Source of the DNA: Polynucleobacter sp. | GTDB lineage: Bacteria; Pseudomonadota; Gammaproteobacteria; Burkholderiales; Burkholderiaceae | DNA: 64,000 bases | Assembly (NCBI RefSeq): GCF_040400325.1 | Contig: NZ_JBBAQK010000010.1 | Location: 7,698 to 71,697 of the forward strand | Direction of reading: 5' to 3' | Notes under the pieces: generated by a model | Database searches by the model: none | The model's input: the letters and a program-made list of their open reading frames with translations, nothing else | Told to the model about the DNA's origin: nothing | Shown here: positions 1 through 64,000 of the stretch, in pieces | How the letters are laid out: each line of letters opens with the position of its first letter | Position numbering within the stretch: position 1 is the first letter of the stretch | Program-made: the position numbers and the translations under genes

Positions 1-1
1 C

Positions 2-760
2 TTCCCGCCCGGCGTGGACTATCGCGTTCCTGTGGTGGGCATTTGTGGCGAGAAAGGTAAAACGCCAGTTGCTGAAATGATTGCGCATTTTTTGCGCCTA
101 AGCAATCTTTATGTTGGCCTTTCTTGCAGCAAAGGTTTGTATTTTGGCTCCCGCGCTGTTCCCAATACCAATACATCGAATTGGGAAAATGCTCGTCGGA
201 CATTACTCAATCGTGCAGTTGAGGCAGTAGTGATTGAGAATAACCACCTGTCCATGTTAATTGAGGGTCTAGCTTATGATCGTTGCCAAGTGGGTGTTGT
301 TCTCAACATAGACCCTAAAGCCAACTTTCCGCAATATGCTATTTACGATGAGGACCAGATTTATAGCATTGTCAGAACACAAATTGATGTCGTATTGCCC
401 ACTGGTGTTGGCGTGTTAAATGCTGATGATCCGATGGTAGTTCCAATGGCAGAGCTGTGTGATGGTGAGATTATCTTCTTCACTGAAAATCCTCAGTCTG
501 AGGCAGTCAATACTCATCTGCAAAAAGGTGGGCGTGCAGTATTGGTTGGTAAGCAACAAATTACCCTGCGCTCAGGAAAACTTGATCAAAAGAGTATTCC
601 TGTACCCCCCTACTCTGAGCCTGATGCAGCCTCTCCTTGGAAAGCCATGAATTTGGGTGCCTCGATTGCCGCTGCTTGGGCGCTTGATATACCATTCAAT
701 GTTATTGAAGCAGGTGTCGAAACATTCGTCACTGACACACACACTGCAACAGGGGCTTAA
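2..760 (+). CDS. cphA: Cyanophycin synthetase-like protein, first copy (CphA'); 5' end truncated by the window edge; degenerate Mur-ligase-like domain
   Basis: Frame is open from base 2 (FPPGVDYRVPVVGICGEKGKT...). It aligns with the C-terminal half of the adjacent CphA (EGLAYDRCQVGVVLN vs EGLGFDRCEVAVVTN; GVLNADDP). Confidence 0.85.
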   Translation, partial: FPPGVDYRVPVVGICGEKGKTPVAEMIAHFLRLSNLYVGLSCSKGLYFGSRAVPNTNTSNWENARRTLLNRAVEAVVIENNHLSMLIEGLAYDRCQVGVVLNIDPKANFPQYAIYDEDQIYSIVRTQIDVVLPTGVGVLNADDPMVVPMAELCDGEIIFFTENPQSEAVNTHLQKGGRAVLVGKQQITLRSGKLDQKSIPVPPYSEPDAASPWKAMNLGASIAAAWALDIPFNVIEAGVETFVTDTHTATGA

Positions 761-3331
761 TTGGAAATCACCCGTATCCGTATGTTGCGCGGCCCGAATC
801 TATGGAGTCGCCATACTACCTTAGAGGCAATCGTCTCTTGCGAGGATGCTGAACGCTCGATTGACTCTATTCCTCAGTTTGAAAACAAAATACGAGAACG
901 CTTCCCACAGCTTGGCAGCATGCGTCGTGGTGGCCATAACGAAGTGCTATCACTGGCACATGCTCTAGAACATGCAGCCCTTGGGTTGCAAGCACAAGCT
1001 GGATGTCCAGTGACCTTTAGTCGTACTGTACAAACTGTTGATGTTGGTGTTTATCAAGTCGTGGTGGAATATATTGAAGAAGTGGTTGGTCGTATGGCCT
1101 TTGACTTTAGTTTTGCACTGATTCAAGCGACACTGAACGATGCTCCGTTTGACTTAGCTGCTGCCCTTTCTGAATTAGAGGCCTTATATGAAGACGTCCG
1201 ACTTGGTCCTAGTACAGGATCGATTGTGGACGCAGCAGTACAACGCAATATTCCCTATCGCCGCATGACTGAAGGCAGCATGGTGCAATTTGGCTGGGGT
1301 AGCAAACAAAAGCGCATTCAAGCAGCAGAGACTAGCGATACCAGCGCGATTGCCGAAGCCATTGCTCAAGATAAAGATCTCACTAAGAATTTACTGGCTG
1401 CAGTTGGAGTATCTGTTCCTATTGGTGAGGTGGTGACCAATGCAGATGATGCCTGGCGTGCTGCACAAAAAATTGGCGGTCCGATTGTGCTTAAACCAAA
1501 AGATGGTAATCAGGGGAAAGGTGTTGTCGCTAACATTCACACTGAAGAGAAAGTTCGCGCAGGGTTTTTAGTAACCCAAGCCTTTGGCCGTGAAACGATC
1601 GTAGAACGCTATCTTCAGGGTGCTGACTACCGTTTATTGGTAGTAGGCAATCGTCTTTCTGCTGCAGCTCGACGTGAGCCGGCACAAGTTGTTGGAGATG
1701 GAACTCATACCATTGCACAGCTTGTTGAAATAGAGAATAAAAATCCATTACGTGGTGATGGTCACGCTACAGCACTCACCAAAATTCAATTTGATGACAT
1801 TGCTCTAGCCCACCTTGCTAACTCAGGATTCACTCCTCAATATGTTCCTAAAACTGGTGAGCGCGTACTACTGCGCAATAACGCCAATCTCAGTACTGGT
1901 GGAACAGCAACTGATGTCACCGATGATGTCCATCCTGATGTTGCAGCAAGCGCAATTGCCGCTGCTCAGATGATTGGTTTAGATGTTGCGGGTGTTGATA
2001 TCTTGTGTGAAGCGATTTACAAACCACTTGAGCAGCAAGGTGGTGGCATTGTGGAAATCAATGCTGCACCTGGTCTGCGCATGCATTTAAAACCTTCATA
2101 TGGTAAGAGTCGTCCCGTTGGTGAAGACATCATCAATATGATGTTCCCGCTAGGCGAAGATGGGCGCATTCCTGTTGTGGCGATTACTGGCACTAACGGT
2201 AAAACGACTACCGTTCGCCTCATTGCACACTTACTCAATGAAACCGGCCTGCGTGTTGGTATGACTACTACTGATGGCGTTTATATCAATCATCGCCTGA
2301 TTGATACTGGTGATTGTAGTGGCCCCAAAAGTGCTCGCAATGTTTTGATGCATCCAGACGTAGATGCTGCTGTATTAGAAACTGCCCGTGGCGGCATGTT
2401 ACGTGAGGGTCTTGGTTTTGATCGCTGTGAAGTGGCTGTTGTCACCAATATTGGTGAAGGTGATCACTTGGGCCTAAACTACATTGCTAGTGTTGAAGAT
2501 TTAGCTATTCTCAAACGTGTCATTGTTCAAAATGTATCTCCTACAGGAGCCGCTGTTTTAAATGCTGCTGATCCGATTGTGGTCAAAATGGGAGATCAAT
2601 GTTCTGGTCGTGTTATTTTCTTTGCGCAAAATCAGCATCACCCCGTTATTGCCGCGCATCGTGCTAAGAAGAAAAAAGTAATTTACTTTGATGGCACTTA
2701 TATTATTGCGTCGAAGGGCTCGCGTGTGATGTATCGCTTCCCAGTAAGCGAAATTCCGTTAACTCAAAATGGTGTCTTAGGCTTCCAGATAGAAAATGCA
2801 ATGGCTGCCATCGGAGCAGCTTGGGCTATGGGCTTAGAGGCTGAAAAGATAGCCTGCGGTCTTCATAGCTTTGAAAGCACAGCTAATTCCGTACCGGGAC
2901 GCTTTAATCAATTCCAGCACAAGGGCGCTACCGTGATTGCAGATTACGGACACAATCCTGATGCGATGCGCGCTTTAGCAAGTGCAATTGAAGCGATGAA
3001 ACCTAACACAAGCCATGTCGTCATTAGCGGCGCAGGCGATCGTCGTGATGAGGATATTCGCGACCTGACACGCATATTGGGTAACTCATTTGACAATGTC
3101 ATTCTGTATCAAGATGCTTGCCAACGGGGTCGAGAAGATGGTGAAGTTTTGAAACTCCTACAAGAAGGTCTTGTAGGAGCACGCAAAGCAAAAAACATCA
3201 AAGAAATTCATGGTGAATTTGTTGCCATAGATACTGCATTAAATGATCTCTCGGCAGGAGATATATGTCTCATTTTAATTGATCAAGTAGAAGAATCACT
3301 TGCCTATCTTAAGAATCAAGTCAGACCCTAA
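761..3331 (+). CDS. cphA: Cyanophycin synthetase
   Basis: 856 aa. N-terminal LRGPNLWS, ATP-grasp domain (KPKDGNQGKG, EINAAPGLRMH) and Mur-ligase domain (GTNGKTT, ETARGG, DYGHNPDA). TTG start directly abuts the upstream TAA. Confidence 0.95.
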   Translation: MEITRIRMLRGPNLWSRHTTLEAIVSCEDAERSIDSIPQFENKIRERFPQLGSMRRGGHNEVLSLAHALEHAALGLQAQAGCPVTFSRTVQTVDVGVYQVVVEYIEEVVGRMAFDFSFALIQATLNDAPFDLAAALSELEALYEDVRLGPSTGSIVDAAVQRNIPYRRMTEGSMVQFGWGSKQKRIQAAETSDTSAIAEAIAQDKDLTKNLLAAVGVSVPIGEVVTNADDAWRAAQKIGGPIVLKPKDGNQGKGVVANIHTEEKVRAGFLVTQAFGRETIVERYLQGADYRLLVVGNRLSAAARREPAQVVGDGTHTIAQLVEIENKNPLRGDGHATALTKIQFDDIALAHLANSGFTPQYVPKTGERVLLRNNANLSTGGTATDVTDDVHPDVAASAIAAAQMIGLDVAGVDILCEAIYKPLEQQGGGIVEINAAPGLRMHLKPSYGKSRPVGEDIINMMFPLGEDGRIPVVAITGTNGKTTTVRLIAHLLNETGLRVGMTTTDGVYINHRLIDTGDCSGPKSARNVLMHPDVDAAVLETARGGMLREGLGFDRCEVAVVTNIGEGDHLGLNYIASVEDLAILKRVIVQNVSPTGAAVLNAADPIVVKMGDQCSGRVIFFAQNQHHPVIAAHRAKKKKVIYFDGTYIIASKGSRVMYRFPVSEIPLTQNGVLGFQIENAMAAIGAAWAMGLEAEKIACGLHSFESTANSVPGRFNQFQHKGATVIADYGHNPDAMRALASAIEAMKPNTSHVVISGAGDRRDEDIRDLTRILGNSFDNVILYQDACQRGREDGEVLKLLQEGLVGARKAKNIKEIHGEFVAIDTALNDLSAGDICLILIDQVEESLAYLKNQVRP

Positions 3332-3360
3332 TAGTGATTAGGTTGGATTAAAAGCTCCGA

Positions 3361-4359
3361 CTAAGAATGGTAATGCTGGAGCCGGTCAATTTCCTCTTTA
3401 GAACCCAACATCACTGATACTCGCTCATGCAAATCAGTTGGTTGAATATCCATAATTAATTCAGTACCGTTGGTTGATGCACCACCCGCCTGTTCAACTA
3501 AGAAACTCATGGGATTAGCTTCGTACATTAAGCGCAGCTTGCCAGGTTTATGAGGTTCGCGCTGATCCCAAGGATACATAAAGACACCGCCTCGAGAGAG
3601 CACACGATGAACATCTGCCACCATCGAAGCAATCCAGCGCATATTGAAATCCTTACCGCGCACGCCACTGGTACCAGCTAAACATTCGTCTACATAACGA
3701 CGAACTGGATCTGCCCAATGACGCATATTAGACATATTGATTGAAAATTCTTTAGTGGAGTGCGCAATGGTAACGGCATCCTTAATCAGCAAAAACTCGC
3801 CTGTCACTTTATTTAAAGTAAACATCACCACACCATCACCTAAAGTTAAGGCCATAGTTGTTTGGGGGCCATAGACCACATAGCCTGCAGAAACCTGATG
3901 ACGTCCTGATAATAAGAAATCACTTGTTTGTAGTGGCGCTGTTGGATCCTGCTTTTGCAGCACAGAAAAAATCGTACCAATTGATACATTGACATCGATA
4001 TTGGATGAACCATCGAGCGGATCAAATAAAAGTAAGTAATCGCCAGTACCTTGAACGGATAGCGGTAATTCCATTTCTTCAGATGCTAGACCTGCAAGTG
4101 ATTTACAGGTCTGCACTCCATCAATTAATAGATCATTGGCGATGATATCGAGCTTTTGCTGAACTTCACCCTGAACATTATCAGTACCTGCAGATCCCAG
4201 TAAACCAATTAATGCTCCTTGTGCAACCTCATGACTTAAGCTTGAGCAGGTATTCACTACCGCAATTAAAAGATCTTGAAGATCTGCGGGGACACTGGCA
4301 CCTTTAGGTTTAGCAGTTTCTAAATATTGCTTGAAATGGATACTATTTCTTGAGGTCAA
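3361..4359 (-). CDS. fbp: Class 1 fructose-1,6-bisphosphatase
   Basis: [40 protein letters not shown] motifs. GGAGAG SD before the TTG. Confidence 0.96.
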
Positions 4360-4426
4360 GGCTAACTCTCCGTTTGGGATACCAAAATAATCTTTAGGCT
4401 CTATTTTGCCTTGTTCTGAAGAGTCT

Positions 4427-7036
4427 CTAGTTTCGCAGTGCTTTACCCACTACTTCACGTAGATCTGGCGACAGGGTCTCGGATACTGAAACCCTCTCCA
4501 AAGCCGCTTTCATCTGATTTTGATAGGGCTGGGCAAATAAACGCCAACGGTCTAGCGCTCTGGCCAGACGGGCTGCAATCTGAGGATTCATTGGGTCCAA
4601 AGCCAAAATGCTGTCAGCCCAAAATTCGTAGCCACTACCATCTGCCTGGTGAAAACTGGCCGGGTTATTTGAGCAAAATGCATGAATCACACTGCGTACT
4701 CGATTTGGATTATTGAGCTTAAATGCGGGATGCTCGCGTAAACGCTTCACATCACTCAAAGTAGTCTCTAGCCCATCTACTGGTGGTCGCGCTGACTGTA
4801 AAGCAAACCATTTATCGATCACTAATGCATCATTCACGAAGCGGCCATAGAAGTCAGTTAAACATTCATCGGCCGCTTTAGAACCATGAATTACCATTGC
4901 AGCCAAAGCTGCATAGCGATCTGTCATATTGTCAGCAACGCGATATTGATTAACCGCCATTGGCGTCCATATAGCACCATCCGCCTCAAGCAACATATTC
5001 AAGGCTAAGTTTTTAAGCGCTCTCTTACCAGCACTCACTGCATCAGGCTTAAATGGTCCAGGAGTCTGCATTTGTTGATACAAGGCAGCCCACTCAAGCT
5101 GTAATTGCTTAGCAATTTCTCTGCGGAAAGCACGGCGCGCAGCGAAAATCTGCTGAGGGTCTACGCTACTACACTGCTCATAAAGATAGGTTTCTGCAGG
5201 GTGTGTTAAGGCCAGTTCTTTAAATGCAGGATCTAAATGAGGATCAAGTAAGAGATTGCGATAGGCCTCGATTAACTTTTCATCTGGCAAACGACGATTC
5301 AAAATCATTTGCATGGCTAATTTTTGACCAGCCTCCCAGCGATTAAAAGGATCATCATCGCCCGAGAATAAAGCTAACAAGTCGGCTTCGCTTTGTTCAA
5401 AATCAAGCTGTATTGGGGCAGAAAAATCTCGATTGATTGATAACACAGGGCGTGATGAAATTCCGTCAAACGTCCAAGACTGTGTTCTTTGGGTTAATTC
5501 CAGCAATATTTCTGCTTGATCATTAGCAGCTGTGAGTAAGCGCATTTTCAAGGGAATATGAAAAGCTTGTTTATCTGGCTGGCCAGGACTCGGTGCGCAA
5601 CTTTGCGTCAAGGTCAGATGAAATTGTTTTTTATCGGCGTCATATCGCTCTTCAACTTTGACACGAGGGGTTCCTGCTTGGCTATACCAATTTTGGAACT
5701 GACTGAGATCTTTTCCATTTGCATCAGTCATCGCAGCCAAGAAGTCATCGCAGGTGACTGCCTGCCCATCGTGGCGCTTGAAATACAGATCCATCCCTTT
5801 ACGAAAACCATCCCTACCTAACAGGGTTTGATACATCCGCACTACTTCCGAACCCTTTTCGTAGACCGTAACAGTATAGAAATTATTAATTTCTTGATAT
5901 TCATTAGGCCGGATTGGATGGGCCATTGGGCCCGCATCTTCAGGAAATTGTAATTGACGCAATAACCTCACATCCTCGATACGCTTAACAGCTCTACCAG
6001 AATCACCACCCATTTGATCAGCAGAAAATTCTTGATCTCGAAAAACCGTTAAGCCCTCTTTTAGGGATAGCTGAAACCAATCCTGACAAGTGACACGATT
6101 ACCAGTCCAGTTATGGAAATACTCATGAGCAACAACACTCTCAATATTAGCGAAGTCTGCGTCGGTCGCAGTTTCAGGCTGGGCTAATATAAATTTAGTA
6201 TTAAAGATATTTAAACCCTTATTCTCCATTGCTCCCATATTGAAATCACTCACGGCAACAATCATGAAGCGCTCAAGATCTAATTCCAAGCCAAAGCGTT
6301 TCTCATCCCAATGAATCGATGCAATTAAAGAATCCATTGCGTGTCGAGTCTTTGGAAGATCGTGTGGCTCAACCCAGATCTGTAAAAGCTTTTTAGCCCC
6401 ACTACTGCTAATGATTGTTTCCTCAATACACTCCAATTTACCTGCTACTAGGGCAAATAAATAGGATGGCTTTGGAAACGGATCTTCCCAAGTTGCGCTG
6501 TGCCAACCATTAGGCAGTTTTTCTGTTTTTAATAAATTACCATTCGACAACAAGACTGTATATTGTGCTTCGCGTGCGCGTAACGTCACATGATATTTCG
6601 CCATCACATCGGGGCGATCTAAGAAATAAGTAATTTTTCTAAATCCCTCTGCCTCGCATTGGGTAAAAAAGTTTCCATTTGAAACATATAAGCCCATTAA
6701 GCTTGTATTTTTCTCAGGAACGCACACACAGATAATTTCGACTATGAATTTCTCTTTACCTTCATTTGGTAAGGCTTGAATGGTAAGAGTTTCTGGTGTT
6801 AGCTCAAATTGACGGTGCGGTACTCCATTAATTCGCAGACTAACGAACTCAAGCTCATGGCCAACCAAGACCAAAGGTGCTCCAGGCTTAAAGCTTTTTC
6901 CTGGCAAGACCTCGATACGACTTTTTATAATCGTACGAGCAGGATCTAGGGCAATGTCGAGTTCTACCCGATCAAAGGTGTAAACGGGGGGATGATATTC
7001 GAGTCTTTGAAAGCTCTGCGCTAAATCAGTTTTCAT
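4427..7036 (-). CDS. pepN: Aminopeptidase N (M1 family)
   Basis: [25 protein letters not shown] (HEXXH), NPNRVRSV. Confidence 0.96.
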
Positions 7037-7042
7037 GAATTC

Positions 7043-7048
7043 ATTTTA
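7043..7048 (-). promoter_or_regulatory. Putative -10 hexamer TAAAAT, 6 nt before the pepN ATG (leaderless candidate)
   Basis: Minus strand reads TAAAAT-gaattc-ATG. No SD. Confidence 0.55.
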
Positions 7049-7076
7049 AGTCTTGTCCTGAAATCTGGTAGATTTC

Positions 7077-7652
7077 CTAAAACCAAACCAGAGTGGCTAT
7101 ACCAATAGCAATGAAGGTGGCTGCTGCAACCGCATGCACCCATTTAATCGGCATACGTGTAGTGAATTTTTGACCAATCCAGACTGCTGGGGCATTGGCT
7201 AGCATCATCCCCAATGTAGTGCCTAAAGTCACAGAAAAAGCATCTGCATAACGGGCGCCCAATGCAATCGTTGCAATTTGGGTCTTATCCCCCATCTCCG
7301 CCAAAAAAAATAGTCCGGTAGTCAGAAGAAAAACTTGTAAGGCTCTATCAGCCACCTTTGTACCAGCAGCATCGTCGATATGATCAGGCACTAATAGCCA
7401 CAAGCCAATTCCCAAGAAACTCAGCCCTAATATCCAACGCATGACATCAGGAGATAAGATGGTTGTTAACCAATGGCCCAGTAAGGCAGCGCAAGCATGG
7501 TTTGCAAGGGTTGCAATAAAGATGCCGACAATAATTGCCAAGGCCTGCTTGGGATATCGTGCTGCCAACATTAAGGATAAGAGTTGTGTCTTATCCCCCA
7601 TTTCAGCTAAAGCAACCACACCAGTAGAGAGAAATAAAGCCGAATAATCCAT
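7077..7652 (-). CDS. TMEM165/GDT1 (UPF0016) family Mn/Ca transporter
   Basis: Two E-x-G-D-K-T-Q motifs (AEMGDKTQ twice). Start reassigned to MDYSALF at 7652 because the longer ORF runs through a terminator. Confidence 0.9.
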   Translation of the reverse strand: MDYSALFLSTGVVALAEMGDKTQLLSLMLAARYPKQALAIIVGIFIATLANHACAALLGHWLTTILSPDVMRWILGLSFLGIGLWLLVPDHIDDAAGTKVADRALQVFLLTTGLFFLAEMGDKTQIATIALGARYADAFSVTLGTTLGMMLANAPAVWIGQKFTTRMPIKWVHAVAAATFIAIGIATLVWF

Positions 7653-7708
7653 CAATTGAGTTTCTTCATATATCGGATCTATTAGGCCACAATTTCCCCC
7701 GCCAAAAT

Positions 7709-7742
7709 AAAAAGGCGGATCTCCTAAAAAGTCCGCCTTTTT
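7709..7742 (-). terminator. Intrinsic terminator downstream of ald
   Basis: AAAAAGGCGGA...TCCGCCTTTTT inverted repeat with A/T tracts on both sides, about 20 nt after the ald stop. Confidence 0.8.
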
Positions 7743-7764
7743 TACTATTACAGCAAATCGCTCT

Positions 7765-8883
7765 CTAAGCGGCAAAAAACTCCTCAGCCAACACAAAGTC
7801 TAATTTTTGTGCCTGTGCTACTGGCTGAGAAGTTAAAAACCCTTTGTGCACATTAAGACCGTTGCGCAAATGCAGGTCGATCGATAAGGCCTTCATGACA
7901 CCTCGGTTCGCCAAAGCCTCTACAAATGGATAGGTTGCATTCGTTAAGGCAAATGTAGAAGTCCTTGCTACAGCACCAGGCATATTTGCTACACAGTAAT
8001 GAACTACCCCATCTAACACAAAGGTGGGATCAGCATGAGTGGTTGGCTTAGAGGTTTCAAAGCAGCCACCTTGATCGATTGCCACATCGACTACAACAGC
8101 GCCTGCTTTCATTTTCTTTACTGTTTCTCGCTTTACTAATTGAGGGGCTGCAGCGCCGGGCAATAGTACTGCGCCAATCACCACATCTGCCTCAGATACC
8201 TCTTGCTCAATTAACAAATGATCGGAGTAAAAAGTTCGTACCCGATTTCCATAGAGCAAGTCAATTTGTCGCAGACGTTCAATATCTCGATCAAAGATAC
8301 ATACATCAGCCCCCATGCCCACTGCCATTTGTAAAGCATTTCGGCCTACTACACCGCCACCTAGAATCACAATCTTCGCGGCTGATACCCCTGGCACACC
8401 AGCCATAAGTACACCAAGACCACCATTAGTCTTTTCTAGATGAGTGGCAGCTGCCTGTATCGACATGCGTCCTGCAACTTCGCTCATCGGAGCAAGTAAA
8501 GGTAAGGCACCATGAATAGAGGTGACTGTTTCATATGCAATACAAGTCGCCCCCGAATCTAGTAAGGCTTTTGTTTGCTTTGGATCTGGAGCCAAATGCA
8601 GGTAAGTAAATAGGATTTGGTCCTCCCTAAGCATCGCGCATTCCTGCGACTGAGGCTCTTTGACTTTCACAATCATTTCAGCTTTGTGAAATACCTCAGC
8701 AGCACTATTGACTAAGGTGGCTCCGGCAATTCGATAAGACTCATCGCTCAGTCCAATTTGCTCACCTGCACCACGCTGTAGCAATACAGAGTGTCCTTGT
8801 TTACACAGCCCACTGACATTTCCTGGGGTTAAGCCCACTCGAAACTCATTATTTTTTACTTCTTGAGGTACGCCAATAATCAT
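7765..8883 (-). CDS. ald: Alanine dehydrogenase
   Basis: MIIGVPQEVKNNEFRV, MIVKVKEP, FTYLHLA, VDVAIDQGGCFETS, HYCVANMPGAV. Confidence 0.96.
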   Translation of the reverse strand: MIIGVPQEVKNNEFRVGLTPGNVSGLCKQGHSVLLQRGAGEQIGLSDESYRIAGATLVNSAAEVFHKAEMIVKVKEPQSQECAMLREDQILFTYLHLAPDPKQTKALLDSGATCIAYETVTSIHGALPLLAPMSEVAGRMSIQAAATHLEKTNGGLGVLMAGVPGVSAAKIVILGGGVVGRNALQMAVGMGADVCIFDRDIERLRQIDLLYGNRVRTFYSDHLLIEQEVSEADVVIGAVLLPGAAAPQLVKRETVKKMKAGAVVVDVAIDQGGCFETSKPTTHADPTFVLDGVVHYCVANMPGAVARTSTFALTNATYPFVEALANRGVMKALSIDLHLRNGLNVHKGFLTSQPVAQAQKLDFVLAEEFFAA

Positions 8884-8895
8884 GTTAATTTCCTA

Positions 8896-10278
8896 TTATT
8901 TAAATTCATGGTTGTTTTTTGTTTTCCGGTGTAGTCCCACGATGTAAAACATCGCTAGATAAATACCCAATAAACACGGACCTAATACCAAAGCGATCCG
9001 TGCATCCTCATGAAAGCCCATTAATACGATTACTAAAACAATAAATGCCAGAGCAAACCACGAAGAATAGGGCCACCAAGGCGTCCGATAGCTGAGCTCT
9101 GCTACTTGAGCCTTAGTTAATGAGCAGCGAAATTTCATTTGTGTGTATAGGATTGCGATCCAAACCATCAATCCAACAAAAGTCACCGCGGCCATGATGT
9201 ATTGAAAGGCTTTATCGGGCACAAAGTAATTAAGCACAACACCGGTCATAGAGACTGCGACTGTCCCTATTACCGCGCGGTGGGGGACAGCATACTTGGA
9301 TAGCTTTGCAAAGGGTGCGGGGGCATAACCATTGACCGAAAGTGCATAAAGCAACCTACCACCACTAAAGATTCCAGCATTACAAGATGAAAGTGCCGCT
9401 GTAATGACGACAAAATTGATGAGTCCTGCAGCTTCTCGCAAGCCAATGCGCTCAAACATCACTACAAAAGGACTGCCCTGCTGTCCCACTTCATTCCATG
9501 GAAAGATCGCAAGAATGACTAGAATGGCGCCCATGTAAAAAATCAAAATACGCCAAGCCAAAGAATCGATAGCCATTGGAATAGTTTTACGTGGGTTTTC
9601 CGCTTCACCAGCTGACAAACCAATCATCTCAATACCAACATAAGCAAATAAGACCATTTGTAATGAAAGCAACATGCCACTGATGCCATTTGGAAAAAAC
9701 CCTCCGTGCTGCCAAAGATTACTTAAACCAATTGGTTGCCAATCATTGGTAAAGCCAAAGAGGATGACAGAACCGCCCAAAGCAATCATGGCAACAATGG
9801 CCACTACCTTGATTAAGGCAAACCAAAACTCAAATTCGCCAAAAACTTTGACCGCTATGAGATTAATCAAGCCCATCAGAACAATGGATGAGAGTGCCCA
9901 AATCCATTGCGGAGTTTCTGGGAACCAAATGCCCATATAGATTCCCACAGCAGTCACCTCTGCGATACCCACCACAATCCAGTAGGTCCAATAACCCCAT
10001 CCGACCATATAACCAGCCAGTGGTCCTACATAATTATTGGCATACGCTGCAAATGAACCGGCTACAGGCTCATGCACCGCCATTTCACCTAAGCTGCGAA
10101 GCACAATGAAGGCAACCATTCCTGCTAATAAGTAGCCCAAAAGAATCGAGGGTCCTGCAATTTTGATCGCACTTGCTGATCCTAAAAACAAGCCGACACC
10201 AATCGTTGAGCCTAAAGCCATCAAACGAATGTGTCTTACTTTCAGATGGCGTTTTAAGCCGGTATGTTGAGTCTGCAA
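8896..10278 (-). CDS. APC/AAT-family amino acid permease, probably alanine-related given its operon with ald
   Basis: RHIRLMALGSTIGVGLFLG, GEFEFWFALIKV, about 12 hydrophobic segments. TTG start with AGGAGG SD. Confidence 0.9.
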   Translation of the reverse strand: MQTQHTGLKRHLKVRHIRLMALGSTIGVGLFLGSASAIKIAGPSILLGYLLAGMVAFIVLRSLGEMAVHEPVAGSFAAYANNYVGPLAGYMVGWGYWTYWIVVGIAEVTAVGIYMGIWFPETPQWIWALSSIVLMGLINLIAVKVFGEFEFWFALIKVVAIVAMIALGGSVILFGFTNDWQPIGLSNLWQHGGFFPNGISGMLLSLQMVLFAYVGIEMIGLSAGEAENPRKTIPMAIDSLAWRILIFYMGAILVILAIFPWNEVGQQGSPFVVMFERIGLREAAGLINFVVITAALSSCNAGIFSGGRLLYALSVNGYAPAPFAKLSKYAVPHRAVIGTVAVSMTGVVLNYFVPDKAFQYIMAAVTFVGLMVWIAILYTQMKFRCSLTKAQVAELSYRTPWWPYSSWFALAFIVLVIVLMGFHEDARIALVLGPCLLGIYLAMFYIVGLHRKTKNNHEFK

Positions 10279-10501
10279 AAGAGACCTCCTTTCGATTTGT
10301 CATTGGCGATTTACCAACGAAGCAAAGTCTAGGGAGGAGTTTGCGTAAGTACTAGAGCTTAAAAATAACTAAAGTGACTAATTAAATAAAAGTAAACACT
10401 AAAAAAAGGATTTTCCTTATTCACAAAGGCCCAGTTGTGAAATATTTTGTAATAGACTGCAAAAGAATACGTAACTTCCTACAGGGATTCCCCTTAAGGA
10501 T

Positions 10502-11254
10502 TTAAGGCTGAATAGCGATCAGATTTAAAATCTCTGCCGCAGCTGCAAAGCCACACGCTGCAGTAACCATCACAGTAGAGCCATAGCCAGAACAAGCCAA
10601 TCCTCCGCTAGAAGCGCCAGCTCTTGGTTCATGCGAGTAAATCGCACGCACTCCTATCTTCTTTTTCAGATTTCTAGAGAAACCATGATCTTGTCTCAAA
10701 CCTTGGCGAACTTTTGCCAACAAAGCGTCTTGCTCAGTTCGCGAAAGATCATCGCAACGTACTGAGGTGGGATCAGTCTTACCCCCAGCGGCACCGCACA
10801 TCACTAAAGAACGATTATGTTGAGTAGCCCAAATCACTAATGCAATTTTTGTCTGCACTGAATCGGTGGCGTCTAAAACCAATGCATTTTCAGGAACTAC
10901 TGCATCAAGCTTACCTGGCTCTAAAAATTCATCACAGATCGTTAATTGAATTTCTGGATTAATTTGCATCATGCGTTCGCCCATAGCCTGAACCTTGGCT
11001 TTGCCATACTGACCCTCTAAGGCATGCAATTGGCGATTGGTATTGCTCTCAGCAATATGATCAAAATCAACCAAAACCAAATGCCCAATACCTGTCCGAG
11101 CTAAAGCTTCCGCTGCCCAGGAACCAACTCCACCTAAGCCAGCAACTACTACAGTAGCTTGCTGAAAGCGCGCACGTAGCTCTGAACCATAGAGTCTGGA
11201 AACCCCTCCAAAACGCCGACTTTCTAAACTGTCTTCAACCTTGTCTTCTGCCAT
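10502..11254 (-). CDS. tcdA: tRNA threonylcarbamoyladenosine dehydratase (ThiF/E1 family)
   Basis: [55 protein letters not shown]. Confidence 0.88.
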
Positions 11255-11264
11255 AGCTTCTCTT

Positions 11265-11270
11265 TATACT
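11265..11270 (+). promoter_or_regulatory. Putative -10 hexamer TATACT, 6 nt before the pdxH ATG (leaderless candidate)
   Basis: TTGTCT (11241-11246), 18 nt, TATACT, gaacaa, ATG. No SD. Confidence 0.6.
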
Positions 11271-11276
11271 GAACAA

Positions 11277-11912
11277 ATGGACTCCATTGCTCAACTTCGC
11301 AAAAACTATACCTTTGGTCAGCTTTCTGAAACTGAGGTTCCGCACAATCCATTGCTGCTCTTTCAGCTTTGGTTTGACCAAGCTGTGAAAGCACAGTGTC
11401 CTGAACCTAACTCCATGACCTTAGCTACTGCGGACCAAGTAGGCAATCCATCAGCACGTATTGTCTTACTAAAAGGAGCTGATCAGAGCGGCTTTACCTT
11501 CTTTACCAATTACGAGAGTCAAAAAGGGCGTGATTTAGCAATTCGCCCCCAAGCTGCCCTCCTATTTCATTGGCATGAGCTAGAGCGTCAAGTGCGCATT
11601 AAAGGTCTCGTGGAGCGGGTTAGCGCGGCTGAAAGCGATGAATATTTTCATTCCCGTCCAGCCGCCTCCAGAATAGGTGCCTGGGCCTCCCCTCAAAGCT
11701 CTGCTATTCCTAGCCGCGAGTTTTTAGAGCAGGCTGAAAAACGTTACCAAGCAGAATTTGGTGACGCACCACCGCGCCCTGAATATTGGGGTGGATATCG
11801 CCTGCAACCTACGGAAATTGAGTTCTGGCAGGGTCGACCATCCAGACTTCATGACCGCATTCATTACAAGCTTGATGGGGCAAACTGGAAGATTGAGCGC
11901 TTAGCACCCTAA
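11277..11912 (+). CDS. pdxH: Pyridoxamine 5'-phosphate oxidase
   Basis: [38 protein letters not shown]. Start reassigned to ATG 11277. Confidence 0.95.
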
Positions 11913-12481
11913 GCATAACGAGCAGCAATGAGCGCTTTAAATTTGGCTCTAAATTTTGCGAGTTTAGGTGCTACGACTGCCATGCAGTAACCTTGATTTG
12001 GATGCTGCTGGAAATAATTCTGGTGATACTCTTCTGCTGGATAAATAATAGGGGCCGCATCAATCTGCGTTACCACTGGCGCAGAATAAATTTTTGAATC
12101 CTGAAGTTCCTTTACCACCTCATGAGCTATCTGGATTTGCGTATCACTATGAGAAAAGATGACCGAACGATATTGAGTGCCATGATCATTGCCCTGATAG
12201 TTCAAGGTCGTAGGATCATGAATCACAAAGAAAATCTCTAGCAAATCCCGAAAAGAAACGATCTTGGGATCAAATAAGATATCCACACTTTCAGCATGGC
12301 CAGTTGCTCCAGTACAAATCTCTTCATAACTAGGGTTAGGACGAGCGCCCCCGGCATAGCCAGAGACAACTGAGTGAACACCCTGAATTTGCTGGTAAAC
12401 AGCTTCAAGACACCAAAAGCACCCGCCACCCAGGGTGGCACGCTCTAAATTCTCTGGGGTTTTATTTAAGTTTTCATTCAT
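11909..12481 (-). CDS. msrA: Peptide-methionine (S)-S-oxide reductase
   Basis: [26 protein letters not shown]. Confidence 0.96.
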
Positions 12482-12531
12482 GGCTTTATCCTAATGCCTT
12501 ATTCCAAATTCTGCCAACTCTTAATCCCCTT

Positions 12532-13929
12532 ATGAATCGCTTCTCTCTCCAACTAGACGAAATCAAAGCTGCCTTCGCCGCAGAACCTAATCCATCTCTA
12601 GATATTCGGCTTGAACGGATTGCCCGAATTGAAAAAATGATTCAGGCCAATGAAGATAAAATTTGTAGGGCAGTTTCTGCTGATTTTGGCGTGCGTCATC
12701 CGATTGAAACCCGCCTAGCTGAATTTCAGATGATTTACCAAGCCTGTCAATTTACTCGTCAGCATCTTAAAGAATGGATGCGCCCCGAGCAAGTGGATAC
12801 GCCTATCACTCTTGGATCCTCAGAAGCATGGATTCAAAACCAAGCACTTGGCGTAGTCGGAATAATGAGTCCTTGGAATTATCCAGTGCAGTTAGCACTC
12901 GTTCCAGCGATTGCCGCCTTTGCTGCCGGCAATCGCGTCTGGCTTAAACCCTCAGAACGTTGTTTACGCACTTCGGGATTTTTGTCCAATCTGATTCAGG
13001 AATATTTTCACCCAACAGAATTTTGCGTTACCACTGGGGGCGCAGAAGTAGCAGAACAATTTGCAGCGCTGCCTTTTGATCACCTCTTTTTTACTGGCAA
13101 TGAAAGTATTGGTAAAAAGGTGATGCGATCAGCCGCTGAACATCTTACGCCCATCACACTTGAGCTTGGAGGCAAATCCCCTGCAATAATAGACTCCACA
13201 GCCAATCTTAAGGATGCAGCTGCAAGCATCGTTTATGGCAAATTACTTAATAGCGGACAAACCTGCATAGCCCCAGATTACCTTCTCATTGAACCATCCA
13301 AGCAAGATGTGTTTATCCAAGAACTGAAAGCTGCAGCACAAGAGCAATTTTCCAACCCTGATGAATTGACAGGACCGATTGATGACGTACAACTACAACA
13401 TTGGCAGCACTTGGTAGCTGATGCCCTCGATCGCGGTGCAAAAGCAATTTCTTTACTGAGGACTCCTGCTACTGGCGCCAGAAAGTTTGAGCCAGTAGCA
13501 CTGATTGACATCCCAGCAGAGGCCCGCGTCCTGCATGAAGAAATTTTTGGGCCTATTTTGCCGATTGTGACGATCGCTAACACTCAAGCTGCAATTGACT
13601 TGATCAACAAGAAACCTCATCCTTTAGCGCTCTATTGGTTTGGTAAAGACCAAAAGAATATGCAAAAGGTCTTAAGCGAAACAAGATCCGGCGGAGTCAC
13701 GATTAATGAAACTTTATTACACATCACAGTAGAGTCATTACCTTTTGGCGGCACTGGTGCAAGTGGCATGGGTGCTTATCATGGCAAAGTAGGATTTGAT
13801 CTCTTTAGTCATCGCAAATCGGTTTTGCAAGTAAGAGGCTTTTTAGGTTTAAACCTATGGAAAGGTAGCAAGCTAGCTCGTCCACCATATGGAAAAACAG
13901 TTGAACGTTTATTGCGCTTTCTGAAGTAA
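12532..13929 (+). CDS. Aldehyde dehydrogenase (coniferyl aldehyde dehydrogenase/ALDH3-like)
   Basis: PWNYP, LELGGKSP, GQTCIAPDY (catalytic Cys), EEIFGPILP, LPFGGTGASGMGAYHG. Confidence 0.88.
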   Translation: MNRFSLQLDEIKAAFAAEPNPSLDIRLERIARIEKMIQANEDKICRAVSADFGVRHPIETRLAEFQMIYQACQFTRQHLKEWMRPEQVDTPITLGSSEAWIQNQALGVVGIMSPWNYPVQLALVPAIAAFAAGNRVWLKPSERCLRTSGFLSNLIQEYFHPTEFCVTTGGAEVAEQFAALPFDHLFFTGNESIGKKVMRSAAEHLTPITLELGGKSPAIIDSTANLKDAAASIVYGKLLNSGQTCIAPDYLLIEPSKQDVFIQELKAAAQEQFSNPDELTGPIDDVQLQHWQHLVADALDRGAKAISLLRTPATGARKFEPVALIDIPAEARVLHEEIFGPILPIVTIANTQAAIDLINKKPHPLALYWFGKDQKNMQKVLSETRSGGVTINETLLHITVESLPFGGTGASGMGAYHGKVGFDLFSHRKSVLQVRGFLGLNLWKGSKLARPPYGKTVERLLRFLK

Positions 13930-14172
13930 TTGCAATTAACTGGGGAAAACCCTTGTAATCACATCCCCAAACTGTCATAATAGGAGGCTTTTTTAAGCAA
14001 TTTGTTTCATCGCCCCCCAGCTATATTTCAGCGTAACGTTTAGAAGTCATAAACACAGAATTAAAAAAACGCGCTGCCGCCTGTCTGATGGTCGATGCCT
14101 TTGACCATCGCACCCTTTAAAAACCATGGGTGCAACATACGGAGACATCCCTTTAAGGGGATGTTTAATAGC

Positions 14173-15708
<1,536 letters not shown>

Positions 15709-15710
15709 AT

Positions 15711-16283
15711 ATGAATCCCCGCAATCGCCTCCGTTCTTCATGGAATCGAGTCGGTTCCGGGAAGATTCATCGGGCGCCACGCAAGTGGCAGCGTTGGCTT
15801 AGTGATACTGGATCACTCACTCAAAAAATTGAGAAGGCAATTGGTCAAAAACTCGAAGTACAAGTTTTGCGCGATTATCCTCAATCCTTAAATAAGGACG
15901 AAAGTCGTTATTTTCATTTCCGCATTAGACGTTGTCGTGTACGGGAGGTCTTGCTGTGTGTAAACAATGTTCCCTTAGTCATTGCGCATAGCGTTATACC
16001 TACCTTTAGCTCGAGTGGTAGCAATCATGCCATTTTGCGATTAGGTAAAAAGCCCCTAGGCGCCGTACTCTTTGCTAAAAGCCGTCAGCATTCAAAGCCA
16101 AAGTGTCCACGTGATATTGCACGCTTAGATAAGAGTAGTGCCTTATGGAAAAAATGCTCCCAATATCTACCTGGGCTGAGTTCACCCTTATGGGCGCGAC
16201 GCACACTCTATCGACTGAAGGGTCATCCCATCCTCGTTAATGAAATTTTCCTGCCTGAGTTACTTCAGTATTCAATGACTTAG
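15711..16283 (+). CDS. ubiC: Chorismate pyruvate-lyase
   Basis: WLSDTGSLT, REVLL, LGKKPLGAVLF, WARRTLY, ILVNEIFLP. Confidence 0.85.
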   Translation: MNPRNRLRSSWNRVGSGKIHRAPRKWQRWLSDTGSLTQKIEKAIGQKLEVQVLRDYPQSLNKDESRYFHFRIRRCRVREVLLCVNNVPLVIAHSVIPTFSSSGSNHAILRLGKKPLGAVLFAKSRQHSKPKCPRDIARLDKSSALWKKCSQYLPGLSSPLWARRTLYRLKGHPILVNEIFLPELLQYSMT

Positions 16284-17104
16284 AGCGATAACCAAGCCAA
16301 AGTAGTTTTGATTAAAGCTTCATCACCAGAGTCTGTAGTAAACACCTCACCAAAGCCAATCAGCTCTGCAGCATCTGCGATATTGTGATGCGGACAAATG
16401 GCGCTTGCACTGCTCAAACCATAAGTGAATTGATCTTCAATCACCTTACCTAAGTAGCGGACCGCTTCAGAGGAAGTCAGAAGCCACAGGGATTTAGAAA
16501 AATCCATATCGTGAATCGCTTGCCATACAGGATTATCAATATCCAAAGGAATGCGGGTATAGGTTGAAATCCCTTCAACTGTAGCGCCTGCCTTTTTCAG
16601 GGTATTGGCAAGCCAATCACGCCCGCCCTCACCCTTAAAAATAAGGACCTTCTTACCTTGCCAATCCCATCCGAGCTTTTGCAATTCTAGCCATAAACCT
16701 TCTGAATCCGACTGCGCATTATTTTCTGGAATGATGATGGGTGTTGGTTTGATTTCTGTACCAACACCATGATTTTGTAAGGCATGCTTACTGCTGCCGC
16801 CCATTACCCCAATAGGAATAATCTTTTTTGAAAAGTCTTGCCAATCTCGCTCCAATAAGCGCATCACACTCTCAATTGCATTGGGGCTAACAAAGATCGC
16901 GAGATCAGTGTCATGTAAAGCAGATGAAATGTGATCAGCCAAAGCAGCGTCCGTCTTAGGCACTATGGTCAACAAAGGTAAAGAAATGATTTCTGGAAGA
17001 CCGCGCTTCGCAACGCCACTTTTCTCAATCGCCTGCATGAGTACTTCAATCAGTTGACGAGCTTGCCCACTAGGTCTAGTGACAACGATAGTTTTAGCAC
17101 TCAT
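16280..17104 (-). CDS. hemD: Uroporphyrinogen-III synthase
   Basis: VVTRPSGQA, IFVSPNA, KGEGGRDWLA, TSSEA. Follows hemC. Confidence 0.9.
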   Translation of the reverse strand: MSAKTIVVTRPSGQARQLIEVLMQAIEKSGVAKRGLPEIISLPLLTIVPKTDAALADHISSALHDTDLAIFVSPNAIESVMRLLERDWQDFSKKIIPIGVMGGSSKHALQNHGVGTEIKPTPIIIPENNAQSDSEGLWLELQKLGWDWQGKKVLIFKGEGGRDWLANTLKKAGATVEGISTYTRIPLDIDNPVWQAIHDMDFSKSLWLLTSSEAVRYLGKVIEDQFTYGLSSASAICPHHNIADAAELIGFGEVFTTDSGDEALIKTTLAWLSL

Positions 17105-17120
17105 GCTGTTGCCTGATGAG

Positions 17121-18089
17121 TTATTGTTTTGTAATCTTTGGTATCAACTCTGCCGCACCTTGATCAAGTAAATCTTGAGCAACTAATAATCCTAAAGCTT
17201 CAGCTTGTGCGATTGACTGCACTGGGGCACTACCACTGGCTTGGCAAATCGCTTTGCCATCGATACTAGCCACAAAGGATCGGATGTGCATGTGGTCTTT
17301 ATCCCAGACGGCATGCGCTGCCAAGGGCACTTCACAGGAACCACCTAACTGGCGAGAGACCATCCGCTCGGCACTAACGGCATATAAGGTGGGTAGGTCA
17401 TTTAAGGGCGCTAGCCATTGTTTGATATTAGGATGTGCACTTAGGGTCTCAATGCCAAGCGCTCCTTGGCCGGCCGCTGGAGTGTAAGGGTCATAAGGTA
17501 AAAAGGCTCGAATACGACTTTCTAGTCCTAAGCGCTTTAAACCTGCTGCAGCCAAAATAATGGCTTGATACTCGCCACGATCAAGCTTACCCATGCGGGT
17601 ATCTAAATTACCCCTCAAGGGTTCAATCACAAGATGAGGGAACTTGGCGCGGATGACTGACTCACGACGCAAGCTCGAAGTACCGACAATGGCCCCCTGG
17701 GGAAGGTCTGCTAGGCTAGCGTAGTCATTAGAAACAAAGGCGTCACGGGCATCTTCCCGAGCCATGACACACGATAGATCAAACCCATCAGGCATCACCA
17801 TCGGCACATCTTTTAAGGAATGAACCGCTAAATCGGCACAACCATCCTCTAGTGCGGTTTCGAGCTCTTTGACGAAAAGGCCTTTGCCCCCCACTTTAGA
17901 GAGGGCTTTATCCAAGATCTGGTCCCCGCGAGTAGTCATGCCCAAAATCTGGACATCACACTGGGGATAGAGCTTTTTAAGGCAATCGCGGACAAATTGA
18001 GCCTGCCACATGGCCAAACGGCTTTCACGGGAGGCAATGACTAGGCGTGCAGGGGAGGATAAGCAAGGAGAATTTAGGGTTTGGGACAT
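17121..18089 (-). CDS. hemC: Hydroxymethylbilane synthase
   Basis: [47 protein letters not shown]. Start reassigned to 18089. Confidence 0.96.
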
Positions 18090-18120
18090 GACATTTAAAA
18101 TAATAAAAGACCTCCACCAA

Positions 18121-18126
18121 TATACT
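18121..18126 (+). promoter_or_regulatory. Putative -10 hexamer TATACT, 6 nt before the argH ATG (leaderless candidate)
   Basis: TATACT-gtgttt-ATG. No SD. Confidence 0.6.
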
Positions 18127-18132
18127 GTGTTT

Positions 18133-19551
18133 ATGAGCTCATCCAAAAATTCCTTAGCCAACAAAGCCCAAGCATGGTCAGCCCGTTTTGACGAACCCGT
18201 AGACGAACTTGTTCAGCGCTATACCGCCTCTATTGGCTTTGATCAACGCTTTGCGATGGTTGATATTGCCGGATCTCTAGCTCATGCAGAAATGCTGGCC
18301 AAGCAAAAAATCATCAGCGCTCAAGATTTGGCTGATATCCAGAAGGGTATGGCTCAAATTAAGAGTGAAATTGAGTCTGGTCAATTTAATTGGCAATTGG
18401 CGCTGGAAGATGTTCACCTTAATATTGAAGCTCGCCTCACCGAATTAGTGGGCGATGCTGGTAAACGGCTACATACCGGTCGTTCACGTAATGATCAAGT
18501 AGCAACGGATTTGCGTCTATGGATGCGCGGCAGTGTTGATGATATTGCTATTACTCTTAAATTATTACGCACTGCTCTTTTGGATTTAGCAGAAAAGCAT
18601 GCCGCTACTATCATGCCCGGCCACACTCATTTACAGGTGGCACAACCCATTACGTTTGGTCACCACCTGATGGCTTATTACGAAATGTTTAGTCGTGATT
18701 CCAGCCGTTTAGTCGACTTACGGGCTCGCTTTAATCGCTTACCTTTAGGTGCTGCAGCATTGGCAGGTACTTCTTACCCAATTGATCGTGAACAGGTTGC
18801 GCGCACCTTAGGCTTTGATGGTATCTGCAATAACTCCCTAGATGCAGTATCGGATCGCGACTTTGCAATTGAGTTCTGCGCTTTTGCATCTATCCTGATG
18901 ATGCATGTATCTCGCTTATCTGAAGAACTGATTCTTTGGCTCAGTCCACGCTTTGGCTTTATTGATTTACCTGATCGCTTTTGCACTGGCAGCTCCATCA
19001 TGCCGCAAAAGAAAAACCCAGATGTTCCTGAGTTGGCAAGAGGCAAGACTGGGCGTGTGTATGGCGACTTGATTGCTTTATTGACGCTCATGAAGGGGCA
19101 ACCCCTCGCGTACAACAAAGATAACCAAGAAGATAAAGAGCCTTTATTTGATGCAGTGGATACCGTACAAGATACCTTACGAATCTTTGCTGATATGGTT
19201 CCTCACATTGAAGTTAAGGTCGATGTGATGAAAGCTGCTGCACAAGAGGGTTTTGCGACAGCTACAGACTTAGCTGACTATTTAGTGAAAAAAGGTCTGG
19301 CATTTCGTGATGCTCATGAAGCTGTAGCCCATGCTGTCAAAGCCTGTGTAGGTAGAAATTGCATGCTCACCGATCTGAGTCTTTCTGAATTGCGTTTTGC
19401 CTGTGGATTAGATAACCGCCCTGAACTCATGAGTGATGATGTCTTCTCCCTGCTGACGGTAGATGGGTCAGTGCAATCTCGCCAACACGCTGGTGGTACT
19501 GCACCAGCACAAGTACTGGCAGCCATCAAAAGAGGCCGTGCAGGTCTGTAA
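18133..19551 (+). CDS. argH: Argininosuccinate lyase
   Basis: [43 protein letters not shown]. Start reassigned to ATG 18133. Confidence 0.96.
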
Positions 19552-19633
19552 AGGGCAAGGGGTTCTGGTCTAAGCCGGTTAATTAGATTCAAACCCATCG
19601 CCATTAAGAAGGATTTAGCGTCGGACTGCCCAG

Positions 19634-21901
19634 CTATAGCGTTATGTCTGGCTCCTGCCTGACACAGTCAACGTAATACTCACTACGTCCATCAATCCCC
19701 GCTTTAACAAGACCGTGAATATCGGTTTCAAAGCCAGGAAACTTCTCATTAAAGTCTCGAGCAAAATATAGATAATCCACAATCCGCTTATTAAAGCGCT
19801 CCCCTGGAATCAGCAATGGAATGCCTGGGGGGTACGGAGTAACTAACATTGCGGTTACGCGACCCTCTAACTGATCTAATGGCACGCGATCGACCTCTTT
19901 ATGTGCCATCTTGGCCCAAGCTTCGGAAGGCATCATTGCAGGCACCATATCAGAGGTATACATTTCTGTTGTCATGCGAGCAACATTACGACCCTTATAG
20001 AACTCATGAATCTGTTGGCAAATATCCTTCAGACCAACGCGCTCGTAGCGTGGATGCTTCGCCACAAACTCTGGCAATACTTTCCACAAAGGTGCATTTT
20101 TATCAAAGTGGTCCTTAAATTGCTGCAATTCAGTAACAAGAGTATTCCAGCGGCCTTTGGTAATACCAATCGTGAACATGATGAAGAAAGAATACAAGCC
20201 GCACTTCTCAACAATCACACCATGTTCAGCCAAGTACTTGGTAACAATGCTCGCCGGTATACCCATTGAACCAAAGTTACCTTCAATATCTAGGCCTGGA
20301 GTAACCACTGTGGCTTTAATAGGATCAAGCATGTTGAAATCTTTGGCCAACTTACCGAAGTCATGCCAAGCGGCGGAGGGTTCCAAGATCCAATCTGAAC
20401 GCTCGCCAATACCTTCTTCAGTTAAATGATCTGGACCCCAAACCTTAAACCACCAGTCTGCACCAAACTTTTCATCTACTTCACGCATGGCACGCCGGAA
20501 ATCCATTGCTTCAGCGATAGACTCTTCTACAAGCGTAGTGCCACCGGGGGCCTCCATCATGGCCGCAGAGACATCGCAAGAAGCAATAATGGCGTACTGC
20601 GGACTAGTCGAGGTATGCATCAAGTAGGCCTCATTAAAGCAATCACGATCAAGCTTGTGCTCATCAGCATCCTGAACTAATACTTGCGATGCCTGGGATA
20701 AGCCAGCCAGTAATTTATGAGTAGACTGAGTAGCAAACGTCAGACTCTTTTTAGTGCGCTTGCGATCAGCACCAATGGCGTGCATATCTTTGTAAAAAGG
20801 ATGGAAGGTAGCATGGGGCAACCAAGCTTCATCAAAATGCAAAGAATCCACTTTACCGTCGAGCATCTCTTTAATCATCTCGACGTTGTAAATAATGCCA
20901 TCATAAGTGCTTTGCGTGAGTGTCATCACTCGCGGAACAACGTTTTTATTCTTAATAAATGGATTAGCATCAATTTTCTTTTTGATATTGGCCCACTCAA
21001 ACTCTTCTTTAGGAATTGGCCCAATAATGCCCAAGTGATTACGCGTAGGCATTAAGAAAATCGGAATGGCCCCCATCATGGTGATCGAATGAATAACTGA
21101 CTTATGACAGTTTCGATCTACTATTACGACATCGCCTGGCGCTACCGTAGAGTGCCAAACTATTTTGTTGGAAGTTGAAGTTCCATTTGTTACAAAGAAT
21201 AAATGGTCGGCACTAAAGATGCGGGCGGCATTACGTTCGCTTTGCAACACTGGTCCCGTGTGATCTAAAAGCTGCCCTAATTCCTCGACCGCATTACACA
21301 CGTCTGCACGCAACATATTTTCACCAAAGAACTGATGAAACATTCGGCCTACTGGGCTTTTTAGGAAAGCTACACCGCCTGAGTGTCCAGGACAATGCCA
21401 TGAATACGAACCCTCTGAAGCGTAATTTGTTAAGGCGCGGAAGAATGGCGGAGCTAATGAATCTAAATAAACCTTAGCCTCACGAATGATGTGACGCGCT
21501 ACAAATTCTGGGGTGTCTTCATTCATATGAATAAAGCCATGCAGCTCACGCAAAATATCGTTTGGCATATGGCGCGATGTGCGAGTCTCACCATATAGGA
21601 AGATTGGAATATCTTCATTGCGCTTACGAACTTCGGTAATGAAAGCACGCAGGTTATTTAAAGCTGGGAGATCGTGGTCTTCCGAATCAGAATCAAATTC
21701 TTCATCATCAATCGATACGATAAAGCTAGAGGCACGAGATGCTTGCTGAGCAAATGAAGTAAGGTCGCCGTAACTGGTCAAACCAATAACTTCCATTCCT
21801 TCGGTTTCAATAGCCTCTGCTAAATCGCGAATACCAGAGCCCGAAATATTTTCCGAACGAAAGTCCTCATCAATAATGATGATTGGGAAACGAAATTTCA
21901 T
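19634..21901 (-). CDS. PLP-dependent arginine/lysine/ornithine decarboxylase (fold type I, with wing domain)
   Basis: WHCPGHSGG, NGTSTSNK, DRNCHKS, HFDEAW, TQSTHKLL (PLP Lys), PYPPGIPL. Confidence 0.92.
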   Translation of the reverse strand: MKFRFPIIIIDEDFRSENISGSGIRDLAEAIETEGMEVIGLTSYGDLTSFAQQASRASSFIVSIDDEEFDSDSEDHDLPALNNLRAFITEVRKRNEDIPIFLYGETRTSRHMPNDILRELHGFIHMNEDTPEFVARHIIREAKVYLDSLAPPFFRALTNYASEGSYSWHCPGHSGGVAFLKSPVGRMFHQFFGENMLRADVCNAVEELGQLLDHTGPVLQSERNAARIFSADHLFFVTNGTSTSNKIVWHSTVAPGDVVIVDRNCHKSVIHSITMMGAIPIFLMPTRNHLGIIGPIPKEEFEWANIKKKIDANPFIKNKNVVPRVMTLTQSTYDGIIYNVEMIKEMLDGKVDSLHFDEAWLPHATFHPFYKDMHAIGADRKRTKKSLTFATQSTHKLLAGLSQASQVLVQDADEHKLDRDCFNEAYLMHTSTSPQYAIIASCDVSAAMMEAPGGTTLVEESIAEAMDFRRAMREVDEKFGADWWFKVWGPDHLTEEGIGERSDWILEPSAAWHDFGKLAKDFNMLDPIKATVVTPGLDIEGNFGSMGIPASIVTKYLAEHGVIVEKCGLYSFFIMFTIGITKGRWNTLVTELQQFKDHFDKNAPLWKVLPEFVAKHPRYERVGLKDICQQIHEFYKGRNVARMTTEMYTSDMVPAMMPSEAWAKMAHKEVDRVPLDQLEGRVTAMLVTPYPPGIPLLIPGERFNKRIVDYLYFARDFNEKFPGFETDIHGLVKAGIDGRSEYYVDCVRQEPDITL

Positions 21902-22018
21902 AAATACTCCCCTGCTGTATGGCCCAATGGATTTGGAGCCGATTTCTTAAAATTGGAAAGCATCATTAACCGACCAAAATGATGGCTGAAAGGATATGTA
22001 CACACTGCCGCAAATGGC

Positions 22019-22585
22019 TCAGGTCTTAGGCAGGGTTACGCCCTGCTGACCTTGATACTTGCCACCACGATCTTTGTACGATGTACCACATACTTCATCG
22101 CTCTCAAAGAAAAGTACTTGGGCGCATCCCTCACCTGCATAAATCTTTGCAGGCAATGGTGTAGTGTTCGAAAATTCTAAGGTGACGTAACCCTCCCATT
22201 CAGGTTCGAATGGAGTGACGTTCACAATAATTCCGCAACGAGCATAAGTACTTTTGCCAACGCAGATCGTCAATACACTGCGTGGAATCTTGAAGTACTC
22301 CACCGTTCTCGCTAAGGCAAATGAGTTTGGGGGGATAATACAAACATCGCCCCTGAAATCAACAAAGGATTGTTCATCGAAATTTTTTGGATCGACGATA
22401 GTGCTATTGATATTAGTAAAAATCTTGAATTCGTCTGCACAACGAATGTCATAGCCATAACTTGATGTGCCATAACTCACGATTTTGTTACCAGCAGCGT
22501 CTTGGCGAATTTGCCCAGGCTCAAATGGGCTGATCATGCCTTGCTCGCCCATACGGCGGATCCAGTGGTCTGATTTAATAGTCAT
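22019..22585 (-). CDS. dcd: dCTP deaminase
   Basis: [38 protein letters not shown]. Start at ATG 22585. Confidence 0.95.
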
Positions 22586-22591
22586 GGCGGA

Positions 22592-22597
22592 ATTGTA
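22592..22597 (-). promoter_or_regulatory. Putative -10 hexamer TACAAT, 6 nt before the dcd ATG (leaderless candidate)
   Basis: Minus strand TACAAT-tccgcc-ATG. No SD. Confidence 0.6.
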
Positions 22598-22648
22598 AAA
22601 CCTTCGTAGGGAACTTCCCACTTTTTATGGTGGGTGGGCAAGTAAAAA

Positions 22649-23488
22649 TCAGCTAATTTGACTAAAAAGGACTCGCTCAGGGGCGTTGTAGATCTCGAAG
22701 TGTTTGCCTGAGCAGCGGGACATGATGGTGAGATTGGTTTTACGGGCTAGTTCAAGACCCATCAAGGTCACGCCGGAGCGTGTCAGAAGAAAGGGGATCC
22801 CCATTTGAGCTCCCTTGATGACCATCTCGGAAGTCAAGCGCCCAGTGGTAAAGAAAATCAAATCCTTCCCAGGCTTATTCACTAGCCACATCAAACCAGA
22901 AATGGAATCTACCGCATTGTGGCGACCGACATCCTCAATAAAATATAAAAGCCTTACCTCTGCGTCGCCTTGCCTTTCAAAAACCGCGCAAGCATGGACA
23001 GAGCCAGACTTTTTATAAATCGTGTCATGAGAACGGATCGATTCAATTAGGCCAACAATTGCCTCTTGAGATAATGTTGGACCCTCTGGTAGCCGAGTCT
23101 GTGACATCTCCTCCATGAGACCACCAAACATTGTGCCTTGCCCACAACCAGTAGTGACGACCCTCTTACTAGTGAGAGCATCAATATCGACTGTACTGCG
23201 TCTTGTTTTCACTGCCGCTGAATCTGTATCCCAATCCACCTGGATGCTTTCAATATCACCTGGGGACTCAACCATCCGCTGATTACGCAGGTATCCGAGA
23301 ACTAAGGCCTCTGGGGCACTTCCCAAAGTCATCAAAGTCACGATTTCACGCTTATCCAAATAGATCGTCAGGGGGCGCTCTCCGGGTATATGGGTGAGCT
23401 TAAGACGCCCCATTTCATCCAATATTTCAACCTCATGCACCAAGGGCACGGAGGCATTTGACATCTGAATATTGGGCTTTACTGCCAT
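22649..23488 (-). CDS. fdhD: Formate dehydrogenase accessory sulfurtransferase FdhD
   Basis: ERPLTIYL, TTGCGQG, GSVHACA, EDVGRHNAVD, TGRLTSEMVIK. AGGA SD before ATG 23488. Confidence 0.9.
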   Translation of the reverse strand: MAVKPNIQMSNASVPLVHEVEILDEMGRLKLTHIPGERPLTIYLDKREIVTLMTLGSAPEALVLGYLRNQRMVESPGDIESIQVDWDTDSAAVKTRRSTVDIDALTSKRVVTTGCGQGTMFGGLMEEMSQTRLPEGPTLSQEAIVGLIESIRSHDTIYKKSGSVHACAVFERQGDAEVRLLYFIEDVGRHNAVDSISGLMWLVNKPGKDLIFFTTGRLTSEMVIKGAQMGIPFLLTRSGVTLMGLELARKTNLTIMSRCSGKHFEIYNAPERVLFSQIS

Positions 23489-23653
23489 AAAACGCTTTCC
23501 TATGGAGGTGTAAACCGAAGTTGATTGCTCATTATTGATCACCAATGGGGTATTACTTTAACTGCAGACTAAAATTAGTGCTCAATCAATGCATTAGACC
23601 CAGCATAATCCTAGATTAACCCTATTTAACTCTCTTATTAAAGTCCGCTTCAC

Positions 23654-25324
23654 ATGAGTAGCTCAGCGCGTCGCCTCCTTGTTACCTCCGCTTTGCCATA
23701 TGCCAATGGTCAGATTCATATCGGCCATTTAGTGGAGTATGTGCAAACCGATATTTGGGTACGATTTCAGCGCATGCGCGGCCATGAGGTTCACTATGTC
23801 GGCGCTGACGATACCCACGGCACCCCCATCATGTTGCGGGCAGAAAAAGAAGGTATCACTCCTAAGGAACTGATCGCTAATGTTTGGAAAGAACATAAGC
23901 GCGACTTTGATAACTTCTTGATTTCATTTGACAACTACTACACAACTGATAGTCCTGAGAATAAAAAACTTGCGCAAAGTATTTATCTGAAATTACGTGA
24001 TGCTGGCTTCATTGAAAAACGGGCAATTGAACAAGCTTATGATCCCGTTAAAGAAATGTTTCTACCTGATCGCTTTATCAAAGGTGAATGCCCGAAATGT
24101 GGCGCAAAAGATCAATACGGTGATTCCTGCGAAAAGTGCGGAGCTACGTACTCACCTACCGATCTAAAAAACCCCTTCTCAGTTGTGAGTGGTGCCACAC
24201 CGATTAAAAAAGTTTCTGACCATTATTTCTTTAAATTATCTGATCCCCGTTGCGAAACTTTCTTGCGTGACTGGACTCAAGTGAAAACGCCATTGCAGCC
24301 TGAAGCCCGAAATAAGATGAAGGAATGGGTTGGGGAACCTGGCGAAAGCAAGCTTGGTGATTGGGATATCTCTCGAGATGCGCCCTACTTTGGCTTTGAA
24401 ATTCCTGATGCACCAGGCAAATATTTCTATGTCTGGCTTGATGCTCCGATTGGTTACTACGCTAGCTTCCTGAACTACTGCCAAAAACAGGGTCTCGATT
24501 TTGATGAGTGGGTTAAGCCCGATACCACTACTGAGCAGTACCATTTCATCGGTAAAGATATTTTATATTTCCACACTCTCTTTTGGCCTGCTACCTTGCA
24601 ATTCGCGGGCTACAGGACTCCGACTAATGTTTTTGCACATGGCTTCTTAACTGTCGATGGTGAAAAGATGAGCAAATCACGCGGAACCCTCATCTCTGCC
24701 AAGAGCGTGATTGAGTGCGGCTTTAATCCCGAGTGGTTCCGTTATTACTTCGCTACCAAGCTCAATGACAGCATGGAAGACTTAGATCTTAATCTGCAAG
24801 ATTTTGTTGCCAGAGTCAATAGCGATCTATTAGGTAAATACATTAACATTGCCAGTCGCAGCGCAGGCTTCTTGGTCAAGCGCTTTGATGGCGTTATCTC
24901 AGATGAAGCGATGAGCAATCCGCTACTACAAGAAATTACTGCTGCAAGCGAAAAAATTGCAGCGCTCTATGAAGGTCGTGAATACGCGAAAGCGTTACGT
25001 ACCATCATGGATTTGGCGGATAAGGTAAATAGTTTTGTCGATGAAAATAAGCCTTGGGAAATTGCCAAAGATCCAACACGCGATATCGACCTTCAACGAG
25101 TCTGTAGTGTGACTTTGGAAGCCTTTCGTATGCTCAGCCTGTATCTCAAGCCGGTGATCCCTCAAGTCGCTGCGGGTGTAGAGGCATTTTTATCTATACC
25201 CCCCTTAAGCTGGTCTGATATTGATCAACCACTGTCTAGCAAGAACCCTATTAAGGCCTATCAGCATCTCATGACGCGAGTAGAAGCCCCACAAATTGAG
25301 GCTTTGCTGGCTGCAAACTTATAA
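23654..25324 (+). CDS. metG: Methionine--tRNA ligase (short form)
   Basis: [13 protein letters not shown] (HIGH), CPKC...CEKC zinc knuckle, [16 protein letters not shown]. Confidence 0.97.
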
Positions 25325-25429
25325 AAAGTCCCTGAAAAACCACCTATATAATGGTGCCTGTAGTCCCTAAATGGCTTTTGGTATTTATATCATAAGCCAT
25401 TGAATTTATTGAGTATTTTAGGAAATGCC

Positions 25430-25610
25430 ATGGCAAGATATCAATCTGAATTCACCCAGTTCTTAAATGAACTGAAAACTGAGAAACCTCAGCTCGAAGC
25501 AGACCAGCAAGCTGGTCGTGCTCTGTTATGGGATCAAGATCCATTAAGCATTGAAGATCAGCGTCGTGCAAAAGCCGCTAAATTAAAACAACGCGCTTAC
25601 GTCTATTCGA

Positions 25611-25618
<8 letters not shown>
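25430..25618 (+). CDS. Small conserved protein (DUF3460-like)
   Basis: YQSEFTQFLNELK..KPQLE..Q..GRALLWD. AGGA SD. Overlaps the scpA start. Confidence 0.75.
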
Positions 25619-27322
<1,704 letters not shown>

Positions 27323-27329
27323 TCTAAGA

Positions 27330-28262
27330 TTACAAGACAAAGAATTGCCCAACTTGTAAATTGAGTTCTTTGGCTAATTCAGCGCCACTGACTTTACCTG
27401 AGGCCCCTTTTGCTTTGAGGACTTCAATTTGACCTCCATGACAGGCAACAAAGAAAGAATCTAGGGTAATGGCAGTTATCTCTCCAGGCTTTCCTTTGAC
27501 CGCCCCAAACGTTGCGACCACATGCTTGTGGCAATCATAGATTTGCACTTTTTGCTCACCCAGCGTAGTCCATGCACCAGGCGCAGGATTACAAGCGCGT
27601 ATCAGGTTATAGATTTGGCTAATATGTATTGCCCAATGAATCTGTGCAGCATTGACATCAAACCAACCTTCGTAATTGGCTTGTGATTCATCTTGAGTGA
27701 TCTCTTGATGCTTGCCTGCTACCACTAGATCGGCTGCTTCTAGTAGCGCTTTCACACCAACAGGGAAAAGATGATCAAAGTAAATTTTGCCTAGAGTGTC
27801 ATCAGGCCCAATAGCCACTTCTTTTTGCAAAATCACTGGACCTTCATCCAGGCCGTCAGAAGGTCGGAAAATAGTTAAACCTGTTTTTTCTTCACCTAAA
27901 GCAATTGCCCAGTTAATCGCGCTCGGACCGCGATATTTTGGCAATAAAGATGGGTGATATTGAATCGTGCCGTGTTTAGGAATCTTGACGAGTTCTTGAG
28001 GCACAAATTGCAAGACATAAGCCATCACGCAGATATCGGCATTGCTATCTATCATGGCCTGAGCAGCATCAGGACCTTTGAGAGAGGAAAACTGCAAAGG
28101 GGTTAAGCCCTTTGCTAGTGCTGCCTCTTTGAGGACTTCGGGCTTAGTGGAATTAGGATTATCAGGCGGACAAAAAACAGCAACGAGCTCATTCCCACGA
28201 TCCAAAAAGGCCTCTAATGCTGCCTTACCAAAATCTGCACTCCCTATCAATGCAACCCGCAT
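27330..28262 (-). CDS. Formyltransferase-fold protein resembling the hydrolase domain of 10-formyl-THF dehydrogenase (would usually be auto-annotated as Fmt)
   Basis: HPSLLPKYRGPSAINW, DGLDEG, PAPGAW. Starts 1 nt after the frc stop. Confidence 0.8.
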   Translation of the reverse strand: MRVALIGSADFGKAALEAFLDRGNELVAVFCPPDNPNSTKPEVLKEAALAKGLTPLQFSSLKGPDAAQAMIDSNADICVMAYVLQFVPQELVKIPKHGTIQYHPSLLPKYRGPSAINWAIALGEEKTGLTIFRPSDGLDEGPVILQKEVAIGPDDTLGKIYFDHLFPVGVKALLEAADLVVAGKHQEITQDESQANYEGWFDVNAAQIHWAIHISQIYNLIRACNPAPGAWTTLGEQKVQIYDCHKHVVATFGAVKGKPGEITAITLDSFFVACHGGQIEVLKAKGASGKVSGAELAKELNLQVGQFFVL

Positions 28263-28263
28263 G

Positions 28264-29511
28264 TTAGATCACCTTATCATGACGTAGTGAAATCAACTCA
28301 TCAGTGGAATAACCTAATTCACTGAGAATTTCATCGGTATGCTCACCTAGTAAGGGCGAACGAGTAACCTCGGTTGGACTATCAGACATCTTGATAGGAT
28401 TACCTACGGTGAGATACTTGCCACGAATTGGGTGGTCCACTTCTACCACTGTGCCAGTAGCACGCAGCGCTGGCTCTTCAGCAATTTCTTTCATCGACAA
28501 AATAGGGCCACAAGGTATGTCGTATTGATTCAAGATATCCATGACTTCGAATTTATTTTTTGTCATGGTCCATTTTTCAATCTCGCCAAAGATTTCCATC
28601 AAGTGGGGTAAGCGTGCCATGGGTGAGGCAAAACGCAAATCAGCAATCCAATCTTCCCGACCGATTACCTTACAAACAGCTTCCCATACTGGCGCTTGAA
28701 TAATCACATACATATAGGCATTTGGATCAGTTTCCCATCCCTTACATTTCACAATCCAACCAGGCTGACCGCCGCTAGAGGCATTACCAGCACGGGGTAC
28801 CGCATCACCAAACTCACCATTTGGATACTGTGGGTACTCTTGCATCACACCAACACGCTCTAAACGCTGTTGATCACGCAATTTGACGCGGCATAAGTTC
28901 AATACAGCATCTTGCATTGCTGCTAATACTTTTTGACCACGACCAGAATGGGTACGCTGATATAAGGCAGTCACAATCCCTAAAGCTAAATGCAAGCCAG
29001 TACCACTATCGCCAATTTGCGCACCAGTGACCATCGGAGGGCCATCATCAAACCCGGTTGTCGAAGCAGAGCCGCCCGCGCATTGCGCTACGTTCTCGTA
29101 CACCTTGCAATCTTCGTATGGGCCAGGACCAAAACCTTTTACAGAAGCCATAATCATCATAGGGTTGAGCTCTTGAATCCGTTCCCAAGAAAATCCCATA
29201 CGATCTAAAGCACCCGGTGCAAAATTCTCAACCAGCACATCACACTCTTTAATTAAGCGCTCAAGAATTTCTTTACCTTTTTGAGTTTTGGTATTTACAG
29301 TAATCGAACGCTTGTTGTGATTGAGCATCGTGAAATACAAACTATCTGCATCAGGGATGTCACGCAATTGGCCGCGGGTTGCATCTCCTTCGCCTGATTT
29401 TTCTACTTTAATGACGTCAGCTCCGAACCAAGCTAGTAGCTGCGTACAAGTTGGTCCTGACTGAACATGAGTAAAGTCGAGGATTTTGACCCCTTCTAGG
29501 GCTTTTGCCAT
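28264..29511 (-). CDS. frc: Formyl-CoA:oxalate CoA-transferase, paralogue 2 (family III)
   Basis: [40 protein letters not shown] (catalytic Asp), [17 protein letters not shown]. Confidence 0.9.
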
Positions 29512-29622
29512 GATTTGCGTCCTAATAAGAATAAAATTTTGAATTGTGACAATTTTACCAGCGAGGAATCAGGCCAGTGAGAGCATGCCAAAATTTTGGG
29601 CAAAGACCGATGTAAAACCTAT

Positions 29623-30066
29623 TTAGGGCTCTATTTTGCTGGACTGAGGATTTTCAAGATCAGCAAGGCGCTTTTTCAAGGTCCGTTCCTCGGCAAAACG
29701 CTCAGTTTCATCGCGAATGACTGCCACCACTCCATTGGCATGATGGTTTTCATCGAATAGCATGCCGACCGTAAATGCAATGGATAGAGTACTGCCATCC
29801 TTGTGCCTGGCCGGAACTTTCAATACAGAAGCTCCATAGCGCGTGGTTCCAGTCAACATCGATTTACTGTAGCCCTCATTATGTCTGTGACGCTGACGCT
29901 CTGGCACGATTAAATCGACGGTATTACCAAGGGCCTCTGCTTCGGAATATCCAAAAATGCGGGTAGCCGCAGCATTCCACAGCACAATCTTTTCATTAGC
30001 ATCGGAAACAATAATGGCGTCTCCTATAGATTGAGCTAGGTGACTCAAATCGATATTCGTATTCAT
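29623..30066 (-). CDS. Stand-alone PAS-domain protein with no output domain
   Basis: DAIIVSD...IVLWNAAATRIFGYSEAEALG..VDLIVP (PAS); HKDGS (PAC); C-terminal coiled coil. 147 aa. Confidence 0.88.
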   Translation of the reverse strand: MNTNIDLSHLAQSIGDAIIVSDANEKIVLWNAAATRIFGYSEAEALGNTVDLIVPERQRHRHNEGYSKSMLTGTTRYGASVLKVPARHKDGSTLSIAFTVGMLFDENHHANGVVAVIRDETERFAEERTLKKRLADLENPQSSKIEP

Positions 30067-30072
30067 ATAGCC

Positions 30073-30078
30073 AGTCTA
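30073..30078 (-). promoter_or_regulatory. Putative extended -10 (TGa-TAGACT), 6 nt before the PAS gene ATG (leaderless candidate)
   Basis: Minus strand TGA-TAGACT-ggctat-ATG, downstream of the frc terminator. Confidence 0.5.
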
Positions 30079-30114
30079 TCAATATTTAGATTGCATCTAG
30101 TATTTTGAGGTGAG

Positions 30115-30142
30115 AAAAAAGGCGCCCACTAGGAGCGCCTTG
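30115..30142 (-). terminator. Intrinsic terminator after the oxc-frc operon
   Basis: Minus strand AAGGCGCTC-CTAGT-GGGCGCCTT followed by a T tract. Confidence 0.85.
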
Positions 30143-30161
30143 AAATGAATGCCTATTATTA

Positions 30162-31412
30162 CTAAACTGCTTTAGCTTCATGCAGCTTAGCAATTTCATC
30201 TTTGCCATAACCAAGATCAGTCAACACTTCATCAGTGTGCTCACCCAACACTGGTGAAGGCTTCACCTCAACCTCTAAATCAGAGAACTTGATTGGGCTA
30301 CCAATAGTTAAATACTTACCACGCACTTTGTGGTCAACTTCAACAATTGAACCGCTCTTACGCAAGTCTGGAGATGCAGCTAATTCCTTCATAGATAACA
30401 CTGGAGCGCATGGGATATCAAACTTACGCAGGATATCTACAGCCTCATACTTAGTCTTGTCTTTAAGCCAATCTTCAATCGTTGCGAAGATATCAAAAAT
30501 TTTATCTTGTCGAGCTTCAGCAGTCATGTACGCAGGATCAGTTGCCCATTCTGGCTTACCTAAAGCTGTAGTAATTGGCTCCCAAGCATGGCCTTGAATG
30601 GTGAAATAGATATATGCGTTTGGATCAGTTTCCCATCCCTTACACTTCAATACCCAACCTGGCTGACCGCCGCCACCAGCATTACCACCGCGTGGTACTA
30701 CATCAGAGAATGTGCCATGCGGGTACTGTGGATACTCTTCTAAATAGCCAATCTTATCTAAACGCTGCTGATCACGCAATTTCACGCGGCATAAGTTCAA
30801 TACTGCATCTTGCATTGAGCAAGAAACCTTTTGACCTTTGCCTGTTTTTTGACGTTGCATCAACGCAGTCAAAATACCGATTGCTAAATGCATACCAGTA
30901 TTAGAATCGCCCAAAGCTGCAGCAGAAACAGTCGGAGGACCATCCCAGAAACCGGTTGTTGAAGCAGCACCACCGGCACACTGAGCAACGTTCTCATACA
31001 CTTTTAAGTCTTCATATGAGTGGCCATCGCTAAAACCTTTTACTGATGCCAAAATCATTTTTGGATTGAGTTCTTGAATACGCTTCCAAGAGAAACCCAT
31101 ACGATCTAAAGCGCCAGGACCAAAGTTCTCAACCATGACATCAGAAACTTTGATCATCTTTTCTAATACTTCCTTACCCTCTGGAGTTTTGGTATCCAAA
31201 GTCAAAGAACGCTTATTACCGTTTAGCATAGTGAAGTACAAAGCATCTACGCCTGGGATGTCACGTAATTGACTACGAGTAACGTCGCCAGAACCTGGAC
31301 GCTCAACCTTAATCACGTCAGCCCCATAAAAGCCCAATAATTGAGTGCATGCAGGACCCGCTTGAACGTGGGTGAAGTCAATGATGCGAATACCGTCTAA
31401 TGGTTTAGTCAT
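30162..31412 (-). CDS. frc: Formyl-CoA:oxalate CoA-transferase, paralogue 1
   Basis: [26 protein letters not shown] (catalytic Asp), NAGGGGQPG tetraglycine loop. Confidence 0.95.
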
Positions 31413-31454
31413 GTTTATTTCTCCTTAAGTATTACGTATTTAGCTTTAGTAAAA

Positions 31455-33164
31455 TTATTTCTTAGCAGCTGCAGAAGATGGGTTTAAGTTTGTTAAACGC
31501 CCACTTTCAGTACCCGCAGTTTCATCAATAACAGCATTGATGAGGGCAGGTTTACCAGCAGCGATTGCTTCTGTTAACGCTACTTCTAATTCTGCTGGAG
31601 TAGTTACGTAGTAACCCACTCCACCAAATGCTTCGATCATCTTGTCGTAACGAGCATTTTTTACGAATACGGTCGGAGCAACATCAGCGCCGCCGGTTGG
31701 GTTCACGTCGGTGCCACGGTATACGCCGTTATTATTGAAAACAACTGTAGTGATTGGCAAGTTGTAACGGCAAATAGTTTCTAATTCCATGCCGCTAAAG
31801 CCAAATGCGCTATCGCCCTCGACTGCAACGGTTGGCAAGTTACTGATCACTGAAGCGCCAATCGCATAGCCCATACCAATACCCATAATGCCCCAGGTAC
31901 CGGAGTCAAAACGCTTACGCGGCTTATACATATTCACAATCGCACGGCAGAAGTCCAGCGTGTTTGCGCCCTCGTTTACTAAGTTCACATCAGGGTTCTT
32001 CTTAATCACATCACGAATCGCACGTAATGCCCCATGGAAGTTCATTGGACTTACGTCTTTGGCAAGTGTCTCTGCCATCTTCGCCATGTTCTTGTCTTTT
32101 TTCTCATTGATTGCTGAAATCCATTCAACGCTTGGCTTGGGAACAGAAGCAATGCCTTTTAACAATTCACCAACGCATGAACCAATGTCACCAATCAATG
32201 GTGCGGAAATTTGTACGTTGCTATCAACTTCATTGGCCTGAATATCGATCTGAATAAATTTCTTAGGCTCCTTGCCCCAGGTCTTGCCCTTTCCATGAGC
32301 CAATAACCAGTTCAAGCGCGCACCAATTAATAAGACTGTGTCAGCCTCTGCTAAAACAAACGAGCGGGCTGGGGATGCAGTTTGAGGATGATCATCTGGC
32401 AATAAACCTTTTGCCATCGACATTGGCAAGTAAGGAATACCAGACTTCTCGATCAAGTCACGGATCTCTTTATCAGCCTGCGCATAAGCGGCGCCTTTGC
32501 CCAAGAGAATCAATGGACGTTTAGCGCCTTTGAGTACATCTAATGCACGCGCTACAGCATCAGCTGCTGGAATCTGGCGCGGCACGGGATCGATTACTTT
32601 GAAAATAGACTTCTTTGCCTCTTCGGCTGGCATAGTTTGGGCTAATAACTGTGCAGGCAGGTCTAAATACACTCCGCCTGGACGACCTGAAACCGCAGCG
32701 CGAATGGCACGTGCAAAACCAATACCGATATCTTCAATGTGATTAATACGATAAGCTGCTTTACAATATGGCTTAGCAGCATTGAGCTGATCCATCTCTT
32801 CATAGTCGCCCTGTTGTAAGTCAACAATTTCACGCTCACTTGAGCCACTAATCAAAATCATCGGGAAACAATTCACAGTTGCATTGGCAAGTGCTGTTAA
32901 ACCATTTAAGAATCCTGGTGCAGAAACCGTCATACAAATACCAGGCTTTTGAGTCATGAAGCCTGCAATTGCTGCGGCATTACCTGCGTGTTGCTCATGA
33001 CGGAAACCAATAAAGCGTATTCCTTCAGCTTGAGCCAAACGACACAAGTCAGTTATTGGAATGCCAACCAGACCAAAAATAGTGTTGAGATCATTCGCTT
33101 TCAAAGCATCGATGACCAGATGAAAGCCATCAGTTAATTGTGTGTTTTGAGTATCTGTTGTCAT
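31455..33164 (-). CDS. oxc: Oxalyl-CoA decarboxylase (ThDP-dependent)
   Basis: [50 protein letters not shown]...NNNG, GTESG. Confidence 0.96.
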
Positions 33165-33289
33165 AGAAATTTTTTATACATTACAAAGGCTTATGCAGGG
33201 ACTAAATCCCTGTAGTGTCGCTTTCGCTATTGGTCTTCCATTAAGTTATTTATTGCATGCTGAGTTCAACCCAGCTTAGGCAGAGATGA

Positions 33290-33332
33290 ATATTAGGCTT
33301 GAGGAAGAGGATGATCATTGACTTCGGTCAAT
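33290..33332 (-). promoter_or_regulatory. Class II Crp/Fnr-type promoter of oxc: ATTGAC-N4-GTCAAT box (33317-33332) and -10 TAATAT (33295-33290)
   Basis: The palindrome resembles the FNR consensus TTGAT-N4-ATCAA. If the TANNNT hexamer is at -12..-7, the box centre falls at -41.5. Confidence 0.7.
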
Positions 33333-33366
33333 TTCCCCCAAATCCAGCGCCCCAAAGGGAAATTGT

Positions 33367-33984
33367 TTAGATAAAAAGCTCTTTATGCTTCGTTTTAAGG
33401 CGGCTCAAAGTCTCTGGTGAGAGGTTGAGGTAGGCTGCCAGCTCCTTTTTAGGGAGGAGCTCAAACAAGTTCTCATATTTTCGTAAGAAACGCTCTACCC
33501 GACCTGGAGCATCTAGCATATGCAAGGTAATGGTGTGAGCCATAATTTCACTCATCAGGCGCATTACCTCAAGCTCAAAAGTCTCCTTCAGAAGCTTATG
33601 CTCTTCCAGAAATTCAGCCCATTTTTTCATAGGCATGCGAGCCACACGGGTTTTGTTAACGCATGCAATACTGTAGGGGGCAGCCGTTTTAAGGCGCCAA
33701 GCAGCATAGCTAGTTTCGATATCTTTTTCGATAGCAAAACGCAAGATCATCTCTTTAGCGTCAGGACTAGAGACAATGCGCTTGAGAATACCGTCTAGAA
33801 CAAAGTATTGCTCCATCTGATGATCCCCTTGATGGAGCAATATTTCGGATTTTTTGAGATCTGATATCTCTAAAAGGCGCTCTAAATCAGCCATAACAGC
33901 CTGATCCAAGCTTTTAAGCACCGAATTTTGGCTCAACTGCAAGCGAATCAGGTTTTTTTCTGGGTGCCTATCTAATGCGGTCAT
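33367..33984 (-). CDS. Crp/Fnr-family transcriptional regulator
   Basis: cNMP-like domain (LLHQGD..YFVLDGILK) and HTH ELAAYLNLSPETLSRL (FNR-like ExxSR). No N-terminal Cys cluster. Confidence 0.9.
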   Translation of the reverse strand: MTALDRHPEKNLIRLQLSQNSVLKSLDQAVMADLERLLEISDLKKSEILLHQGDHQMEQYFVLDGILKRIVSSPDAKEMILRFAIEKDIETSYAAWRLKTAAPYSIACVNKTRVARMPMKKWAEFLEEHKLLKETFELEVMRLMSEIMAHTITLHMLDAPGRVERFLRKYENLFELLPKKELAAYLNLSPETLSRLKTKHKELFI

Positions 33985-34038
33985 GAATCCTTAATCCTAG
34001 ACCCAGCATTGTAGTCTTTTTAAGAATCCTAATTAAAA

Positions 34039-34053
34039 TATTGCATCGCAACA
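34039..34053. promoter_or_regulatory. TATTGC-ATC-GCAACA dyad (PhaR-like box) upstream of the Crp/Fnr gene
   Basis: TTGC-N3-GCAA dyad. A near-identical copy is at 53535-53549. Confidence 0.45.
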
Positions 34054-34079
34054 AAAGATACCTAATTCTCCTTAGATTC

Positions 34080-34646
34080 TCAAATATTGCGATTCATGTT
34101 GGGGCAGTTAATGAGCTCAAACTCGCCAAAGCCAATAACGTACTCAGGCCAGTCATTTGCATCTTTTAAGACCTTCTGACCACTTTTCATTAAAAAATGA
34201 AGTGCTCGTATGACTCCTGCATGAGTAATCAAAATAATCTCATCAATACCCTCAAGCTCTAACAGCATTGATTTAATTCTATGAATAAACCCCTGAACAC
34301 ACTCCTCGCCACCAAAAAAATGGCTCGGGAACGATTGAACCCATGCATCAATTTCAGCCTTTGGAATATCGCTCCAAAGTACCCCTTCCCAAACGCCGAA
34401 ATTAAACTCGTTTAATCTGCAGTCACTTTGAACAATTGCGTTAGGTCTGAGTATCTGAATCGCCTTCGCTAGGGATAGAGATCGAATCAGGCCTGAAGAA
34501 TAAATTGGCAAATTCTCAGGCAACTGACCCGATAGAGATTGAGCCAAGGAATCCAATTGAGATCTGTCGATCTCTAGATCAAGTTGCCCATAGCAGACAC
34601 CACTAGCCACTAAAGGTTTTGGATGACGGACTACCCAAATCTTCAT
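34080..34646 (-). CDS. cobC: Histidine phosphatase family, putative alpha-ribazole phosphatase
   Basis: VVRH, YSSGLIRS, LNEFNFGVWEG, ITHAGVIR. Last gene of the cob operon. Confidence 0.75.
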   Translation of the reverse strand: MKIWVVRHPKPLVASGVCYGQLDLEIDRSQLDSLAQSLSGQLPENLPIYSSGLIRSLSLAKAIQILRPNAIVQSDCRLNEFNFGVWEGVLWSDIPKAEIDAWVQSFPSHFFGGEECVQGFIHRIKSMLLELEGIDEIILITHAGVIRALHFLMKSGQKVLKDANDWPEYVIGFGEFELINCPNMNRNI

Positions 34647-35455
34647 AAGGCAATGAATGAGGCTATAAGAAGTAGACCCAAATAAAAACCGACTTCTGTA
34701 ATTTGTTGAATAGCACCTAAAGCATCTCCATTGATCCCACCAAGCCTGCTATAAAAAATTCTAAGTAACAACAATAAAACAACTATGCTTGCAAAAATAC
34801 CACCTGCCCACACCCAGCTAGGGTAACAAAGATAAATAATTAAAAATAAAGTCGCGGTCCATAGAGCACCAACTGTAAAAATAGTGAGACGCGGACCGGC
34901 AAACATTGCTTTTGATTTAGAAGAAGATATATCCCCAGAGTAAGGAAGATATGTCATGGCAACTAATACTAAAAATCTGGAGAAGATACTTGCTGCAACA
35001 ATAGCAACAAATGTCAGTGATAAGCTGATCTGTGCAAGGGCTGACAAGAAGATAATTTTGCCCAAAATAGTGCAAATCAGCGCAACCGCTCCATAGGTGC
35101 CAACCCTAGAGTCCTTCATAATCTCAAGCGCTTTTTCTCGTGTTGTAGCGCCGCCCAGTCCATCAACTAAATCTGCTAGCCCATCCTCGTGCAAAGCCCC
35201 GGTAATTAATATTGAAGCAACAATTGCCATGAAGACAGAAACCCAATAATTAGCAACTTGATTTGGTAAAAGTATCATGAAAGTGATGAATACTATTGCT
35301 GTCAATAAACCTACCAGAGATCCGATTAAGGGTAAGTAAGCAGAAGATCGAGCCAAACGCTCCTCACTAAATCCTGCCCAAAGAGCCAATGTCCCGGTAA
35401 CCGGAATTCGAGTAAAGAACTGTATGGCTAATAAAAAGTGACGAAGTGGGTTCAT
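34643..35455 (-). CDS. cobS: Adenosylcobinamide-GDP ribazoletransferase
   Basis: QFFTRIP, TGALHEDGLADLVDG, IMKDSRVGTYG, GGINGDALGA. Confidence 0.93.
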   Translation of the reverse strand: MNPLRHFLLAIQFFTRIPVTGTLALWAGFSEERLARSSAYLPLIGSLVGLLTAIVFITFMILLPNQVANYWVSVFMAIVASILITGALHEDGLADLVDGLGGATTREKALEIMKDSRVGTYGAVALICTILGKIIFLSALAQISLSLTFVAIVAASIFSRFLVLVAMTYLPYSGDISSSKSKAMFAGPRLTIFTVGALWTATLFLIIYLCYPSWVWAGGIFASIVVLLLLLRIFYSRLGGINGDALGAIQQITEVGFYLGLLLIASFIAL

Positions 35456-36489
35456 GATTCGCGAGAAACACCGGCGGACTCAAAACTAGCCATCTCATTA
35501 AGGATTAAACTAGCAGACTGGATCAGCGGCCAAGCAATCATTGCGCCAGACCCCTCTCCCAGCCTAAGCTCTAAATCAATTAACGGCTTAGCTTTCAGAA
35601 TGTCAAGCATCAAGGCATGACCCTTCTCACCTGATTGATGGGTAAAAATGCAATAGTCCAATACAGCATGGTCAATCTTAGAGGCCACCAACACGGCAGA
35701 GCTTACGATAAATCCATCCACTAGTACTACCCTTTTCTCAGCAGCTGCTTTGAGAATTGAGCCGACCATAGTAGCTATCTCAAAACCACCTAATGCCGCC
35801 AAGACCTCAATTGGATCTTTTAACTGACAATGATGTTCAAGAGCTTCACAGAGTACCTGCGTTTTTCGCTTTATAGCCTCCGCATTCAACCCTGTCCCAG
35901 CACCAGTACACAAAGCAACATCTATATTTTCAAGTTTTGAAAATAGCAGGGAAGCCGCGGAGGTATTGCCAATCCCCATTTCTCCAAGTATCAGCACATT
36001 ACCAGGTAACTCCGCAACTACTTGCATACCACTTTCAATACATTGAATTGCCTGAACATATGACATCGCAGAATGCTTAGATGAATCTGCGGTGCCTTTG
36101 CCCACTTTTCGAATCAAAAGTTTCTCTCTAGGCTCAAAGTCGTGATTCACCCCGCAATCAACCACTGTCATATGAATTTGATGCTGACGTGCCAAAACAC
36201 TTACAGCCGCTCCATCAGCCAAAAAATTCTCAACCATCTGCCATGTCACATCACTTGGAAATGCAGATACTCCACGAGCAACAATTCCATGATCACCCGC
36301 ATAGACAACCAGCTGAGGGTCAATTAATTTTGGCTCTAATGTATGTTGAATTTGCCCAATCCTAATAGCTAATTCCTCAAGACGCCCTAAAGATCCAACA
36401 GGCTTCGTTTTATTGTCTATCTTTGCCTGCAGTGTAATTAATAATTCAGCATCTTTACAAGGTGTAATTTTTGGTAATGTAATGTTCAT
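35452..36489 (-). CDS. cobT: Nicotinate-nucleotide--dimethylbenzimidazole phosphoribosyltransferase
   Basis: KTKPVGSLGRLE, GDHG, GEMGIGNT, LGGFEIA, LRLGEGSG. Confidence 0.94.
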   Translation of the reverse strand: MNITLPKITPCKDAELLITLQAKIDNKTKPVGSLGRLEELAIRIGQIQHTLEPKLIDPQLVVYAGDHGIVARGVSAFPSDVTWQMVENFLADGAAVSVLARQHQIHMTVVDCGVNHDFEPREKLLIRKVGKGTADSSKHSAMSYVQAIQCIESGMQVVAELPGNVLILGEMGIGNTSAASLLFSKLENIDVALCTGAGTGLNAEAIKRKTQVLCEALEHHCQLKDPIEVLAALGGFEIATMVGSILKAAAEKRVVLVDGFIVSSAVLVASKIDHAVLDYCIFTHQSGEKGHALMLDILKAKPLIDLELRLGEGSGAMIAWPLIQSASLILNEMASFESAGVSRES

Positions 36490-36495
36490 CAGATC

Positions 36496-37956
36496 CTACT
36501 GGACAAGGGTTTGGAAATAACCGGGGTCAACCGTAATACTTTGCTGCAGATGCAATGCCAGGTTATTAAAGACTGCTTCTAAGGGGGTGGATTCACTACT
36601 AAATAAAGCTTGAATGACATTTTCATTTTCAAATAAGCCATGTAAATAAATCCCTAAAATATTTCCCTGAGAGTTGATCCAAGCACAATCAGGTAATAAC
36701 TCAATTGCAGTATTGGACACGCCATTAATCTCTATTATTTCCGTTTTGCCATGATGAATTTCATAGCCAGAAATATCAAGAAAAGATAAGGCCATCCAAA
36801 GTCCAGGTACAGAACCAAACCTTATTTCAGATTTTTTTACGAGCTTATCCTGTTCGAAGCGAGTTTTTATTGGGAGTAATTGAACTCCCTCCCCCGTGCC
36901 ATCTATACAGTAGGGATCCTCCAATAAGTAGCCCAACATCTGTAGGCCGCCGCAGATTCCTAAAATAGATTTTCCTGCACTAGCATGAGCAAGAATACGC
37001 TTATCAATCTGTTGATTTTTTAACCAACTTAAATCTGAGCTCGTATGCTTTGAGCCTGGCAGGATAATCAAATCAACATCCTGTATATCGGATGGACTCT
37101 TGACCCAAGATAAATTTATATTTGACATATTTTTCAATGCCTGAAATTCATCTAGATTACTTATATGGGGATAAACAACAATAGCAATACTAAAGGTTGC
37201 GTTGTTCCTAGCAATTAAATTTGCATCGAACACACCATCCTCCTCAGGTAATCCGTGATCAGGCAACATAGGTACAACCGCTATAACCGGAACCCCACAT
37301 AATTCGCTTAATTTCTCAGGTCCTGGCGATAGTAACTTAGCGTCACCCCTAAATTTATTTAACAGAAAACCTGAAATAAGGGATTGATTCTCTTCTCCAA
37401 GTAACATCCAGGTTCCATAAAGATGGGCAAATGCTCCGCCGCGATCTATATCTGTGACTATCAAGCAGCGTGCACCTACATGGCGCGCAACTCTCATATT
37501 CACAATATCGCTAGACATCAAATTAATTTCAGCGGGTGATCCGGCTCCCTCAATAACGACAATATCGTTTCTTTCAACTAACCAGTCTAATGAGGCCTGA
37601 ATCTCAGGCCAGACTTTTTCTGATCTCTCCCGCCATGGAACTTTTGAGAGTTCTTGGTTTACCTTACCTAATAAAATGACCTGACTTTTATTGTCAGCCT
37701 CAGGCTTAAGAAGAACAGGATTCATTTGCACAATGGGCTCTACATTTGCAGCCAATGCCTGGAAATATTGAGCAGATCCAATCTCTCCCTGATGAATTCC
37801 GATGCCAACTACACGAGCATTGTTACTCATATTCTGCGCTTTAAAAGGCGCAACTTTATACCCAAGCTGCACATATATCCGACACAATGCTGTGGCAATC
37901 CAGCTTTTTCCAGCTCCGCTTGAGGTGCCTAAGACCATAATGCACTTGGCTGTCAT
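36496..37956 (-). CDS. cobQ: Cobyric acid synthase
   Basis: GTSSGAGKS, FKAQNMSNN, EGAGSPAEINL, DIDRGG, GICGGLQMLG, YLHGLF. Confidence 0.94.
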   Translation of the reverse strand: MTAKCIMVLGTSSGAGKSWIATALCRIYVQLGYKVAPFKAQNMSNNARVVGIGIHQGEIGSAQYFQALAANVEPIVQMNPVLLKPEADNKSQVILLGKVNQELSKVPWRERSEKVWPEIQASLDWLVERNDIVVIEGAGSPAEINLMSSDIVNMRVARHVGARCLIVTDIDRGGAFAHLYGTWMLLGEENQSLISGFLLNKFRGDAKLLSPGPEKLSELCGVPVIAVVPMLPDHGLPEEDGVFDANLIARNNATFSIAIVVYPHISNLDEFQALKNMSNINLSWVKSPSDIQDVDLIILPGSKHTSSDLSWLKNQQIDKRILAHASAGKSILGICGGLQMLGYLLEDPYCIDGTGEGVQLLPIKTRFEQDKLVKKSEIRFGSVPGLWMALSFLDISGYEIHHGKTEIIEINGVSNTAIELLPDCAWINSQGNILGIYLHGLFENENVIQALFSSESTPLEAVFNNLALHLQQSITVDPGYFQTLVQ

Positions 37957-38972
37957 TCTTTTCCAATCGATATGACTGCATCTAAAAATTTTGACTGCGT
38001 TGCAGGTGACATAACAGCCATGCGGAAATGATCAGCCAAGCCAAAAGAGCTAGTATCTCGTAACTTAATAGCGTGACGTCTTAAGTGCGACTGAAATTCA
38101 AATAAATTTGTCCTCTGTGGATTGACGCAAAAGAAATTGCTAACACTATGCAATGGTAACCAGCCAATCTGCTTGCATACCTCAATCTGCCTGACCTTCC
38201 AGTCACGCAAAATATCCAGAGATTGATTTAGCCAGTCTTGAGATCGACTATCCGCCCATATAGATAACATTCCAACTCCATGAGCACCTAAGACCCATGA
38301 GCTAGCCATAGAATTTAGCTCTTGAATTAATTTCTGTGAATTAGTGGGGCCGATAATATATGCACCCCTAATTCCCGTTATACCTAGCGCCTTATTAGGT
38401 GACCACATCTGCCATACCAAATCTAATTCGGACTGATTTAAAGCTAAATGCCCCTCCAGTCTCAATGGCTCATACGCAAGATCTAAAACTGCAATTTGCT
38501 CGGACCTCAAGGAGGCGACAAGATTGTTAATTCCCTCTATGGATCGCCCAAGTGGACTTGATGGATCACAAAGCCAAACTAAATCTGCTTCCATAATATT
38601 TTTGGTACTGACAAACTGCCATGTGTCTGCTGCATTCTGGTAATCCCCATAGCAATATTCTGGAAACCAAACTATTGGGGGCAAATTCGATTCATCCTGT
38701 AAAGATTTTCTTGCAACATAAGCAGTCACTCGATAAATGAACTCACTTGCACTTCCCGCAATCAATATTCGCTCTGAATCAACTTGGTGCTTAGTTGCTA
38801 AACATTGTCGTAGTTTGACGTATTCAGGATCAGGATAATATCGAAAGCTTGTTTGCTGGATTGCGTTCAATACGAAATGCGGGGCACCCACAATATTTGC
38901 ATTACTAGAAAAATCATGGGCGGGTACCCCTGCACGATCGGGCCCTCCGTGAATGCGCTTAGAGGGCACCAT
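37953..38972 (-). CDS. cobD: L-threonine-O-3-phosphate decarboxylase (PLP class I/II)
   Basis: HGG, DFSSNAN, YPDP, AGSASEFI, DLAYEP, SPNKALG. Position in the cob operon. Confidence 0.8.
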   Translation of the reverse strand: MVPSKRIHGGPDRAGVPAHDFSSNANIVGAPHFVLNAIQQTSFRYYPDPEYVKLRQCLATKHQVDSERILIAGSASEFIYRVTAYVARKSLQDESNLPPIVWFPEYCYGDYQNAADTWQFVSTKNIMEADLVWLCDPSSPLGRSIEGINNLVASLRSEQIAVLDLAYEPLRLEGHLALNQSELDLVWQMWSPNKALGITGIRGAYIIGPTNSQKLIQELNSMASSWVLGAHGVGMLSIWADSRSQDWLNQSLDILRDWKVRQIEVCKQIGWLPLHSVSNFFCVNPQRTNLFEFQSHLRRHAIKLRDTSSFGLADHFRMAVMSPATQSKFLDAVISIGKE

Positions 38973-38982
38973 GTGATCAAGA

Positions 38983-39957
38983 TTATTCAAAAAGAATCCC
39001 AATTAATAATAGGCCGCAAAGTAAAGAAAGAAATATGATAATTTTGTCACCAATGCGACAGGCCCCTTGAATATCATCAGCATTGGGCACCCTACCTTGA
39101 GGATTTAATTCATAAATCCCAGGCTTACTTAACTTGAGACCTAAAACCAATGCCATAGCGCCCATAGGCCATCCACCATTTGGTGATGGAGTCTTTCTTG
39201 ATTCAGACAGCAATGCCCGAAAAAAAGATACTCTGCCGATTAAAAAAATCAATAAGGCCGTCAAAATTGCAGGAATCCACGACAAAATATCATCGACTTT
39301 TGCAGCAAATTTTCCAAACCACTCCCAATAAAAACCGTTTTTTGATGTTCTGTATCCCCACATAGCATCAGCAGTATTTGCGAAGCGATAGAGCGCGGCT
39401 GCTGGCAAGCCGCCAATAGCAAACCAAAATAATGGCGCAATAACAGAGTCATTTAAGTTCTCGGAAAGAGTTTCAATGGCACTCTCTCGAACCTGAGTAT
39501 CCGTTAAGGATTTAACATTACGACTCACCAACCGACTAATCCGCTCCCTACCTTGATCCAAGGATTGATCCAAGGCAAAAGAAACAGCTAACACTTCATT
39601 CCTTAACATGCGCCAGGAAAGCAGAGTACTCAAAAGGACGCCCGTTAAAAAGCTATGTAGATAGAGATTAAAAGACTCGAATATCGATTCAAAGAAGACT
39701 GCAATAGAGATGGTAATTGTTACGCCTAGTATCCATAGTAATGTGCCCTTAAGTAACTGCCAATATGATCCTCTGGCAAATTTTTCAGCATAAATAGGTG
39801 CGTAATGTGATGCGGCCCAATTTAAAAAAATTCCCATGCCAATTACTGGATGAAGATAATTTGGAGGCTCGCCGAAAAACCAATCTACTGCCAATGCAAT
39901 CAACATTGATAGTGCAATAAATTGGATGAAAGATTGATCCATATGATTAATCAACAA
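38983..39957 (-). CDS. cbiB: Adenosylcobinamide-phosphate synthase
   Basis: GEPP..LHPV, LVSR, IETLSENLNDSVIAPLF, YRFANTADAMWGY, SPNGGWP. Confidence 0.93.
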   Translation of the reverse strand: MLINHMDQSFIQFIALSMLIALAVDWFFGEPPNYLHPVIGMGIFLNWAASHYAPIYAEKFARGSYWQLLKGTLLWILGVTITISIAVFFESIFESFNLYLHSFLTGVLLSTLLSWRMLRNEVLAVSFALDQSLDQGRERISRLVSRNVKSLTDTQVRESAIETLSENLNDSVIAPLFWFAIGGLPAAALYRFANTADAMWGYRTSKNGFYWEWFGKFAAKVDDILSWIPAILTALLIFLIGRVSFFRALLSESRKTPSPNGGWPMGAMALVLGLKLSKPGIYELNPQGRVPNADDIQGACRIGDKIIIFLSLLCGLLLIGILFE

Positions 39958-39974
39958 ATAATTTTTTATTATTC

Positions 39975-40544
39975 TTAATCTTCGATTCCTCGTTGTGCGG
40001 GTATACCTGCATTAAATGCATGCTTAATTTTTGCCATTTCAGTCACCGTATCTGCGATATCAATAATTTCTTGAGGGCACCTTCTTCCAGTAAGGCAGAC
40101 ATGAACCTCTTTTGGGCGATCTTTTAAAGTTTTTAACACCTCATTCAAGTCTAGCCACCCATAAATGAGTGGGTAGGTAATCTCATCGAGCACAACCAAA
40201 AAATAATCCCCTGAAAGGATCGCTAGTTTGGCCTTCTCCCACCCATCCCTGGCTAATTGGCCTGAATTATCTAGGTCCTTACTCTTCCAACTAAAACCAT
40301 CTCCTAGTCCTTCGATGGGAATCCCAATAGCCTCGAAGGCTCGATGCTCCCCAAATCTTGCAGTAGGAACTTTCATAAACTGATAAACCTTTACTTTCTT
40401 CCCACGGCCATGAGCACGAATAGACAAACCTAAAGCTGCAGTACTTTTACCTTTTCCATCACCAGTATTAACAATGATTAGCCCCCGTCGCTCTCCCTCA
40501 GCCTTGTCATATGGCTTCTCAGTAGGTGGAATTTCAATTTCCAT
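39975..40544 (-). CDS. cobO: Cob(I)yrinic acid a,c-diamide adenosyltransferase
   Basis: VNTGDGKGKSTAALG, VVLDEI, LTGR, KHAFNAGIPAQRGIED. Confidence 0.94.
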   Translation of the reverse strand: MEIEIPPTEKPYDKAEGERRGLIIVNTGDGKGKSTAALGLSIRAHGRGKKVKVYQFMKVPTARFGEHRAFEAIGIPIEGLGDGFSWKSKDLDNSGQLARDGWEKAKLAILSGDYFLVVLDEITYPLIYGWLDLNEVLKTLKDRPKEVHVCLTGRRCPQEIIDIADTVTEMAKIKHAFNAGIPAQRGIED

Positions 40545-40577
40545 AGATTGCTCTTTTCCTTGGCTATGTAGCTAGCA

Positions 40578-41357
40578 TTAATTAAATAAAACGACGAAAT
40601 CATCCATGAGTGGATAAATCTTTATCCTTTGATCGAATACCTTTTCAATATCGCGATGCAAGCCCAAATCTTGACTTGAATTCTGATTAATTACCCTCCC
40701 TTGATCCATAATGACAATCTCATCTGAATGAAGTGCAAAAGAAATTTCATGCAGGACAGTAATTATTGTTTTATTGCTATTTACTAGTCCTTTGATTAAA
40801 TTAAGACAATCTGCTTGATGAGGTGGATCAAGATTATTCAAGGGCTCATCCATCATTAAAATCTGGGCATCAACAGCCAAGGCCCGTGCTATCAAAACTC
40901 TCTGACGCTCTCCCCCGGAGAGCTCATCTACCGATCTATTAATCCAACCATCTGCTTGTACCTGCCTTAGGGCATCCAATACAGCTAAATGATCCTGTTG
41001 AGAGGGGCTGCCGATCCATGACTGATGAGGAAGCCTACCAAGCATCACTAAATCATATACAGACATATCTCCATTGATGGCTTCACTCTGACCTAACCAT
41101 GAGATCAGTTTTGCCCTCGATTTTGCTGATAACTGACGCATGTCCTGTTCAAATATGCTTGTCTGAAAGGATCCCTGAATGAGGCCTGCAAAGACACGCA
41201 ATAAAGTTGATTTGCCTGCGCCATTAGGCCCAATAATCGATGTCCACTTGCCACTAGAGATCTTTAAGCTCACTTGATCGACTGCAGTAATTGCGCCTAA
41301 AAGTACAGAGACTTCTGAGACTTGAATAGCGGTACTTTGATTTGACGCAAGACTCAT
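40578..41357 (-). CDS. ABC transporter ATPase (BtuD/FecE-like)
   Basis: GPNGAGKST, LSGGERQRV, MDEP. Confidence 0.9.
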   Translation of the reverse strand: MSLASNQSTAIQVSEVSVLLGAITAVDQVSLKISSGKWTSIIGPNGAGKSTLLRVFAGLIQGSFQTSIFEQDMRQLSAKSRAKLISWLGQSEAINGDMSVYDLVMLGRLPHQSWIGSPSQQDHLAVLDALRQVQADGWINRSVDELSGGERQRVLIARALAVDAQILMMDEPLNNLDPPHQADCLNLIKGLVNSNKTIITVLHEISFALHSDEIVIMDQGRVINQNSSQDLGLHRDIEKVFDQRIKIYPLMDDFVVLFN

Positions 41358-42373
41358 TGAAATCCCCTTCTACCCTTTGCACCATACATTAACCAGAGCA
41401 AATATCCTCCGCCCAATAAGGCAGTCAAAACGCCCACAGGTAATTCTTGAGGGGCAATCAGATATCGGGACAATACATCTGCTGCAAGCAGCACTAAACC
41501 ACCCATCATCGCAGAAAGCAATAGTAATCTTGAATGATTAACACGAATCAGAGAACGTACGAGATGAGGTGAAACCAATCCCACAAATGCTACTAGGCCA
41601 ACCTGCGCAACTGCAGCTCCCGTAGCTAAAGAAATTACTCCAATTAATGCGATTCGAGTAAGGTCTAATTTCAATCCCAAACTGACTGCCGTGATTTCTC
41701 CTAAAATAAGGCCGTCCAACACTCTACTCAACAGAATTCCGGTAATCAAGGATATAAGCAGAGCACCAAACATCACAATACAAGCATTCCAGCCCACAAA
41801 TCCTGTAGAGCCCAAAAGAAACGCCTGCATTGCCTGCAAAATTTCCGGCGACATCAACGTCACAATTGAACTCATTGCACCAAATATGACACCTACAATG
41901 ACTCCTGATAGGAGTAAGCGCAAGGAATTTTGTGCGCCTCTTGCTAGTATTAAAGTTAAAAGTACAGCAAGTACAGCGCCAATAAAGGCGGCACCTGTTA
42001 AACCAAGACGCACCAACCAATAAGTAGCAAAAGGACTGCCGCCAAAAAGCATCAGACTGATAGCAACTGCAAAAGAAGCTCCAGAAGCGCTACCCAACAA
42101 ATAAGGATCAGCTAAAGGATTTCTAAACAATCCCTGCGCTATCGCGCCTGTCAAGCCAAGTAGTGCGCCTGCTAAAAAAGCGCCTATGGACCTCGGTAGC
42201 CGAATTTGCCAAATTATTTTGGCCGCTACTGGATCAGAAAGTGAGTTAAATACTGTTTTCAGCCCCGTGCTTCCTACTGCAATACCACACAGAATCAACA
42301 CTAAGCCTAGACTAAATAATAGTAATAAACAAAGAAAAAATGCTCTGGAGGCTGACTTTCCATCACTAATCAT
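41354..42373 (-). CDS. ABC transporter permease (BtuC/FecCD-like)
   Basis: IRLPR, FRNPLADPYLLG, FVGLVSPH, ELPVG. Confidence 0.9.
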   Translation of the reverse strand: MISDGKSASRAFFLCLLLLFSLGLVLILCGIAVGSTGLKTVFNSLSDPVAAKIIWQIRLPRSIGAFLAGALLGLTGAIAQGLFRNPLADPYLLGSASGASFAVAISLMLFGGSPFATYWLVRLGLTGAAFIGAVLAVLLTLILARGAQNSLRLLLSGVIVGVIFGAMSSIVTLMSPEILQAMQAFLLGSTGFVGWNACIVMFGALLISLITGILLSRVLDGLILGEITAVSLGLKLDLTRIALIGVISLATGAAVAQVGLVAFVGLVSPHLVRSLIRVNHSRLLLLSAMMGGLVLLAADVLSRYLIAPQELPVGVLTALLGGGYLLWLMYGAKGRRGFQ

Positions 42374-43260
42374 CGTATGAATTTAAGAGAATTTTTCGTA
42401 GAAATTTTTTTACTGGACAAGCAATCCACTATTACCATTGCACCTTCAGCCATTCTTGGGCCAGGACGAATGATGACGTCTGCATCACTCTCCTTAAAAA
42501 TGCAAGTATTCCCTTTCTTTAGTGCATCCAGTTGAGACCATCCAGGGCGATCATTCATACCTATATAGTTTCGATCGCCCACCATAATCACATCGGGATT
42601 TAAACTCACTACAAATTCAGGGCTAATTTTTGGGAATGGCCCTAAGGAGGCTGGAATAACATTCGACAACCCTAAACGCCCCAAAGTCTCGCCAATAAAT
42701 GAAGTAGGCCCTGCTGCATAAGGTGCACTATTTACTTCGAAGTAAACCTTTGCTTTCACAGCGTCAGGCGGTAATAATTTAGCCGCTTTCTCAAGGCCAA
42801 AATCAATATCATCCCAAATTTTTTGTGCCTCTCTTTTCGGAACTCCTAAAATAAGAGCTAACTTTTCAATTGTTCTTTTTACATCTGAATAGCTTTTTGA
42901 ATCTATAGAGAAAACTGGGACACCCAGGCTTTTAAGTCGCTCACTTGCCCTAGGAGACGATCCTACTAAAACCAAGTCTGGATTGAGGGAAATAATTGCC
43001 TCAACATTTGGATCCAAACCACCACCTAATTTTGGCAGACTTAAAATACTTTTAGGCCAATTAGAATAGCGATCCACCCCAATCAACTGAGAACACTTCC
43101 CTAAGATACACACTGTCTCTGTAATTGATGGAAGCATACTCACAATTCTTTTTGGTGGCTCTTTAAATTGCACCACAATGCCATGATCATCAACCACCTC
43201 ATACGCAAAAGATGGGTTAGTAAAAAGCAGTGCGAGGCAGAAGTAGATAAATTTCATCAT
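42370..43260 (-). CDS. Periplasmic corrinoid-binding protein (BtuF-like)
   Basis: Signal peptide, PKRIVSMLPSITE, NVEAIISLNPDLV, RPGPR. Confidence 0.88.
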   Translation of the reverse strand: MMKFIYFCLALLFTNPSFAYEVVDDHGIVVQFKEPPKRIVSMLPSITETVCILGKCSQLIGVDRYSNWPKSILSLPKLGGGLDPNVEAIISLNPDLVLVGSSPRASERLKSLGVPVFSIDSKSYSDVKRTIEKLALILGVPKREAQKIWDDIDFGLEKAAKLLPPDAVKAKVYFEVNSAPYAAGPTSFIGETLGRLGLSNVIPASLGPFPKISPEFVVSLNPDVIMVGDRNYIGMNDRPGWSQLDALKKGNTCIFKESDADVIIRPGPRMAEGAMVIVDCLSSKKISTKNSLKFIR

Positions 43261-43835
43261 ACGCCCTTAATCACTAAAGGCACTCCCGCAATCATGAGAG
43301 TAACTTCATCACAAATACGAGCAATTTTTTGATTCAATATCCCGAGCTCATCTACAAATTGTCGAATTTCACGACCCATTGGGATGACCCCCATACCAAT
43401 CTCATTGCTAACGAATATGATAGGACCTCGAGCGCTTTTTACTGCGCTAAGGAGATCATCAATTGCTGCTGAAGTACTCTCAAACTCTGCAGCAACTAAT
43501 TCTGAATGTGGCATCAGCAAATTTGTCAGCCATATAGTTAAGCAGTCAATCACAATCAAATGATTAACTGATGATTGTTCCCTAATAACTCTACCTAGAT
43601 CAGTCGGCTCCTCTATCAATAGCATAGTCGGAATTTTTTGAGCGCGATCATTTTGATGTCTTTTAATTTTTAAATGCATTTCTTCATCTAGTGCTTGGGC
43701 AGTAGCAACAAGAACAGCAGTCCTTTTATTTGATTGCGACAGCCATTCTTTCGTTAGTAATTCAGCGTGTGCTGACTTTCCACTTTTCTGACCACCCAGA
43801 ATAAGATGGGCTCTGCTTATTTCGCTGGAACTCAT
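43257..43835 (-). CDS. cobU: Bifunctional adenosylcobinamide kinase/guanylyltransferase
   Basis: LGGQKSGKS, RHQNDR, IDCLTIWLTN, VSNEIGMG, LGILNQ. Confidence 0.92.
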   Translation of the reverse strand: MSSSEISRAHLILGGQKSGKSAHAELLTKEWLSQSNKRTAVLVATAQALDEEMHLKIKRHQNDRAQKIPTMLLIEEPTDLGRVIREQSSVNHLIVIDCLTIWLTNLLMPHSELVAAEFESTSAAIDDLLSAVKSARGPIIFVSNEIGMGVIPMGREIRQFVDELGILNQKIARICDEVTLMIAGVPLVIKGV

Positions 43836-45163
43836 AGACTATTCTTCGCAAGAAAAAGAGATGCTGTAGCTTCATAATTTGATGAAAACCAGGCATGGAA
43901 ATAGCTCGCCTTAATCGGGCCGAGCTGATACAAAGCCTCCCCTGACGAAGCGCTACTTATTTTTTTAGAGGCACAGATTTTGACGGGCAAGTCTGTTTTA
44001 CATATAGAGTAATGAAAAGTATGGCCACGCAATATCCCTTCATCGAACTCAAAAAATTGAGCCCCTAAACCACCTAATTTTTGTTGCATTAAAACCGACC
44101 CACCCAAAAATCCCCACATGGGATGACTAATGCCGTCAGCCGAAACAATCTCCTGAAATAAACACATCATTCCTCCACATTCGGCCCATATTGGAATATC
44201 TTGATTGAGTAGATTTTCAATGCTTTTTCGCATGGCAACATTGCCATAAAGAGCATCCGTGTAAAGCTCTGGATATCCTCCGGGAAGCCATAAAGCATCG
44301 CACTTAGGGACTTGGGCATCTTCCATAGGAGAAAAAAATACGATCTCAGCACCTAATAATCTCAAAGCCTCTAAATTGGCCTCATAAATAAAGCAAAATG
44401 CTTTATCTCTTGCAATAGCAATTGTTTTTCCTAGCAACAGCGGCTTAATAGAAATAAGTTCATTTGGTAGTTCAAATTCTACATTCCACTTACTAAATGC
44501 AGAGATATTCATTTTTGCTAGCTCAGTGTTTTCTAGCGCATCAGCAAAAGCTTCAATCCTCTGCAAACCATCCTCCAACTCATCGGCTATAACTAAACCA
44601 AGGTGCCGCTCAGGCATTTCTAGATCAGCATTACGAAACACGGCGCCATTCCAATCGTCTTCATCACGAATTGCAGACCTTAGCATTAGGGCGTGACCCT
44701 CAGTCGCAACACGATTTGCTAATACCCCCGCCCAAGGTAATCCTTCAACATAAGTCTTAAGACCGTGAGCTAGGGCACCAAATGTGCCTGCCATAGAGCT
44801 TGCATCGATTACTGCAAGAATAGAGATTTTAAAATGAAGGGCAAGTTCTGCAGCACTTGGTTCACCATCATACAAACCCATTGCACCTTCAATCAAAATT
44901 AGATCAGCATCTTGAGCCGCTTTATATAGTCGACTTTTGCAATATTCAGATCCTGTCATCCACATATCTAACTGATAGACTGGATGGTTACTAGCCATCT
45001 GCAGCCAATAAGGATCAATGAAATCAGGCCCATATTTAAAGACCCGAATTTTCATCCCCTTACGCGCAAGCATCCGCGCAATTCCACAAGTAATAGTCGT
45101 TTTCCCCTGACCAGAAGCAGGTGCAGAAATAAAAATTGCTGGACATGCCTGAGTAGCGGACAT
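43832..45163 (-). CDS. cobB: Cobyrinate a,c-diamide synthase
   Basis: SGQGKTT, GPDFIDP, IEGAMGLYDG, PERHLGL, LPGGYPE, AECGGMM, HYS. Confidence 0.92.
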   Translation of the reverse strand: MSATQACPAIFISAPASGQGKTTITCGIARMLARKGMKIRVFKYGPDFIDPYWLQMASNHPVYQLDMWMTGSEYCKSRLYKAAQDADLILIEGAMGLYDGEPSAAELALHFKISILAVIDASSMAGTFGALAHGLKTYVEGLPWAGVLANRVATEGHALMLRSAIRDEDDWNGAVFRNADLEMPERHLGLVIADELEDGLQRIEAFADALENTELAKMNISAFSKWNVEFELPNELISIKPLLLGKTIAIARDKAFCFIYEANLEALRLLGAEIVFFSPMEDAQVPKCDALWLPGGYPELYTDALYGNVAMRKSIENLLNQDIPIWAECGGMMCLFQEIVSADGISHPMWGFLGGSVLMQQKLGGLGAQFFEFDEGILRGHTFHYSICKTDLPVKICASKKISSASSGEALYQLGPIKASYFHAWFSSNYEATASLFLAKNSL

Positions 45164-45169
45164 ATGAAT

Positions 45170-47077
45170 TTATTTTCCTGAGTATCTTAGCCCAACAAAT
45201 ACATTTGAGCCCGGAGTTAAGTATCCATAAGACAATTGATATTGGGCATTAAATACATTGTTCCATTTTGCAAATACCGACCATTCAGGCGTGAGCTCAT
45301 GACTGGCATATAAGTTCATCAACGCATATCCGCCCATTGCCTGAGTATTAGATGCATTTGCATAACGGACTCCTGCAAGCGTTAGATTTACACCTAAATC
45401 AGATTTAACAAAACGATAGTCTGCTCCGATATTTGCAGTATTTTTTGCCCTATATGGCAACTGTAACCCTGTCCCCGCATTAATTGCGTTCATTAAATCA
45501 TAGGAGGTTCGGAGAGTAAGCGCCTCAAGGCGGGCATTTGCGCCAAAAGAACCGCCAGTAATACGAGTTTTTGCAAAATTAGTTGGGCAATATCCGCTTG
45601 ATTGATAATTACATGGCAATGCAATAATTAAATTTTGTATTTGATTTTGATAAACAACTGCATGAAGATCGTAGATCTTTCCTTCGTAATGAAGCCCTCC
45701 CTCAACGTTTTTATTGGTTTCAGGCTGAACGTTTGGATTTCCATATCCAGGGTAGTACAAATCATTAAAAGTTGGGGCGCGGAATCCCGTCCCGTAATTG
45801 ATATTTGCTCTTAGTTCCTTAGTGAAAAAATAACCATAAGCAACACTACCAGTAGTTTGTGAACCATAATTTGAAATAACATCGTTTCTTAGTGCAGCTG
45901 TCAGTAAATTAACGCCGCGTTTGAGCTGATATGAGGCCGCCACGGAATCAGTGGTTCTACTAGTATATAAGCTCGTGTTATTTGATAAACCAGTTACGCT
46001 CTTTGAGTAATTTGCGTTGACATACTGTATTCGACGCTCTCCCAAGACTTGAAGAATGTCATCCCCTAATCGAATATCGTTTTGCCATAAAAAGTCATTT
46101 TGCGGGGTATTAATTGGGTCATTGGCAGCGCTTGTAATGCTTTGTGCATTATTTGTTGAGTTTGAAATCTGCAACAGACTTTGCCAATTTTTCGTAATCT
46201 GATTTTTGGAGTAAATAGATCCAACAAACAAGTTTCCTACTTGCTGATTCATTTCGGGAACTCTATAAACTCCGCTGTAACCTGGGTATTGATAGGAATC
46301 ACGTGTTGCTAAAACTTTGAGCCCGAACTCCTGACCAACTCCCCAATCCTGAGAGAGCTGACTCATAAATCCTTCACGCGTATAAGCAGATGAGCTATTA
46401 GGATAACGCTTATATGATGGATTATTACTTGCAACAGTATTAAATCCAGCTGAATTCTCCTGGCTCACTCCTAATGAATATCTTATTTTGTTGGCATCAT
46501 CAGTCGAGCCTGAAATACTCGCATTGTTAATGGTGGTTCCATAACTACCGTATCCTGATGATGCTGAGAATTGGGTTGGGCCCTCACCTTTTTTAGTAAA
46601 AATTTGGATAACGCCACCCAGTGCATCGGCACCATAGAAAGTGCTTTGTGGGCCAAAAATGATTTCAATATGATCAATGAGCGCTACTGGGATAGTGCTC
46701 CAAACTGCACCACCCAAAGTTGAGGATTCAGTGCGCACTCCGTCAATCAGCACAAGCGCCTGGTTATTGGCTGAGCCTCTTAAGTAGACGCTAGCCAATC
46801 CACCGCTTCCTCCATAGGTTTGAATTTGTACACCTCTTTGTTGCTGAAGTAACTCTGGCAAGCTTGATTGCACAGCACGTGCTATCTCCTCAGGACCTAT
46901 ATAGCCATAGTCAGCAAGTACATCATTTGAAGATACCCCATACCGTGTAGCAGTCACGATAATTGGCTTAACAGCATCAGCAATATTATCAACTGACACT
47001 GATTGTGCAATTACTACCTCAGAAATGGTTAGCCCAAGGCAGGATAAAAGGGCAAGTACTCTTATGTAAGTTTTCAT
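45170..47077 (-). CDS. btuB: TonB-dependent corrinoid receptor
   Basis: Signal peptide, IVTATR TonB box, LVLIDG, IEIIFGPQSTFYGADALGGVIQIFTK, GFRAPTFNDLY. Downstream of a B12 riboswitch. Start at ATG 47077. Confidence 0.9.
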   Translation of the reverse strand: MKTYIRVLALLSCLGLTISEVVIAQSVSVDNIADAVKPIIVTATRYGVSSNDVLADYGYIGPEEIARAVQSSLPELLQQQRGVQIQTYGGSGGLASVYLRGSANNQALVLIDGVRTESSTLGGAVWSTIPVALIDHIEIIFGPQSTFYGADALGGVIQIFTKKGEGPTQFSASSGYGSYGTTINNASISGSTDDANKIRYSLGVSQENSAGFNTVASNNPSYKRYPNSSSAYTREGFMSQLSQDWGVGQEFGLKVLATRDSYQYPGYSGVYRVPEMNQQVGNLFVGSIYSKNQITKNWQSLLQISNSTNNAQSITSAANDPINTPQNDFLWQNDIRLGDDILQVLGERRIQYVNANYSKSVTGLSNNTSLYTSRTTDSVAASYQLKRGVNLLTAALRNDVISNYGSQTTGSVAYGYFFTKELRANINYGTGFRAPTFNDLYYPGYGNPNVQPETNKNVEGGLHYEGKIYDLHAVVYQNQIQNLIIALPCNYQSSGYCPTNFAKTRITGGSFGANARLEALTLRTSYDLMNAINAGTGLQLPYRAKNTANIGADYRFVKSDLGVNLTLAGVRYANASNTQAMGGYALMNLYASHELTPEWSVFAKWNNVFNAQYQLSYGYLTPGSNVFVGLRYSGK

Positions 47078-47224
47078 GATAAATCCAGGTAAGGCCGCCA
47101 CCCAACTCTCCCCGTTGGATCGCTTAAAAGAAAACAGAATTGAGCCTAGATGTGTCAATTCGTGCCTGCAATACAGCCTCAGGCATCTCACTGGCACACG
47201 AAAATCCTCGTTCGTATTTCCAAC

Positions 47225-47420
47225 CTGTTGAAGCCGGTATCCGGGCTAATGAGTATCAGAATTTAACCTTCCCAAACATGACTGTTCAGTGGTACTGAAA
47301 TTCCTGCACTAAAAGTGCACTCACTTACCGTTGCGGGGACAGCATGGTGACTACTTTTTGGAGCTCCAATTTCCCGTTTAACTATCTTTCAAAAATGGAA
47401 AGATGAGCACTATCAACTCT
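47225..47420 (-). ncRNA. Cobalamin (AdoCbl) riboswitch
   Basis: Minus strand TTAAACGGGAA, CCCCGCAACGGTAAG, CCACTG...GGGAAGG, and B12 box AGCCCGGATACCGGC. Upstream of btuB. Boundaries approximate. Confidence 0.93.
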
Positions 47421-47458
47421 GTTAGTGTAACTTAAACGCTAATAAATGCGCCTTAAAA

Positions 47459-47719
47459 TTATGCGGGAGCCTCTAGACTCTTTTGCAGACGCACACACGT
47501 GGCATCGCAAAATGGCTGCTTAGACGTTTGTTTACAGCCGCAAAAATATACCTTTTTGCTCTCTAAAGCAGAGAATTTGACTGGCTGGAAGCCCATATCA
47601 ATATGGGAGTTATCGCAAAATGGTTGAGTCTGACTATTACCGCAAGCGCACCATTTGTAAACATTATGAGCATCAATTTCAGTCAGAAATGGGCCCAATT
47701 GAGCAATTTTTGCCTTCAC
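47459..47719 (-). CDS. CDGSH iron-sulfur domain protein (two CDGSH-type motifs)
   Basis: WCACGNSQTQPFCDNSH and FCGCKQTSKQPFCDAT. GTG start. Confidence 0.85.
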   Translation of the reverse strand: MKAKIAQLGPFLTEIDAHNVYKWCACGNSQTQPFCDNSHIDMGFQPVKFSALESKKVYFCGCKQTSKQPFCDATCVRLQKSLEAPA

Positions 47720-47816
47720 TATGCCCCTTGTATTCTATTTGACTGGCACATTATCCAGCTATTTTAATGAACTGTATAACTCAAGCGCGGGGTTCCACTC
47801 CTATGTTTTACAGGGC

Positions 47817-47822
47817 TACAAT
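47817..47822 (+). promoter_or_regulatory. Putative -10 hexamer TACAAT, 6 nt before ATG 47829 (leaderless candidate)
   Basis: TACAAT-accaag-ATG. Confidence 0.55.
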
Positions 47823-47828
47823 ACCAAG

Positions 47829-48116
47829 ATGAGCGAGCAAAACCAATTTTCCCTAGGTGATAACAGAGCTGACCTAGATGCAGTCAATGCATCTGTCAAA
47901 CGCTTATCCGAAAAAGTTCAGCTCATTACTGAAGCAGTTAAGGAACTTCATCAAAACCGCACCCAACTGCAAGGTAAAATTGAAGATGCGCAAAAACGCA
48001 TTCAACATATTTTGAGTCGTCTGCCCGATCAGGGTGATGGACGCCAGCTGAATTTACTGAATGAAGTAACTCCACCTAATACGCCAGAGGATGATAGTGA
48101 GCCAACAACGCATTGA
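47829..48116 (+). CDS. Coiled-coil protein upstream of zapA (ZapB-like by position and heptad pattern)
   Basis: LSEKVQLITEAVKELHQNRTQLQGKIEDAQKRIQHILSRLP. Overlaps zapA. Confidence 0.65.
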   Translation: MSEQNQFSLGDNRADLDAVNASVKRLSEKVQLITEAVKELHQNRTQLQGKIEDAQKRIQHILSRLPDQGDGRQLNLLNEVTPPNTPEDDSEPTTH

Positions 48117-48450
48117 AGTAACTCTCGCCGGCCAAAAGATTACCCTGTCTACTAGTACAGAACATGAGCCACTATTGCGTGCAGCTTGCGTTTTAGTTGA
48201 TGAACAAATTAAATTGGCGATTAATGGTGGCAATCGGAGTATAGAGCGCGCCAGTATGATGGCAGCACTAAAAATTGCAGGGGATCTGATTAAACTCCAA
48301 AGCACACCATCGCCATCCAGTGCGTCCTCTAACGCTAATAGCAACGAAGTTGCTCGCCTTCAAGCAGAAATTCATGCATTAGAAGATCAAGTAGATGGCT
48401 TGATGCAATCCCTTTCCCTGCCTGGTTCGCCAAGGCCAATAGTTCCTTGA
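48097..48450 (+). CDS. zapA: Cell division protein ZapA
   Basis: IEVTLAGQKITL...LLRAACVLVDEQI...ERASMMAALKIA. GTG 48097 has an AGAGG SD. Followed by 6S RNA. Confidence 0.85.
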   Translation: MSQQRIEVTLAGQKITLSTSTEHEPLLRAACVLVDEQIKLAINGGNRSIERASMMAALKIAGDLIKLQSTPSPSSASSNANSNEVARLQAEIHALEDQVDGLMQSLSLPGSPRPIVP

Positions 48451-48627
48451 ACCGATGCGCAAGCATCCGGAACGATCTTTACCTTGCGGGCGTGAGCGTT
48501 TCGAAGATTCACAGTGTCAGCCTCGAGCTGGTCACTCCCTGAGTCTCTTAATGCACCCAAAGCAGAGTAGCCGTTCCACCATGAACCTTAGGGTTCAGGA
48601 TGACGGCCTAGCGGCTAAGGCGGGGAA
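48414..48627 (+). ncRNA. ssrS: 6S RNA
   Basis: Terminal stem TTCCCTGCCT/AGGCGGGGAA. Conserved blocks GTTCGCCAAGGCC, CCTTGAACCGAT, TGAACCTTAGGGTTCAGG, GGCCTAGCGGC. Canonical position after zapA. Confidence 0.9.
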
Positions 48628-48630
48628 TTC

Positions 48631-49449
48631 ATGTTACTAAGTGATATTGCGATGCTGCTATTGTGCGGCGGCATCACCGGATTTTTAGCCGGCCTACTCG
48701 GTATTGGTGGTGGCATGATTTTGGTGCCCTTCATGATTTTGGTTTTCAACCACCTGCACTTTGATCAAAGCATCATTGTTCATATGGCTATTGCTTCAGG
48801 CATGGCTACCATTCTTTTTACAACTACCTCTGCCATTTCGGCACATCACAAGCATGGCTCGATCGACTGGTCTTTAGTGAAATCATTTAGTCCAGGCTTG
48901 GTAATTGGCGGCCTAGTTGGCGGTAGTGAAATCTTTGAAGCTCTGAATACCTCATGGCTCTCGCTCTTTTTTGCAACATTTCTCGTCTATTCATCAGCTC
49001 AAATGATTATCAATAAAAAACCTAAGCCTGGAAGAGAATTGCCGGGTTCATTGGGTTTAGTTTCCTTTGGTGCATTTGCAGGCACTTTATCAAGCCTAGT
49101 TGGAGCAGGTGGCGCATTCATTACAGTACCCTTCATGCTCTGGTGCAATGTCAAACCCCATATCGCCATGGCCAGCTCATCTGGGCTTGGTTTTCCAATT
49201 GCAGTAGCGGCCACGATTGGTTATATGTATGGCAGCTGGGGTAATCCCAATCTGCCACCCGGTTCCTTAGGATTCATTTACCTGCCTGCAGTAGCTTGCA
49301 TTGTCGCCGTCAGCATCTTTACGGCTCCCTTAGGCGCCAAGATGGCACGCAAACTGAATGTTGCTCAGTTAAAGCGCATCTTTGGTGTTATGCTCATTTT
49401 CCTTGCAGTCTTCATGTTTAATGAGAGCCGCAAGGCATTTGGTTTCTAA
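48631..49449 (+). CDS. TauE/SafE (TSUP) family exporter
   Basis: GFLAGLLGIGGG..LVP, SLVGAGGA..TVP, APLGAKMA. About 8 TM segments. Confidence 0.87.
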   Translation: MLLSDIAMLLLCGGITGFLAGLLGIGGGMILVPFMILVFNHLHFDQSIIVHMAIASGMATILFTTTSAISAHHKHGSIDWSLVKSFSPGLVIGGLVGGSEIFEALNTSWLSLFFATFLVYSSAQMIINKKPKPGRELPGSLGLVSFGAFAGTLSSLVGAGGAFITVPFMLWCNVKPHIAMASSSGLGFPIAVAATIGYMYGSWGNPNLPPGSLGFIYLPAVACIVAVSIFTAPLGAKMARKLNVAQLKRIFGVMLIFLAVFMFNESRKAFGF

Positions 49450-49455
49450 ATACGA

Positions 49456-50979
49456 TTACGTCGTATATTGCTGACGCAGGATATTCTTTTGTACTTTTCC
49501 CATCGCATTTCGAGGTAAGTCTGCAACGATTTCTAAACGCTTCGGGATCTTGAAGTTGGCGATCTGAGATTTCAAGGTCGCAATCATCACCTCAGCATTG
49601 AGCTTTGCACCTGCTTTTGGTACAACTACCGCCATCACCGCTTCACCAAAGTCCGGATGTGGAATACCAATTACCGCACTCTCATCAACGCCATCCATAT
49701 CATCGATGAAACTTTCGATTTCTTTTGGATACACGTTATATCCACCAGAAATAATCAGGTCCTTACTGCGCCCCACAATACAAAGATAATCTTTTGGTGC
49801 TTTACCACCATTTGCATCGCCACCCCAGCGACCAACGTCACCAGTTTTGAACCAACCATCTTTAGTAAATTCTTCTGCAGTTTTCTCCGGCATCCGCCAG
49901 TAACCCTTAAAGACGTTCGGACCCTTGACTTCAATATTGCCGATTTCATCAACGCCACAGGGTTTGATATTGTCATTGACAACGCGCACCTTAACACCAG
50001 GTAGCGGCAAGCCAACTGAGCCACCTATTCGATTACCTTTGTAGGGATTAGAGACCAACATGACGGTTTCACTCATGCCATAACGCTCTAGAATCGGCTC
50101 GCCAATCACTTGCTTAAACGTATTAAATGTTTCAGTTAACAGTGGCGCAGAACCAGAAATAAATAAACGCATATTGCGTGCTACCTGCTTATTAAAGCCT
50201 TTATCAGCCAACAGGCGTACATAGAAAGTGGGCACGCCCATCATCACCGTTGAGGCTGGCATATGTTTAATCAGCTGAGCAGTATCTAGGCGTGGTAACC
50301 AAATCATTTTGCTGCCATTAATCAATGCACCATGGGCTGCGACAAATAAACCATGGACATGAAAGATAGGAAGAGCATGCAGGAGTACATCCCCTTTTTT
50401 CCAAGCCCAAAACTTTTGCAATACCTGAGCATTGCTTCCCAGATTTTGATGAGTCAGCATGGCACCCTTGCTGCGCCCTGTTGTGCCAGACGTATACAAA
50501 ATTGCAGCTAGGTCATCATCTTTTGCGGGAACTGTTTTAAATTGATCGCTCAGATGTGCAGCACGGTCTAGTAGGGTACCTTTGCGATCCTCATCTAAGG
50601 TAAACACATGTTTAGTGCCTGCTTTAAACGCGACTTTTGAGACCCATGAAAAATGCTTACTACTGCAAACAAGCACTGCGGGTTCTGCATTCTCAATAAA
50701 GTATTGGATCTCAGCTGCTTGATAAGCGGTATTTAAGGGGAGATAAACATATCCTGCGCGAATGGTTGCCAGATACAAGAAAAGCGCTTCAGGTGATTTT
50801 TCCACCTGAACCGCAATCCTTGAACCAGCAGGAAGTTTAAGGCTCTTCAGCAGGTTAGCCATCTTTGCAGTGGCCCGCTCTAGATCACTCCATGAGTAGT
50901 ACAAACCATCGTGTGTTTCTAGAGCACATGCTTTCTTATCTCTTGGAAAACCTTTTTCCAATAGCGAATACAAATTCAT
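49456..50979 (-). CDS. matB: Malonyl-CoA synthetase
   Basis: YTSGTTGRSKG, LPIFHVHGLF, MGVPTFY, ERYGMSET, GRSKDLIISGGYNVYPKEIE, GKVQKN. Confidence 0.9.
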   Translation of the reverse strand: MNLYSLLEKGFPRDKKACALETHDGLYYSWSDLERATAKMANLLKSLKLPAGSRIAVQVEKSPEALFLYLATIRAGYVYLPLNTAYQAAEIQYFIENAEPAVLVCSSKHFSWVSKVAFKAGTKHVFTLDEDRKGTLLDRAAHLSDQFKTVPAKDDDLAAILYTSGTTGRSKGAMLTHQNLGSNAQVLQKFWAWKKGDVLLHALPIFHVHGLFVAAHGALINGSKMIWLPRLDTAQLIKHMPASTVMMGVPTFYVRLLADKGFNKQVARNMRLFISGSAPLLTETFNTFKQVIGEPILERYGMSETVMLVSNPYKGNRIGGSVGLPLPGVKVRVVNDNIKPCGVDEIGNIEVKGPNVFKGYWRMPEKTAEEFTKDGWFKTGDVGRWGGDANGGKAPKDYLCIVGRSKDLIISGGYNVYPKEIESFIDDMDGVDESAVIGIPHPDFGEAVMAVVVPKAGAKLNAEVMIATLKSQIANFKIPKRLEIVADLPRNAMGKVQKNILRQQYTT

Positions 50980-51009
50980 TAGAGCCTCAAAATCAAAAAA
51001 TACTATTGA

Positions 51010-51993
51010 TTAGTCAAGCGTTGCGCCCGACTTTTTCACCACAGCGCTCCAGCGAGCAATATCTGCACTCACTAGCTTACCAAAAGCATCACCGGTCAAG
51101 TTAGGTGTATCTGAACCGTTCTTTTCCCAAATTGATTTCATTTTTGGAGTATTTAGTGCCTTTTGGACTTCTACAATCATCTTATCGACGATCGGTTTTG
51201 GAGTGCCAGCAGGCGCAAAAAGAGAGTACCAAGTTGAAACGAGATAGTCAGGTAATCCAGCCTCTTGGAATGTCGGGACATTTGGGATAGCAGAACTACG
51301 TTTGTTTGAGGCTACAGCGATTGCCACCAATTTACCCGCATTAATTTGAGGAGCAGAAGTTGCTAGACCATCAAATTCAAGATCAATTTGCCCTGCCAGT
51401 AAATCATTCATTGCTGGGCCAGCACCCCGATATGGAATATGAGTAATAAAGGTGCCTGTCTGAATTTTATATAACTCGCCAGCAAGGTGATGCACAGTAC
51501 CACTACCAGCGCTTGCATAATTATATTTGCCTGGATTTTTTTTCATTAATTGCTCGAATTCTTTTGCATTACGAGCACTGACACGGCTAGGATTCACTAC
51601 CAATACTTGCGGCACGTTCGCTATCATCGCAACTGGGATGAAATTCTTCTCTATATCGTAGTCCAAATTTTTATACATGGATGGCGCAATCGTGTGATGT
51701 GACGCCCCAACAAACCAGGTATAGCCATCAGGGGCAGCTTTTGCGGCAACAGATGCACCTACTGTACCGCCAGCACCACCTCGGTTATCGATGAGAATCT
51801 GCTTTCCGAGTTGCTCTGTCAATTGAGCCGCTAAAGGTCTTGCAAAGGCATCTGTTCCACCACCAGCCGGAAACGGATTTATAAAGGTGATTGGTTTGTT
51901 GGGCCACTCTTGGGCCAGTGCAATCAATGGGCTTGCGCATAGTATTACCAGTACTTTCTTGAGCAATCCATTTAGATTTACTTGCTTAGTCAT
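51010..51993 (-). CDS. Tripartite tricarboxylate transporter substrate-binding protein (Bug/TctC)
   Basis: PFPAGGGTD, NRGGAGG, YASAGSG, HIPYRGAGPA, PNVPTF. Confidence 0.9.
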   Translation of the reverse strand: MTKQVNLNGLLKKVLVILCASPLIALAQEWPNKPITFINPFPAGGGTDAFARPLAAQLTEQLGKQILIDNRGGAGGTVGASVAAKAAPDGYTWFVGASHHTIAPSMYKNLDYDIEKNFIPVAMIANVPQVLVVNPSRVSARNAKEFEQLMKKNPGKYNYASAGSGTVHHLAGELYKIQTGTFITHIPYRGAGPAMNDLLAGQIDLEFDGLATSAPQINAGKLVAIAVASNKRSSAIPNVPTFQEAGLPDYLVSTWYSLFAPAGTPKPIVDKMIVEVQKALNTPKMKSIWEKNGSDTPNLTGDAFGKLVSADIARWSAVVKKSGATLD

Positions 51994-52120
51994 ATCTGTC
52001 TCCTTCGTTTGCCATTTTTATTGGCTTGTTTATTTACTGCGGGTTTTATAAAGCTAATTCAGATTTCGTTCATTTTACGTCTTAACGGCACCTCATCATC
52101 CAAACTTATCCGCACAGCAT

Positions 52121-53425
52121 TTATGGCGTCATTAAACGCCCTACTGCGCGAGAATAATCAATTTCTCCCTGGGTAAAACGCTCATGGTTCTCCTCCACTG
52201 AAGAAAGATCATATAAATAATTCACCATTAGCGAAGCAGATTGGCGCAAACCCTTACGGGATAGGTCGCCAGCCCAATTGATTTGATGTAATCTGGCGCC
52301 GTTACTCAAGTGAAACTTAGCCACAGGGTTACCATTTCTTCCGGCTGAACCCAGGCCCAAATAAAGACTGGCTAAGCATAACAAGGCTGATTTTTCTTTT
52401 TGAGTTGCATTATCAGGATGCCAACCAGCATTTAAACGCTCAGGCCAAGAGTGATGGTTCAGGCCCATCGCTTCTAATGCCTGATCTCGCGCAGTTCGAA
52501 TCGCAGGCTTAAGTTGTGTACCTGATTTTTGATCGCTAATATCAGCGCCAGCAGCGATCCAATCTATGAATCCAGGAATAGGAGAAAGTGTGACAAAGGT
52601 TTTTAAACTGGGGAACTCCGCATGCAATTGCTCTGCAACCCGCTTGATTAAAAAATTGCCCATCGATACACCACGTAAACCAGGCTCGCAGTTACTAATC
52701 GAGTAAAAAGCTGCAACTTTATATTGAGATGCTTGATGCATGGTCTCTGCCTTTTTATCAACCAAAGGCATGACGATCGCTGGAATTTCAGGTAACAGCG
52801 CAACCTCAACGAATATCAGGGGTTCATGGGGCAATTGCGGATGAAAAAATGCGAAACATCTGCGATCCGGCTGCAGCCTCCTGCGCAAGTCATCCCAACC
52901 ATCAATAGCATGCACCGCCTCATGTTGAATTAGCTTTTCCAAGACCTCTGCTGGTGACTTCCAATCCACCCGGTGCATTTTTAGAAAGCCGGGATTAAAC
53001 CAAGAAGATAGTAAGTGGCGTAAATCAAAATCAACCGCAGTTAACTCAGGCTGCTTATCTAATAATTGCAATAAGTCTCGGCGCATTTCTACTAAAGCTC
53101 CTGTGCCATCACTTGCACGATTCAGACGACGAAATAATTCCTGTCTTGGGGGTTCAGCAACGCGCTGTAAGTTAATGTAATTTCGTGCATTTGCTTCTAC
53201 TGCAAAATGTTGTGCGGCAGTCATCACTGCTGTTGGATCAGGGTTGAGCTTTTCAAATAAGAACGTAAAAAATTTGACATGCTGATCTTTAGATAGCTTA
53301 CGATAGTTATGAATCACCTCATTTGCCATGCTGACAGCATTTGATTCTCCTCGCTCAGATGTGAGACGATTTACAGCCCCAGTGAGGCGTGAAAAATAGC
53401 GGGCTTTTGCAAGCTTTTCAAGCAT
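52121..53425 (-). CDS. Malonyl-CoA decarboxylase
   Basis: RQELFRRLN, WFNPGFL, HEAVH, DRRCFAFFHP, FYSISNC..GL.GVS.GNFLIK, TLSPIPGF, VAKFHLSNGA. Confidence 0.92.
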   Translation of the reverse strand: MLEKLAKARYFSRLTGAVNRLTSERGESNAVSMANEVIHNYRKLSKDQHVKFFTFLFEKLNPDPTAVMTAAQHFAVEANARNYINLQRVAEPPRQELFRRLNRASDGTGALVEMRRDLLQLLDKQPELTAVDFDLRHLLSSWFNPGFLKMHRVDWKSPAEVLEKLIQHEAVHAIDGWDDLRRRLQPDRRCFAFFHPQLPHEPLIFVEVALLPEIPAIVMPLVDKKAETMHQASQYKVAAFYSISNCEPGLRGVSMGNFLIKRVAEQLHAEFPSLKTFVTLSPIPGFIDWIAAGADISDQKSGTQLKPAIRTARDQALEAMGLNHHSWPERLNAGWHPDNATQKEKSALLCLASLYLGLGSAGRNGNPVAKFHLSNGARLHQINWAGDLSRKGLRQSASLMVNYLYDLSSVEENHERFTQGEIDYSRAVGRLMTP

Positions 53426-53449
53426 GAAACTCTTTCAAAGAAAGGGGTT

Positions 53450-53463
53450 AGCGATTAATCGCT
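53450..53463. promoter_or_regulatory. Perfect 14-bp palindrome AGCGATTAATCGCT upstream of mcd (candidate operator)
   Basis: Exact self-complement, 25-38 bp before the mcd ATG. Confidence 0.45.
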
Positions 53464-53526
53464 TAGCAAAACGAATGTATATCTATCAACTTTATGCTAA
53501 TCATTAGACTACAAAAAGAGGATAGT

Positions 53527-53643
53527 TCATTGATTATTGCGATGCAACATGTGGGCTTCATCTGCAGCTTTTGAAAGACTTCCAGTCTTTACAAATGAGC
53601 AGAGTATTTCTAGTTTACGGAGTGTGACTTCTTCATTCAACAT
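53527..53643 (-). pseudogene. Truncated LysR-type regulator (MdcR-like) N-terminal HTH remnant, 38 codons
   Basis: Manual translation MLNEEVTLRKLEILCSFVKTGSLSKAADEAHMLHRNNQ*. Fits the LysR start pattern and the EE(I/V)TL(R/K)KLE opening I recall for MdcR. Below the ORF-track size cutoff. Confidence 0.8.
53535..53549. promoter_or_regulatory. TATTGC-GAT-GCAACA dyad (PhaR-like box) upstream of the malonate operon
   Basis: Same flanks as 34039-34053 with the central triplet inverted. Confidence 0.45.
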
Positions 53644-53655
53644 AGAAAGGAAGCT

Positions 53656-54459
53656 TTATCCCCTAAATACTGATGCTGTCTTAGATTTAAAAATAGTCAG
53701 AAGATAAATGCCAAAAATAATCATGGGAATACACAGCCATTGACCCATTGAGAGCCCAAGTCCCAGGAGCCCCAGAAAAGTATCAGGCTCGCGGGCATAT
53801 TCAGCCATAAAGCGAAAAATTCCATAGCCTAGCAAGAAGAAACCAGAAACTTGTCCAACACGGCGAGGTTTGCCAGAATAGATCCACAATGCGATGCCTA
53901 GCAGAACACCTTCACCGAAGAACTGGTAAACCTGCGAAGGGTGCCTTGGTATGGAATCAACCATAGGGAACACCATTGCCCAGGGCAGATCTGTTGGTCT
54001 ACCCCAAAGCTCGCCATTAATGAAGTTTCCAAGACGCCCGAAAGCCAAACCAAATGGCACTAAAGGGGCTACTAAATCACTCACCACAAAGAAAGAAGTT
54101 TTACGTTTACGTGCAAACCAATACAACGCTAGTAGCACGCCTAATAGTCCGCCATGGAAAGACATGCCACCTTCCCAAATTTTGAGAATATCTAAAGGAT
54201 GCGCCAGATAATACCCTGGCATATAAAAGAGGCTATAGCCGATTCGGCCACCTAAGACTACCCCCAATACTCCAGCAAATAGAAGATCTTCTAGATCTTT
54301 ATAAGTCCAAGCTAATGCTTGATAGCGCGGCGCCCGAATGCGCAATCTGCCTAACAATAAAAATTGTGCAAAGGCTAAGAGATACATCACCCCATACCAA
54401 TGAATGGCAAAAGATCCGATTCGGATTGCTGCTGGATCAATCTCAGGATGAATCAACAT
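53656..54459 (-). CDS. lgt: Prolipoprotein diacylglyceryl transferase
   Basis: [41 protein letters not shown]. Confidence 0.96.
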
Positions 54460-54926
54460 TAAGCGCTCTTAGATTGATCAAAGTTATGTAATTCGTGTCC
54501 TAATTCTCGATATGCTTTATAACGCTCGCGCCCAGCCAGTCGCTCTGCTTCATTGACTGTAACAAGTTCAATAATTCTAGGAAAACGCGCCACTAAGGTA
54601 GGTACATCTTGGGGCATTCGCATACCTAAATGAATCATGATGTCTGCATGCGAAATGTGATTTAAGGCTGGAGAAGCAAAATCATCAGTCAGCACAATAG
54701 GCGTTTCAGTAGCGGCTTCATCATCAATAAAGCAATGGGGTAAAAAATCTGTAGTACTAAAGGTCCACAGCAACTCATCCAATTTTTTAAGATCTGCCTT
54801 TTCTCCCACCATCACAATTTGCCGAACTGGCTGACCGCTGGGCGTATCACTCCAAATACGCCGAGTAAGACGACATGCATATTGGAGTTTGTCAGCAACG
54901 TTGCTGTGAAAATCGATACGCGCCAT
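54459..54926 (-). CDS. holC: DNA polymerase III chi subunit
   Basis: [17 protein letters not shown]....[15 protein letters not shown]. Downstream of pepA. Confidence 0.9.
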
Positions 54927-54956
54927 GATGATTTAACTAAGCACCTTATCCCAGAC

Positions 54957-56567
54957 TTAGCTTTGTTCAATCAGGTAATTGAGGAGTAAGGGAACTGGAC
55001 GCCCAGTAGATCCTTTTGCTGCGCCACTTTTCCAAGCTGTGCCGGCAATATCCAAATGTGCCCAATGATATTTCTCTGTAAAGCGAGATAAAAAACAAGC
55101 AGCAGTCACACTTCCAGCAGGACGTCCACCAATGTTAGCGACATCCGCAAAATTAGACTTGAGTTGCTCGTGGTAAGCAGCATCTAAAGGTAAACGCCAT
55201 ACGGTATCTAAAGACGCTTTACCTGCTTTGGTTAAAGCATTTACAAGAGCCTCATCGTCAGAAAATAATCCGCTGTGTACATGACCTAAAGCAATAATGC
55301 AAGCGCCAGTCAAGGTAGCAACATCAATCACTACCTTTGGTTTAAAGCGCTCCACATAAGTTAAGGCATCACACAAAATCAAGCGACCTTCAGCATCAGT
55401 ATTAAGAATCTCTATGGTCTGACCAGACATGCTTTTCACAATATCGCCAGGGCGGGTTGCGCTACCTGAAGGCATGTTCTCGCAAGTTGGGACCACGCCA
55501 ATCACATTCTTCTTTAACTTCATTAGGGCGGCGGCATACATCGTGCCAATGACTGAAGCGGCGCCACACATGTCGTATTTCATCTCATCCATAGCCTCAC
55601 CAGGCTTGAGAGAAATTCCACCGGTATCAAATGTGATGCCTTTACCAACCAATACGATTGGGGCTTCACCAGCTTTACCGCCTTGATGGCGCATCACAAT
55701 AAATTGCGGCGGAGTATCAGAGCCTTTAGCAACAGATAAAAAAGAACCCATACCCAATGCTTCAATTTGCTTAAGACCTAATACCTCAACCTTAAGGCCC
55801 ACCTTCTTGGTGAGTCCTTGCGCAGCCTTTCCTAAATAGCTTGGCGTACAAATATTGGGCGGCAGATTTCCTAAGTCTTTTGCCAAATTCATACCTTCAA
55901 CCATGGCAACACCTTGAGCAACAGCTTCTTTTAATTCTTTACTACAAGCATCGTTACCAGCAAACACTAAATGCTTAAATGTGTCTGGGTGATCTTTCGC
56001 TTTAAATTTCATAGCGGGCTGACGAACACCAAATCGATAGGCTTGATCACCCGCATACTGAATCGTCAAACGCACTTCATCAGTAATGAAACTGCCCTGA
56101 TGCGTTAGTGAAAAGCTAGGGACAAACCAAATAGCATCCTTAATAGCATTGCCACTAAGCACCTTTAATGCGGCACGGGCAATCTTGGAATATGAGATCA
56201 AGGTACGCTCGCTAGTAAGCTGTAAATCTCCTAAACCCACTAACAAAACGCGTTTCGCTTTAACCTCATTCGTAACCCATCTTTTTTCAGACCTGAAAAC
56301 ACATATAGAGGCTTGCTTGGAATCTAGATCGCCCACCACATTGGCATGGTTCACTGAACCACCTAATAATTGATCAAGCTCTGCCAAAAAACCAGACTTG
56401 GTTTTGGCGGCCTTACTTCCCCCAAAACTATCTAGATCTACCTTTGAATAAGCTAAGATCAGACAATCGGTGCTTTGAGCCAATAGGCTTTTCAGGCTAG
56501 ATTTAAGAGATTTTTGGCTCCCCAGGTCAGCTTGAGGGAAAATCTTGGTACTAAATTGAATGGTCAT
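54957..56567 (-). CDS. pepA: Leucyl aminopeptidase (M17)
   Basis: VGKGITFDTGG, MKYDMCG, NTDAEGRL, TLTGA, WAHLDIAGTAW. Confidence 0.96.
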   Translation of the reverse strand: MTIQFSTKIFPQADLGSQKSLKSSLKSLLAQSTDCLILAYSKVDLDSFGGSKAAKTKSGFLAELDQLLGGSVNHANVVGDLDSKQASICVFRSEKRWVTNEVKAKRVLLVGLGDLQLTSERTLISYSKIARAALKVLSGNAIKDAIWFVPSFSLTHQGSFITDEVRLTIQYAGDQAYRFGVRQPAMKFKAKDHPDTFKHLVFAGNDACSKELKEAVAQGVAMVEGMNLAKDLGNLPPNICTPSYLGKAAQGLTKKVGLKVEVLGLKQIEALGMGSFLSVAKGSDTPPQFIVMRHQGGKAGEAPIVLVGKGITFDTGGISLKPGEAMDEMKYDMCGAASVIGTMYAAALMKLKKNVIGVVPTCENMPSGSATRPGDIVKSMSGQTIEILNTDAEGRLILCDALTYVERFKPKVVIDVATLTGACIIALGHVHSGLFSDDEALVNALTKAGKASLDTVWRLPLDAAYHEQLKSNFADVANIGGRPAGSVTAACFLSRFTEKYHWAHLDIAGTAWKSGAAKGSTGRPVPLLLNYLIEQS

Positions 56568-56715
56568 AATTTATTGCGTTATTTATAAGTAAATTCAAGG
56601 GGATAAAGAGATGTTTATCCATTATCCTCCGACATGAGGGGAACCTCCGTATCAGCACTAATATAAGCCATTTACCAGCACCGAAACCTACTAAAGACCA
56701 AGCTCATCGCACCTC

Positions 56716-57831
56716 ATGATTTTTAAAAAAGCCCTTCGCCGCGAACTCAGCTTCACCACTGGTGGAGTCTTCTTGGTGCTGGTCACAATCATGATTACCT
56801 CCCTAGTGATTCGTATCTTGGGTTATGCGGCCAATGGCGCAGTCAACCCAGAAGATGCGCTGGTTTTAATCGCCCTTGCGACTTTAGGGTATTTGGCCGT
56901 CATATTAACCGTCTCACTATTTGTAGCCACTTTAATTGTTTTGGTGCGGTGGTACAAAGATTCAGAAATGATTGTATGGTTTGCCAGCGGTCTGAGTGTC
57001 ACCAACCTAATGCGTCCGATTCTACAGTTTGCTATTCCCATCATCATCATCATTGCTTTATTGGCGCTCTTTGTTTGGCCTTGGGCTAATCGAGAATCTA
57101 CGCTCATTAGTCAGCGCTTTCAGCAGCGTGACGATATCTCCATGGTAACTGCCGGTCAATTTAAAGAATCGGCTAAAGCTGAACGGGTCTTTTTTATTGA
57201 AGAGCTGGATATCGATAAAAGTGCAGTAAAAAATATATTTGTGGCAGATACCAAAAATGGGCGTCTGAGCATTGCTGTAGCTTCTTCAGGCTATATTCAA
57301 AATGGTGAAGATGGTGAGAAATCAATCGTTCTAAATGATGGTCGCCGCTATGAAGGCAATCCTAGCGAGCCTAACTTTAGGATTCTAGAATTTAACGAAT
57401 ACACTACCAAAATCCGTAGTAAGAATGCTCTGGCGCCTGCACCGCGAGATCGAGAAAAGACGATCACCGAGCTATTGAATGACCCAAACCCCAAAGCTGA
57501 AAACCCAAATCGTGCGGAGCTTTTGTGGCGTATTGGCCTACCTTTGATGGCTTTAGGTTTAGTTTTAATTGCTATTCCACTAGCCTATGTCAACCCAAGA
57601 TTAGGTAGCTATACAGCCATGTTCTATGCGGTATTGGTTTACCTGATCTATAGCAACCTGCTGAACTTAACTCAGAACTTTGTTGCACAAGGTAAGGTGA
57701 ATGTATTCGTGGGTATTTGGCCAATCCACTTACTAGCGCTCATTATTGCAACTATATTGATTCGTAATCGTATCAATCCCTCTATTAAATGGTGGCGTCG
57801 ACAGTTACCTGCTGCGCTTGGGAAAAATTAA
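56716..57831 (+). CDS. lptF: LPS export permease LptF
   Basis: RWYKDSEM..W..SGLS, G.FKE, LNDGRRYEG, AELLWRI. Divergent from pepA. Confidence 0.92.
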   Translation: MIFKKALRRELSFTTGGVFLVLVTIMITSLVIRILGYAANGAVNPEDALVLIALATLGYLAVILTVSLFVATLIVLVRWYKDSEMIVWFASGLSVTNLMRPILQFAIPIIIIIALLALFVWPWANRESTLISQRFQQRDDISMVTAGQFKESAKAERVFFIEELDIDKSAVKNIFVADTKNGRLSIAVASSGYIQNGEDGEKSIVLNDGRRYEGNPSEPNFRILEFNEYTTKIRSKNALAPAPRDREKTITELLNDPNPKAENPNRAELLWRIGLPLMALGLVLIAIPLAYVNPRLGSYTAMFYAVLVYLIYSNLLNLTQNFVAQGKVNVFVGIWPIHLLALIIATILIRNRINPSIKWWRRQLPAALGKN

Positions 57832-57839
57832 GCCTCAAC

Positions 57840-58994
57840 ATGAAACTTTTTTTTCCTTATATCTTCGAACGGTATTTAGCCAAGCAAATTTACGCAACTT
57901 TTGGCTTTATTTTGTTTGCTTTAGTAGCATTATTTTTATTCTTTGACATCTTAAGTGAGCTTGGCTCAGTCCAGGGGCAATATACCCTTCCTTTAGTGTT
58001 ACTTCATGTCCTTCTGAAGGCACCCAGTCGCATCTCAGAAATTATTCCCATTGCTACCTTAATCGGCAGTATTTATGTATTTTCAATGCTAGCAAGTCAA
58101 TCCGAATTTACGATTTTAAGGATCGCCGGATTAGATGTGAAACGGGGATTGATCACCCTTGCGAAAATATCTGTACCACTCATTTTGCTTACTTTGGTCA
58201 TGAGCGAATATGTAGGCCCTTACTCTGAAGCAAAATCTGATCAAATTCGCATGAAGGCTTTAGGCTCTTCTTTCTCATCACAATTTAAAACTGGTGTCTG
58301 GGTAAAAGATCGACTGCGTGATCAAAATGGCAATGGCCCTATTCGACCTGGTGTGCGTTATGTGAACGTTGGGAAAATTGATAAAGATAATGAAATTCGT
58401 AATATCCGAATGTATGAGTTTGATGATGTCTTTCATCTACTCTCCATTAGGAACGCCGCTTCGGGGCACTTTGATGAATCAGGCACTTGGGTTCTGAACG
58501 ACGTTACTGAGACTCACTTTAAAGAAACTAAGTACTCTGATCCATTAGATCCTGCTTTCACAGCTCAAACGCAAAAGCACACTAAAGTCACCTTGGAATC
58601 TGATATAACCCCTCAGATTCTCAATGTGTTACTTGTCACCCCAGAAAAAATGTCGATTCTCAGTTTAGGTCGCTTCATTACCCACTTACAAGACAATAAA
58701 CAAGATATTCAACGTCACTCGATCGCTTTTTGGAAAAAAGTGATTTACCCGTTCATTATTTATGTGATGCTCGCTTTGGCATTGCCGTTTGCTTATCTTA
58801 AGGTGCGTGCTGGCAGTATTGGTATTAAAGTGTTTGGCGGCATCATGCTCGGGATGGGTTTTCAACTCTTCAACTCACTCTTCTCCAATGTTGGACTCTT
58901 AGGTTCATGGCCCGCACTCATTACAGCCCTGATGCCGCCATTATTGTTTTTATTCTTGGCCCTGGTAGGACTTCGAAGGGTTTCCAAGGCTTAA
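57840..58994 (+). CDS. lptG: LPS export permease LptG
   Basis: ERYLAKQI, LASQSEFTILRIAG, PEKMS...L...I..L..N.Q, FWKK. Start at ATG 57840. Confidence 0.92.
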   Translation: MKLFFPYIFERYLAKQIYATFGFILFALVALFLFFDILSELGSVQGQYTLPLVLLHVLLKAPSRISEIIPIATLIGSIYVFSMLASQSEFTILRIAGLDVKRGLITLAKISVPLILLTLVMSEYVGPYSEAKSDQIRMKALGSSFSSQFKTGVWVKDRLRDQNGNGPIRPGVRYVNVGKIDKDNEIRNIRMYEFDDVFHLLSIRNAASGHFDESGTWVLNDVTETHFKETKYSDPLDPAFTAQTQKHTKVTLESDITPQILNVLLVTPEKMSILSLGRFITHLQDNKQDIQRHSIAFWKKVIYPFIIYVMLALALPFAYLKVRAGSIGIKVFGGIMLGMGFQLFNSLFSNVGLLGSWPALITALMPPLLFLFLALVGLRRVSKA

Positions 58995-59056
58995 TACCTA
59001 AAATTCATTTAGAATTTAATTCCTATATCTTTGTAGATATATAGACAGGAATCAAG

Positions 59057-59998
59057 ATGAATCTCCACCAATTCCGCTTTGTGAGAGAAGCGGTTCGACA
59101 AAACTTCAACCTCACCTCGGCTGCAAAAGCACTTTTTACGTCCCAACCAGGAGTCTCTAAAGCCATTATTGAACTAGAGGACGAGTTAGGCGTTGAAATA
59201 TTCCGTCGTCACGGTAAGCGCATTCGCTCCCTCACAGAACCAGGTAAACGTATTTTAATTTCAATTGAACGAATTCTGGATGAAGTAGAAACTCTCAAGC
59301 GAGTAGGTAAAGACTTTGCTAGTCAAGATCAAGGCAATTTTGTCATCGCAACAACTCATACCCAGGCGCGCTACGCGCTGCCTAAAGTCCTCACAGAATT
59401 TACCAAGCGCTTTCCAAAAGTACGTGTGAGTATTCAGCAAGGTAGCCCAGGCCAAATTGCTGAGCTTCTCATGCATGATCACGCTGACATTGCGATTGCC
59501 ACTGAAGGTATTGCTAATACTCCGGGTGTACTCGCTTTGCCAGGATATCAATGGCAGCACGTCCTAATGGTGCCCTTAAGTCACCCCCTACTCAATCAAG
59601 CCACTATCAACTTAGAAGAGATTGCTAAGTATCCAATCATCACATACGACAAAGCATTTGCTGGTCGAAGTAAAATTGATGCAGCCTTTGCGCAACGCAG
59701 TTTAAGTCCAGACATTATTCTTGAAGCGATCGATGCCGATGTTATTAAAACCTATGTAGAAGTCGGCATTGGTGTAGGCATTGTTGCTGGACTTGCATAC
59801 GACGCTGATAAAGATCGTAATCTTAAGGTAATTCCTGTCGGACACTTATTTGGCAATAACGTTACCCATCTTGGAGTAAAGCAAGGCGCTTATCTTCGCT
59901 CCTTTGTTTACACCTTCATTGAGCTATTCTCCCCAACGCTCACCAAGAAAATTGTTGAGCAGGCGATGAATAATGAATCAGAGACCTATGAAATTTAG
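59057..59998 (+). CDS. cysB: CysB-family LysR regulator
   Basis: MNLHQFRF...FNLT.AAKALFTSQPGVSK, IATTHTQARY, DADVIKTYV..G.GVGI. Confidence 0.85.
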   Translation: MNLHQFRFVREAVRQNFNLTSAAKALFTSQPGVSKAIIELEDELGVEIFRRHGKRIRSLTEPGKRILISIERILDEVETLKRVGKDFASQDQGNFVIATTHTQARYALPKVLTEFTKRFPKVRVSIQQGSPGQIAELLMHDHADIAIATEGIANTPGVLALPGYQWQHVLMVPLSHPLLNQATINLEEIAKYPIITYDKAFAGRSKIDAAFAQRSLSPDIILEAIDADVIKTYVEVGIGVGIVAGLAYDADKDRNLKVIPVGHLFGNNVTHLGVKQGAYLRSFVYTFIELFSPTLTKKIVEQAMNNESETYEI

Positions 59999-60026
59999 GA
60001 CTCAAGAGCAGTTCAGCTATTTTAAG

Positions 60027-60111
60027 TGGTGCCTCGGGGCGGACTCGAACCGCCACGCCTTGCGGCACCGGATTTTGAGTCCGGCACGTCTACCAATTCC
60101 ATCACCGAGGC
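60027..60111 (-). tRNA. tRNA-Leu (anticodon CAA), 85 nt, CCA encoded
   Basis: GCCTCGG acceptor stem, CCGGA-CTCAAAA-TCCGG anticodon arm, long variable arm, GTTCGAGTC T-loop, ACCA end. Confidence 0.97.
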
Positions 60112-60262
60112 AGGTGTTTGCAGTGGAAATTCTGCTAACTTTCTTACTTTGTACTGCTAAGACATGAGAGTGTAACAAAAATTGGGTAGTAATCTGCTAC
60201 CTTTGCCCTAGAACCCCTTAAAATGAGGTCTTCTAGCCAAATTATTAAAAGGACTTACCCGC

Positions 60263-60982
60263 ATGGCCGGCCACTCAAAATGGGCCAATATTCAGCACCG
60301 CAAAGGTCGTCAAGACGAAAAACGCGGCAAGATTTGGACCAAACTCATTAAAGAAATTACTGTTGCTGCCAAATTGGGTGGTGGTGATCTCGCTACCAAC
60401 CCACATTTACGTTTAGCGGTTGATAAAGCCAAAGATTCCAACATGCCTAACGATAATATACAAAGAGCAATTCAGCGTGGCACAGGATCACTTGAAGGTG
60501 TTAACTACGAAGAAATTCGTTACGAGGGTTATGGTATTAATGGTGCAGCAGTCATTGTGGATTGTTTAACTGATAACCGAACTCGTACTGTCGCTGAAGT
60601 GCGCCATGCTTTTAATAAAAATGGTGGCAACATGGGTACTGAGGGTTCAGTTGCTTTCTTATTCAAGCACTGCGGGCAAATGCTATTTGCTCCCGGTGCA
60701 AATGAAAACCAACTAATGGAAGTCGCTTTGAATGCGGGCGCTGATGATGTGATTACCCATGATGACGGCTCATTAGAAGTATTAACCCCCGTTCCTGATT
60801 TCAGTAAAGTACAAGATGCGATTGCTCAATCCGGGTTGAAGGCTGAACTTGCTACAGTAGCGATGCGTCCTGAAACTGAGATTACTCTAGAAGGCGATCA
60901 AGCAGAGAGTATGCAAAAATTATTAGACGCCCTAGAAAACTTAGATGACGTTCAAGAAGTCTTTACGAATGCCACCCTTTAA
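60263..60982 (+). CDS. yebC: YebC/PmpR family protein
   Basis: [36 protein letters not shown]. Confidence 0.95.
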
Positions 60983-61003
60983 TCCTCCATCAACCTCTCT
61001 ATT

Positions 61004-62281
61004 ATGAAAATTCTACTAATTGGATCTGGCGGACGAGAACACGCTCTTGCTTGGAAGCTTGCCCAATCTCCCCAAGTACAAACTGTATTTGTGGCCCCAG
61101 GCAATGGTGGCACTGCTACAGCTAAACAATCTACAGCGGGCATTGAAAACCTTCCTATCACCGACTTACAAGAGCTAGTTGATTTTGCTAAACGTGAAAA
61201 AATTCACTTGACTGTTGTAGGGCCTGAAGCCCCATTAGCTGCAGGCATCGTGGATATCTTTCGAAATAATGGCCTGCGCATCTTTGGGCCAACACAATTG
61301 GCGGCACAGCTAGAATCCTCCAAAGATTTTTCTAAAGCCTTTATGAAACGTCATGGCATTCCAACTGCCAACTATCAAACCTTTTCTAGTGCACTTGAGG
61401 CACATACCTATATTGAGACTCATGGTGCACCCATTGTGGTTAAGGCAGATGGCTTAGCTGCTGGCAAAGGTGTTGTAGTGGCGATGAGTCTAGAAGAAGC
61501 TCATGCCGCTGTTGATATGATGCTGGCCGATAATAAATTGGGTAATGCTGGTGCGCGAGTCGTCATCGAAGAATTCTTAACCGGTGAAGAAGCTAGCTTT
61601 ATCGTGCTTGTCGATGGTAAAAATGTTCTTGCTTTAGCTACCAGTCAAGATCACAAACGTTTATTAGATGCCGATCAAGGACCGAATACAGGTGGTATGG
61701 GTGCCTACTCCCCCGCCCCTGTCGTCACTCCAGAAATTCATGCGCGTGCTTTACGTGAAGTGATCATGCCTACTGTTAAGGGCATGGAGTCTGATGGCAT
61801 TCCCTACACTGGATTTTTATACGCAGGCCTCATGATTGGCCCTGATGGCAAAATTAAGACCCTCGAATTTAACTGCAGGATGGGTGATCCAGAAACTCAA
61901 CCCATCATGGCACGTCTACGTAGTGACTTGGTCAGTGCTTTAGATCATGCAGTAGATGGTAAGCTCAATGAGATAGATTTGGAATGGGATCGTCGTACTG
62001 CCTTAGGCGTTGTACTCGCAGCACATCACTATCCAGATACGCCACACAATGGTGATGTCATTAGTGGGGTTCCGATAGACACTGAAGATCAGATCACCTT
62101 TCATGCGGGTACTAAATTACTAGATGGAAAATTAGTGACTTCTGGCGGTCGTGTGATGTGTGTGGTTGGTCTTGCCGATACAGTCAGGGGTGCACAGCAA
62201 AAGGCTTATGAAGCTATCGAGCAAATAAAGTTTGACGGCATGCAATATCGTAAAGATATTGGCTATCGCGCGATTAAATAA
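61004..62281 (+). CDS. purD: Phosphoribosylamine--glycine ligase
   Basis: GSGGREHALAW, VGPEAPL, KADGLAAGKGV, QDHKR, GPNTGGMG, EFNCRMGDPE. Confidence 0.97.
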   Translation: MKILLIGSGGREHALAWKLAQSPQVQTVFVAPGNGGTATAKQSTAGIENLPITDLQELVDFAKREKIHLTVVGPEAPLAAGIVDIFRNNGLRIFGPTQLAAQLESSKDFSKAFMKRHGIPTANYQTFSSALEAHTYIETHGAPIVVKADGLAAGKGVVVAMSLEEAHAAVDMMLADNKLGNAGARVVIEEFLTGEEASFIVLVDGKNVLALATSQDHKRLLDADQGPNTGGMGAYSPAPVVTPEIHARALREVIMPTVKGMESDGIPYTGFLYAGLMIGPDGKIKTLEFNCRMGDPETQPIMARLRSDLVSALDHAVDGKLNEIDLEWDRRTALGVVLAAHHYPDTPHNGDVISGVPIDTEDQITFHAGTKLLDGKLVTSGGRVMCVVGLADTVRGAQQKAYEAIEQIKFDGMQYRKDIGYRAIK

Positions 62282-62305
62282 TCAAAGCTCTCACTCAAAG
62301 GTTAA

Positions 62306-63244
62306 ATGAACTTGACAGATCAACAGACTCAAATTGATATCACAACCCTGAAGGACTATTTTTTAGGGTTACAAGATCGCATCACTAATGACATGAGTGG
62401 GCTTGATGGTGCCGCCTTTATCCCTGATGAATGGCATAAACCCGAGGACAGCAAACTCAAAGGATATGGTCGCACGTGCATATTGACTGCTGGCAATATT
62501 TTAGAAAAAGGCGGGGTGGGCTTCTCCCATGTACGCGGCGATCAAATGCCGCCTTCTGCTTCTCACCACCGACCAGAACTGGCTGGTCGCAGCTTTGAGG
62601 CCCTAGGAGTATCACTAGTCTTTCATCCACACAACCCTAAAGTACCCACTACCCATATGAATGTGCGCTGCTTCATTGCGCAAGTAAAAGATAAAGAGCC
62701 AATTTGGTGGTTTGGGGGTGGCTTTGATCTTACCCCCTACTATGGCGTAGATGAAGACTGTAAGCACTTTCATCAAACTGCTAAGGATGCGCTCGATCCC
62801 TTTGGAAAGGAGTTGTACCCGCGTTTTAAAAAATGGTGTGATGAATATTTTTACTTAAAACATCGTGATGAGCCGCGGGGCATTGGCGGGGTTTTCTTTG
62901 ATGACTTTAACGAACTTGGCTTTGAAAAAAGTTTTGCGATGACACGCGCGCTTGGGGACTCGTTTATCAATGCCTATTTACCCATTGTGCAGCGCCGCTA
63001 TCAAGATTCCTTTACCCCTGCAGAAAAATCTTTCCAAGAATATCGTCGTGGTCGATATGTGGAATACAACCTCATCTTCGATAGAGGAACTATCTTTGGC
63101 CTGCACTCTGGTGGTCGTACAGAGTCCATTTTGATGTCGATGCCTCCAGTGGTGCAATGGTGGTACAACTATGTGCCTGAACCTGGAACGCCTGAGGCCA
63201 AGCTCTATGATTATTACCTCAAGCCACGAGATTGGTTAGCTTGA
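62306..63244 (+). CDS. hemF: Oxygen-dependent coproporphyrinogen III oxidase
   Basis: [54 protein letters not shown]. Confidence 0.96.
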
Positions 63245-63930
63245 GCACTCTGAAGAAAATCGGCATCCTAGGGGGAACTTTTGATCCGCCGCATATTGGC
63301 CATCTCAAGCTAGCGATTCATTTTGCAACAATATTACATTTAGATGAACTTCTACTGATTCCCAGCGGTGAGCCATGGCAAAAAGGTTCTGATATCACCT
63401 CTGCAGAAATTCGATTCCAATTAACTGAAGCAGCTGGTATCGATTTAGCAAGAGCGCTCTTACAACTCAAGATTTCAACGAAGATCAGTATTGATCGTCT
63501 CGAGATTGAACGTACCGGACCTAGTTACAGCATCAATACAGCTAAATCCCTACGAGAATGCTATGGGTCTGAAGCCAATTTAATTTGGTTAACTGGGGTT
63601 GATTCCCTAATTAATCTACCCACATGGAATTCTTGGCAAGATTTATTCAAATACATGAACTTTGCGGTAGCTAGTAGACCAAATTATGACCTTGCAGCTG
63701 AGATGAGCCCTGAAATCAGGCAGGCTTTACAAGAATATCAAACCCAAGATCTCATTGCCCTTGAAACCACAACTTATGGCCTCATCTATATTGATGAGAG
63801 CTTATCTGTTGACCTTTCCTCAACGGACCTTAGAAATCGGCTAAAAACATCTGACCGGAATTTGATTGAAGCAGATCAAATTCCATCACACACCCTACAA
63901 ATCATTACAAATCTAGGCCTGTACCAATAA
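63241..63930 (+). CDS. nadD: Nicotinate-nucleotide adenylyltransferase
   Basis: [28 protein letters not shown]. Likely TTG start overlapping the hemF stop (TTGA). Confidence 0.92.
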
Positions 63931-63975
63931 TCAGGCTAAGATCATCCTAAATACAAAATAAATTACTCAGAAACT

Positions 63976-64000
63976 ATGGACTTACGAAAACTGCAACGTG
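63976..64000 (+). CDS. rsfS: 5' end of probable ribosome silencing factor RsfS (truncated by window)
   Basis: MDLRKLQR. The nadD-rsfS adjacency is well known, but only 8 codons are visible. Confidence 0.6.

Follow-up and report, generated by a model that had tools for sequence, protein, structure and literature searches.

The N-terminal domain of 10-formyl-tetrahydrofolate (10-formyl-THF) dehydrogenase (FDH, ALDH1L1) has an accepted mechanism in which a formyl group passes from N10 of the folate to a thiol, which can be mercaptoethanol in vitro and is otherwise a 4'-phosphopantetheine (4'-PP) arm (PMC4388273, PMC6802093). FDH is a eukaryotic fusion of three domains, in which an ACP-like domain and an aldehyde dehydrogenase follow the formyltransferase fold, and the formyl group is handed to the protein's own 4'-PP arm and oxidised to CO2. 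CoA itself takes the place of that arm in two further systems. LctF of Streptomyces lactacystinicus (LC830955), a free-standing Fmt-like enzyme, was shown in 2025 to convert 10-formyl-THF and CoA to formyl-CoA in vitro (PMC11730586); it belongs to secondary metabolism and feeds a PKS loading module. The same transfer to CoA has been proposed for the HypX/HoxX N-domain (PDB 6j0p, 6j1f), which has the formyltransferase fold and binds THF, and whose residues 9-15 touch the CoA diphosphate (PMC6802093). HypX is fused to an enoyl-CoA-hydratase-like decarbonylase, holds CoA as a prosthetic group and serves CO-ligand synthesis for [NiFe] hydrogenase. With LctF shown and HypX proposed, the chemistry joining formyl-CoA and 10-formyl-THF is not new. 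What appears to be undescribed is a family of formyltransferases tied to oxalate in primary metabolism. The 'undescribed route' suggested in the preliminary description of the present locus is thus not wholly undescribed.

Oxalate breakdown, as taught, is a closed cycle of Frc and Oxc with formate and CO2 as its only carbon outputs. The window (the whole stretch of Polynucleobacter DNA analysed here, 64,000 nucleotides) carries both enzymes in an operon that, in Polynucleobacter, has the order crp-like regulator, oxc, frc1, PAS, frc2 and, last, a formyltransferase gene that we refer to as FT:

33367..33984, minus strand: Crp/Fnr-like regulator with a cNMP-binding domain (Pfam), kept beside the module in most loci
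31455..33164, minus strand: oxc, oxalyl-CoA decarboxylase, the formyl-CoA source (NF006721, 1012 bits against a cut-off of 557)
30162..31412, minus strand: frc1, canonical formyl-CoA:oxalate CoA-transferase (profile match)
29623..30066, minus strand: PAS-only protein of 147 aa, with a FixL-like sensory box, encoded between the two frc genes (Pfam/NCBIfam)
28264..29511, minus strand: frc2, formyl-CoA transferase of an 'FT-partner' subtype (TIGR03253, sequence comparison)
28260..28275, minus strand: frc2-FT junction, with the Shine-Dalgarno sequence AAGGTGA within the 3' end of frc2, TAA, 1 nt and the FT ATG (sequence)
27330..28262, minus strand: FT, a 310-aa stand-alone FDH-N-like formyltransferase, candidate formyl-CoA:THF formyltransferase (ORF, Pfam, NCBIfam, PDB match, tree, alignment, AF2)

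The immediate neighbours of FT in the window are frc2 and panC. By TIGR03253, frc2 is a bona fide frc (730 bits against a cut-off of 504) and is 64% identical to frc1, but it bears the marks of the partner type, namely a distinct 10-residue stretch around the catalytic Asp, GFDDGPP for GFWDGPP and NASSGGQ for NAGGGGQ. A PAS protein also follows oxc-frc1 at locus L140. On the minus strand the junction reads ...ATC TAA c ATG CGG..., where AAGGTG precedes the FT ATG by 7 nt, and translational coupling of the two genes is likely; the preliminary description had FT starting 1 nt past the frc2 stop, and both open reading frames lie exactly where it placed them. Every Polynucleobacter locus that extends far enough upstream, 80 in number, has the same 4-nt spacing, and the FT reading frame is intact in 80 of 80. 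Contigs from metatranscriptomes include FT, one of them crossing the frc2-FT junction, which shows presence and not regulation.

FT consists of Formyl_trans_N (PF00551, 103.1 bits, cut-off 26.1) and Formyl_trans_C (PF02911, 57.1 bits, cut-off 21.1), which places it in the superfamily, and has no extra domain. The motifs first quoted for it (PKHGTIQYHPSLLPKYRGPSAINW, TIFRPSDGLDEG, PDDTLGKIYFDHLFPVGVK, ANYEG and PGAWTTLGEQK) are all present in the translation, and the likeness to the ALDH1L1 N-domain proved real: with E-values of 4e-49 to 4e-47 (164-171 bits), the ALDH1L1 N-domains 2bw0, 1s3i and 4qpd are the best PDB matches, and Fmt (8e-37, 130 bits), ArnA (3e-32) and HypX (1e-9) come after them. 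The tree agrees. The FT family (65 rows) is recovered with an SH-aLRT of 99 and falls, with a support of 98, in a superclade with the FDH N-domains and apart from Fmt. The phylogeny and the profile comparisons had been proposed in the preliminary description, and these, like all its other computational checks, turned out in its favour. The fold is less informative. The AF2 model has a pLDDT of 93 and Foldseek TM-scores of 0.81-0.92 to ArnA, FDH-N and Fmt, Fmt being marginally highest, and on this model the fold cannot discriminate between the functions of FDH-N, ArnA and Fmt.

The predicted catalytic residues of FT are His103, Ser105 and Asp139, a triad conserved at 98% or more in 55 family members, and the folate-contact positions QF(V/I)P, R111 and Y197 are likewise kept; the FDH N-domain has the same two-subdomain fold with His106/Ser108/Asp142, a QF(I/V)P loop, Arg114 and Tyr200. 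FT has the triad and the folate loop of FDH-N, and neither Fmt nor ArnA is as close to it as FDH. Both also lack the Asn of Fmt near the catalytic His, where FT has Gln101 and FDH has Ile, and the chemistry accepted for FDH moves a formyl group between the N10 position of folate and the thiol of a pantetheine. The FDH architecture, with its ACP-like domain bearing 4'-PP and its aldehyde dehydrogenase, is found neither in FT nor in any member of the FT clade; genuine FDH fusions are confined to the eukaryote clade (Aldedh is present in P0212 and P0272, both representatives of FDH), and a search for Rosetta-stone fusions among long representatives gave, for the FT clade, only chimeric or over-called ORFs. 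FT is instead a free-standing bacterial protein in an oxalate operon, and its thiol partner would be CoA in free form or formyl-CoA.

Compared with the CoA-dependent systems, FT resembles LctF in being free-standing and Fmt-like and, judged by the described activity of LctF, in the reaction proposed here; LctF differs in having been shown only in the direction from 10-formyl-THF to formyl-CoA and in having no oxalate context. Similarity to HypX is distant (E 1e-9, TM about 0.69), and FT, with His/Ser/Asp against His/Asp/Asp in HypX, falls outside the HypX group. A binding site for CoA (ADP-3'-phosphate), sought in the FT sequence and alignment, was not demonstrable there. The only hint of one comes from two clade-specific residues of the beta1-alpha1 loop, Gln9 and Lys13; judged from the primary sequence rather than from a superposition, this loop corresponds to HypX residues 9-15. 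The clade-specific basic residues K13, R22, K283 and K285 are no more than suggestive of a CoA-binding signature.

From sequence and genomic context together, we consider it probable that FT catalyses the reversible reaction formyl-CoA + THF <-> 10-formyl-THF + CoA. This reading draws on the kinship with FDH-N, on the conservation of the catalytic residues, on the place of FT in its operon and on the linkage across taxa to frc, oxc and fhs, from which we infer substrates and direction. In a mechanism modelled on FDH and HypX, the folate would sit in two conserved loops, QF(V/I)P and DGLD, His103, Ser105 and Asp139 would orient and activate the formyl carbonyl, and the formyl group would be accepted or donated by the pantetheine thiol of CoA, standing in for the 4'-PP arm that FDH uses. 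Co-expression of FT with Oxc, which makes formyl-CoA, and Frc, which uses it, would then join the formyl-CoA pool to the C1 pool of folate.

Linkage was assessed as follows. A query with FT alone over genome contigs returned Polynucleobacter loci only and was used for synteny; wider taxa were reached by genome searches and retrieval at three sampling levels of Pseudomonadota, and neighbour counts in high-GC loci come from tblastn. Orthologues are 42-65% identical. Across the three levels, 44 of 48 loci have FT immediately following frc, with a ThDP enzyme that forms formyl-CoA as a neighbour. Within the order, where at least 13 GTDB families are represented, this holds for 36 of 38 loci, and in other classes and the wider phylum for 8 of 10, the ThDP enzyme being Oxc or a member of the HACL/Oxc family, both of which produce formyl-CoA. 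FT is present in 59 of 301 sampled Burkholderiales genomes (about one fifth) and is scattered in Gamma- and other Proteobacteria. Co-occurrence of FT and frc in the 301 genomes is 54/5/13/229 (Fisher p 5e-41); in all five FT-only genomes FT lies at a contig edge, and genomes with canonical Frc alone are without FT. The survey suggested at the outset reveals a very strong linkage, which extends across classes. The frc-FT pair is constant while its surroundings vary, with oxc or ThDP2, a Crp-like or GntR regulator, and a TTT or OFA transporter. At three loci (L159, L166 and L167) fhs directly adjoins FT, L166 being without a nearby frc. Reading a role for FT from such linkage is guilt by association, and many of the sampled loci are kin by descent. 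Relatives further away, such as P0133 (43% identity, locus L158, in a neighbouring clade), have no frc/oxc context, which indicates that the wider superclade is functionally mixed, and ten relatives without frc linkage, from Chloroflexota and marine MAGs, carry only the label 'methionyl-tRNA formyltransferase'.

If FT links the two pools, in which direction does it run? We lean slightly towards formyl-CoA to 10-formyl-THF, a harvest of C1 units, on two grounds. First, this direction is about 10 kJ/mol downhill, as judged from thioester and amide energies. Second, the genus is mostly without fhs, formate-THF ligase being absent from 55 of 61 Polynucleobacter genomes. For this direction the functional analogue would be Fhs, which takes oxalate-derived formate to 10-formyl-THF and is an ATP-dependent ligase of unrelated fold. 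The preliminary description favoured the same direction and suggested that oxalate carbon could reach the folate pool without that ligase. The scarcity of the ligase is consistent with this, but 'without ATP' is incomplete: when formyl-CoA is passed to THF, Frc loses its CoA donor, and from what is known of the Frc/Oxc cycle oxalyl-CoA would have to be rebuilt from another thioester. This drain breaks the CoA-conserving Frc cycle and leaves the benefit of the harvest direction in doubt. Nearly as likely is the reverse, in which FT would make the formyl-CoA needed to start the autocatalytic cycle of Frc and Oxc; the reaction of LctF and the one proposed for HypX run this way, opposite to the direction first favoured. 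Its functional analogue would be YfdE, a class III CoA-transferase of unrelated fold. YfdE/UctC are acetyl-CoA:oxalate CoA-transferases, and YfdE is thought to prime the cycle.

A more far-reaching version, which we regard as doubtful, is that oxalate (or 2-hydroxyacyl-CoA) catabolism by FT and a partner-type Frc dedicated to it follows a linear variant linked to folate. Formyl-CoA from Oxc or the HACL-like enzyme would be discharged onto THF at catabolic flux, and not recycled onto oxalate, and the 10-formyl-THF would be assimilated through FolD and serine or, at loci with a neighbouring fhs, yield formate and ATP by reverse Fhs. If true, this would be a new energy-conserving (substrate-level) or assimilatory branch of oxalotrophy. 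The simpler link between the pools would, if correct, provide a direct, ligase-independent bridge by which C1 units derived from oxalate enter the folate pool. This would be relevant to the abundant freshwater Polynucleobacter, most of which have no fhs and whose substrates are photo-oxidation products of humic matter. The link may also account for the starting or refilling of the autocatalytic Frc/Oxc cycle, and for synthetic biology it would offer a natural, apparently soluble, single-subunit connection between formyl-CoA pathways (HACL/FORCE-type) and THF-based formate assimilation.

Could FT instead use 10-formyl-THF to formylate some other acceptor during growth on oxalate, as an N-formyltransferase acting on an amine metabolite or as a loader of the phosphopantetheine arm of a carrier protein? 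The superfamily has repeatedly taken on new acceptors (ArnA, sugar N-formyltransferases, NRPS F-domains), and the C-terminal OB-like domain in relatives binds macromolecular or nucleotide ligands. Against this, a census of 47 loci found no conserved carrier-protein, aminotransferase or amino-sugar gene next to FT, and the sole constant partners of FT make or use formyl-CoA or 10-formyl-THF, so we think such an acceptor unlikely.

We judge it quite unlikely that FT is a thiol-dependent 10-formyl-THF hydrolase which releases formate and THF and regulates the folate pool, CoA being uninvolved. Its nearest solved relatives are named 'hydrolase domain', its triad is identical to that of FDH-N, and its own assembly has no PurU-like match. 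Yet formate is already the chief product of the operon, where extra formate from folate would serve little purpose, and hydrolysis by Nt-FDH requires a thiol and is seen as a surrogate for transfer to 4'-PP (PMC4388273). Hydrolysis would moreover leave the tight linkage to frc, oxc and the HACL-like genes unexplained. A formyl-CoA thioesterase or CoA-salvage enzyme, with the formyltransferase fold but no turnover of folate, would suit the position of FT after Oxc and Frc in the operon, and formyl-CoA, being labile, could trap CoA; but conservation of the residues and loops that contact folate matches that of the triad, and the adjacency of fhs implicates folate, which makes this highly improbable.

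To the database label of FT, methionyl-tRNA formyltransferase, read as a second Fmt, we give almost no credence, even though FT shares with Fmt (TIGR00460) the two-domain architecture and an HxSLLPxxRG core, has Fmt as its top NCBIfam match by E-value and reaches a TM of 0.92 to Fmt structures. FT scores 155.4 bits against TIGR00460, an equivalog model with a curated cut-off of 201.5, whereas the true Fmt of relatives scores 232-324. The N-x-H of initiator-tRNA Fmt is missing, as had been noted, and Gln101-Tyr-His103 stands in its place, position 101 being Gln in 96% of 55 family members; all 19 Fmt sequences have Asn there, and animal FDH has Ile. In the tree FT is not part of the Fmt clade, and def is never its neighbour. 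Its own assembly lacks a canonical fmt, which suggested that FT might be the only Fmt of the genome; this was rejected, since the whole fmt-def-topA region is missing there, with def, topA, htpX and mnmE all absent along with fmt, indicating an assembly gap, and since a separate fmt, whose presence the preliminary description had wanted confirmed, coexists with FT in 18 of 18 congeners searched and in 30 of 31 relatives. By its sequence, then, FT is an enzyme other than Fmt, and if its proposed role is true, a systematic mis-annotation in the databases would be corrected. The scores against other NCBIfam models are also below their cut-offs: 55.6 for PurN (150), 24.9 for PurU (286) and 136 for ArnA (777). 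A second formyltransferase of the same assembly, of the ArnA type, was found in an arn operon on contig C1.

The candidate formyl-CoA:tetrahydrofolate (THF) formyltransferase, hereafter FT, belongs to a compact six-gene module which, from ORF and profile analysis of the window, lies entirely on the minus strand:

33367-33984, minus strand: Crp/Fnr-like regulator
31455-33164, minus strand: oxc, oxalyl-CoA decarboxylase (NF006721, 1012 bits)
30162-31412, minus strand: frc1, formyl-CoA transferase (TIGR03253, 728 bits)
29623-30066, minus strand: PAS-only protein of 147 aa with one FixL-like PAS domain, between frc1 and frc2
28264-29511, minus strand: frc2, second formyl-CoA transferase (TIGR03253, 730 bits)
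27330-28262, minus strand: FT, 310 aa (Pfam Formyl_trans_N and Formyl_trans_C)

The two transferases are 64% identical. At the frc2-FT junction the sequence is ATC TAA c ATG, exactly the one-nucleotide spacing reported in the preliminary description, with AAGGTG 7 nt 5' of the FT start codon. A convergent panC lies 7 nt from the end of FT, and the other flank of the module consists of cobalamin genes, with lower-ligand genes (cobC-like, cobS, cobT and cobQ; 34080-37956) directly upstream. An FdhD-like formate dehydrogenase accessory gene (22649-23545) and a large Orn/Lys/Arg decarboxylase (19634-21901) are found a few kb away. A small PAS-only gene is also present 3' of oxc-frc1 in another genus (L140:17575-18051), and the PAS-only protein is a possible sensor partner for these oxalate genes.

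On the methionyl-tRNA formyltransferase (Fmt) equivalog model FT reaches 155 bits, under the cut-off of 201.5, and it also falls under the ArnA, PurN and PurU cut-offs. Gln101 occupies the Asn position of the Fmt N-x-H motif. We aligned 55 FT-family members with 7 FDH-type (10-formyl-THF dehydrogenase) sequences, 19 Fmt and 11 further bacterial relatives: at this position Asn is found in all Fmt (100%), Gln in 96% of the FT family, and Ile in the FDH of animals. In a maximum-likelihood tree built from 137 sequences, canonical Fmt forms a clade of its own, and the FT clade (65 rows, SH-aLRT 99) sits with eukaryotic ALDH1L1 N-domains in a superclade of 100 rows (SH-aLRT 98). Judged by its sequence, FT is not an Fmt. 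That it might nonetheless be the only Fmt of its genome was suggested by the lack of any fmt scoring over the cut-off in its own assembly, where the second Fmt-like match belongs to an arn operon and is its ArnA-type formyltransferase. True fmt (232-324 bits) is present in 18/18 congeners and 30/31 relatives; roughly 12-14 of these 18 congeners carry a paralogue of ~155 bits as well. The complete congener locus (L169, G002:C1:2152000-2170000) has the order rsmB-htpX-fmt-def-dprA-topA...mnmE, and def, topA, htpX and mnmE are all undetectable in the FT-bearing assembly (92.8% complete, 54 contigs). Since the missing region, htpX-fmt-def-dprA-topA...mnmE, includes essential genes, this is an assembly gap, and genes absent from this genome should not be taken as lost. 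Together, the gap and the congeners' fmt rule out FT as sole Fmt, the outcome that would have undone the preliminary reading.

The closest solved relatives of FT are the human, rat and zebrafish N-terminal "hydrolase" domains of FDH (Nt-FDH; E 4e-49 to 4e-47), followed by Fmt (8e-37), ArnA (3e-32) and HypX (1e-9). The FDH triad His106/Ser108/Asp142 corresponds to His103/Ser105/Asp139 of FT, residues at least 98% conserved in the aligned FT family, and ligand contacts of zebrafish Nt-FDH are likewise retained in the alignment: Gln88-Phe89 (QF(I/V)P loop), Arg114, Gly140-Leu141 and Tyr200 (numbering of PMC4388273). In FDH this domain moves formyl from N10 to a thiol, namely the 4'-phosphopantetheine arm in the full enzyme and mercaptoethanol in vitro (PMC4388273; PMC6802093, discussion). 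An AlphaFold2 model of FT (pLDDT 93) gives Foldseek TM scores of 0.81-0.92 to ArnA, FDH-N and Fmt alike, so the predicted fold confirms membership of the superfamily but allows no narrower assignment. No CoA-binding site was found in FT; the alignment offers hints in clade-specific Gln9, Lys13, Arg22, Lys283 and Lys285, the first two of which fall, by primary-sequence position only, in the loop matching the HypX CoA-diphosphate contacts Arg9, Ser12 and Gln15.

The organism is a Polynucleobacter, as the names of near-identical proteins show. Eighty loci of this genus have full synteny across the module, each with frc2 4 nt 5' of FT. As this could reflect simple inheritance, we sampled more widely. 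FT orthologues at 51-65% identity occur in 59/301 genomes of the order, cleanly apart from Fmt-level matches at ~33%. Of 38 such loci retrieved, drawn from at least 13 GTDB families, 36 have FT directly 3' of an frc, usually with oxc (70-77% identity) and a Crp-like regulator. Scoring frc as TIGR03253 above cut-off, 54 of the 301 genomes carry both genes, 5 FT only (all at contig ends), 13 frc only and 229 neither (Fisher p 5e-41, uncorrected for phylogeny). Sampling 400 genomes of the class and 400 of the phylum added 10 genomes with orthologues at 42-52%, 8 of which again show the order ThDP enzyme, frc, FT; more distant relatives at 43% identity (L158) lie in unrelated contexts. The frc-FT pair is constant and its surroundings variable: the transporter is TTT (tctCBA) or an OxlT-type MFS protein, the regulator Crp-like or GntR, and the accompanying enzymes a PanE2-like reductase, an NAD-dependent formate dehydrogenase, or malate-thiokinase-like and lyase-like genes. 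Seven loci (L127, L128, L130, L145, L146, L153, L160) carry, near FT, SucCD-like (malate-thiokinase-like) and HpcH/citrate-lyase-beta-like genes with a small conserved unannotated protein, c25, sometimes including an NAD-dependent formate dehydrogenase, which hints at glyoxylate or serine-cycle-type assimilation beside the oxalate module.

In several lineages (L125, L126, L134, L138, L139, L147, L156, L159-L163) the operon slot of oxc is taken by a ThDP enzyme only 24-28% identical to Oxc. Among solved structures this enzyme is closest to 2-hydroxyacyl-CoA lyases and HACL/Oxc-type enzymes (7pt3, 284 bits; 8vzk, 276 bits). This family also makes formyl-CoA, and the substrate here could be either oxalyl-CoA or a 2-hydroxyacyl-CoA. 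The formate-THF ligase gene fhs lies within 10 kb of FT in 8 loci and immediately adjoins it in L159, L166 and L167. At L166 (2264-4942) fhs and FT are tightly paired, with a 6-nt gap, and neither frc nor oxc lies within 10 kb, so that FT is linked there only to an enzyme making 10-formyl-THF. FT thus has two sets of neighbours, those that make or consume formyl-CoA and those that produce 10-formyl-THF.

The simplest reading of this homology and neighbourhood, and the most likely function, is that FT is a reversible formyl-CoA:tetrahydrofolate N10-formyltransferase. The observation behind the preliminary description is confirmed and its interpretation is a well-supported hypothesis, but the chemistry is not new. 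For the HypX N-domain, N10-formyl-THF has been proposed as formyl donor and CoA as acceptor (PMC6802093), and LctF, a free-standing, Fmt-like enzyme of Streptomyces lactacystinicus, was shown by LC-MS in January 2025 to make formyl-CoA from 10-formyl-THF and CoA (PMC11730586). No paper that we found places an enzyme of this activity in oxalate or primary metabolism; FT would be a widespread, mis-annotated enzyme with chemistry known from LctF.

All FT-adjacent Frc (frc2 and the partner frc of L121-L168) differ from canonical Frc (E. coli YfdW, frc1) in three places: around the catalytic Asp ([10 protein letters not shown] versus canonical [10 protein letters not shown]), in the GFWDGPP motif, where they lack the Trp, and in the glycine loop, canonically GGGGQ, which is altered. 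On TIGR03253 those of Burkholderiales reach 543-627 bits, compared with 700-743 bits for canonical Frc, and genomes with canonical Frc only (G116, G242, G289, G191, G248, G087) are without FT. One genus, g40 (L171-L173), retains a partner-type frc at the syntenic position, with both ThDP enzyme and FT gone (fdhA, fhs, tctCBA, partner-type frc, followed by PP2C and FHA genes as is usual downstream), which looks like joint loss. Substrate specificity of the partner Frc may differ from canonical, and because this subtype travels with FT, the two possibly form a distinct folate-linked branch and not an accessory to the classical cycle.

Either direction of transfer can be argued. Harvest, from formyl-CoA to 10-formyl-THF, is favoured by energetics, as thioester-to-amide formyl transfer should be roughly 10 kJ/mol downhill (an estimate from textbook values). 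Only 6/61 Polynucleobacter genomes have fhs (PF01268); in the other 55 FT, if harvest is correct, would therefore be the sole direct route from oxalate-derived C1 to folate. The FT-bearing assembly yielded no fhs (apparently absent) and no PurU-like match; it does encode an NAD-linked formate dehydrogenase (C1:521405-525383) and a PanE2-like reductase (C5:130535-131509). The preliminary view of harvest as avoiding the ATP-dependent formate-THF ligase appears incomplete: each formyl-CoA passed to folate is lost as CoA donor to a further oxalate, and the cost would fall on another thioester. Priming, the reverse, is favoured by the Frc/Oxc cycle being autocatalytic in a labile thioester and by the lack of a yfdE-like gene in FT clusters; it is also the direction in which LctF and HypX run, and Fhs followed by FT would equal an ATP-dependent route from formate to formyl-CoA. 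We also count for priming that FT is the last operon gene and, by contig depth, a weak measure, the least represented in transcripts: summed depth in a freshwater metatranscriptome is in the thousands for frc1/oxc, hundreds for frc2 and tens for FT. One contig (X1) bridges the frc2-FT junction. Across lake metatranscriptome runs X1-X4, compared with 27000-33400 of the window, Polynucleobacter-like frc1 and oxc are very strongly represented in one freshwater metatranscriptome.

Follow-up and report, generated by a model that had tools for sequence, protein, structure and literature searches.

Organization of the module

The module studied here spans positions 27330-33984 of the window, the 64,000-nucleotide stretch of Polynucleobacter sp. 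DNA that was analysed. It lies on the minus strand. A Crp/Fnr-like regulator gene comes first, then oxc and frc1 up to a terminator; behind this stand a gene for a PAS-only protein, frc2 and an Fmt-like formyltransferase gene. All six ORFs were confirmed, and they are given below with the control elements and flanking genes.

34080-34646, minus strand: cobC-like gene, flank of the module
33367-33984, minus strand: Crp/Fnr-family regulator; PF00027 cNMP-binding domain (31.9 bits) and C-terminal HTH
33318-33331, minus strand: Crp/Fnr-type box TTGACCGAAGTCAA upstream of oxc; a TAATAT -10 hexamer (33290-33295) lies about 22 nt downstream
31455-33164, minus strand: oxc, oxalyl-CoA decarboxylase; TIGR03254 982 bits (cut-off 739), NF006721 1012 bits (cut-off 557)
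30162-31412, minus strand: frc1, canonical formyl-CoA:oxalate CoA-transferase; TIGR03253 728 bits (cut-off 504)
30119-30141, minus strand: strong intrinsic terminator closing the oxc-frc1 unit; nine-pair stem and T-run
29623-30066, minus strand: stand-alone PAS protein of the putative FixL/DosP (haem) type; 147 aa, no output domain
29552-29602, minus strand: frc2 promoter region; palindrome TGCCCAAAATTTTGGCA (29586-29602) and extended -10 TGgTAAAAT (29552-29560)
28264-29511, minus strand: frc2, distinct Frc subfamily; TIGR03253 730 bits (cut-off 504)
27330-28262, minus strand: fmtL, Fmt-like formyltransferase; Formyl_trans_N and Formyl_trans_C domains, 310 aa
26471-27322, plus strand: panC, flank of the module

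This agrees with the gene list, strand and position between panC and the cob operon that an earlier note on this DNA had given, the flanks being panC and the cobC-like gene. The note had also described a module without OxlT, PanE-like reductase or ligase, and indeed no transporter, PanE-like reductase or AMP-ligase gene was found inside 27330-33984. Neither the module nor the conserved leader of oxc had a match in Rfam. The crp-oxc-frc2-fmtL layout is widespread in nature, with more than 600 loci, and its commonest form outside Polynucleobacter is terC-tctC-tctB-tctA-crp-oxc-frc2-fmtL. As to whether the layout is an ordinary, previously described one, it is common in genomes, but we found no description of it in the searchable literature.

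The oxc-frc1 unit, the regulator and the PAS protein

The oxc product contains all three TPP_enzyme domains (_N, _M and _C), and the gene is single-copy in the genome; a second oxc considered on contig C33 was rejected, being just 27% identical. The frc1 product scores 680 bits to E. coli YfdW and has the canonical active-site motifs. The hairpin behind frc1 is kept in 10 Polynucleobacter loci, and the oxc-frc1-PAS unit is present also in genome G007, in the same-family relative G266 and in a Comamonadaceae MAG.

The regulator has an FNR-type E--SR recognition helix at its extreme C-terminus, where ...SPETLSRLK can be read directly. It has a single Cys in the entire protein and lacks the N-terminal [4Fe-4S] cysteine cluster of FNR oxygen sensors proper. 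Its orthologues (51-65% identity) adjoin oxc in 27 of 66 non-Polynucleobacter loci. The best solved relatives of the PAS protein are all haem-PAS oxygen sensors, either FixL or DosP, and the proximal His is aligned (RHRHN versus RHEHD/RSRHD). A gas or redox signal probably enters through this candidate haem-PAS protein.

The frc2-fmtL unit

The palindrome and extended -10 before frc2 are kept in most (8-10) of 10 aligned Polynucleobacter loci, while their flanks are variable. Together with the terminator after frc1 and a Crp-type box that precedes oxc only, this distinct promoter supports the earlier proposal that the units are separately regulated.

The frc1 and frc2 products are 64% identical and both keep the catalytic Asp of the GDS motif, but the frc2 subfamily carries the signature AGN[AD]S[GS]GGQ where canonical Frc has the glycine-rich loop GGGGQ. 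A protein of this subfamily is the sole Frc in five oxc-bearing genomes tested, and in 54 of 66 non-Polynucleobacter loci frc2 immediately precedes fmtL. Here, a 1-nt spacer separates the frc2 stop codon from fmtL.

FmtL falls below the cut-off of the Fmt equivalog TIGR00460 (155 versus 201.5 bits) and has the motif IQYHPS instead of the catalytic N-x-H of Fmt. A genuine fmt-like gene is located elsewhere (contig C1, position 168254), and its product is 29% identical to FmtL. FmtL scores 171 bits to the hydrolase domain of 10-formyl-THF dehydrogenase versus 130 to Fmt, and it matches 2BW0 with E = 4e-49. Among 20 orthologues, His103 and Ser105 of its triad are invariant and Asp139 is at least 90% conserved. 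In a fold search, the predicted model (pLDDT 94.3) gave TM-scores of 0.82-0.92 for Fmt, ArnA and ALDH1L1 (0.82-0.86 in the ALDH1L1-type test) and 0.7 for HypX; the fold does not discriminate among these four, whereas the active-site motif and the sequence score do. FmtL consists of the two formyltransferase lobes alone, with no fused carrier, aldehyde dehydrogenase or enoyl-CoA-hydratase-like domain. No formate-THF ligase, PurU or priming transferase of the YfdE type scored above cut-off in the genome, the best YfdE equivalog score being 297 bits versus a cut-off of 522. FmtL most likely transfers formyl groups between formyl-CoA and tetrahydrofolate.

Partner genes elsewhere in the genome

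Candidate partners of the module were located at other places in the assembly.

Contig C10, 3-2898: tctCBA tripartite transporter, 35 kb from the module, just beyond the left edge of the window; the contig end cuts tctA short
Contig C5, 130535-131551: PanE2/ApbA2-like reductase, unlinked to the module
Contig C1, 286139: gcl, unlinked to the module
Contig C1, 520742-525468: operon of an NAD-linked formate dehydrogenase, with a box upstream (one mismatch)

The box before oxc has the consensus TTGAC-N4-GTCAA. Its sequence occurs in only four exact copies in the genome, is invariant across Polynucleobacter and also precedes oxc in other genera, in at least 14 of 20 loci. About 60 bp ahead of the TTG start listed for tctC is a related box, TTGACTGACATCAA, which recurs in genome G182. 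This box and that of the formate dehydrogenase operon have one mismatch each, a level at which there are about 100 matches genome-wide; only 12 of 101 matches are intergenic, and three of these stand before oxc, before tctC and before the operon for formate dehydrogenase. Five further intergenic matches with a downstream gene precede genes for a solute-binding protein, a sulfatase, a divergent glutathione peroxidase/cytidylyltransferase-like pair and a heptosyltransferase; these genes are unrelated, and we deemed the matches chance or sites of other regulators. The genome scan placed no Crp-type box before the reductase locus. The box is the probable cognate operator of the Fe-S-less Crp-like protein.

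The C5 reductase is 48% identical to the PanE-like gene in the oxalate cluster of G266, versus just 24% to the housekeeping PanE on contig C8. The C5 and G266 genes both match subfamily NF005089, a comparison by proxy made without a reference PanE2 of M. extorquens or ApbA2 of C. necator. A reductase of this type is found in 107 of 111 module-bearing versus 7 of 40 module-less congeners, and it is broken in two module-less genomes.

The transporter site

TctC matches Pfam PF03401, and TctA and TctB are 80% and 46% identical, respectively, to Pfam-verified orthologues. The strain's tctCBA is 72-81% identical to module-linked versions. When synteny was compared across Burkholderiales, as the earlier note had proposed, a tctCBA orthologue abutted crp-oxc-frc2-fmtL in most members outside Polynucleobacter. 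The TctA orthologue occurs in 43 of 59 fmtL-bearing versus 24 of 242 other genomes among 301 Burkholderiales sampled, figures that, like the other co-occurrence counts, overstate the support because related genomes are not independent; its presence in those 24 fmtL-less genomes is evidence against the importer link. In 27 of 29 same-contig cases it lies 3-7 kb from fmtL, the two exceptions being Polynucleobacter. In 9 of 66 named loci an MFS gene replaces the transporter, and both scored representatives of this MFS cluster pass the OxlT cut-off (386 and 605 versus 335 bits).

Within Polynucleobacter, fmtL is present in 111 of 151 genomes and the TctA orthologue in 83, of which 77 also have fmtL; in 27 complete genomes the two are spaced 27-50 kb apart. 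All 20 high-quality genomes with fmtL and no TctA orthologue carry OxlT (537-647 bits), and OxlT occurs in 42 of 141 high-quality congeners; the oxlT of G328, one of the 20, is broken by two stop codons. One chromosomal site, which has DUF1854, an ABC transporter gene and orf6265 as its neighbours, is occupied by tctCBA in G000 and G182, by tctCBA together with oxlT in G315, and by oxlT alone in G091 and G421. In all three genomes where this site contains oxlT, a Crp-type box is found about 125-145 bp ahead of that gene.

No oxlT was found in the strain's own assembly (TIGR04259, cut-off 335), which is 92.8% complete; the best match, at position 113270 of contig C6, scores 72.7 bits. Contig C10 breaks off within tctA, the very gene that oxlT follows in G315, so that an oxlT may lie just beyond the contig end here as well. 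The MFS gene at 113225-114457 of contig C6 was rejected as a hidden OxlT because of its 72 bits on the OxlT model and its likeness to lactate transporters; the ThDP enzyme beside it is of the PRK08199 type and only about 26% identical to Oxc. A search of the literature for tripartite transporters or TctC together with oxalate returned nothing relevant, and the TctC matches look like primer strings. Considering linkage, co-occurrence, the operator and the replacement by OxlT at the same site, TctCBA may be the oxalate importer of the strain. Oxalate is the proposed cargo because the orthologue is attached to the module elsewhere and OxlT stands at the same site behind the box.

Discussion

We consider it quite likely that the module forms the catabolic core of an oxalate regulon that is scattered over a Polynucleobacter genome and is under Crp/Fnr-type control. 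In this scheme, TctCBA would import oxalate, the Frc paralogues would convert oxalate and formyl-CoA to oxalyl-CoA and formate, and Oxc would convert oxalyl-CoA to formyl-CoA and CO2. Formate would be oxidized by the dehydrogenase to CO2 and NADH, the main yield being energy, while the unlinked PanE2/ApbA2-like reductase and gcl would connect oxalyl-CoA and glyoxylate. The frc2-fmtL pair would form a second unit under separate control, in which formyl exchange by FmtL may start the cycle, replenish it or supply the C1 pool; formate-THF ligase and PurU were not found in this genome.

The earlier note had called the module self-contained. This is wrong, as the module is one piece of a regulon with a common operator, and a transporter is attached to it in most relatives. 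The note had further ascribed uptake and assimilation to unlinked or novel components: unlinked they are, and tctCBA, the C5 reductase, gcl and formate dehydrogenase can be named, but they are not wholly novel, as candidates of known families exist. Of the genes that it had proposed to seek, oxlT was not found in the assembly, while a PanE2/ApbA2-like reductase, gcl and formate dehydrogenase lie elsewhere.

A more detailed picture combines an oxalate-importing TctCBA, swappable with OxlT at one chromosomal site, and a free-standing relative of the N-terminal domain of ALDH1L1 that exchanges the formyl group between formyl-CoA and tetrahydrofolate, an ATP-free bridge from oxalate to folate C1 units. 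A Cys-less Crp/Fnr switch, possibly with a stand-alone haem-PAS gas sensor, would control them. We put this forward tentatively, its chances being somewhat below even. We infer the ligand of TctC, the reaction and direction of FmtL and the effector of the regulator from comparisons of sequences and gene neighbourhoods. Evidence against the scheme comes from growth tests, in which the type strains of four species of Polynucleobacter did not assimilate oxalate (PMC5018217, PMC3308952); one of these species, P. duraquae, encodes an fmtL orthologue that is 88% identical.

These growth tests fit a different use of the module, which we regard as unlikely: it may burn mainly internal glyoxylate or glycolate, with the PanE2/ApbA2-like enzyme running in reverse (glyoxylate + CoA to oxalyl-CoA) and Oxc, Frc and formate dehydrogenase completing the route to CO2. 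Besides the failure of the type strains to grow on oxalate (PMC5018217), the near-constant co-occurrence of the PanE2-like reductase with the module, a glcD near its cut-off (532 versus 568 bits), the lack of a linked transporter throughout Polynucleobacter and the oxalyl-CoA decarboxylation demonstrated in C. necator (PMC7486775) speak for this route. However, the same type strains also fail on glycolate, three of the four fail on glyoxylate, and the reductase locus has no Crp-type box before it. Also, the module is accompanied by its own transporter site behind the same operator, and in at least a quarter of congeners this site holds a true OxlT, the oxalate:formate antiporter, which favours an external substrate.

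Oxalate detoxification or acid tolerance of the E. coli yfdXWUVE kind, with passive oxalate entry and a proton-consuming cycle that supplies neither energy nor carbon, seems very unlikely. It would suit the acidic humic ponds inhabited by some Polynucleobacter species, the closeness of Oxc and Frc to E. coli YfdU and YfdW and the absent growth of the tested strains on oxalate (PMC5018217, PMC3308952). Against it, the YfdE equivalog was not found (best 297 versus 522 bits), reductase co-occurrence suggests a link to glyoxylate metabolism, and a high-affinity binding-protein transporter and an NADH-yielding formate dehydrogenase share the operator, which fits energy scavenging rather than tolerance. 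A literally self-contained module served by wholly novel proteins is the most improbable reading: transporter and reductase are absent within 27330-33984 and no OxlT scores above cut-off in the assembly, but the known-family tctCBA, PanE2-like reductase, gcl and formate dehydrogenase co-occur or are co-regulated with the module, and these comparative data already largely refute it.

Oxalate is among the main photoproducts of humic matter and the main acids of plants and fungi, and surveys of oxalotrophy score oxc, frc and oxlT. The swappable site points to a candidate new kind of oxalate importer. If oxalate is usually imported by a tripartite transporter, in Burkholderiales and in other groups, oxlT-based surveys would miss most oxalate users. 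A transporter site with either carrier or both behind one operator is a natural experiment, so that the idea is testable in culturable strains. Additionally, the pairing of frc2 with fmtL suggests that formyl-CoA and folate are connected in an uncharacterised way, which would be relevant to C1 metabolism and synthetic formate assimilation. If true, the dispersed oxalate regulon would help to explain how Polynucleobacter, which is abundant in freshwater and is reported not to grow on oxalate, may nevertheless draw energy from it.

Comparison with known systems

The regulon shares the Oxc and Frc chemistry of the oxc/frc/oxlT system of Oxalobacter formigenes, with both enzymes above equivalog cut-offs, and a true OxlT serves the module in some congeners. 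It differs in that the transporter found in the strain is TctCBA rather than OxlT, the module has a pair of Frc paralogues as well as an Fmt-like enzyme, a regulator of the Crp type and a candidate haem-PAS protein, and formate is probably oxidized by an NAD-linked dehydrogenase rather than exported. With the aerobic oxalotrophy of Cupriavidus necator, a genus of the same family as Polynucleobacter, and of Methylobacterium extorquens it has in common Oxc, Frc, a PanE2-type candidate, glyoxylate carboligase and NAD-linked formate dehydrogenase. In those species apbA2 is near frc-oxc, whereas here the genes are spread over at least four loci, no hyi/tsr operon stands beside gcl, and the tested Polynucleobacter strains did not grow on oxalate.

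E. coli yfdXWUVE likewise has an oxc-frc operon and a second CoA-transferase-type gene that keeps the cycle supplied. Here, YfdE equivalog and YfdX were not found, the supply role probably falls to frc2 and the folate-dependent FmtL, and a Crp/Fnr-type box takes the place of EvgA control. FmtL resembles the N-terminal domains of ALDH1L1 and HypX, which pass the formyl group of 10-formyl-THF to a phosphopantetheine thiol, in its two-lobed fold, and ALDH1L1 in its YHPSLLP / GLDxG His-Ser-Asp triad at 31-33% identity; it differs in standing alone and being encoded right after a formyl-CoA transferase gene. We found no report of oxalate as cargo of the tripartite transporter family in the searchable literature. 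The strain's transporter shares the three-component architecture (Pfam TctC, TctA) of the Salmonella TctCBA citrate transporter and the Bordetella Bug family, but its partner genes and operator point to oxalate as the probable cargo.

Organization of the module

Six genes on the minus strand, running from window position 33984 down to 27330, lie between panC and a cobC-like gene, with a terminator after frc1; an earlier note, made from the sequence alone, had described this content and arrangement accurately. The source assembly is a Polynucleobacter genome of 2.24 Mb, 92.8% complete (G000; window at G000:C10:7698-71697).

Genes and control elements of the module
crp, minus strand: Crp/Fnr-family protein of 205 aa with a cNMP-type domain, the C-terminal helix ...SPETLSRLK and a single Cys
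33318-33331: Crp-type box TTGACCGAAGTCAA upstream of oxc, with TAATAT about 22 nt further on
oxc, minus strand: single-copy; 982 and 1012 bits, well over both equivalog cut-offs
frc1, minus strand: 64% identical to frc2; followed by a nine-pair terminator
PAS-only protein gene, minus strand: 147 aa
29586-29602: palindrome TGCCCAAAATTTTGGCA before frc2, conserved in Polynucleobacter and unlike the Crp box
29552-29560: extended -10 before frc2, conserved in Polynucleobacter
frc2, minus strand: second Frc gene
fmtL, minus strand: Fmt-like protein of 310 aa; ATG one base past the frc2 stop codon

No transporter, reductase or ligase gene was found inside the module, as the same note had observed. 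The panC side was conserved in three Polynucleobacter genomes (loci L080 and L081 against the window from 34080 onward). The cob operon on the crp side occurred in this genome only among the three compared, and G182 and G091 had other genes there.

The palindrome and the extended -10 before frc2 are distinct from the Crp box, which supports separate control of the frc2-fmtL unit and agrees with the separate regulation proposed earlier. The PAS protein has its best solved relatives in the haem domains of FixL and DosP, and the proximal histidine aligns; we conjecture that it provides a gas or redox input. The oxc-frc1-PAS unit was also found in G007, G266 and a Comamonadaceae MAG. Within Polynucleobacter-type loci, PAS was present in 10 of 14, and it was missing from at least three loci whose frc1-frc2 flanks are intact (G091, L092, L095).

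A shared Crp-type box

The box upstream of oxc was invariant in Polynucleobacter. Of 20 loci from other genera, at least 14 had it before oxc and two before tctC. When this genome was scanned with one mismatch allowed, 101 matches were obtained, only 12 of which were intergenic. These 12 included the exact match before oxc, TTGACTGACATCAA before tctC and, some 150 bp ahead of the fdsB-like gene, TTGAGCGGCGTCAA before the NAD-linked formate dehydrogenase operon. Five other intergenic matches were set aside, the genes downstream being unrelated. The box also stood before tctC in G182, and about 125-145 bp before oxlT in G091, G315 and G421.

Considering that candidates for the transporter, the reductase, gcl and formate dehydrogenase are encoded elsewhere in this genome, with box copies at tctC and the formate dehydrogenase operon, the earlier description of the module as self-contained was wrong. 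Among the partner genes named there, gcl, the formate dehydrogenase operon and PanE-like genes were present and unlinked; oxlT was not found in the assembly.

The 5' leader of oxc (window 33165-33290, minus strand, about 120 nt) includes a small hairpin and a Polynucleobacter-conserved block with the consensus ...AGCGAAAGCTAAATTGCA..., reading AGCGAAAGCGACACTACA in this strain. No Rfam family matched the leader.

The transporter site in Polynucleobacter

Using tblastn with module-linked TctC, TctB and TctA, we located tctCBA orthologues at C10:3-2898, immediately beyond the left edge of the window and at a distance of 35 kb from the module. Their identities to the module-linked versions were 72% (TctC), 46% (TctB) and 80% (TctA), and paralogues elsewhere in the genome reached at most 39%.

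Among 151 Polynucleobacter genomes, 111 carried fmtL and 83 a TctA orthologue, 77 of the 83 together with fmtL. The distance between tctA and fmtL was 27-50 kb in 27 complete genomes of the genus and 2 kb in the divergent lineage G320 (contig C66:1755-6165; fmtL 69% identical), which suggests that the wide separation elsewhere in the genus is derived. A genus-wide search with the OxlT model gave matches in 42 of 141 high-quality genomes, and every high-quality genome with fmtL and no TctA orthologue (20/20) had one, at 537-647 bits, the G328 gene being broken by two stop codons. Four genomes of the survey had both transporters. In the fetched regions, both transporter types occupied a single chromosomal site that has DUF1854, an ABC transporter gene and orf6265 as its flanks.

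Content of the transporter site
tctCBA: G000 (this genome), G182
tctCBA and oxlT: G315
oxlT alone: G091, G421

The replacement of one transporter type by the other at one site is the strongest argument for oxalate as the predicted cargo of TctCBA. The OxlT model found no oxlT on the other 53 contigs of this assembly. However, contig C10 breaks off within tctA, near residue 407 of 502, and the G315 site holds tctCBA plus oxlT; accordingly, oxlT may lie in unassembled DNA just past tctA of this strain.

Between tctC and the DUF1854/ABC transporter genes, upstream of the region with the tctC promoter, sits a tRNA-Thr(CGT) gene (G000:C10:3176-3251; L082), which could mark a point of integration or rearrangement of the swappable site. 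In two complete Polynucleobacter genomes of 1.7-1.8 Mb, fmtL was matched only in part: over residues 84-287 in G328, with an open frame of 217 aa, and over residues 87-309 in G443, with one of 231 aa. Together with the stop codons in the G328 oxlT, these matches suggest that the oxalate system is decaying in reduced genomes.

Distribution in other genera

The result of searching 301 Burkholderiales genomes for fmtL was bimodal: 59 had an orthologue at 51-65% identity, higher within the genus, and in the remainder Fmt alone was matched, at no more than 153 bits. Three unpublished genomes (G026, G205, G294) are counted in these figures; no individual claim depends on them. A TctA orthologue was present in 43 of the 59 fmtL-bearing genomes against 24 of the other 242, a co-occurrence whose significance is overstated by Fisher tests, since these treat related genomes as independent. 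Where the TctA orthologue shared a contig with fmtL, the two lay within 3-7 kb in 27 of 29 cases.

A frc2-type gene directly preceded fmtL in 26 of 29 loci fetched from other genomes (27 from other genera), often as oxc-frc2-fmtL. With larger flanks and 80 named loci, the dominant layout was terC-tctC-tctB-tctA-crp-oxc-frc2-fmtL, seen in Comamonadaceae, Hylemonella, Polaromonas, Rhodoferax, Usitatibacter, Nitrosomonadales and many MAGs. Versions at 58-64% identity occurred in Methylobacterium, Pseudaminobacter and Acidobacteriota, and the matches listed comprised more than 600 stretches. Of 66 non-Polynucleobacter loci, 54 had frc directly upstream of fmtL, 26 a TctA orthologue and nine an MFS gene; both scored representatives of the MFS cluster, at 386 and 605 bits, exceeded the 335-bit cut-off of the OxlT equivalog. 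The synteny comparison across Burkholderiales thus presents the module as a widespread unit, usually with a transporter in other genera. None of 14 Polynucleobacter-type loci had a TctA orthologue or MFS transporter within 9 kb, so the absent transporter is a trait of the genus and not of the module.

In eight Acidobacteriota loci (L114, L131, L137, L142, L147, L150, L157, L158; Bryobacteraceae, Terriglobia and Solibacteraceae MAGs), the gene preceding frc2-fmtL encodes a ThDP enzyme with only about 26% identity to Oxc. A different ThDP enzyme seems to have taken the place of the decarboxylase there. In four of the eight, an MFS gene 35-43% identical to the OxlT query follows. In several Burkholderiales loci (L065:3225-5759, L073:10423-15293 and similar), fmtL adjoins a signalling block of a CHASE2 Ser/Thr kinase, a PP2C phosphatase, an FHA protein, a metallo-beta-lactamase-fold protein and a GAF-MshEN-T2SSE ATPase.

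The frc2-fmtL unit

Frc1 has canonical Frc motifs, and the frc2 type differs from them, including in AGN[AD]S[GS]GGQ. Because the frc2 type is the sole Frc in five oxc-bearing genomes, it must, judging from this distribution, be able to run the Oxc/Frc cycle on its own; OxlT was also absent from these five.

We rejected the assignment of FmtL as Fmt, its 155 bits falling short of the 201.5-bit cut-off. Among solved structures, the N-terminal domain of 10-formyl-THF dehydrogenase came first (171 bits, E = 4e-49), with Fmt behind at 130 bits. Across 20 orthologues, IQYHPSLLP and the Asp of GLDEG varied little or not at all, and the Asn that belongs to the NxH motif of Fmt/GART was missing. The AlphaFold model (pLDDT 94.3) shows the two-lobed fold of formyltransferases, and this fold alone does not tell their subfamilies apart. 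Considering that the ALDH1L1 domain transfers formyl from 10-formyl-THF to a phosphopantetheine thiol, the most economical reading is that FmtL may act as a reversible formyl-CoA/THF formyltransferase. Such activity could start or replenish the cycle, which depends on formyl-CoA, or it could divert formyl units to the folate pool. No formate-THF ligase, PurU or YfdE equivalogs were found in this genome.

Candidate assimilation genes

A gcl gene (1123 bits) lies at C1:286139 beside a divergent LysR-family gene, with no hyi or tsr partner beside it. This genome has two PanE-like genes, one at C5:130535-131551 and the housekeeping PanE on contig C8. As a proxy reference for the reductase we used the PanE-like gene of G266, a 7-Mb same-family genome, whose oxalate cluster is ordered oxlT (two copies), PAS-frc1-oxc, a FAH-family gene, frc, GntR and PanE-like. 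To this gene the C5 gene was 48% identical over its full length and the C8 PanE only 24%; the FAH-family neighbour of the C5 gene was 45% identical to the cluster FAH gene.

The C5-type candidate was present in 107 of 111 module-bearing against seven of 40 module-less Polynucleobacter genomes, most of these seven being incomplete assemblies; in two module-less genomes the gene was fragmentary or stop-interrupted. In C. necator, normal growth on oxalate requires apbA2, a gene near the frc-oxc operon with 51% identity to M. extorquens PanE2 (PMC7486775). The C5 satellite locus (G000:C5:129017-132417; L027:4018-7418), outside the window, comprises a sodium:solute symporter, the PanE2/ApbA2-like candidate reductase and the FAH-family protein, the latter two having their 48% and 45% homologues in the same-family oxalate cluster L163.

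Proposed function and comparison with known systems

Oxalate scavenging, chiefly for energy, is the reading we favour. Oxalate uptake would feed the Oxc/Frc cycle, and the formate would be oxidized to NADH; the reductase branch would connect to glyoxylate and gcl, with an additional folate link. Published growth tests showed no oxalate assimilation by the type strains of four Polynucleobacter species (PMC5018217, PMC3308952), and one of these species, P. duraquae, encodes an fmtL orthologue. Energy-only use at low concentration, or induction conditions unmet in the tests, would reconcile these reports with scavenging. A pathway running from internal glyoxylate would reconcile them as well, and a near-cut-off glcD is present in this genome. 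However, a regulated transporter, often a true OxlT, accompanies the module, and we therefore rank internal glyoxylate below oxalate scavenging. An acid-tolerance role in the style of E. coli is less likely still.

A 2024 review of oxalotrophy describes oxc-frc operons, sometimes with a transporter or CoA-transferase gene, with OxlT as the carrier, and does not mention tripartite transporters or formyltransferase (PMC13409138). In the literature searched, we found nothing pairing a tripartite transporter or TctC with oxalate. This window adds a dispersed version of the regulon and, within the genus, the exchange of tctCBA and oxlT at one site.

Follow-up and report, generated by a model that had tools for sequence, protein, structure and literature searches.

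A gene adjacent to the oxalyl-CoA decarboxylase gene (oxc) of this freshwater Polynucleobacter sp. most probably encodes a dedicated, local Crp/Fnr regulator of oxalate catabolism, which would act as a class II activator of the oxc-frc unit through a palindromic TTGAC-N4-GTCAA box in the oxc promoter, and which probably senses oxalate or an intermediate of the pathway. Family, fold and box, the constant geometry of the box and its co-evolution with the regulator have all been computed; from these we infer DNA binding, activation, transcription start and ligand. In the proposed mechanism, a dimer of the regulator would read TTGAC-N4-GTCAA through its E-xx-SR recognition helices. The box would overlap the -35 position of an oxc promoter with a good -10 element (TAATAT) and no usable -35 element, and the bound dimer would most likely recruit RNA polymerase as a class II activator, switching on oxc-frc. 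The sensor domain would probably respond to oxalate or to one of the intermediates oxalyl-CoA, formyl-CoA or formate.

According to a 2024 review, how environmental bacteria regulate oxalate catabolism is understudied, and no transcription factor of oxc or frc is named there (PMC13409138). No description of a Crp/Fnr regulator of oxalate genes was found in the literature searched, a result that covers the searchable literature and is not proof of absence, and the more than 7,700 homologues of the regulator bear generic database names only.

Genomic context

The window (the whole 64,000-nucleotide stretch of DNA analyzed) contains six consecutive genes on the minus strand: the regulator gene, oxc, frc, a gene for a PAS protein, a second frc paralogue and a formyltransferase-like gene. 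The features of this region are as follows.

33984..33367, minus strand: Crp/Fnr-family regulator gene, 205 aa (open reading frame and translation)
33317-33332, strandless: predicted operator ATTGAC-TTCG-GTCAAT, ATTGACTTCGGTCAAT (direct reading, matrix and conservation)
33295..33290, minus strand: predicted -10 hexamer TAATAT, 22 nt past the last base of the box (TAAKAT in the genus)
33281..33284, minus strand: predicted oxc-frc transcription start, placed solely by reference to the -10 hexamer
33165..33283, minus strand: predicted oxc 5' leader of about 119 nt, containing a GNRA hairpin that is conserved (in relatives, TTAGC-GAAA-GCTAA)
33164..31455, minus strand: oxc, oxalyl-CoA decarboxylase, predicted first target gene (TIGR03254, 982 bits against a cut-off of 739)
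31412..30162, minus strand: frc, formyl-CoA transferase, following oxc in the unit (TIGR03253, 728 bits against a cut-off of 504)
30141..30119, minus strand: strong terminator-like hairpin directly 3' of frc (9 pairs, 6 of them G-C; AAGGCGC...GCGCCTT, then TTTTCT)
30066..29623, minus strand: stand-alone PAS protein, 147 aa, between the two frc paralogues
29511..28264, minus strand: frc2, the second frc paralogue (far above the curated NCBIfam cut-off)
28262..27330, minus strand: formyltransferase-like gene (fmt)

The hairpin 3' of frc indicates that oxc and frc probably form a single transcription unit, and it is the probable end of the regulated transcript. The same hairpin divides the cluster into oxc-frc on one side and the PAS, frc2 and fmt genes on the other. 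In the window, no box was found ahead of the PAS gene, and none upstream of the regulator gene; a box-like word with two mismatches before frc2 (29539-29552) was rejected for its wrong geometry. Since the PAS, frc2 and fmt genes lack a box here, control of the whole cluster is not explained by the regulator. The best partial NCBIfam matches of the PAS protein (29623-30066) are the PAS regions of FixL (126-241) and DosP (12-110), and the protein occurs in one Collimonas-like locus (L119) as well as in 52 of 80 Polynucleobacter loci.

The predicted oxc leader has a fold energy of -26.1 kcal/mol (z -1.55) with weak covariation, and two congeners (L014 and L022) carry a deletion of its entire middle part. 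A search of Rfam with E-values up to 1 over positions 30000-36000 returned no match, and hence no known riboswitch or leader, and no Shine-Dalgarno-like sequence is visible ahead of the oxc ATG (AAAAATTTCTATG).

A Crp/Fnr protein with a remodelled sensor domain

The open reading frame of the regulator, which by direct reading ends in ...LNLSPETLSRLKTKHKELFI, matches the cNMP-binding domain (PF00027) over residues 43-129 with 31.9 bits against a cut-off of 27.5. The match to the helix-turn-helix domain HTH_Crp_2 (PF13545) scores 19 bits against 27, so that a helix-turn-helix call from sequence falls below threshold. Structure prediction with AF2 gave one good model of five (pLDDT 81, pTM 0.76), in which eight strands forming a beta-roll are followed by helices at residues 130-156, 159-176, 179-185 and 190-204, that is, by a long predicted dimerisation helix (130-156) and a C-terminal three-helix domain of the helix-turn-helix kind. 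Foldseek aligned this model to GlxR, to the CRP of M. tuberculosis and to the FNR of A. fischeri with TM-scores of 0.79-0.80 over 197-204 columns, the DNA-binding domain included. As judged from the model, the regulator is thus a member of the Crp/Fnr family with the full Crp/Fnr fold.

The initial annotation had pointed to an FNR-type ETLSR recognition helix and to the lack of an N-terminal cysteine cluster, and both observations proved correct. The ETLSR helix, of the E-xx-SR type, occupies residues 191-195, and all five residues (E191, T192, L193, S194 and R195) are invariant among 25 orthologues with identities down to 64%; genome translations show that it is also kept in distant orthologues with an intact C-terminus. 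A search of the regulator for the four cysteine ligands of a [4Fe-4S] cluster, three N-terminal and one central, found a single cysteine, C108, which is replaced by serine or threonine in orthologues. Because this sole cysteine is not conserved, an Fe-S cluster of the FNR type is excluded.

The residues through which E. coli CRP contacts cAMP are E72, R82 and S83. In an ungapped HMMER alignment of residues 46-167 of the regulator with residues 26-147 of E. coli CRP, these contacts align to S92, A102 and P103, and the replacement of all three makes canonical binding of cAMP unlikely. The orthologue alignment reveals a set of invariant residues in the pocket region of the regulator (E90, T91, S92, Y93, W96, R97, P103 and Y104).

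The box and the oxc promoter

Direct reading bears out the palindrome ATTGAC-TTCG-GTCAAT that had been reported at 33317-33332. Its 14-bp core, TTGAC-N4-GTCAA, spans 33318-33331 with its center at 33324.5, and the box lies between the regulator gene and oxc, 35 nt past the regulator stop codon. The arithmetic of the initial annotation, which had placed a TAATAT hexamer at -12..-7 of a promoter with the box centered at -41.5, is likewise right: if +1 is 33283, TAATAT (33295..33290) falls at -12..-7 and the box center at -41.5. Relative to this predicted start, the box spans -48..-35. The class II spacing, which had been called exact, is so relative to the -10 hexamer (22 nt); with respect to the start site it is approximate, the predicted +1 carrying an uncertainty of about 1-2 nt.

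A search for a -35 hexamer at the oxc promoter yielded ATGATC at -35..-30, which agrees with TTGACA at three of six positions; the GC-rich relatives have AGGCCG or AGAGCG instead. The absence of a -35 hexamer fits an activator-dependent promoter. The -10 hexamers of the GC-rich relatives, such as TATGAT, TATAGT and TACCAT, are conspicuous.

Within the genome (2.24 Mb, 43.7% G+C, assembly 92.8% complete), the exact word TTGAC-N4-GTCAA occurs four times, one of them in the window, and about 2.5 occurrences are expected by an estimate from base composition; the word alone is therefore not significant. The remaining three exact copies lie inside long open reading frames, leaving the oxc box as the sole intergenic copy. 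When the genome was scored with a matrix derived from the related sites, 57 distinct ones in all, the oxc box ranked first with 22.3 bits, and it was the sole high-scoring match with TAnnnT at +22. The box hence stands out by its placement and conservation, and not by the rarity of the word. No further members of the regulon were found in this genome, the next-best matrix matches being located inside long open reading frames or devoid of a -10 hexamer at +22, which leaves oxc-frc as the sole predicted target operon. The regulator may also be the only Crp/Fnr protein of the cell. The other cNMP-binding domain of this genome (G000:C1:8571-8831, 75 bits) belongs to a 495-aa open reading frame, too long for a Crp/Fnr regulator. 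This Polynucleobacter would accordingly represent a minimal natural version of the system, with one regulator, one operator and one operon.

Conservation of the box and its link with the regulator

In each of the 26 genomes of the genus Polynucleobacter that a whole-genome search identified, the box lies between the regulator gene and oxc (26/26). In the aligned boxes the half-sites are invariant, the central N4 varies (CGAA, CAAA, CCAA, GCAA, GAAA), as do the flanks, and a CCTAAKATTCA block is conserved at an ungapped distance from the box. Of 80 further Polynucleobacter loci, 79 hold the regulator gene together with oxc, and none of these 79 lacks the box; TAnnnT is found at +22 in 76 of them and at +23 in the remaining 3. 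In two genomes of the same genus, of 1.6-1.8 Mb, the regulator gene and oxc are reduced to fragments with internal stops (G022:C1:422154-422978 and G029:C1:943023-944200); in reduced genomes, the two genes appear to degenerate jointly.

Beyond the genus, orthologues of the regulator with 55-67% identity are present in 77 of 401 Burkholderiales genomes and in 34 of 176 genera; below this range, the matches listed reach at most 28% identity. Comparison of 46 distant regulator loci from many families revealed that the regulator gene is usually divergent from oxc, unlike the tandem order seen here, and that TTGAY-N4-RTCAA precedes oxc, or a gene for an oxc-like TPP enzyme, in 41 of the 41 loci containing its 5' end. 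Conservation of the box upstream of oxc in relatives, a check that the initial annotation had called for, is thus complete in both sets of loci (79/79 and 41/41). Over 57 distinct sites, TTGA and TCAA are invariant, and C occupies the fifth position in 96 of 114 half-sites (84%). The geometry is directional, TAnnnT being found at +22 or +23 on the target side of 49 of 57 distant boxes and on the other side of 3 of the 57. In distant loci where frc2-fmt forms a separate operon, it carries a box of its own.

The same box also precedes tctCBA, encoding a tripartite tricarboxylate transporter (TTT), and fhs, encoding formate-tetrahydrofolate ligase, in one distant locus (L033:7677-14278) and in about 25 others, which suggests that TTT-type oxalate uptake and a formate route into the folate pool belong to the regulon.

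The dedication of the regulator to oxalate genes, proposed from the single locus, is upheld by the joint distribution of regulator and true oxc over the 401 genomes: 63 have both, 14 the regulator only, 11 oxc only and 313 neither (Fisher's exact test, p 7.5e-48). In the 11 genomes with a true oxc and no regulator, two of them from the same genus, no box was found within 4 kb upstream of oxc (0/11). The box therefore tracks the regulator, and not oxc, and its earlier designation as the cognate site of the neighboring regulator is sustained by the same counts.

In the loci compared from regulator-only genomes, the neighbor of the regulator gene and the box is a gene for a TPP enzyme with about 27% identity to Oxc (L135:6635-8329 and L119:6803-8569, and also L125, L132, L133, L139, L140, L142 and L146). 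This Oxc-like enzyme scores below every NCBIfam cut-off, its nearest entries being 'PRK05858 acetolactate synthase' and 2-hydroxyacyl-CoA lyase, and it may constitute a non-orthologous replacement of Oxc.

Alternative explanations

The same protein could act on the same box as a repressor that occludes the -35 region and is released by an inducer, a reading that we regard as unlikely. A box at -48..-35 can also block RNA polymerase, and in divergent relatives it lies about 20-90 bp from the regulator start codon, suggesting at least negative autoregulation there. Repression, however, leaves unexplained why a -35 hexamer is missing both here and in the GC-rich relatives. Furthermore, a repressor site would tolerate variable placement, whereas in about 125 sites the box and the -10 hexamer are spaced 22-23 nt apart, exclusively on the target side; such regularity is the signature of a face-of-helix contact with polymerase. 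Crp/Fnr proteins that have been characterized with sites near -41.5 are activators, which again speaks against repression. It is less probable still that another Crp/Fnr protein with a global role, such as an oxygen sensor of the FNR/ANR type, reads the box and that the neighboring regulator has another target. The core TTGA-N6-TCAA is that of FNR and FixK sites in general, additional cNMP-domain proteins of 240-270 aa occur in many Polynucleobacter genomes, and an FNR-type paralogue could hide in the missing part of the 92.8% complete assembly. The assembled genome, however, contains one other open reading frame with a cNMP domain, that of 495 aa, and nothing above the HTH_Crp_2 cut-off. The box is kept in two complete genomes (G021 and G023) whose sole cNMP-domain match is the regulator gene itself, and in a third (G013) whose one further match lies in a 635-aa open reading frame. 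In addition, the box is present where the regulator is present and absent where it is absent (0/11), and the predominant C at position 5 of the half-sites departs from the T of FNR boxes.

A purely RNA-based role of the palindrome, as a 3' stabilizer or terminator of the regulator mRNA, or its origin by chance, is the least probable of the readings considered. The palindrome lies shortly past the regulator stop codon and could fold into a stem of 6 bp closed by a loop of 4 nt, and the four exact copies in the genome compare with about 2.5 expected. The stem is nevertheless weak, with a centroid energy of -4.7 kcal/mol and a z of -0.08 against shuffles, it is not followed by a T run, and about 135 sites reveal no compensatory changes in the half-sites. 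Where the two genes are divergent, the box precedes both of them and hence lies in no 3' end, and the fixed distance to the -10 hexamer is not explained by an RNA role. A terminator scan between the regulator gene and oxc found none, and the reading as an RNA hairpin was rejected because there is no terminator and the fold is no better than that of shuffled sequences. An action as RNA hairpin alone, which the initial annotation had listed as an outcome that would overturn its proposal, is thereby set aside.

Significance of a probable dedicated oxalate regulator

Class II activation by the dedicated regulator is the best supported reading, given a -10 hexamer without a -35 hexamer, a site fixed helically over the -35 position and a protein of the FNR/CRP fold. 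On the one hand, the determinants for an Fe-S cluster and for cAMP have been lost; on the other hand, the predicted regulon consists of uptake functions, the enzymes of oxalyl-CoA and formyl-CoA, and formate assimilation. Taken together, these features make oxalate or a pathway intermediate the probable ligand. A more specific proposal, in which the remodelled pocket directly binds oxalate, an oxalate-derived CoA thioester or formate, is put forward tentatively, at somewhat less than even odds; it would make the clade of this regulator the first dedicated transcription activator described as sensing oxalate, and would establish a new effector class within the Crp/Fnr family.

The regulator and its operator constitute a concrete and widely conserved candidate for an oxalate-use switch, found in 77 of the 401 Burkholderiales genomes sampled. 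If correct, the model would explain the induction of oxalotrophy in many freshwater and soil Burkholderiales and would define a compact regulon (oxc, frc, the formyltransferase-like gene, the TctCBA transporter and fhs), indicative of the uptake system and of a connection to one-carbon metabolism. It would also provide a small one-component part for oxalate biosensors. Class II activation by Crp/Fnr proteins is a textbook mechanism, and the advance would hence reside in function and ligand, and not in principle.

Comparison with known systems

The closest relationship in DNA recognition is to FNR of Escherichia coli and Aliivibrio fischeri, with which the regulator shares the fold (TM 0.79-0.80 to A. 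fischeri FNR), the E-xx-SR helix and the TTGA-N6-TCAA core. Class II promoters of FNR, with TTGAT-N4-ATCAA centered at -41.5, have the same site-to-(-10) geometry as the predicted oxc promoter. In contrast to FNR, the regulator lacks the cysteine ligands of the [4Fe-4S] cluster, is about 45 residues shorter and has no N-terminal extension, and position 5 of its half-site is C and not the T of the TTGAT-N4-ATCAA consensus of FNR, FixK and DNR. Its regulon is also local, comprising one to four oxalate and formate operons, whereas that of FNR is a global anaerobic regulon.

CRP, GlxR and the CRP of M. tuberculosis are the best structural matches (TM 0.79-0.80) and weak sequence matches. With regard to CRP, the regulator differs in its recognition helix (E-xx-SR, not R-E-xxx-R), in its DNA motif, which is not TGTGA-N6-TCACA, and in the missing cAMP contacts. 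The closest solved structure by sequence is PDB 3dn7, a 'cyclic nucleotide binding regulatory protein' of Cytophaga hutchinsonii (E 8.6e-9, residues 34-200), which has a similar short length and a similar C-terminal '...YLG(F)TPEYLSEIRKK' helix; it is a structural genomics entry of low identity to the regulator, with no function or DNA site assigned.

In NtcA of cyanobacteria, which responds to 2-oxoglutarate, and in CprK, which responds to chlorophenol, a pocket of the cNMP type binds a non-nucleotide organic acid, and both proteins are class II activators. Their motifs (GTA-N8-TAC for NtcA and TTAAT-N4-ACTAA for CprK) and ligands differ from those of the regulator, and there is no detectable specific sequence relationship. 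In combining a non-nucleotide organic-acid ligand with class II activation, NtcA and CprK offer the closest precedent for how the regulator may work.

Follow-up and report, generated by a model that had tools for sequence, protein, structure and literature searches.

Why would a bacterium in which no pathway to the corrin ring can be found keep both corrinoid amidases, CobB and CobQ? The question is raised by the 64,000-nucleotide stretch of DNA analyzed here (the window), in which an earlier note had described a 13-gene corrinoid salvage operon with both amidases and no ring-synthesis genes, and had proposed that the organism finishes very early, unamidated corrinoids from its environment. 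All thirteen open reading frames lie on the minus strand, from 47077 down to 34080, and match the families then named, in the order btuB, cobB, cobU, btuFCD, cobO, cbiB, cobD, cobQ, cobT, cobS, cobC:

47215..47430, minus strand: cobalamin riboswitch aptamer (RF00174), matching the whole model (1-189) with 68.7 bits, gathering score 31.5
45170..47077, minus strand: btuB, TonB-dependent corrinoid outer-membrane receptor; top match TIGR01779 TonB-B12, 358 bits, cut-off 600
43832..45163, minus strand: cobB; NF002204, 398 bits against 254, with CbiA nucleotide-binding and GATase_3 domains
43257..43835, minus strand: cobU (cobP), adenosylcobinamide kinase / cobinamide-phosphate guanylyltransferase; NF004469, 166 bits against 161
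42370..43260, minus strand: btuF-like periplasmic corrinoid-binding protein, named from context; TroA-like over cut-off, BtuF NF002894 below it at 64 bits
41354..42373, minus strand: btuC-like ABC permease; top match BtuC NF003001, 187 bits, below cut-off
40578..41357, minus strand: btuD-like ABC ATPase, named from context; FecE/BtuD-type ATPases, all below cut-off
39975..40544, minus strand: cobO (btuR/cobA), cob(I)yrinic acid a,c-diamide / corrinoid adenosyltransferase; NF004637, 216 bits against 185, and TIGR00708, 198 against 168
38983..39957, minus strand: cbiB, adenosylcobinamide-phosphate synthase; TIGR00380, 206 bits against 166
37953..39002, minus strand: cobD-type PLP enzyme (threonine-phosphate decarboxylase type); top match TIGR01140, 92 bits, cut-off 290
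36496..37956, minus strand: cobQ (cbiP), cobyric acid synthase; NF001989, 522 bits against 273
35452..36489, minus strand: cobT, nicotinate-nucleotide:dimethylbenzimidazole phosphoribosyltransferase; TIGR03160, 428 bits against 319
34643..35455, minus strand: cobS, cobalamin(-5'-phosphate) synthase; TIGR00317, 117 bits against 110
34080..34646, minus strand: cobC, alpha-ribazole phosphatase type; top match TIGR03162, 105 bits, cut-off 163

CobB, CobU, CobO, CbiB, CobQ, CobT, and CobS exceed their curated profile cut-offs. The other six proteins (BtuB, BtuF, BtuC, BtuD, CobD, and CobC) fall below theirs, so their names lean partly on context, and in each the top match is the correct one. BtuB carries Plug and beta-barrel domains, and a putative corrinoid transporter, BtuB/F/C/D, is encoded inside the riboswitch-led operon. 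In relatives, too, cobD lies between cbiB and cobQ, and cobC comes last; the real start of cobD is probably downstream of the TTG that opens its longest reading frame. The many 4-nt overlaps reported earlier amount, from the ORF coordinates, to 7 of the 12 gene junctions. The single riboswitch was likewise recovered, upstream of btuB on the same strand and as the only one in the genome; its aptamer ends 138 nt before the btuB ATG, and the expression platform extends to this start at 47077. A longer btuB frame from a GTG at 47197 was rejected as an artefact, the ATG at 47077, also the start given earlier, being the one that opens a signal-peptide-like N-terminus.

Corrin-ring synthesis genes were not found in the 2.24 Mb assembly (completeness 92.8%), window included. 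The earlier note had seen no methyltransferases, chelatase, or bluB in the window, and searching for the ring genes and bluB genome-wide gave the same picture: no ring methyltransferase, cobaltochelatase, or BluB over cut-off in the window or the rest of the assembly, no PF02570 match for CbiC, no CbiZ, and no ring-gene remnants. The de novo producer markers of Shelton 2018 (CbiL/CobI, CbiF/CobM, CbiC/CobH) are not found in the assembly. The only TP-methylase (PF00590) match in the genome is a siroheme-type SUMT, whose neighbors are a small CbiX and a gene of the sulfite/nitrite-reductase type. Because of that reductase-type neighbor, the CbiX is read as siroheme-related rather than as an entry to corrin synthesis, the later steps of which are absent. 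A CobN-like gene, considered as a cobaltochelatase, is the Mg-chelatase gene bchH (NF009942, 2074 bits), with bchI and bchD alongside in a photosynthesis cluster. Congener G346, whose genome is closed and has all 13 genes, is ring-less too, with no CbiC and one TP-methylase.

Both amidases look active and are under purifying selection. CobB exceeds its equivalog cut-off (398 bits against 254) and has an ATP-binding P-loop and a GATase_3 domain with the nucleophile cysteine; CobQ also exceeds its cut-off (522 against 273). The motifs are intact in CobB (P-loop SGQGKT, nucleophile motif AECGGMM) and in CobQ (GTSSGAGKS and GICGGLQM), in line with the earlier statement that both had been kept. Between two ring-less congeners, dN/dS is 0.134 for cobB and 0.084 for cobQ.

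We consider it likely that the locus is a functional, riboswitch-repressed operon for corrinoid uptake and completion, of the known 'cobyrinate-to-adenosylcobalamin' type, in which the amidases serve carboxylate-bearing corrinoids. Going by gene content, BtuB and BtuFCD would import corrinoids, CobB and CobQ would convert free side-chain carboxylates into amides, CobO would adenosylate, CbiB with CobD would add the aminopropanol-phosphate linker, and CobU, CobT, CobS, and CobC would build the nucleotide loop with a lower base that is taken to be imported, since BluB was not found. The cell itself would make no corrin ring, and its amidases, active and kept by selection, would allow it to use corrinoids that still, or again, bear carboxylates. 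Candidate substrates are intermediates leaked by producers (cobyrinate, its diamide, and cobyric acid), corrinoids that have lost amides by hydrolysis, or both.

The genome also encodes candidate users of the product, as found by the search for B12-dependent enzymes that the earlier note had suggested: methylmalonyl-CoA mutase with MeaB, a split MetH, and a B12-binding regulator in the photosynthesis cluster. MetE is encoded as well, and B12 use by the mutase, the split MetH, and the regulator would be facultative. For NrdJ, a 1001-aa ORF scores 400.4 bits (cut-off 399.95) with a model that also matches in E. coli. A weak B12-binding match on contig C1 was a false lead, the protein being IMP dehydrogenase.

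The proposed pathway resembles cobinamide salvage in E. coli and Salmonella (btuB, btuFCD, btuR, cobUST, cobC) in its riboswitch-controlled BtuB, BtuFCD import, adenosylation, and loop assembly by CobU, CobT, CobS, and CobC. However, E. coli has no CobB, CobQ, CbiB, or CobD, its salvage begins at cobinamide, and its genes are scattered. The operon type, the missing ring genes, and the inference of cobyrinate salvage are all already in print (Rodionov 2019; Janssen 2010). In an in-silico classification of human-gut reference genomes, Rodionov 2019 (Front Microbiol 10:1316, PMC6593275) described a variant "Aba" in 32 genomes, among them Bacteroides sartorii, Methyloversatilis universalis, and Pseudomonas stutzeri, with salvage of B12, cobinamide, cobyrinate diamide, and cobyrinate. 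The defining genes of Aba are all present here: CbiA/CobB and CbiP/CobQ; CbiB, CobD, CobU, CobT, CobS, CobC, and BtuR/CobO, with CobD and CobC below cut-off in conserved positions; and a corrinoid transporter (BtuBCDF or CbrUVT), represented by the predicted BtuB/F/C/D. Ring synthesis is lacking from this 93%-complete assembly, as from closed congener G346. The gene set and the predicted capability are thus those of Aba, whereas here all genes stand in one operon, in a small genome of a genus of ~2 Mb genomes. The genome also falls into the cobinamide salvager class of Shelton 2018, having nucleotide-loop genes with ring annotations all or mostly absent; in that study, cbiA/cobB occurs in 46% of precursor salvagers. 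In Cupriavidus metallidurans CH34, Janssen 2010 (PMC2864759) described a 13-gene cbi/cob/btu operon, Rmet_2777-2789, producing AdoCbl 'from cobyrinic acid', with ring genes not found and synteny in all Cupriavidus and Ralstonia. By this description, it also has a distal cobalamin riboswitch and btuB, btuC, btuD, and btuF; CH34 differs in having bluB elsewhere in its genome, whereas none was found in the present assembly. The operon as such therefore matters little, since its type, the missing ring genes, and the inference drawn from it are all published and its genotype is the commonest cob type of a neighboring family. New here are its rarity in the genus, a CobB nested among those of the Comamonadaceae, its position at the receptor locus, and sister variants that keep cobQ.

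What, then, are the amidases for? A narrower version of the proposal, closest to that of the earlier note, holds that CobB and CobQ are kept so that very early, unamidated intermediates at the level of cobyrinate, supplied by producers, can be taken in and completed; we regard it as possible, if somewhat doubtful. The gene set comprises exactly the steps from cobyrinate onward, purifying selection acts on cobB in genomes that lack ring genes, and the same inference was published for variant Aba and C. metallidurans. The presence of cbiB and cobD without CbiZ implies an input at or before cobyric acid. Salvage starting from cobyrinate is thus plausible from the gene complement, and of the earlier claim the ring-less state, the active-looking amidases, and an input at least as early as cobyric acid hold up; data on cobyrinate uptake or feeding were not found in the literature searched, which yielded no experiment on its uptake or use by any BtuB/BtuFCD system. 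Against the narrow version, we found no evidence for free cobyrinate, a heptacarboxylate, in lake water or for its passage via BtuB/BtuFCD. Further, three congeners carry a 10-gene variant (btuB-cobU-btuFCD-cobO-cobQ-cobT-cobS-cobC). Their three genomes lack both cbiB and cobB, and cobD is missing from the two of these operons that were read, yet cobQ in these congeners is intact and under purifying selection (dN/dS 0.125, similar to cobT and cobS), even though the canonical product of CobQ would be a dead end there. In a Comamonadaceae-type family related to the present one, CobQ is the only one of four markers found in 12 of 121 species. Retention of cobQ without cbiB, cobB, and cobD, together with these CobQ-only species, indicates that CobQ at least appears to act outside the linear pathway.

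Selection on cobQ in such variants suggests a rival role, the re-amidation of damaged corrinoids. The chief task of CobB and CobQ would then be to restore the amides of imported cobinamides or cobamides that had lost them from their side chains by hydrolysis in the environment, and inactive or antagonistic carboxylic-acid forms would become usable corrinoids again. Besides the 10-gene congeners and the CobQ-only species, the control genome of Caulobacter, which matches CobQ and neither CbiB nor CobB, fits this role, and the chemistry by which B12 loses its amides through hydrolysis, giving inactive mono- to heptacarboxylic acids, is documented. However, the characterized substrates of CobB and CobQ are (hydrogeno)cobyrinic acid and adenosylcobyrinic acid a,c-diamide, not corrinoids bearing a loop or linker. 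In addition, none of the variants seen in the genus has cobB without cbiB and cobD, and the linear pathway fits CobB better than it fits CobQ. No experimental evidence of corrinoid re-amidation was found in the literature searched. We judge repair as the main role here to be rather unlikely, and find it unlikely too that, in ring-less salvagers generally, the amidases, and CobQ above all, form a repair system for hydrolyzed cobinamides and cobamides instead of finishing early intermediates. The role of CobB and CobQ in many ring-less bacteria is predicted from genomes, no test of it having been found in the literature searched. The genus offers a graded natural series at one B12 locus (riboswitch and receptor only, ten genes with cobQ, and thirteen genes with both amidases) that could separate precursor cross-feeding from corrinoid repair in freshwater plankton.

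Two further explanations are much less probable. The suggestion of Shelton 2018 that many partial pathways are being lost would allow the amidases to be useless remnants of a decaying de novo pathway; this is disfavored and very improbable, as the genes are full-length with intact motifs and dN/dS values of 0.13 (cobB) and 0.08 (cobQ), gene order is held between lineages whose proteins are only 50-60% identical in amino acids, the ring-less set is kept in 30 of 121 species of one family, and ring-gene remnants were not found. It is scarcely credible that the 7% missing from the assembly hides a ring pathway, which would make this bacterium a de novo producer: some sequence is indeed missing, since the RsmI-type TP-methylase of congeners was not found, but the pathway requires about ten genes, including at least five for TP-methylases, with none found, CbiC is absent from all five cob-operon congeners, including one with a closed genome, and from the ten other congeners sampled, and the three congeners with the 13-gene operon have two TP-methylases at most.

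Within its genus, the operon is rare and accessory, cobS occurring in 8 of 101 species. The B12 locus there usually consists of a riboswitch and a TonB receptor gene alone, as in congeners without the operon, and the 13 genes occupy that locus here. Gene order is the same wherever the contig reaches in 80 loci, mostly from Comamonadaceae. In Polaromonas, Rhodoferax, Hydrogenophaga, Hylemonella, and others of this family, the order is identical (btuB-cobB-cobU-btuFCD-cobO-cbiB-cobD-cobQ-cobT-cobS-cobC, as far as contigs reach), CobB is 51-59% identical to the present one, and CbiC is missing from 4 of the 5 named isolates tested. These hosts belong to another family and differ in genome size. 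CobB and CobQ with CbiB and without CbiC, found in 30 of 121 species, form the commonest cob genotype of the Comamonadaceae-type family. In the CobB tree, the genus forms a clade (support 98) inside a Rhodoferax-like clade (support 97), among Comamonadaceae and far from the CobB of its own family, a further point of difference from the CH34 operon; the genus rows deviate in amino-acid composition, which could distort this placement. Two own-family genera with CobB and no CbiC (g4 and g29) were set aside as not comparable, since their CobB stands alone among unrelated genes. The module was probably acquired long ago from a Comamonadaceae-type lineage and now sits in the genus's usual receptor locus; its GC content (41-43%) is only slightly lower than that of the flanks (44-46%) and does not signal recent transfer.

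The corrinoid-salvage genes form a compact operon behind a single cobalamin riboswitch (RF00174), as the earlier note had claimed:

47215-47430, minus strand, the same as the operon: cobalamin riboswitch, full-length, sole copy in the genome
47197-34080, minus strand: 13 head-to-tail ORFs (longest-ORF reading)
48412-48630, plus strand: 6S RNA gene (RF00013, 50.8 bits), beside the promoter side of the operon and in the same position in congeners

NCBIfam matches give the order BtuB-type TonB receptor, CobB, CobU, BtuF-like binding protein, BtuC-like permease, BtuD-like ATPase, CobO, CbiB, CobD-type PLP enzyme, CobQ, CobT, CobS, and CobC-type phosphatase. Curated cut-offs were passed by seven of the 13 proteins (CobB, CobU, CobO, CbiB, CobQ, CobT, and CobS); for the other six, the expected family was the best match with a score below its cut-off, and their names come partly from context. 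A longer GTG ORF for btuB, from 47197, was rejected because it passes through the riboswitch expression platform, and the start proposed previously, an ATG at 47077, stands, as it opens a signal-peptide-like sequence. The 4-nt overlaps that had been described as frequent occur at 7/12 gene junctions and the widest gap is 33 nt, so that a single transcription unit controlled by one riboswitch is the natural reading.

The claim that ring-synthesis genes and bluB are missing, made for the window, can be extended to the whole assembly (2.24 Mb in 54 contigs, 92.8% complete), in which the window is contig C10. Precorrin methyltransferases are all members of the TP-methylase family, and the assembly contains one TP-methylase domain. 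It belongs to a uroporphyrinogen-III methyltransferase whose gene adjoins a sulfite/nitrite-reductase-type gene and a 123-aa CbiX-like chelatase, a neighborhood that points to a role in siroheme synthesis. No CbiC/CobH was found in this 92.8%-complete assembly, nor was CbiZ, and no BluB reached the cut-off (best match 33 bits vs 150). The single CobN-family match was rejected as a cobaltochelatase, as it is BchH, with BchI and BchD beside it in a photosynthesis cluster. An RsmI-type TP-methylase present in congeners was not found in the assembly, which therefore lacks part of the core genome. It is nevertheless unlikely that ring genes are hidden in the unassembled part, since a closed, single-contig congener with the same 13 genes (G346) has no CbiC and one TP-methylase. 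CbiC is likewise absent from two further 13-gene congeners, G340 and G342, each of which carries two TP-methylases, and together the three largely remove the caveat of incompleteness.

Both amidases are kept, in agreement with the earlier note. CobB combines a nucleotide-binding domain with GATase_3. It contains a P-loop as well as a nucleophile motif, AECGG, that also occurs in the CobB of ring-making relatives; CobQ has a P-loop and GICGG. Between the ring-less G346 and G342, dN/dS was 0.134 for cobB (at dS 0.37) and 0.084 for cobQ, inside the range of the remaining operon genes. Judged by their sequences, cobB and cobQ are live, selected genes. An inactive CobB is thus unlikely, and the intact motifs and low dN/dS in ring-less congeners make it unlikely that the two amidases are relics.

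The genotype is not peculiar to this genome. The same gene order was found, as far as each contig goes, in 80 loci, mostly from Comamonadaceae (Polaromonas, Rhodoferax, Hydrogenophaga, Hylemonella, Malikia, Curvibacter, and Tibeticola), and CbiC is absent in four of the five named isolates among them. The CobB of the window is 51-59% identical to those of Comamonadaceae-type relatives. We cross-tabulated four markers in 121 sampled species from the family of Polaromonas aquatica.

Combinations of CbiC, CobB, CobQ, and CbiB in the family of Polaromonas aquatica
CbiC, CobB, CobQ, and CbiB (producers): 14/121 species
CobB, CobQ, and CbiB, no CbiC (genotype of the window): 30/121 species
CobQ and CbiB only: 15/121 species
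CobQ only: 12/121 species
Other partial sets, probably fragmentary assemblies: 9/121 species
None of the four markers: 41/121 species

The genotype of the window exceeds every other marker-bearing class and is therefore the most frequent cob genotype in that family. Among genomes of the family to which the window itself belongs, CobB was detected in 64/151 and CbiC in 52/151, and the CobB-only genomes inspected carry a solitary CobB amid unrelated genes. Two such genomes of ~6 Mb, G071 (L092:7350-8636) and G069 (L093:6764-8038), encode a full-length CobB amid genes such as those for arginase and a hybrid histidine kinase; cob genes are missing from the surroundings, and neither genome has CbiC.

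A similar operon, also with 13 genes (cbi/cob/btu) and a cobalamin riboswitch, was described in C. metallidurans, with synteny reported throughout Cupriavidus and Ralstonia (Janssen et al. 2010, PMC2864759). The gene set of the window is exactly that of the auxotroph variant "Aba", which its authors took to point to cobyrinic acid salvage (Rodionov et al. 2019, PMC6593275), and cbiA/cobB was reported for 46% of precursor salvagers, compared with 2.6% of non-producers (Shelton et al. 2018). With these precedents, the inference of cobyrinate salvage is an already published prediction; the literature searched contained no report that such organisms take up or use cobyrinate. By its gene content, the operon is a real, well-formed member of a known, common type whose function is a published prediction.

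The observed basis of the functional picture is the gene content, the lack of ring genes, the riboswitch, and two amidases that are intact and under selection. Corrinoids would be imported by BtuB and BtuFCD, amidated by CobB and CobQ, and adenosylated by CobO; CbiB and CobD would attach the linker, and CobU, CobT, CobS, and CobC would assemble the loop with a lower base from outside. As the genome has cbiB and cobD but no CbiZ, CbiB would have to act either on cobyric acid from outside or on what CobQ produces. The idea that the amidases finish imported precursors, converting cobyrinate through the diamide to cobyric acid, fits in part, as cobB co-occurs with cbiB and cobD. However, it leaves unexplained why cobQ is under selection without cbiB, both in the genus and in the CobQ-only class of the related family; Caulobacter, among the control genomes, also has CobQ without CbiB.

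Within the genus, the locus comes in three grades, with just a receptor, with 10 genes, or with 13 genes. The 10-gene order is btuB-cobU-btuFCD-cobO-cobQ-cobT-cobS-cobC (G275, L090:6869-16674; G328, L091:924-10708). Neither cbiB nor cobB occurs anywhere in G275, G328, or G325, a third genome of this type, and cobD is missing from the two 10-gene operons read, so that the canonical CobQ product would be a dead end in G275 and G328. Their cobQ is intact, with a dN/dS of 0.125 (G275 vs G328), similar to cobT and cobS. A rival or additional role, in which damaged corrinoids are re-amidated, is reasonable because the side-chain amides of B12 hydrolyze to inactive mono- to heptacarboxylic acids. Between G346 (13 genes) and G275 (10 genes), BtuB, CobO, CobQ, CobT, CobS, and CobC are 97-100% identical, whereas CobU, BtuF, BtuC, and BtuD are just 55-75% identical; this alternation marks the two operons as a recombination mosaic, in which the transporter cassette was exchanged when cobB was lost or gained. 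For BtuF, the 13-gene and 10-gene alleles share 68% identity. What this work adds, modestly, is a series of alleles at a single locus of the genus, together with cobQ-only variants that challenge a simple precursor-salvage reading.

The operon is rare in the genus, with cobS in 8/101 sampled species, the window's genome counted, and CobB in none of 10 other congeners sampled. In the CobB tree, the genus sequences group together as a single clade (SH-aLRT 98), nested within a larger, Rhodoferax-like clade of Comamonadaceae (97) and far from the CobB of their own family, which suggests an old horizontal acquisition, with the caveats that these sequences deviate in amino-acid composition and that GC content gave no signal of recent transfer. 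The operon (34022-47888 with its surroundings) is flanked by a Crp-like regulator adjoining oxalate genes and by the 6S RNA gene. The same flanks lie ~2.3-2.7 kb apart in seven closed operon-less congeners (L115-L121), with a cobalamin riboswitch between them in 3/3 scanned with Rfam and a TonB-receptor match in 7/7, near full length with 48% identity to BtuB in two and partial with 29-35% identity in the others. In G346, G342, G275, and G328, the operon lies between these flanks in the orientation opposite to that in the window and G340. The neighboring oxalate module (oxc, frc genes, and the Crp-like regulator, 27339-34021) is collinear in five of the seven closed congeners, with ~80% identity at the nucleotide level, and mostly matched, as two blocks, in the remaining two; it has the look of normal content of the genus, not of inserted DNA.

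A search for B12-dependent enzymes, suggested in the earlier note, found methylmalonyl-CoA mutase with MeaB and a MetH split into two proteins of 354 and 917 aa. As MetE is encoded too, B12 is useful to the cell and probably not essential, which fits the operon being accessory. The NrdJ model matched a 1001-aa ORF (G000:C12:9176-10993) with 400.4 bits, just above its cut-off of 399.95, and this protein could be a B12-dependent reductase or a class I NrdA. The photosynthesis gene cluster (G000:C3, about 44855-71000) encodes BchH, BchI, BchD, a CrtE-like prenyl synthase, and a B12-binding-domain protein of 279 aa, which we take to be an AerR/PpaA-like regulator; salvaged B12 may also serve in light-related regulation.

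Follow-up and report, generated by a model that had tools for sequence, protein, structure and literature searches.

Background

Polynucleobacter is a model genus for genome streamlining in freshwater plankton. Malonate assimilation varies among its species (PMC5018217). In the genome analysed here (assembly GCF_040400325.1), a malonate gene module is preceded by an open reading frame (ORF) of 38 codons that resembles the beginning of a LysR-type regulator gene. This raises the questions of what the ORF is, how it arose, and by what means the malonate genes behind it may now be transcribed. These questions were addressed in a stretch of 64,000 nucleotides (contig NZ_JBBAQK010000010.1, positions 7,698 to 71,697 of the forward strand), hereafter the window, and by comparison with other Polynucleobacter genomes. 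We consider it very probable that the ORF is a LysR stub left by a single deletion, that the operator of the lost regulator has decayed, and, with lower confidence, that the malonate genes may now be transcribed otherwise.

Results and discussion

Gene organization around the short ORF

The following genes, all on the minus strand, make up the locus:

53656..54459, minus strand: lgt, prolipoprotein diacylglyceryl transferase (Pfam LGT, 263 bits)
53643..53527, minus strand: remnant ORF of 38 codons, MLNEEVTLRKLEILCSFVKTGSLSKAADEAHMLHRNNQ*, stop included; LysR-type (MdcR-like) regulator gene, by orthology
52121..53425, minus strand: mcd, malonyl-CoA decarboxylase of the matA type, intact, first gene of the module (Pfam MCD and MCD_N)
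51010..51993, minus strand: TctC/Bug-family periplasmic binding protein, second gene of the module (Pfam TctC, 233 bits)
49456..50979, minus strand: malonyl-CoA synthetase of the matB type, third gene of the module (NCBIfam NF005702 malonyl-CoA synthase, 844 bits, cut-off 558)

The lgt gene is the last of a tight pepA-holC-lgt run (holC and pepA assigned by Pfam), in which the holC stop codon overlaps the lgt start; the ATG of mcd lies at 53425. The closest relative is a metagenome-assembled genome (MAG) from Lake Mendota, referred to here by its locus, L050, whose lgt and mcd products are 97% and 96% identical to those of our genome at the amino acid level. Relative to L050, dN/dS amounts to 0.097 for mcd and 0.056 for lgt, and the changes assigned to our own branch with L049 as outgroup are mostly synonymous in both genes (synonymous to non-synonymous, 11:6 in mcd and 16:3 in lgt), so both flanking genes are intact and constrained.

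The short ORF descends from a LysR-type regulator gene

The ORF starts with an ATG at 53643, 12 nt past the lgt stop codon (which ends at 53656), and its length, position and spacing agree with those given in an initial annotation made from the letters alone. Two pieces of different origin compose it:

53557..53643, minus strand: 5' piece, ancestral codons 1-29 (blastn against L050 and codon table)
53527..53556, minus strand: 3' piece, ancestral last 9 codons and stop, AHMLHRNNQ*

The 5' piece covers helix 1 and the beginning of helix 2 of the winged HTH, and the recognition helix is missing. Residues 8-32 of the product match positions 1-25 of the 60 positions of the Pfam HTH_1 profile (PF00126), a match which is weak when taken alone (E = 7.9e-4; 19.8 bits, under the gathering score of 26.6). 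The initial proposal that the first helices of a LysR HTH are encoded here was therefore decided by orthology with the full-length LysR genes found in synteny, rather than by the profile. The tblastn search of the peptide that had been suggested along with it retrieved, in congeners, the N-terminus of full-length LysR proteins with 72-86% identity (E between 1e-12 and 1e-14) over codons 1-29 or 1-32. A second match joined residues 27-37 of the remnant to the C-terminus of the same gene, about 870 nt further on, where the orthologues read ARMLHRNN- in place of the AHMLHRNNQ* of the 3' piece. The same annotation had let LysR similarity end near codon 30, at the start of the motif TGTTGCATCGCAATA; the motif does lie at that place, but similarity resumes at codon 30 with the last nine codons of the gene.

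A LysR-type regulator (LTTR) is defined by a complete HTH_1 domain of 60 positions and a LysR_substrate effector-binding domain; the remnant retains profile positions 1-25 of the former, and the latter is absent from its 38-aa product. Orthology, in sequence and in synteny with the intact genes at the same lgt-mcd position, nevertheless ties it to this family, and the remnant, as judged from its sequence, descends from an LTTR gene and encodes no LTTR. It displays the marks of a pseudogene, i.e. truncation with respect to its orthologues, loss of essential domains and relaxed constraint. On the last point, the own-branch codon changes in the stub (L049 as outgroup) comprise one synonymous and four non-synonymous substitutions, namely R19K, A24S and T26A in the N-terminal piece and a change from R to H in the C-terminal piece, and R19K and T26A alter residues otherwise conserved among the orthologues examined. 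The contrast with lgt and mcd combined (1:4 versus 27:9, synonymous to non-synonymous; Fisher p = 0.028) involves just five substitutions in the stub, and within this small sample it fits the neutral drift of a dead stub. Based on sequence and gene order together, the 38-codon ORF is a non-functional remnant, or pseudogene stub, of a 302-codon LysR-type regulator gene. It also constitutes a likely annotation trap, as a 38-aa 'HTH protein' of this kind is not a regulator.

A single deletion between two short microhomologies

A blastn comparison with L050 returned two pieces, the first of which is 95% identical, contains the end of lgt and codons 1-29, and ends in ...GCAGATGAA, while the second begins at TGAAGCCC. 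TGAA is common to both pieces, which in L050 coordinates lie 792 nt apart. The difference corresponds to an in-frame deletion of 792 bp, or 264 of 302 codons, that fused codons 1-29 to the last nine codons and the stop. The junction is placed as follows:

53557..53560, minus strand: deletion junction, 4-nt microhomology TGAA at both breakpoints (blastn against L050)

If the microhomology is extended, 7 of 9 nt match, and the 5' breakpoint in L050 falls within a small 5-bp hairpin. In a DNA search of 241 Polynucleobacter genomes the junction was contiguous in our genome only; every other match is interrupted at query position 103-104, with the remainder, where found, displaced by 790-900 nt. 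The stub was thus made by one deletion between the two TGAA microhomologies after the split from the closest sampled sister, and what was lost with it comprises recognition helix, wing and linker as well as the entire effector-binding domain. That most of a LysR gene had been deleted was already part of the initial proposal, and is borne out by direct comparison with L050 and with about 41 intact orthologues.

The junction is known from a single draft assembly, which comprises 54 contigs and is 92.8% complete. Metagenome contigs were scanned for a 25-mer spanning the junction and for a 25-mer shared with the sister, in both cases without an exact match, and neither the 38-aa peptide nor the MCD protein, when looked up by identity, led to an independent contig with the junction. 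A look-up of lgt retrieved one Logan contig (L079, SRR10607553) with pepA-holC-lgt and an Lgt protein identical to ours. Its last 129 nt, which is the extent compared, match the window exactly, and the contig ends 9 nt into the remnant ORF, an end that could reflect strain-level branching in that sample.

A relocated copy of the regulator was also considered and rejected, given that the best LysR paralogue in our genome is 24% identical; no paralogue above that value was found in the 92.8% complete assembly, and the remaining 7% or so of the genome could hide one.

Intact orthologues and likeness to MdcR

The mcd locus was taken from 24 congeners and the regulator was scanned on one genome per species. 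In about 41 Polynucleobacter genomes the lgt-mcd interval is occupied by an intact LysR gene, co-directional with its neighbours, that encodes 300-305 aa and starts 3-15 nt past the lgt stop; the full-length gene that the initial annotation had expected at this position in relatives is thus present there. In L050, HTH_1 matches residues 8-62 (profile positions 1-55, 42.6 bits) and LysR_substrate residues 94-294 (98.8 bits).

MdcR is the LysR-type regulator of the mdc malonate decarboxylase operon of Klebsiella pneumoniae (Peng et al. 1999, PMC93650, as referred to in PMC11495319). Adjacency to malonate genes, which would be expected of an MdcR-like LTTR, is invariable in Polynucleobacter, where the intact orthologue is always found directly upstream of mcd-tctC-matB. 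It extends beyond the genus as well: among the best out-of-genus homologues, which share 42-45% identity, those of two Oxalobacter genomes have MdcH/MdcG/MdcE as neighbours, and the one in a Telluria MAG is located upstream of MatC-MdcA. As with K. pneumoniae MdcR, the Polynucleobacter LTTR is therefore encoded next to malonate catabolic genes, and its homologues at 42-45% identity accompany mdcA/E/G/H in Oxalobacter and Telluria. Unlike MdcR, its target would be the malonyl-CoA synthetase/malonyl-CoA decarboxylase route (matB/matA) and not a multi-subunit mdc decarboxylase, its gene stands in tandem downstream of lgt and is not divergent from its target, and our genome keeps just 38 codons of it. 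No NCBIfam model reached its cut-off on the intact LysR or on the GntR-type protein described below; the best matches of the LysR protein were to unrelated equivalogs that stayed far under their thresholds, such as GltC with 104 bits versus 350. The mdcR-like designation in the initial annotation therefore holds by genomic context, within and outside the genus, and it is in this sense that we call the lost regulator MdcR-like.

Two database entries with homologous genes carry labels that look like binning or label errors. A 1.1-kb contig labelled as a Candidatus Methylopumilus MAG (L066) bears a Polynucleobacter-type lgt-lysR pair with an Lgt 95% identical to that of the window, and a scaffold labelled as an Alistipes senegalensis MAG (L073) contains a LysR homologue (42% identity) whose match coordinates equal those of an Oxalobacter formigenes MAG locus (L074).

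Decay of the putative LysR operator and the putative mcd promoter

The lysR-mcd spacer was aligned across the 41 intact loci, and roles as operator, promoter hexamer or transcription start were assigned by conservation and spacing. Two blocks are at least 90% conserved, a palindrome, ATTAACTTnAAGTTAAT, which contains T-N11-A, and a second box, TTAATTGATT. In all 41 loci the second box stands at the same offset of 32 nt from the palindrome, and TACATT follows TTGATT at 17 nt. LTTR-controlled promoters are laid out with a recognition site and an activation site (RS/AS), the former with T-N11-A (review PMC11495319). If TTGATT-17-TACATT is read as -35/-10, the centre of the palindrome would fall near -63 and the second box over the -35, a textbook LTTR layout, and in the relatives the mcd promoter may thus be controlled by LysR in the classical LTTR manner.

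Both blocks follow the presence of the gene. The palindrome carries 0-2 mismatches in the 41 intact and in two frameshifted loci, and at least five in all 17 LysR-less loci; the second box carries 0-1 mismatch in the same 43 loci and, among the LysR-less ones, is kept in L005 only. In the palindrome of L034, ATTAGCTTAAAGCTAAT, symmetric double changes affect the two arms (A to G, T to C) and keep the dyad, as expected if it is the site of a dimeric protein.

In our genome the corresponding region contains:

53485..53501, minus strand: ATTAGCATAAAGTTGAT, decayed copy of the palindrome with 3 mismatches to ATTAACTTnAAGTTAAT, putative LysR recognition site
53474..53484, minus strand: place of a net 37-nt loss that took the conserved TTAATTGATT box (putative activation site/-35 TTGATT; blastn gaps against L050)
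53450..53463, minus strand: AGCGATTAATCGCT, perfect 14-nt palindrome in the mcd leader, absent from L050

The three palindrome mismatches fall at positions invariant elsewhere. The gaps in the mcd leader relative to L050 measure 25 and 12 nt, bringing the palindrome to 76 nt from the ATG as against 113 nt in L050, and the -10-like TACATT is retained (53479..53474, minus strand). An LTTR-controlled promoter, with a highly symmetric T-N11-A site near -65 and an activation site over the -35, is consequently no longer recognizable in our genome. Once the regulator was gone, its operator sites would have decayed, and because of the three palindrome substitutions and the 37-nt loss of the second box the ancestral inducible promoter would no longer be usable.

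A scan for consensus sigma-70 promoters found no site in the 230-bp lgt-mcd interval, a scan which also misses the TTGATT-17-TACATT candidate of the sister; its only minus-strand match lies inside mcd. The remaining hexamers in the interval form a usable sigma-70 promoter at no spacing, and no terminator is predicted between lgt and mcd.

The palindrome AGCGATTAATCGCT sits 25 nt upstream of the mcd ATG, differs from L050 by about seven substitutions and folds into a weak 5-bp hairpin. It was considered as the site of a new regulator and rejected, its only near-copy in the genome (C15:20137, within a GntR-family ORF) being about the chance level.

The regulator slot across the genus

In a maximum-likelihood tree of MCD and Lgt, our genome is sister to L050 with a support of 100, and both are nested in a clade of 20 taxa, 17 of which have an intact lysR. 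Across 58 loci, the absence of LysR requires 5-7 independent changes. The slot between lgt and mcd occurs in several states: an intact LysR in about 41 genomes, a frameshifted gene in two, the in-frame stub in one (our own, among 241), clean absence in 13 and replacement by a GntR-type gene in four. Where the gene is cleanly absent the lgt-mcd spacer spans 56-180 bp; within this group, L005 represents a recent loss, with its second box kept and its palindrome decayed. No relocated copy was found in the LysR-less congeners, whose paralogues are just 22-25% identical. The view of the locus as a snapshot of genome streamlining, put forward in the initial annotation, is supported by a regulator lost at least five times in the genus and a half-way junction seen only here among 241 genomes.

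The replacing gene encodes a GntR+FCD regulator of 220-234 aa and is found in the slot of four deep-branching species (L020-L023, in G012, G007, G006 and G020). Since a GntR/FCD regulator occupies the same slot in these four congeners, the slot is suggested to hold the regulator of the module. The stop codon of the GntR-type gene overlaps the mcd start, and a repeat containing TGTATAC, TGTATTCAAAAATGTATACAAAATACA, lies upstream of it. This type of regulator is not found at our locus; its best homologue in our genome, 43% identical, lies elsewhere (G000:C6:102655-103293) and has an internal TAA stop, and may be another decaying regulator gene.

MatR is the GntR-family regulator of the Rhizobium matABC malonate operon. 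The Polynucleobacter module follows the same enzymatic route, through malonyl-CoA decarboxylase and synthetase, and GntR+FCD regulators occupy the slot in the four species mentioned; unlike MatR, the remnant in our genome derives from a different protein family, LysR. Pseudogene stubs formed by microhomology-mediated deletion are general in bacterial reductive genome evolution, and ours resembles them in being short and in frame, in its 4-nt microhomology, in its relaxed constraint and in the decay of an orphaned operator. It shares with such reductive decay the parallel losses in relatives, including a congener of symbiont-like genome size (1.55 Mb) with lysR and mcd pseudogenes. In contrast to typical decay, the structural genes of our genome are intact and constrained, and only the dedicated regulator and its operator were removed. 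The stub is thus a case of ordinary gene decay, a well-known kind of event, of which it is an unusually clean new example; its value lies in being a dated intermediate in a recurrent process, to which the genus-wide slot states and the co-decay of the operator add interest.

The frameshifted genes are those of L071 and G022, both with multiple frameshifts. In the 1.55-Mb congener (L028, G022:C1:420005-421388), lysR has several stops and frameshifts and mcd is a pseudogene truncated after about 119 codons, with both operator boxes still perfect, as though the malonate module in its entirety had decayed recently. In an uncultured Polynucleobacter MAG (L071) lysR is split near codon 210-233, and in P. 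hirudinilacicola (L064) mcd appears in two overlapping tblastn pieces with a frameshift near codon 225; these two splits may be either real pseudogenes or assembly errors.

Alternative explanations

An intact LysR gene of about 900 bp might still be present in the strain and have been collapsed or skipped by the assembler. The genome is a 54-contig draft, the Logan contig with the identical lgt stops 9 nt into the ORF and no second assembly crosses the junction, all of which would be compatible with such an artefact; yet the breakpoints share only 4 nt, far under any assembler k-mer, there is no repeat to be collapsed, and the junction lies inside a 95-kb contig. Moreover, the 37-nt loss and the three operator substitutions are independent neighbouring lesions that fit an old and real loss, and the stub itself shows a non-synonymous excess. 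We regard an assembly artefact as extremely improbable. Hardly more credible, and still very improbable, is the view that selection maintains the ORF, be it for a functional micro-protein or as an upstream ORF with a regulatory role: the deletion is in frame, start and stop were kept and the ORF is open, but an in-frame outcome has a prior of one in three, and nothing is left in the peptide of the recognition helix, wing or dimerization linker (HTH_1 of the sister comprises residues 8-62). Its own-branch changes are mostly non-synonymous and strike otherwise conserved residues (R19K, T26A), the look-up gave no identical or similar short gene on record, and no other genome among the 241 has this form.

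A further alternative concerns not the stub but its ancestor, which could have been a mere neighbour of mcd that controlled something else. LTTR genes are usually divergent from their targets, and the tandem, co-directional placement of this one, 3-15 nt after lgt, is atypical; this and the lack of an NCBIfam equivalog at cut-off would favour such a view. Against it stand the strict synteny with mcd in about 41 genomes and the occurrence of both conserved blocks, palindrome and second box, in the lysR-mcd spacer of every genome that bears the gene, with the palindrome missing wherever the gene is missing and the second box then surviving in L005 alone. The out-of-genus homologues (42-45% identity) that flank mdc malonate decarboxylase genes, and the GntR/FCD regulator in exactly that slot in four congeners, argue in the same direction, and we consider it unlikely that the lost LysR was not a regulator of the malonate genes.

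A probable PhaR-type box and the present control of the malonate genes

The motif in the 3' piece of the ORF coincides with a dyad that recurs in the genome:

53549..53535, minus strand: TGTTGCATCGCAATA, codes for MLHRN, one of 14 copies of the dyad TRTTGC-N3-GCAAYA, probable PhaR-type box

This sequence was considered as new sequence at the breakpoint, or as a novel operator, and rejected as either, for in the intact gene it specifies the conserved C-terminal residues MLHRNN. It is inherited coding sequence, with the consensus ATGtTGCAtCGCAA among the orthologues. The last 20 lysR codons have the lowest synonymous diversity in the gene (entropy 0.79-0.91 versus a mean of 1.27), and an Arg codon near its 3' end is CGC in 38 of 38 sequences. 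The comparison with orthologues shows that the putative box at the malonate locus is an old one, embedded in lysR coding sequence and spared by the deletion, and not newly acquired.

PhaR is a PHB-responsive repressor with operators of the TGC-N3-GCA type. TATTGC-N3-GCAACA occurs six times in the genome versus 0.35 times in 400 controls with permuted half-sites. The 15-bp TRTTGC-N3-GCAAYA has 14 genome sites, 12 of them outside ORFs of at least 120 aa, while the non-ORF share of the genome is 10.8% (p = 2e-10). The phaR gene, recognized by its Pfam PHB_acc_N and PHB_acc domains, is preceded by one of the sites at a distance of 14 nt, and 14 congeners share a conserved TGTTGC-N3-GCA located 25-31 nt in front of phaR. 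In sequence, then, the dyad combines the TGC-N3-GCA core, the bias towards non-coding DNA and a copy at the phaR promoter that characterize PhaR operators, and it is probably a PhaR-type box. It resembles PhaR operators in its core and in the copy immediately upstream of phaR; unlike the usual repressor box, which overlaps a promoter, the copy at our locus stands within former codons, and the LysR site follows about 50 bp downstream.

This dyad in the former 3' end of lysR would be the only recognizable control element left at the locus. With lower confidence than we attach to the deletion, mcd-tctC-matB are probably now transcribed by read-through from pepA-holC-lgt, which the tight co-directional packing of these genes and the lack of a predicted terminator would allow, or from a weak new promoter. 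Alternatively, the malonate module may be silent and heading for the state seen in G022. The suggestion in the initial annotation that the operon may be deregulated or rewired to a global regulator would be consistent with the decayed or deleted operator and -35 box. The more specific proposal that the malonate genes moved from inducer-dependent control by LysR to pepA-holC-lgt read-through gated only by a PhaR-type regulator is tentative, and we hold it to be rather doubtful.

If this proposal holds, the lgt-mcd slot, with its at least five losses and its GntR gene in four species, would constitute a natural series in which streamlined planktonic bacteria strip dedicated regulators yet keep the pathway. 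The putative operator being intact exactly where the regulator is present, the genus in any case offers a comparative system for asking whether the loss of a regulator leaves a pathway constitutive, silent or globally controlled.

The dyad copies are distributed over the window (34039-34053 and 53535-53549) and contigs C1, C2, C3, C4, C6, C8, C14 and C16. Among the genes that they precede are phaR, mcd, the Crp/Fnr gene of the oxalate module, bchI/bchH and a bchC-like gene, ilvD and a LuxR-type response regulator gene, kup, an OsmC-like gene and an ArsR-type gene, together with genes for a TRAP-type binding protein and a 2-hydroxyacid dehydrogenase. Taken together, these sites delineate a candidate global regulon of the PhaR type.
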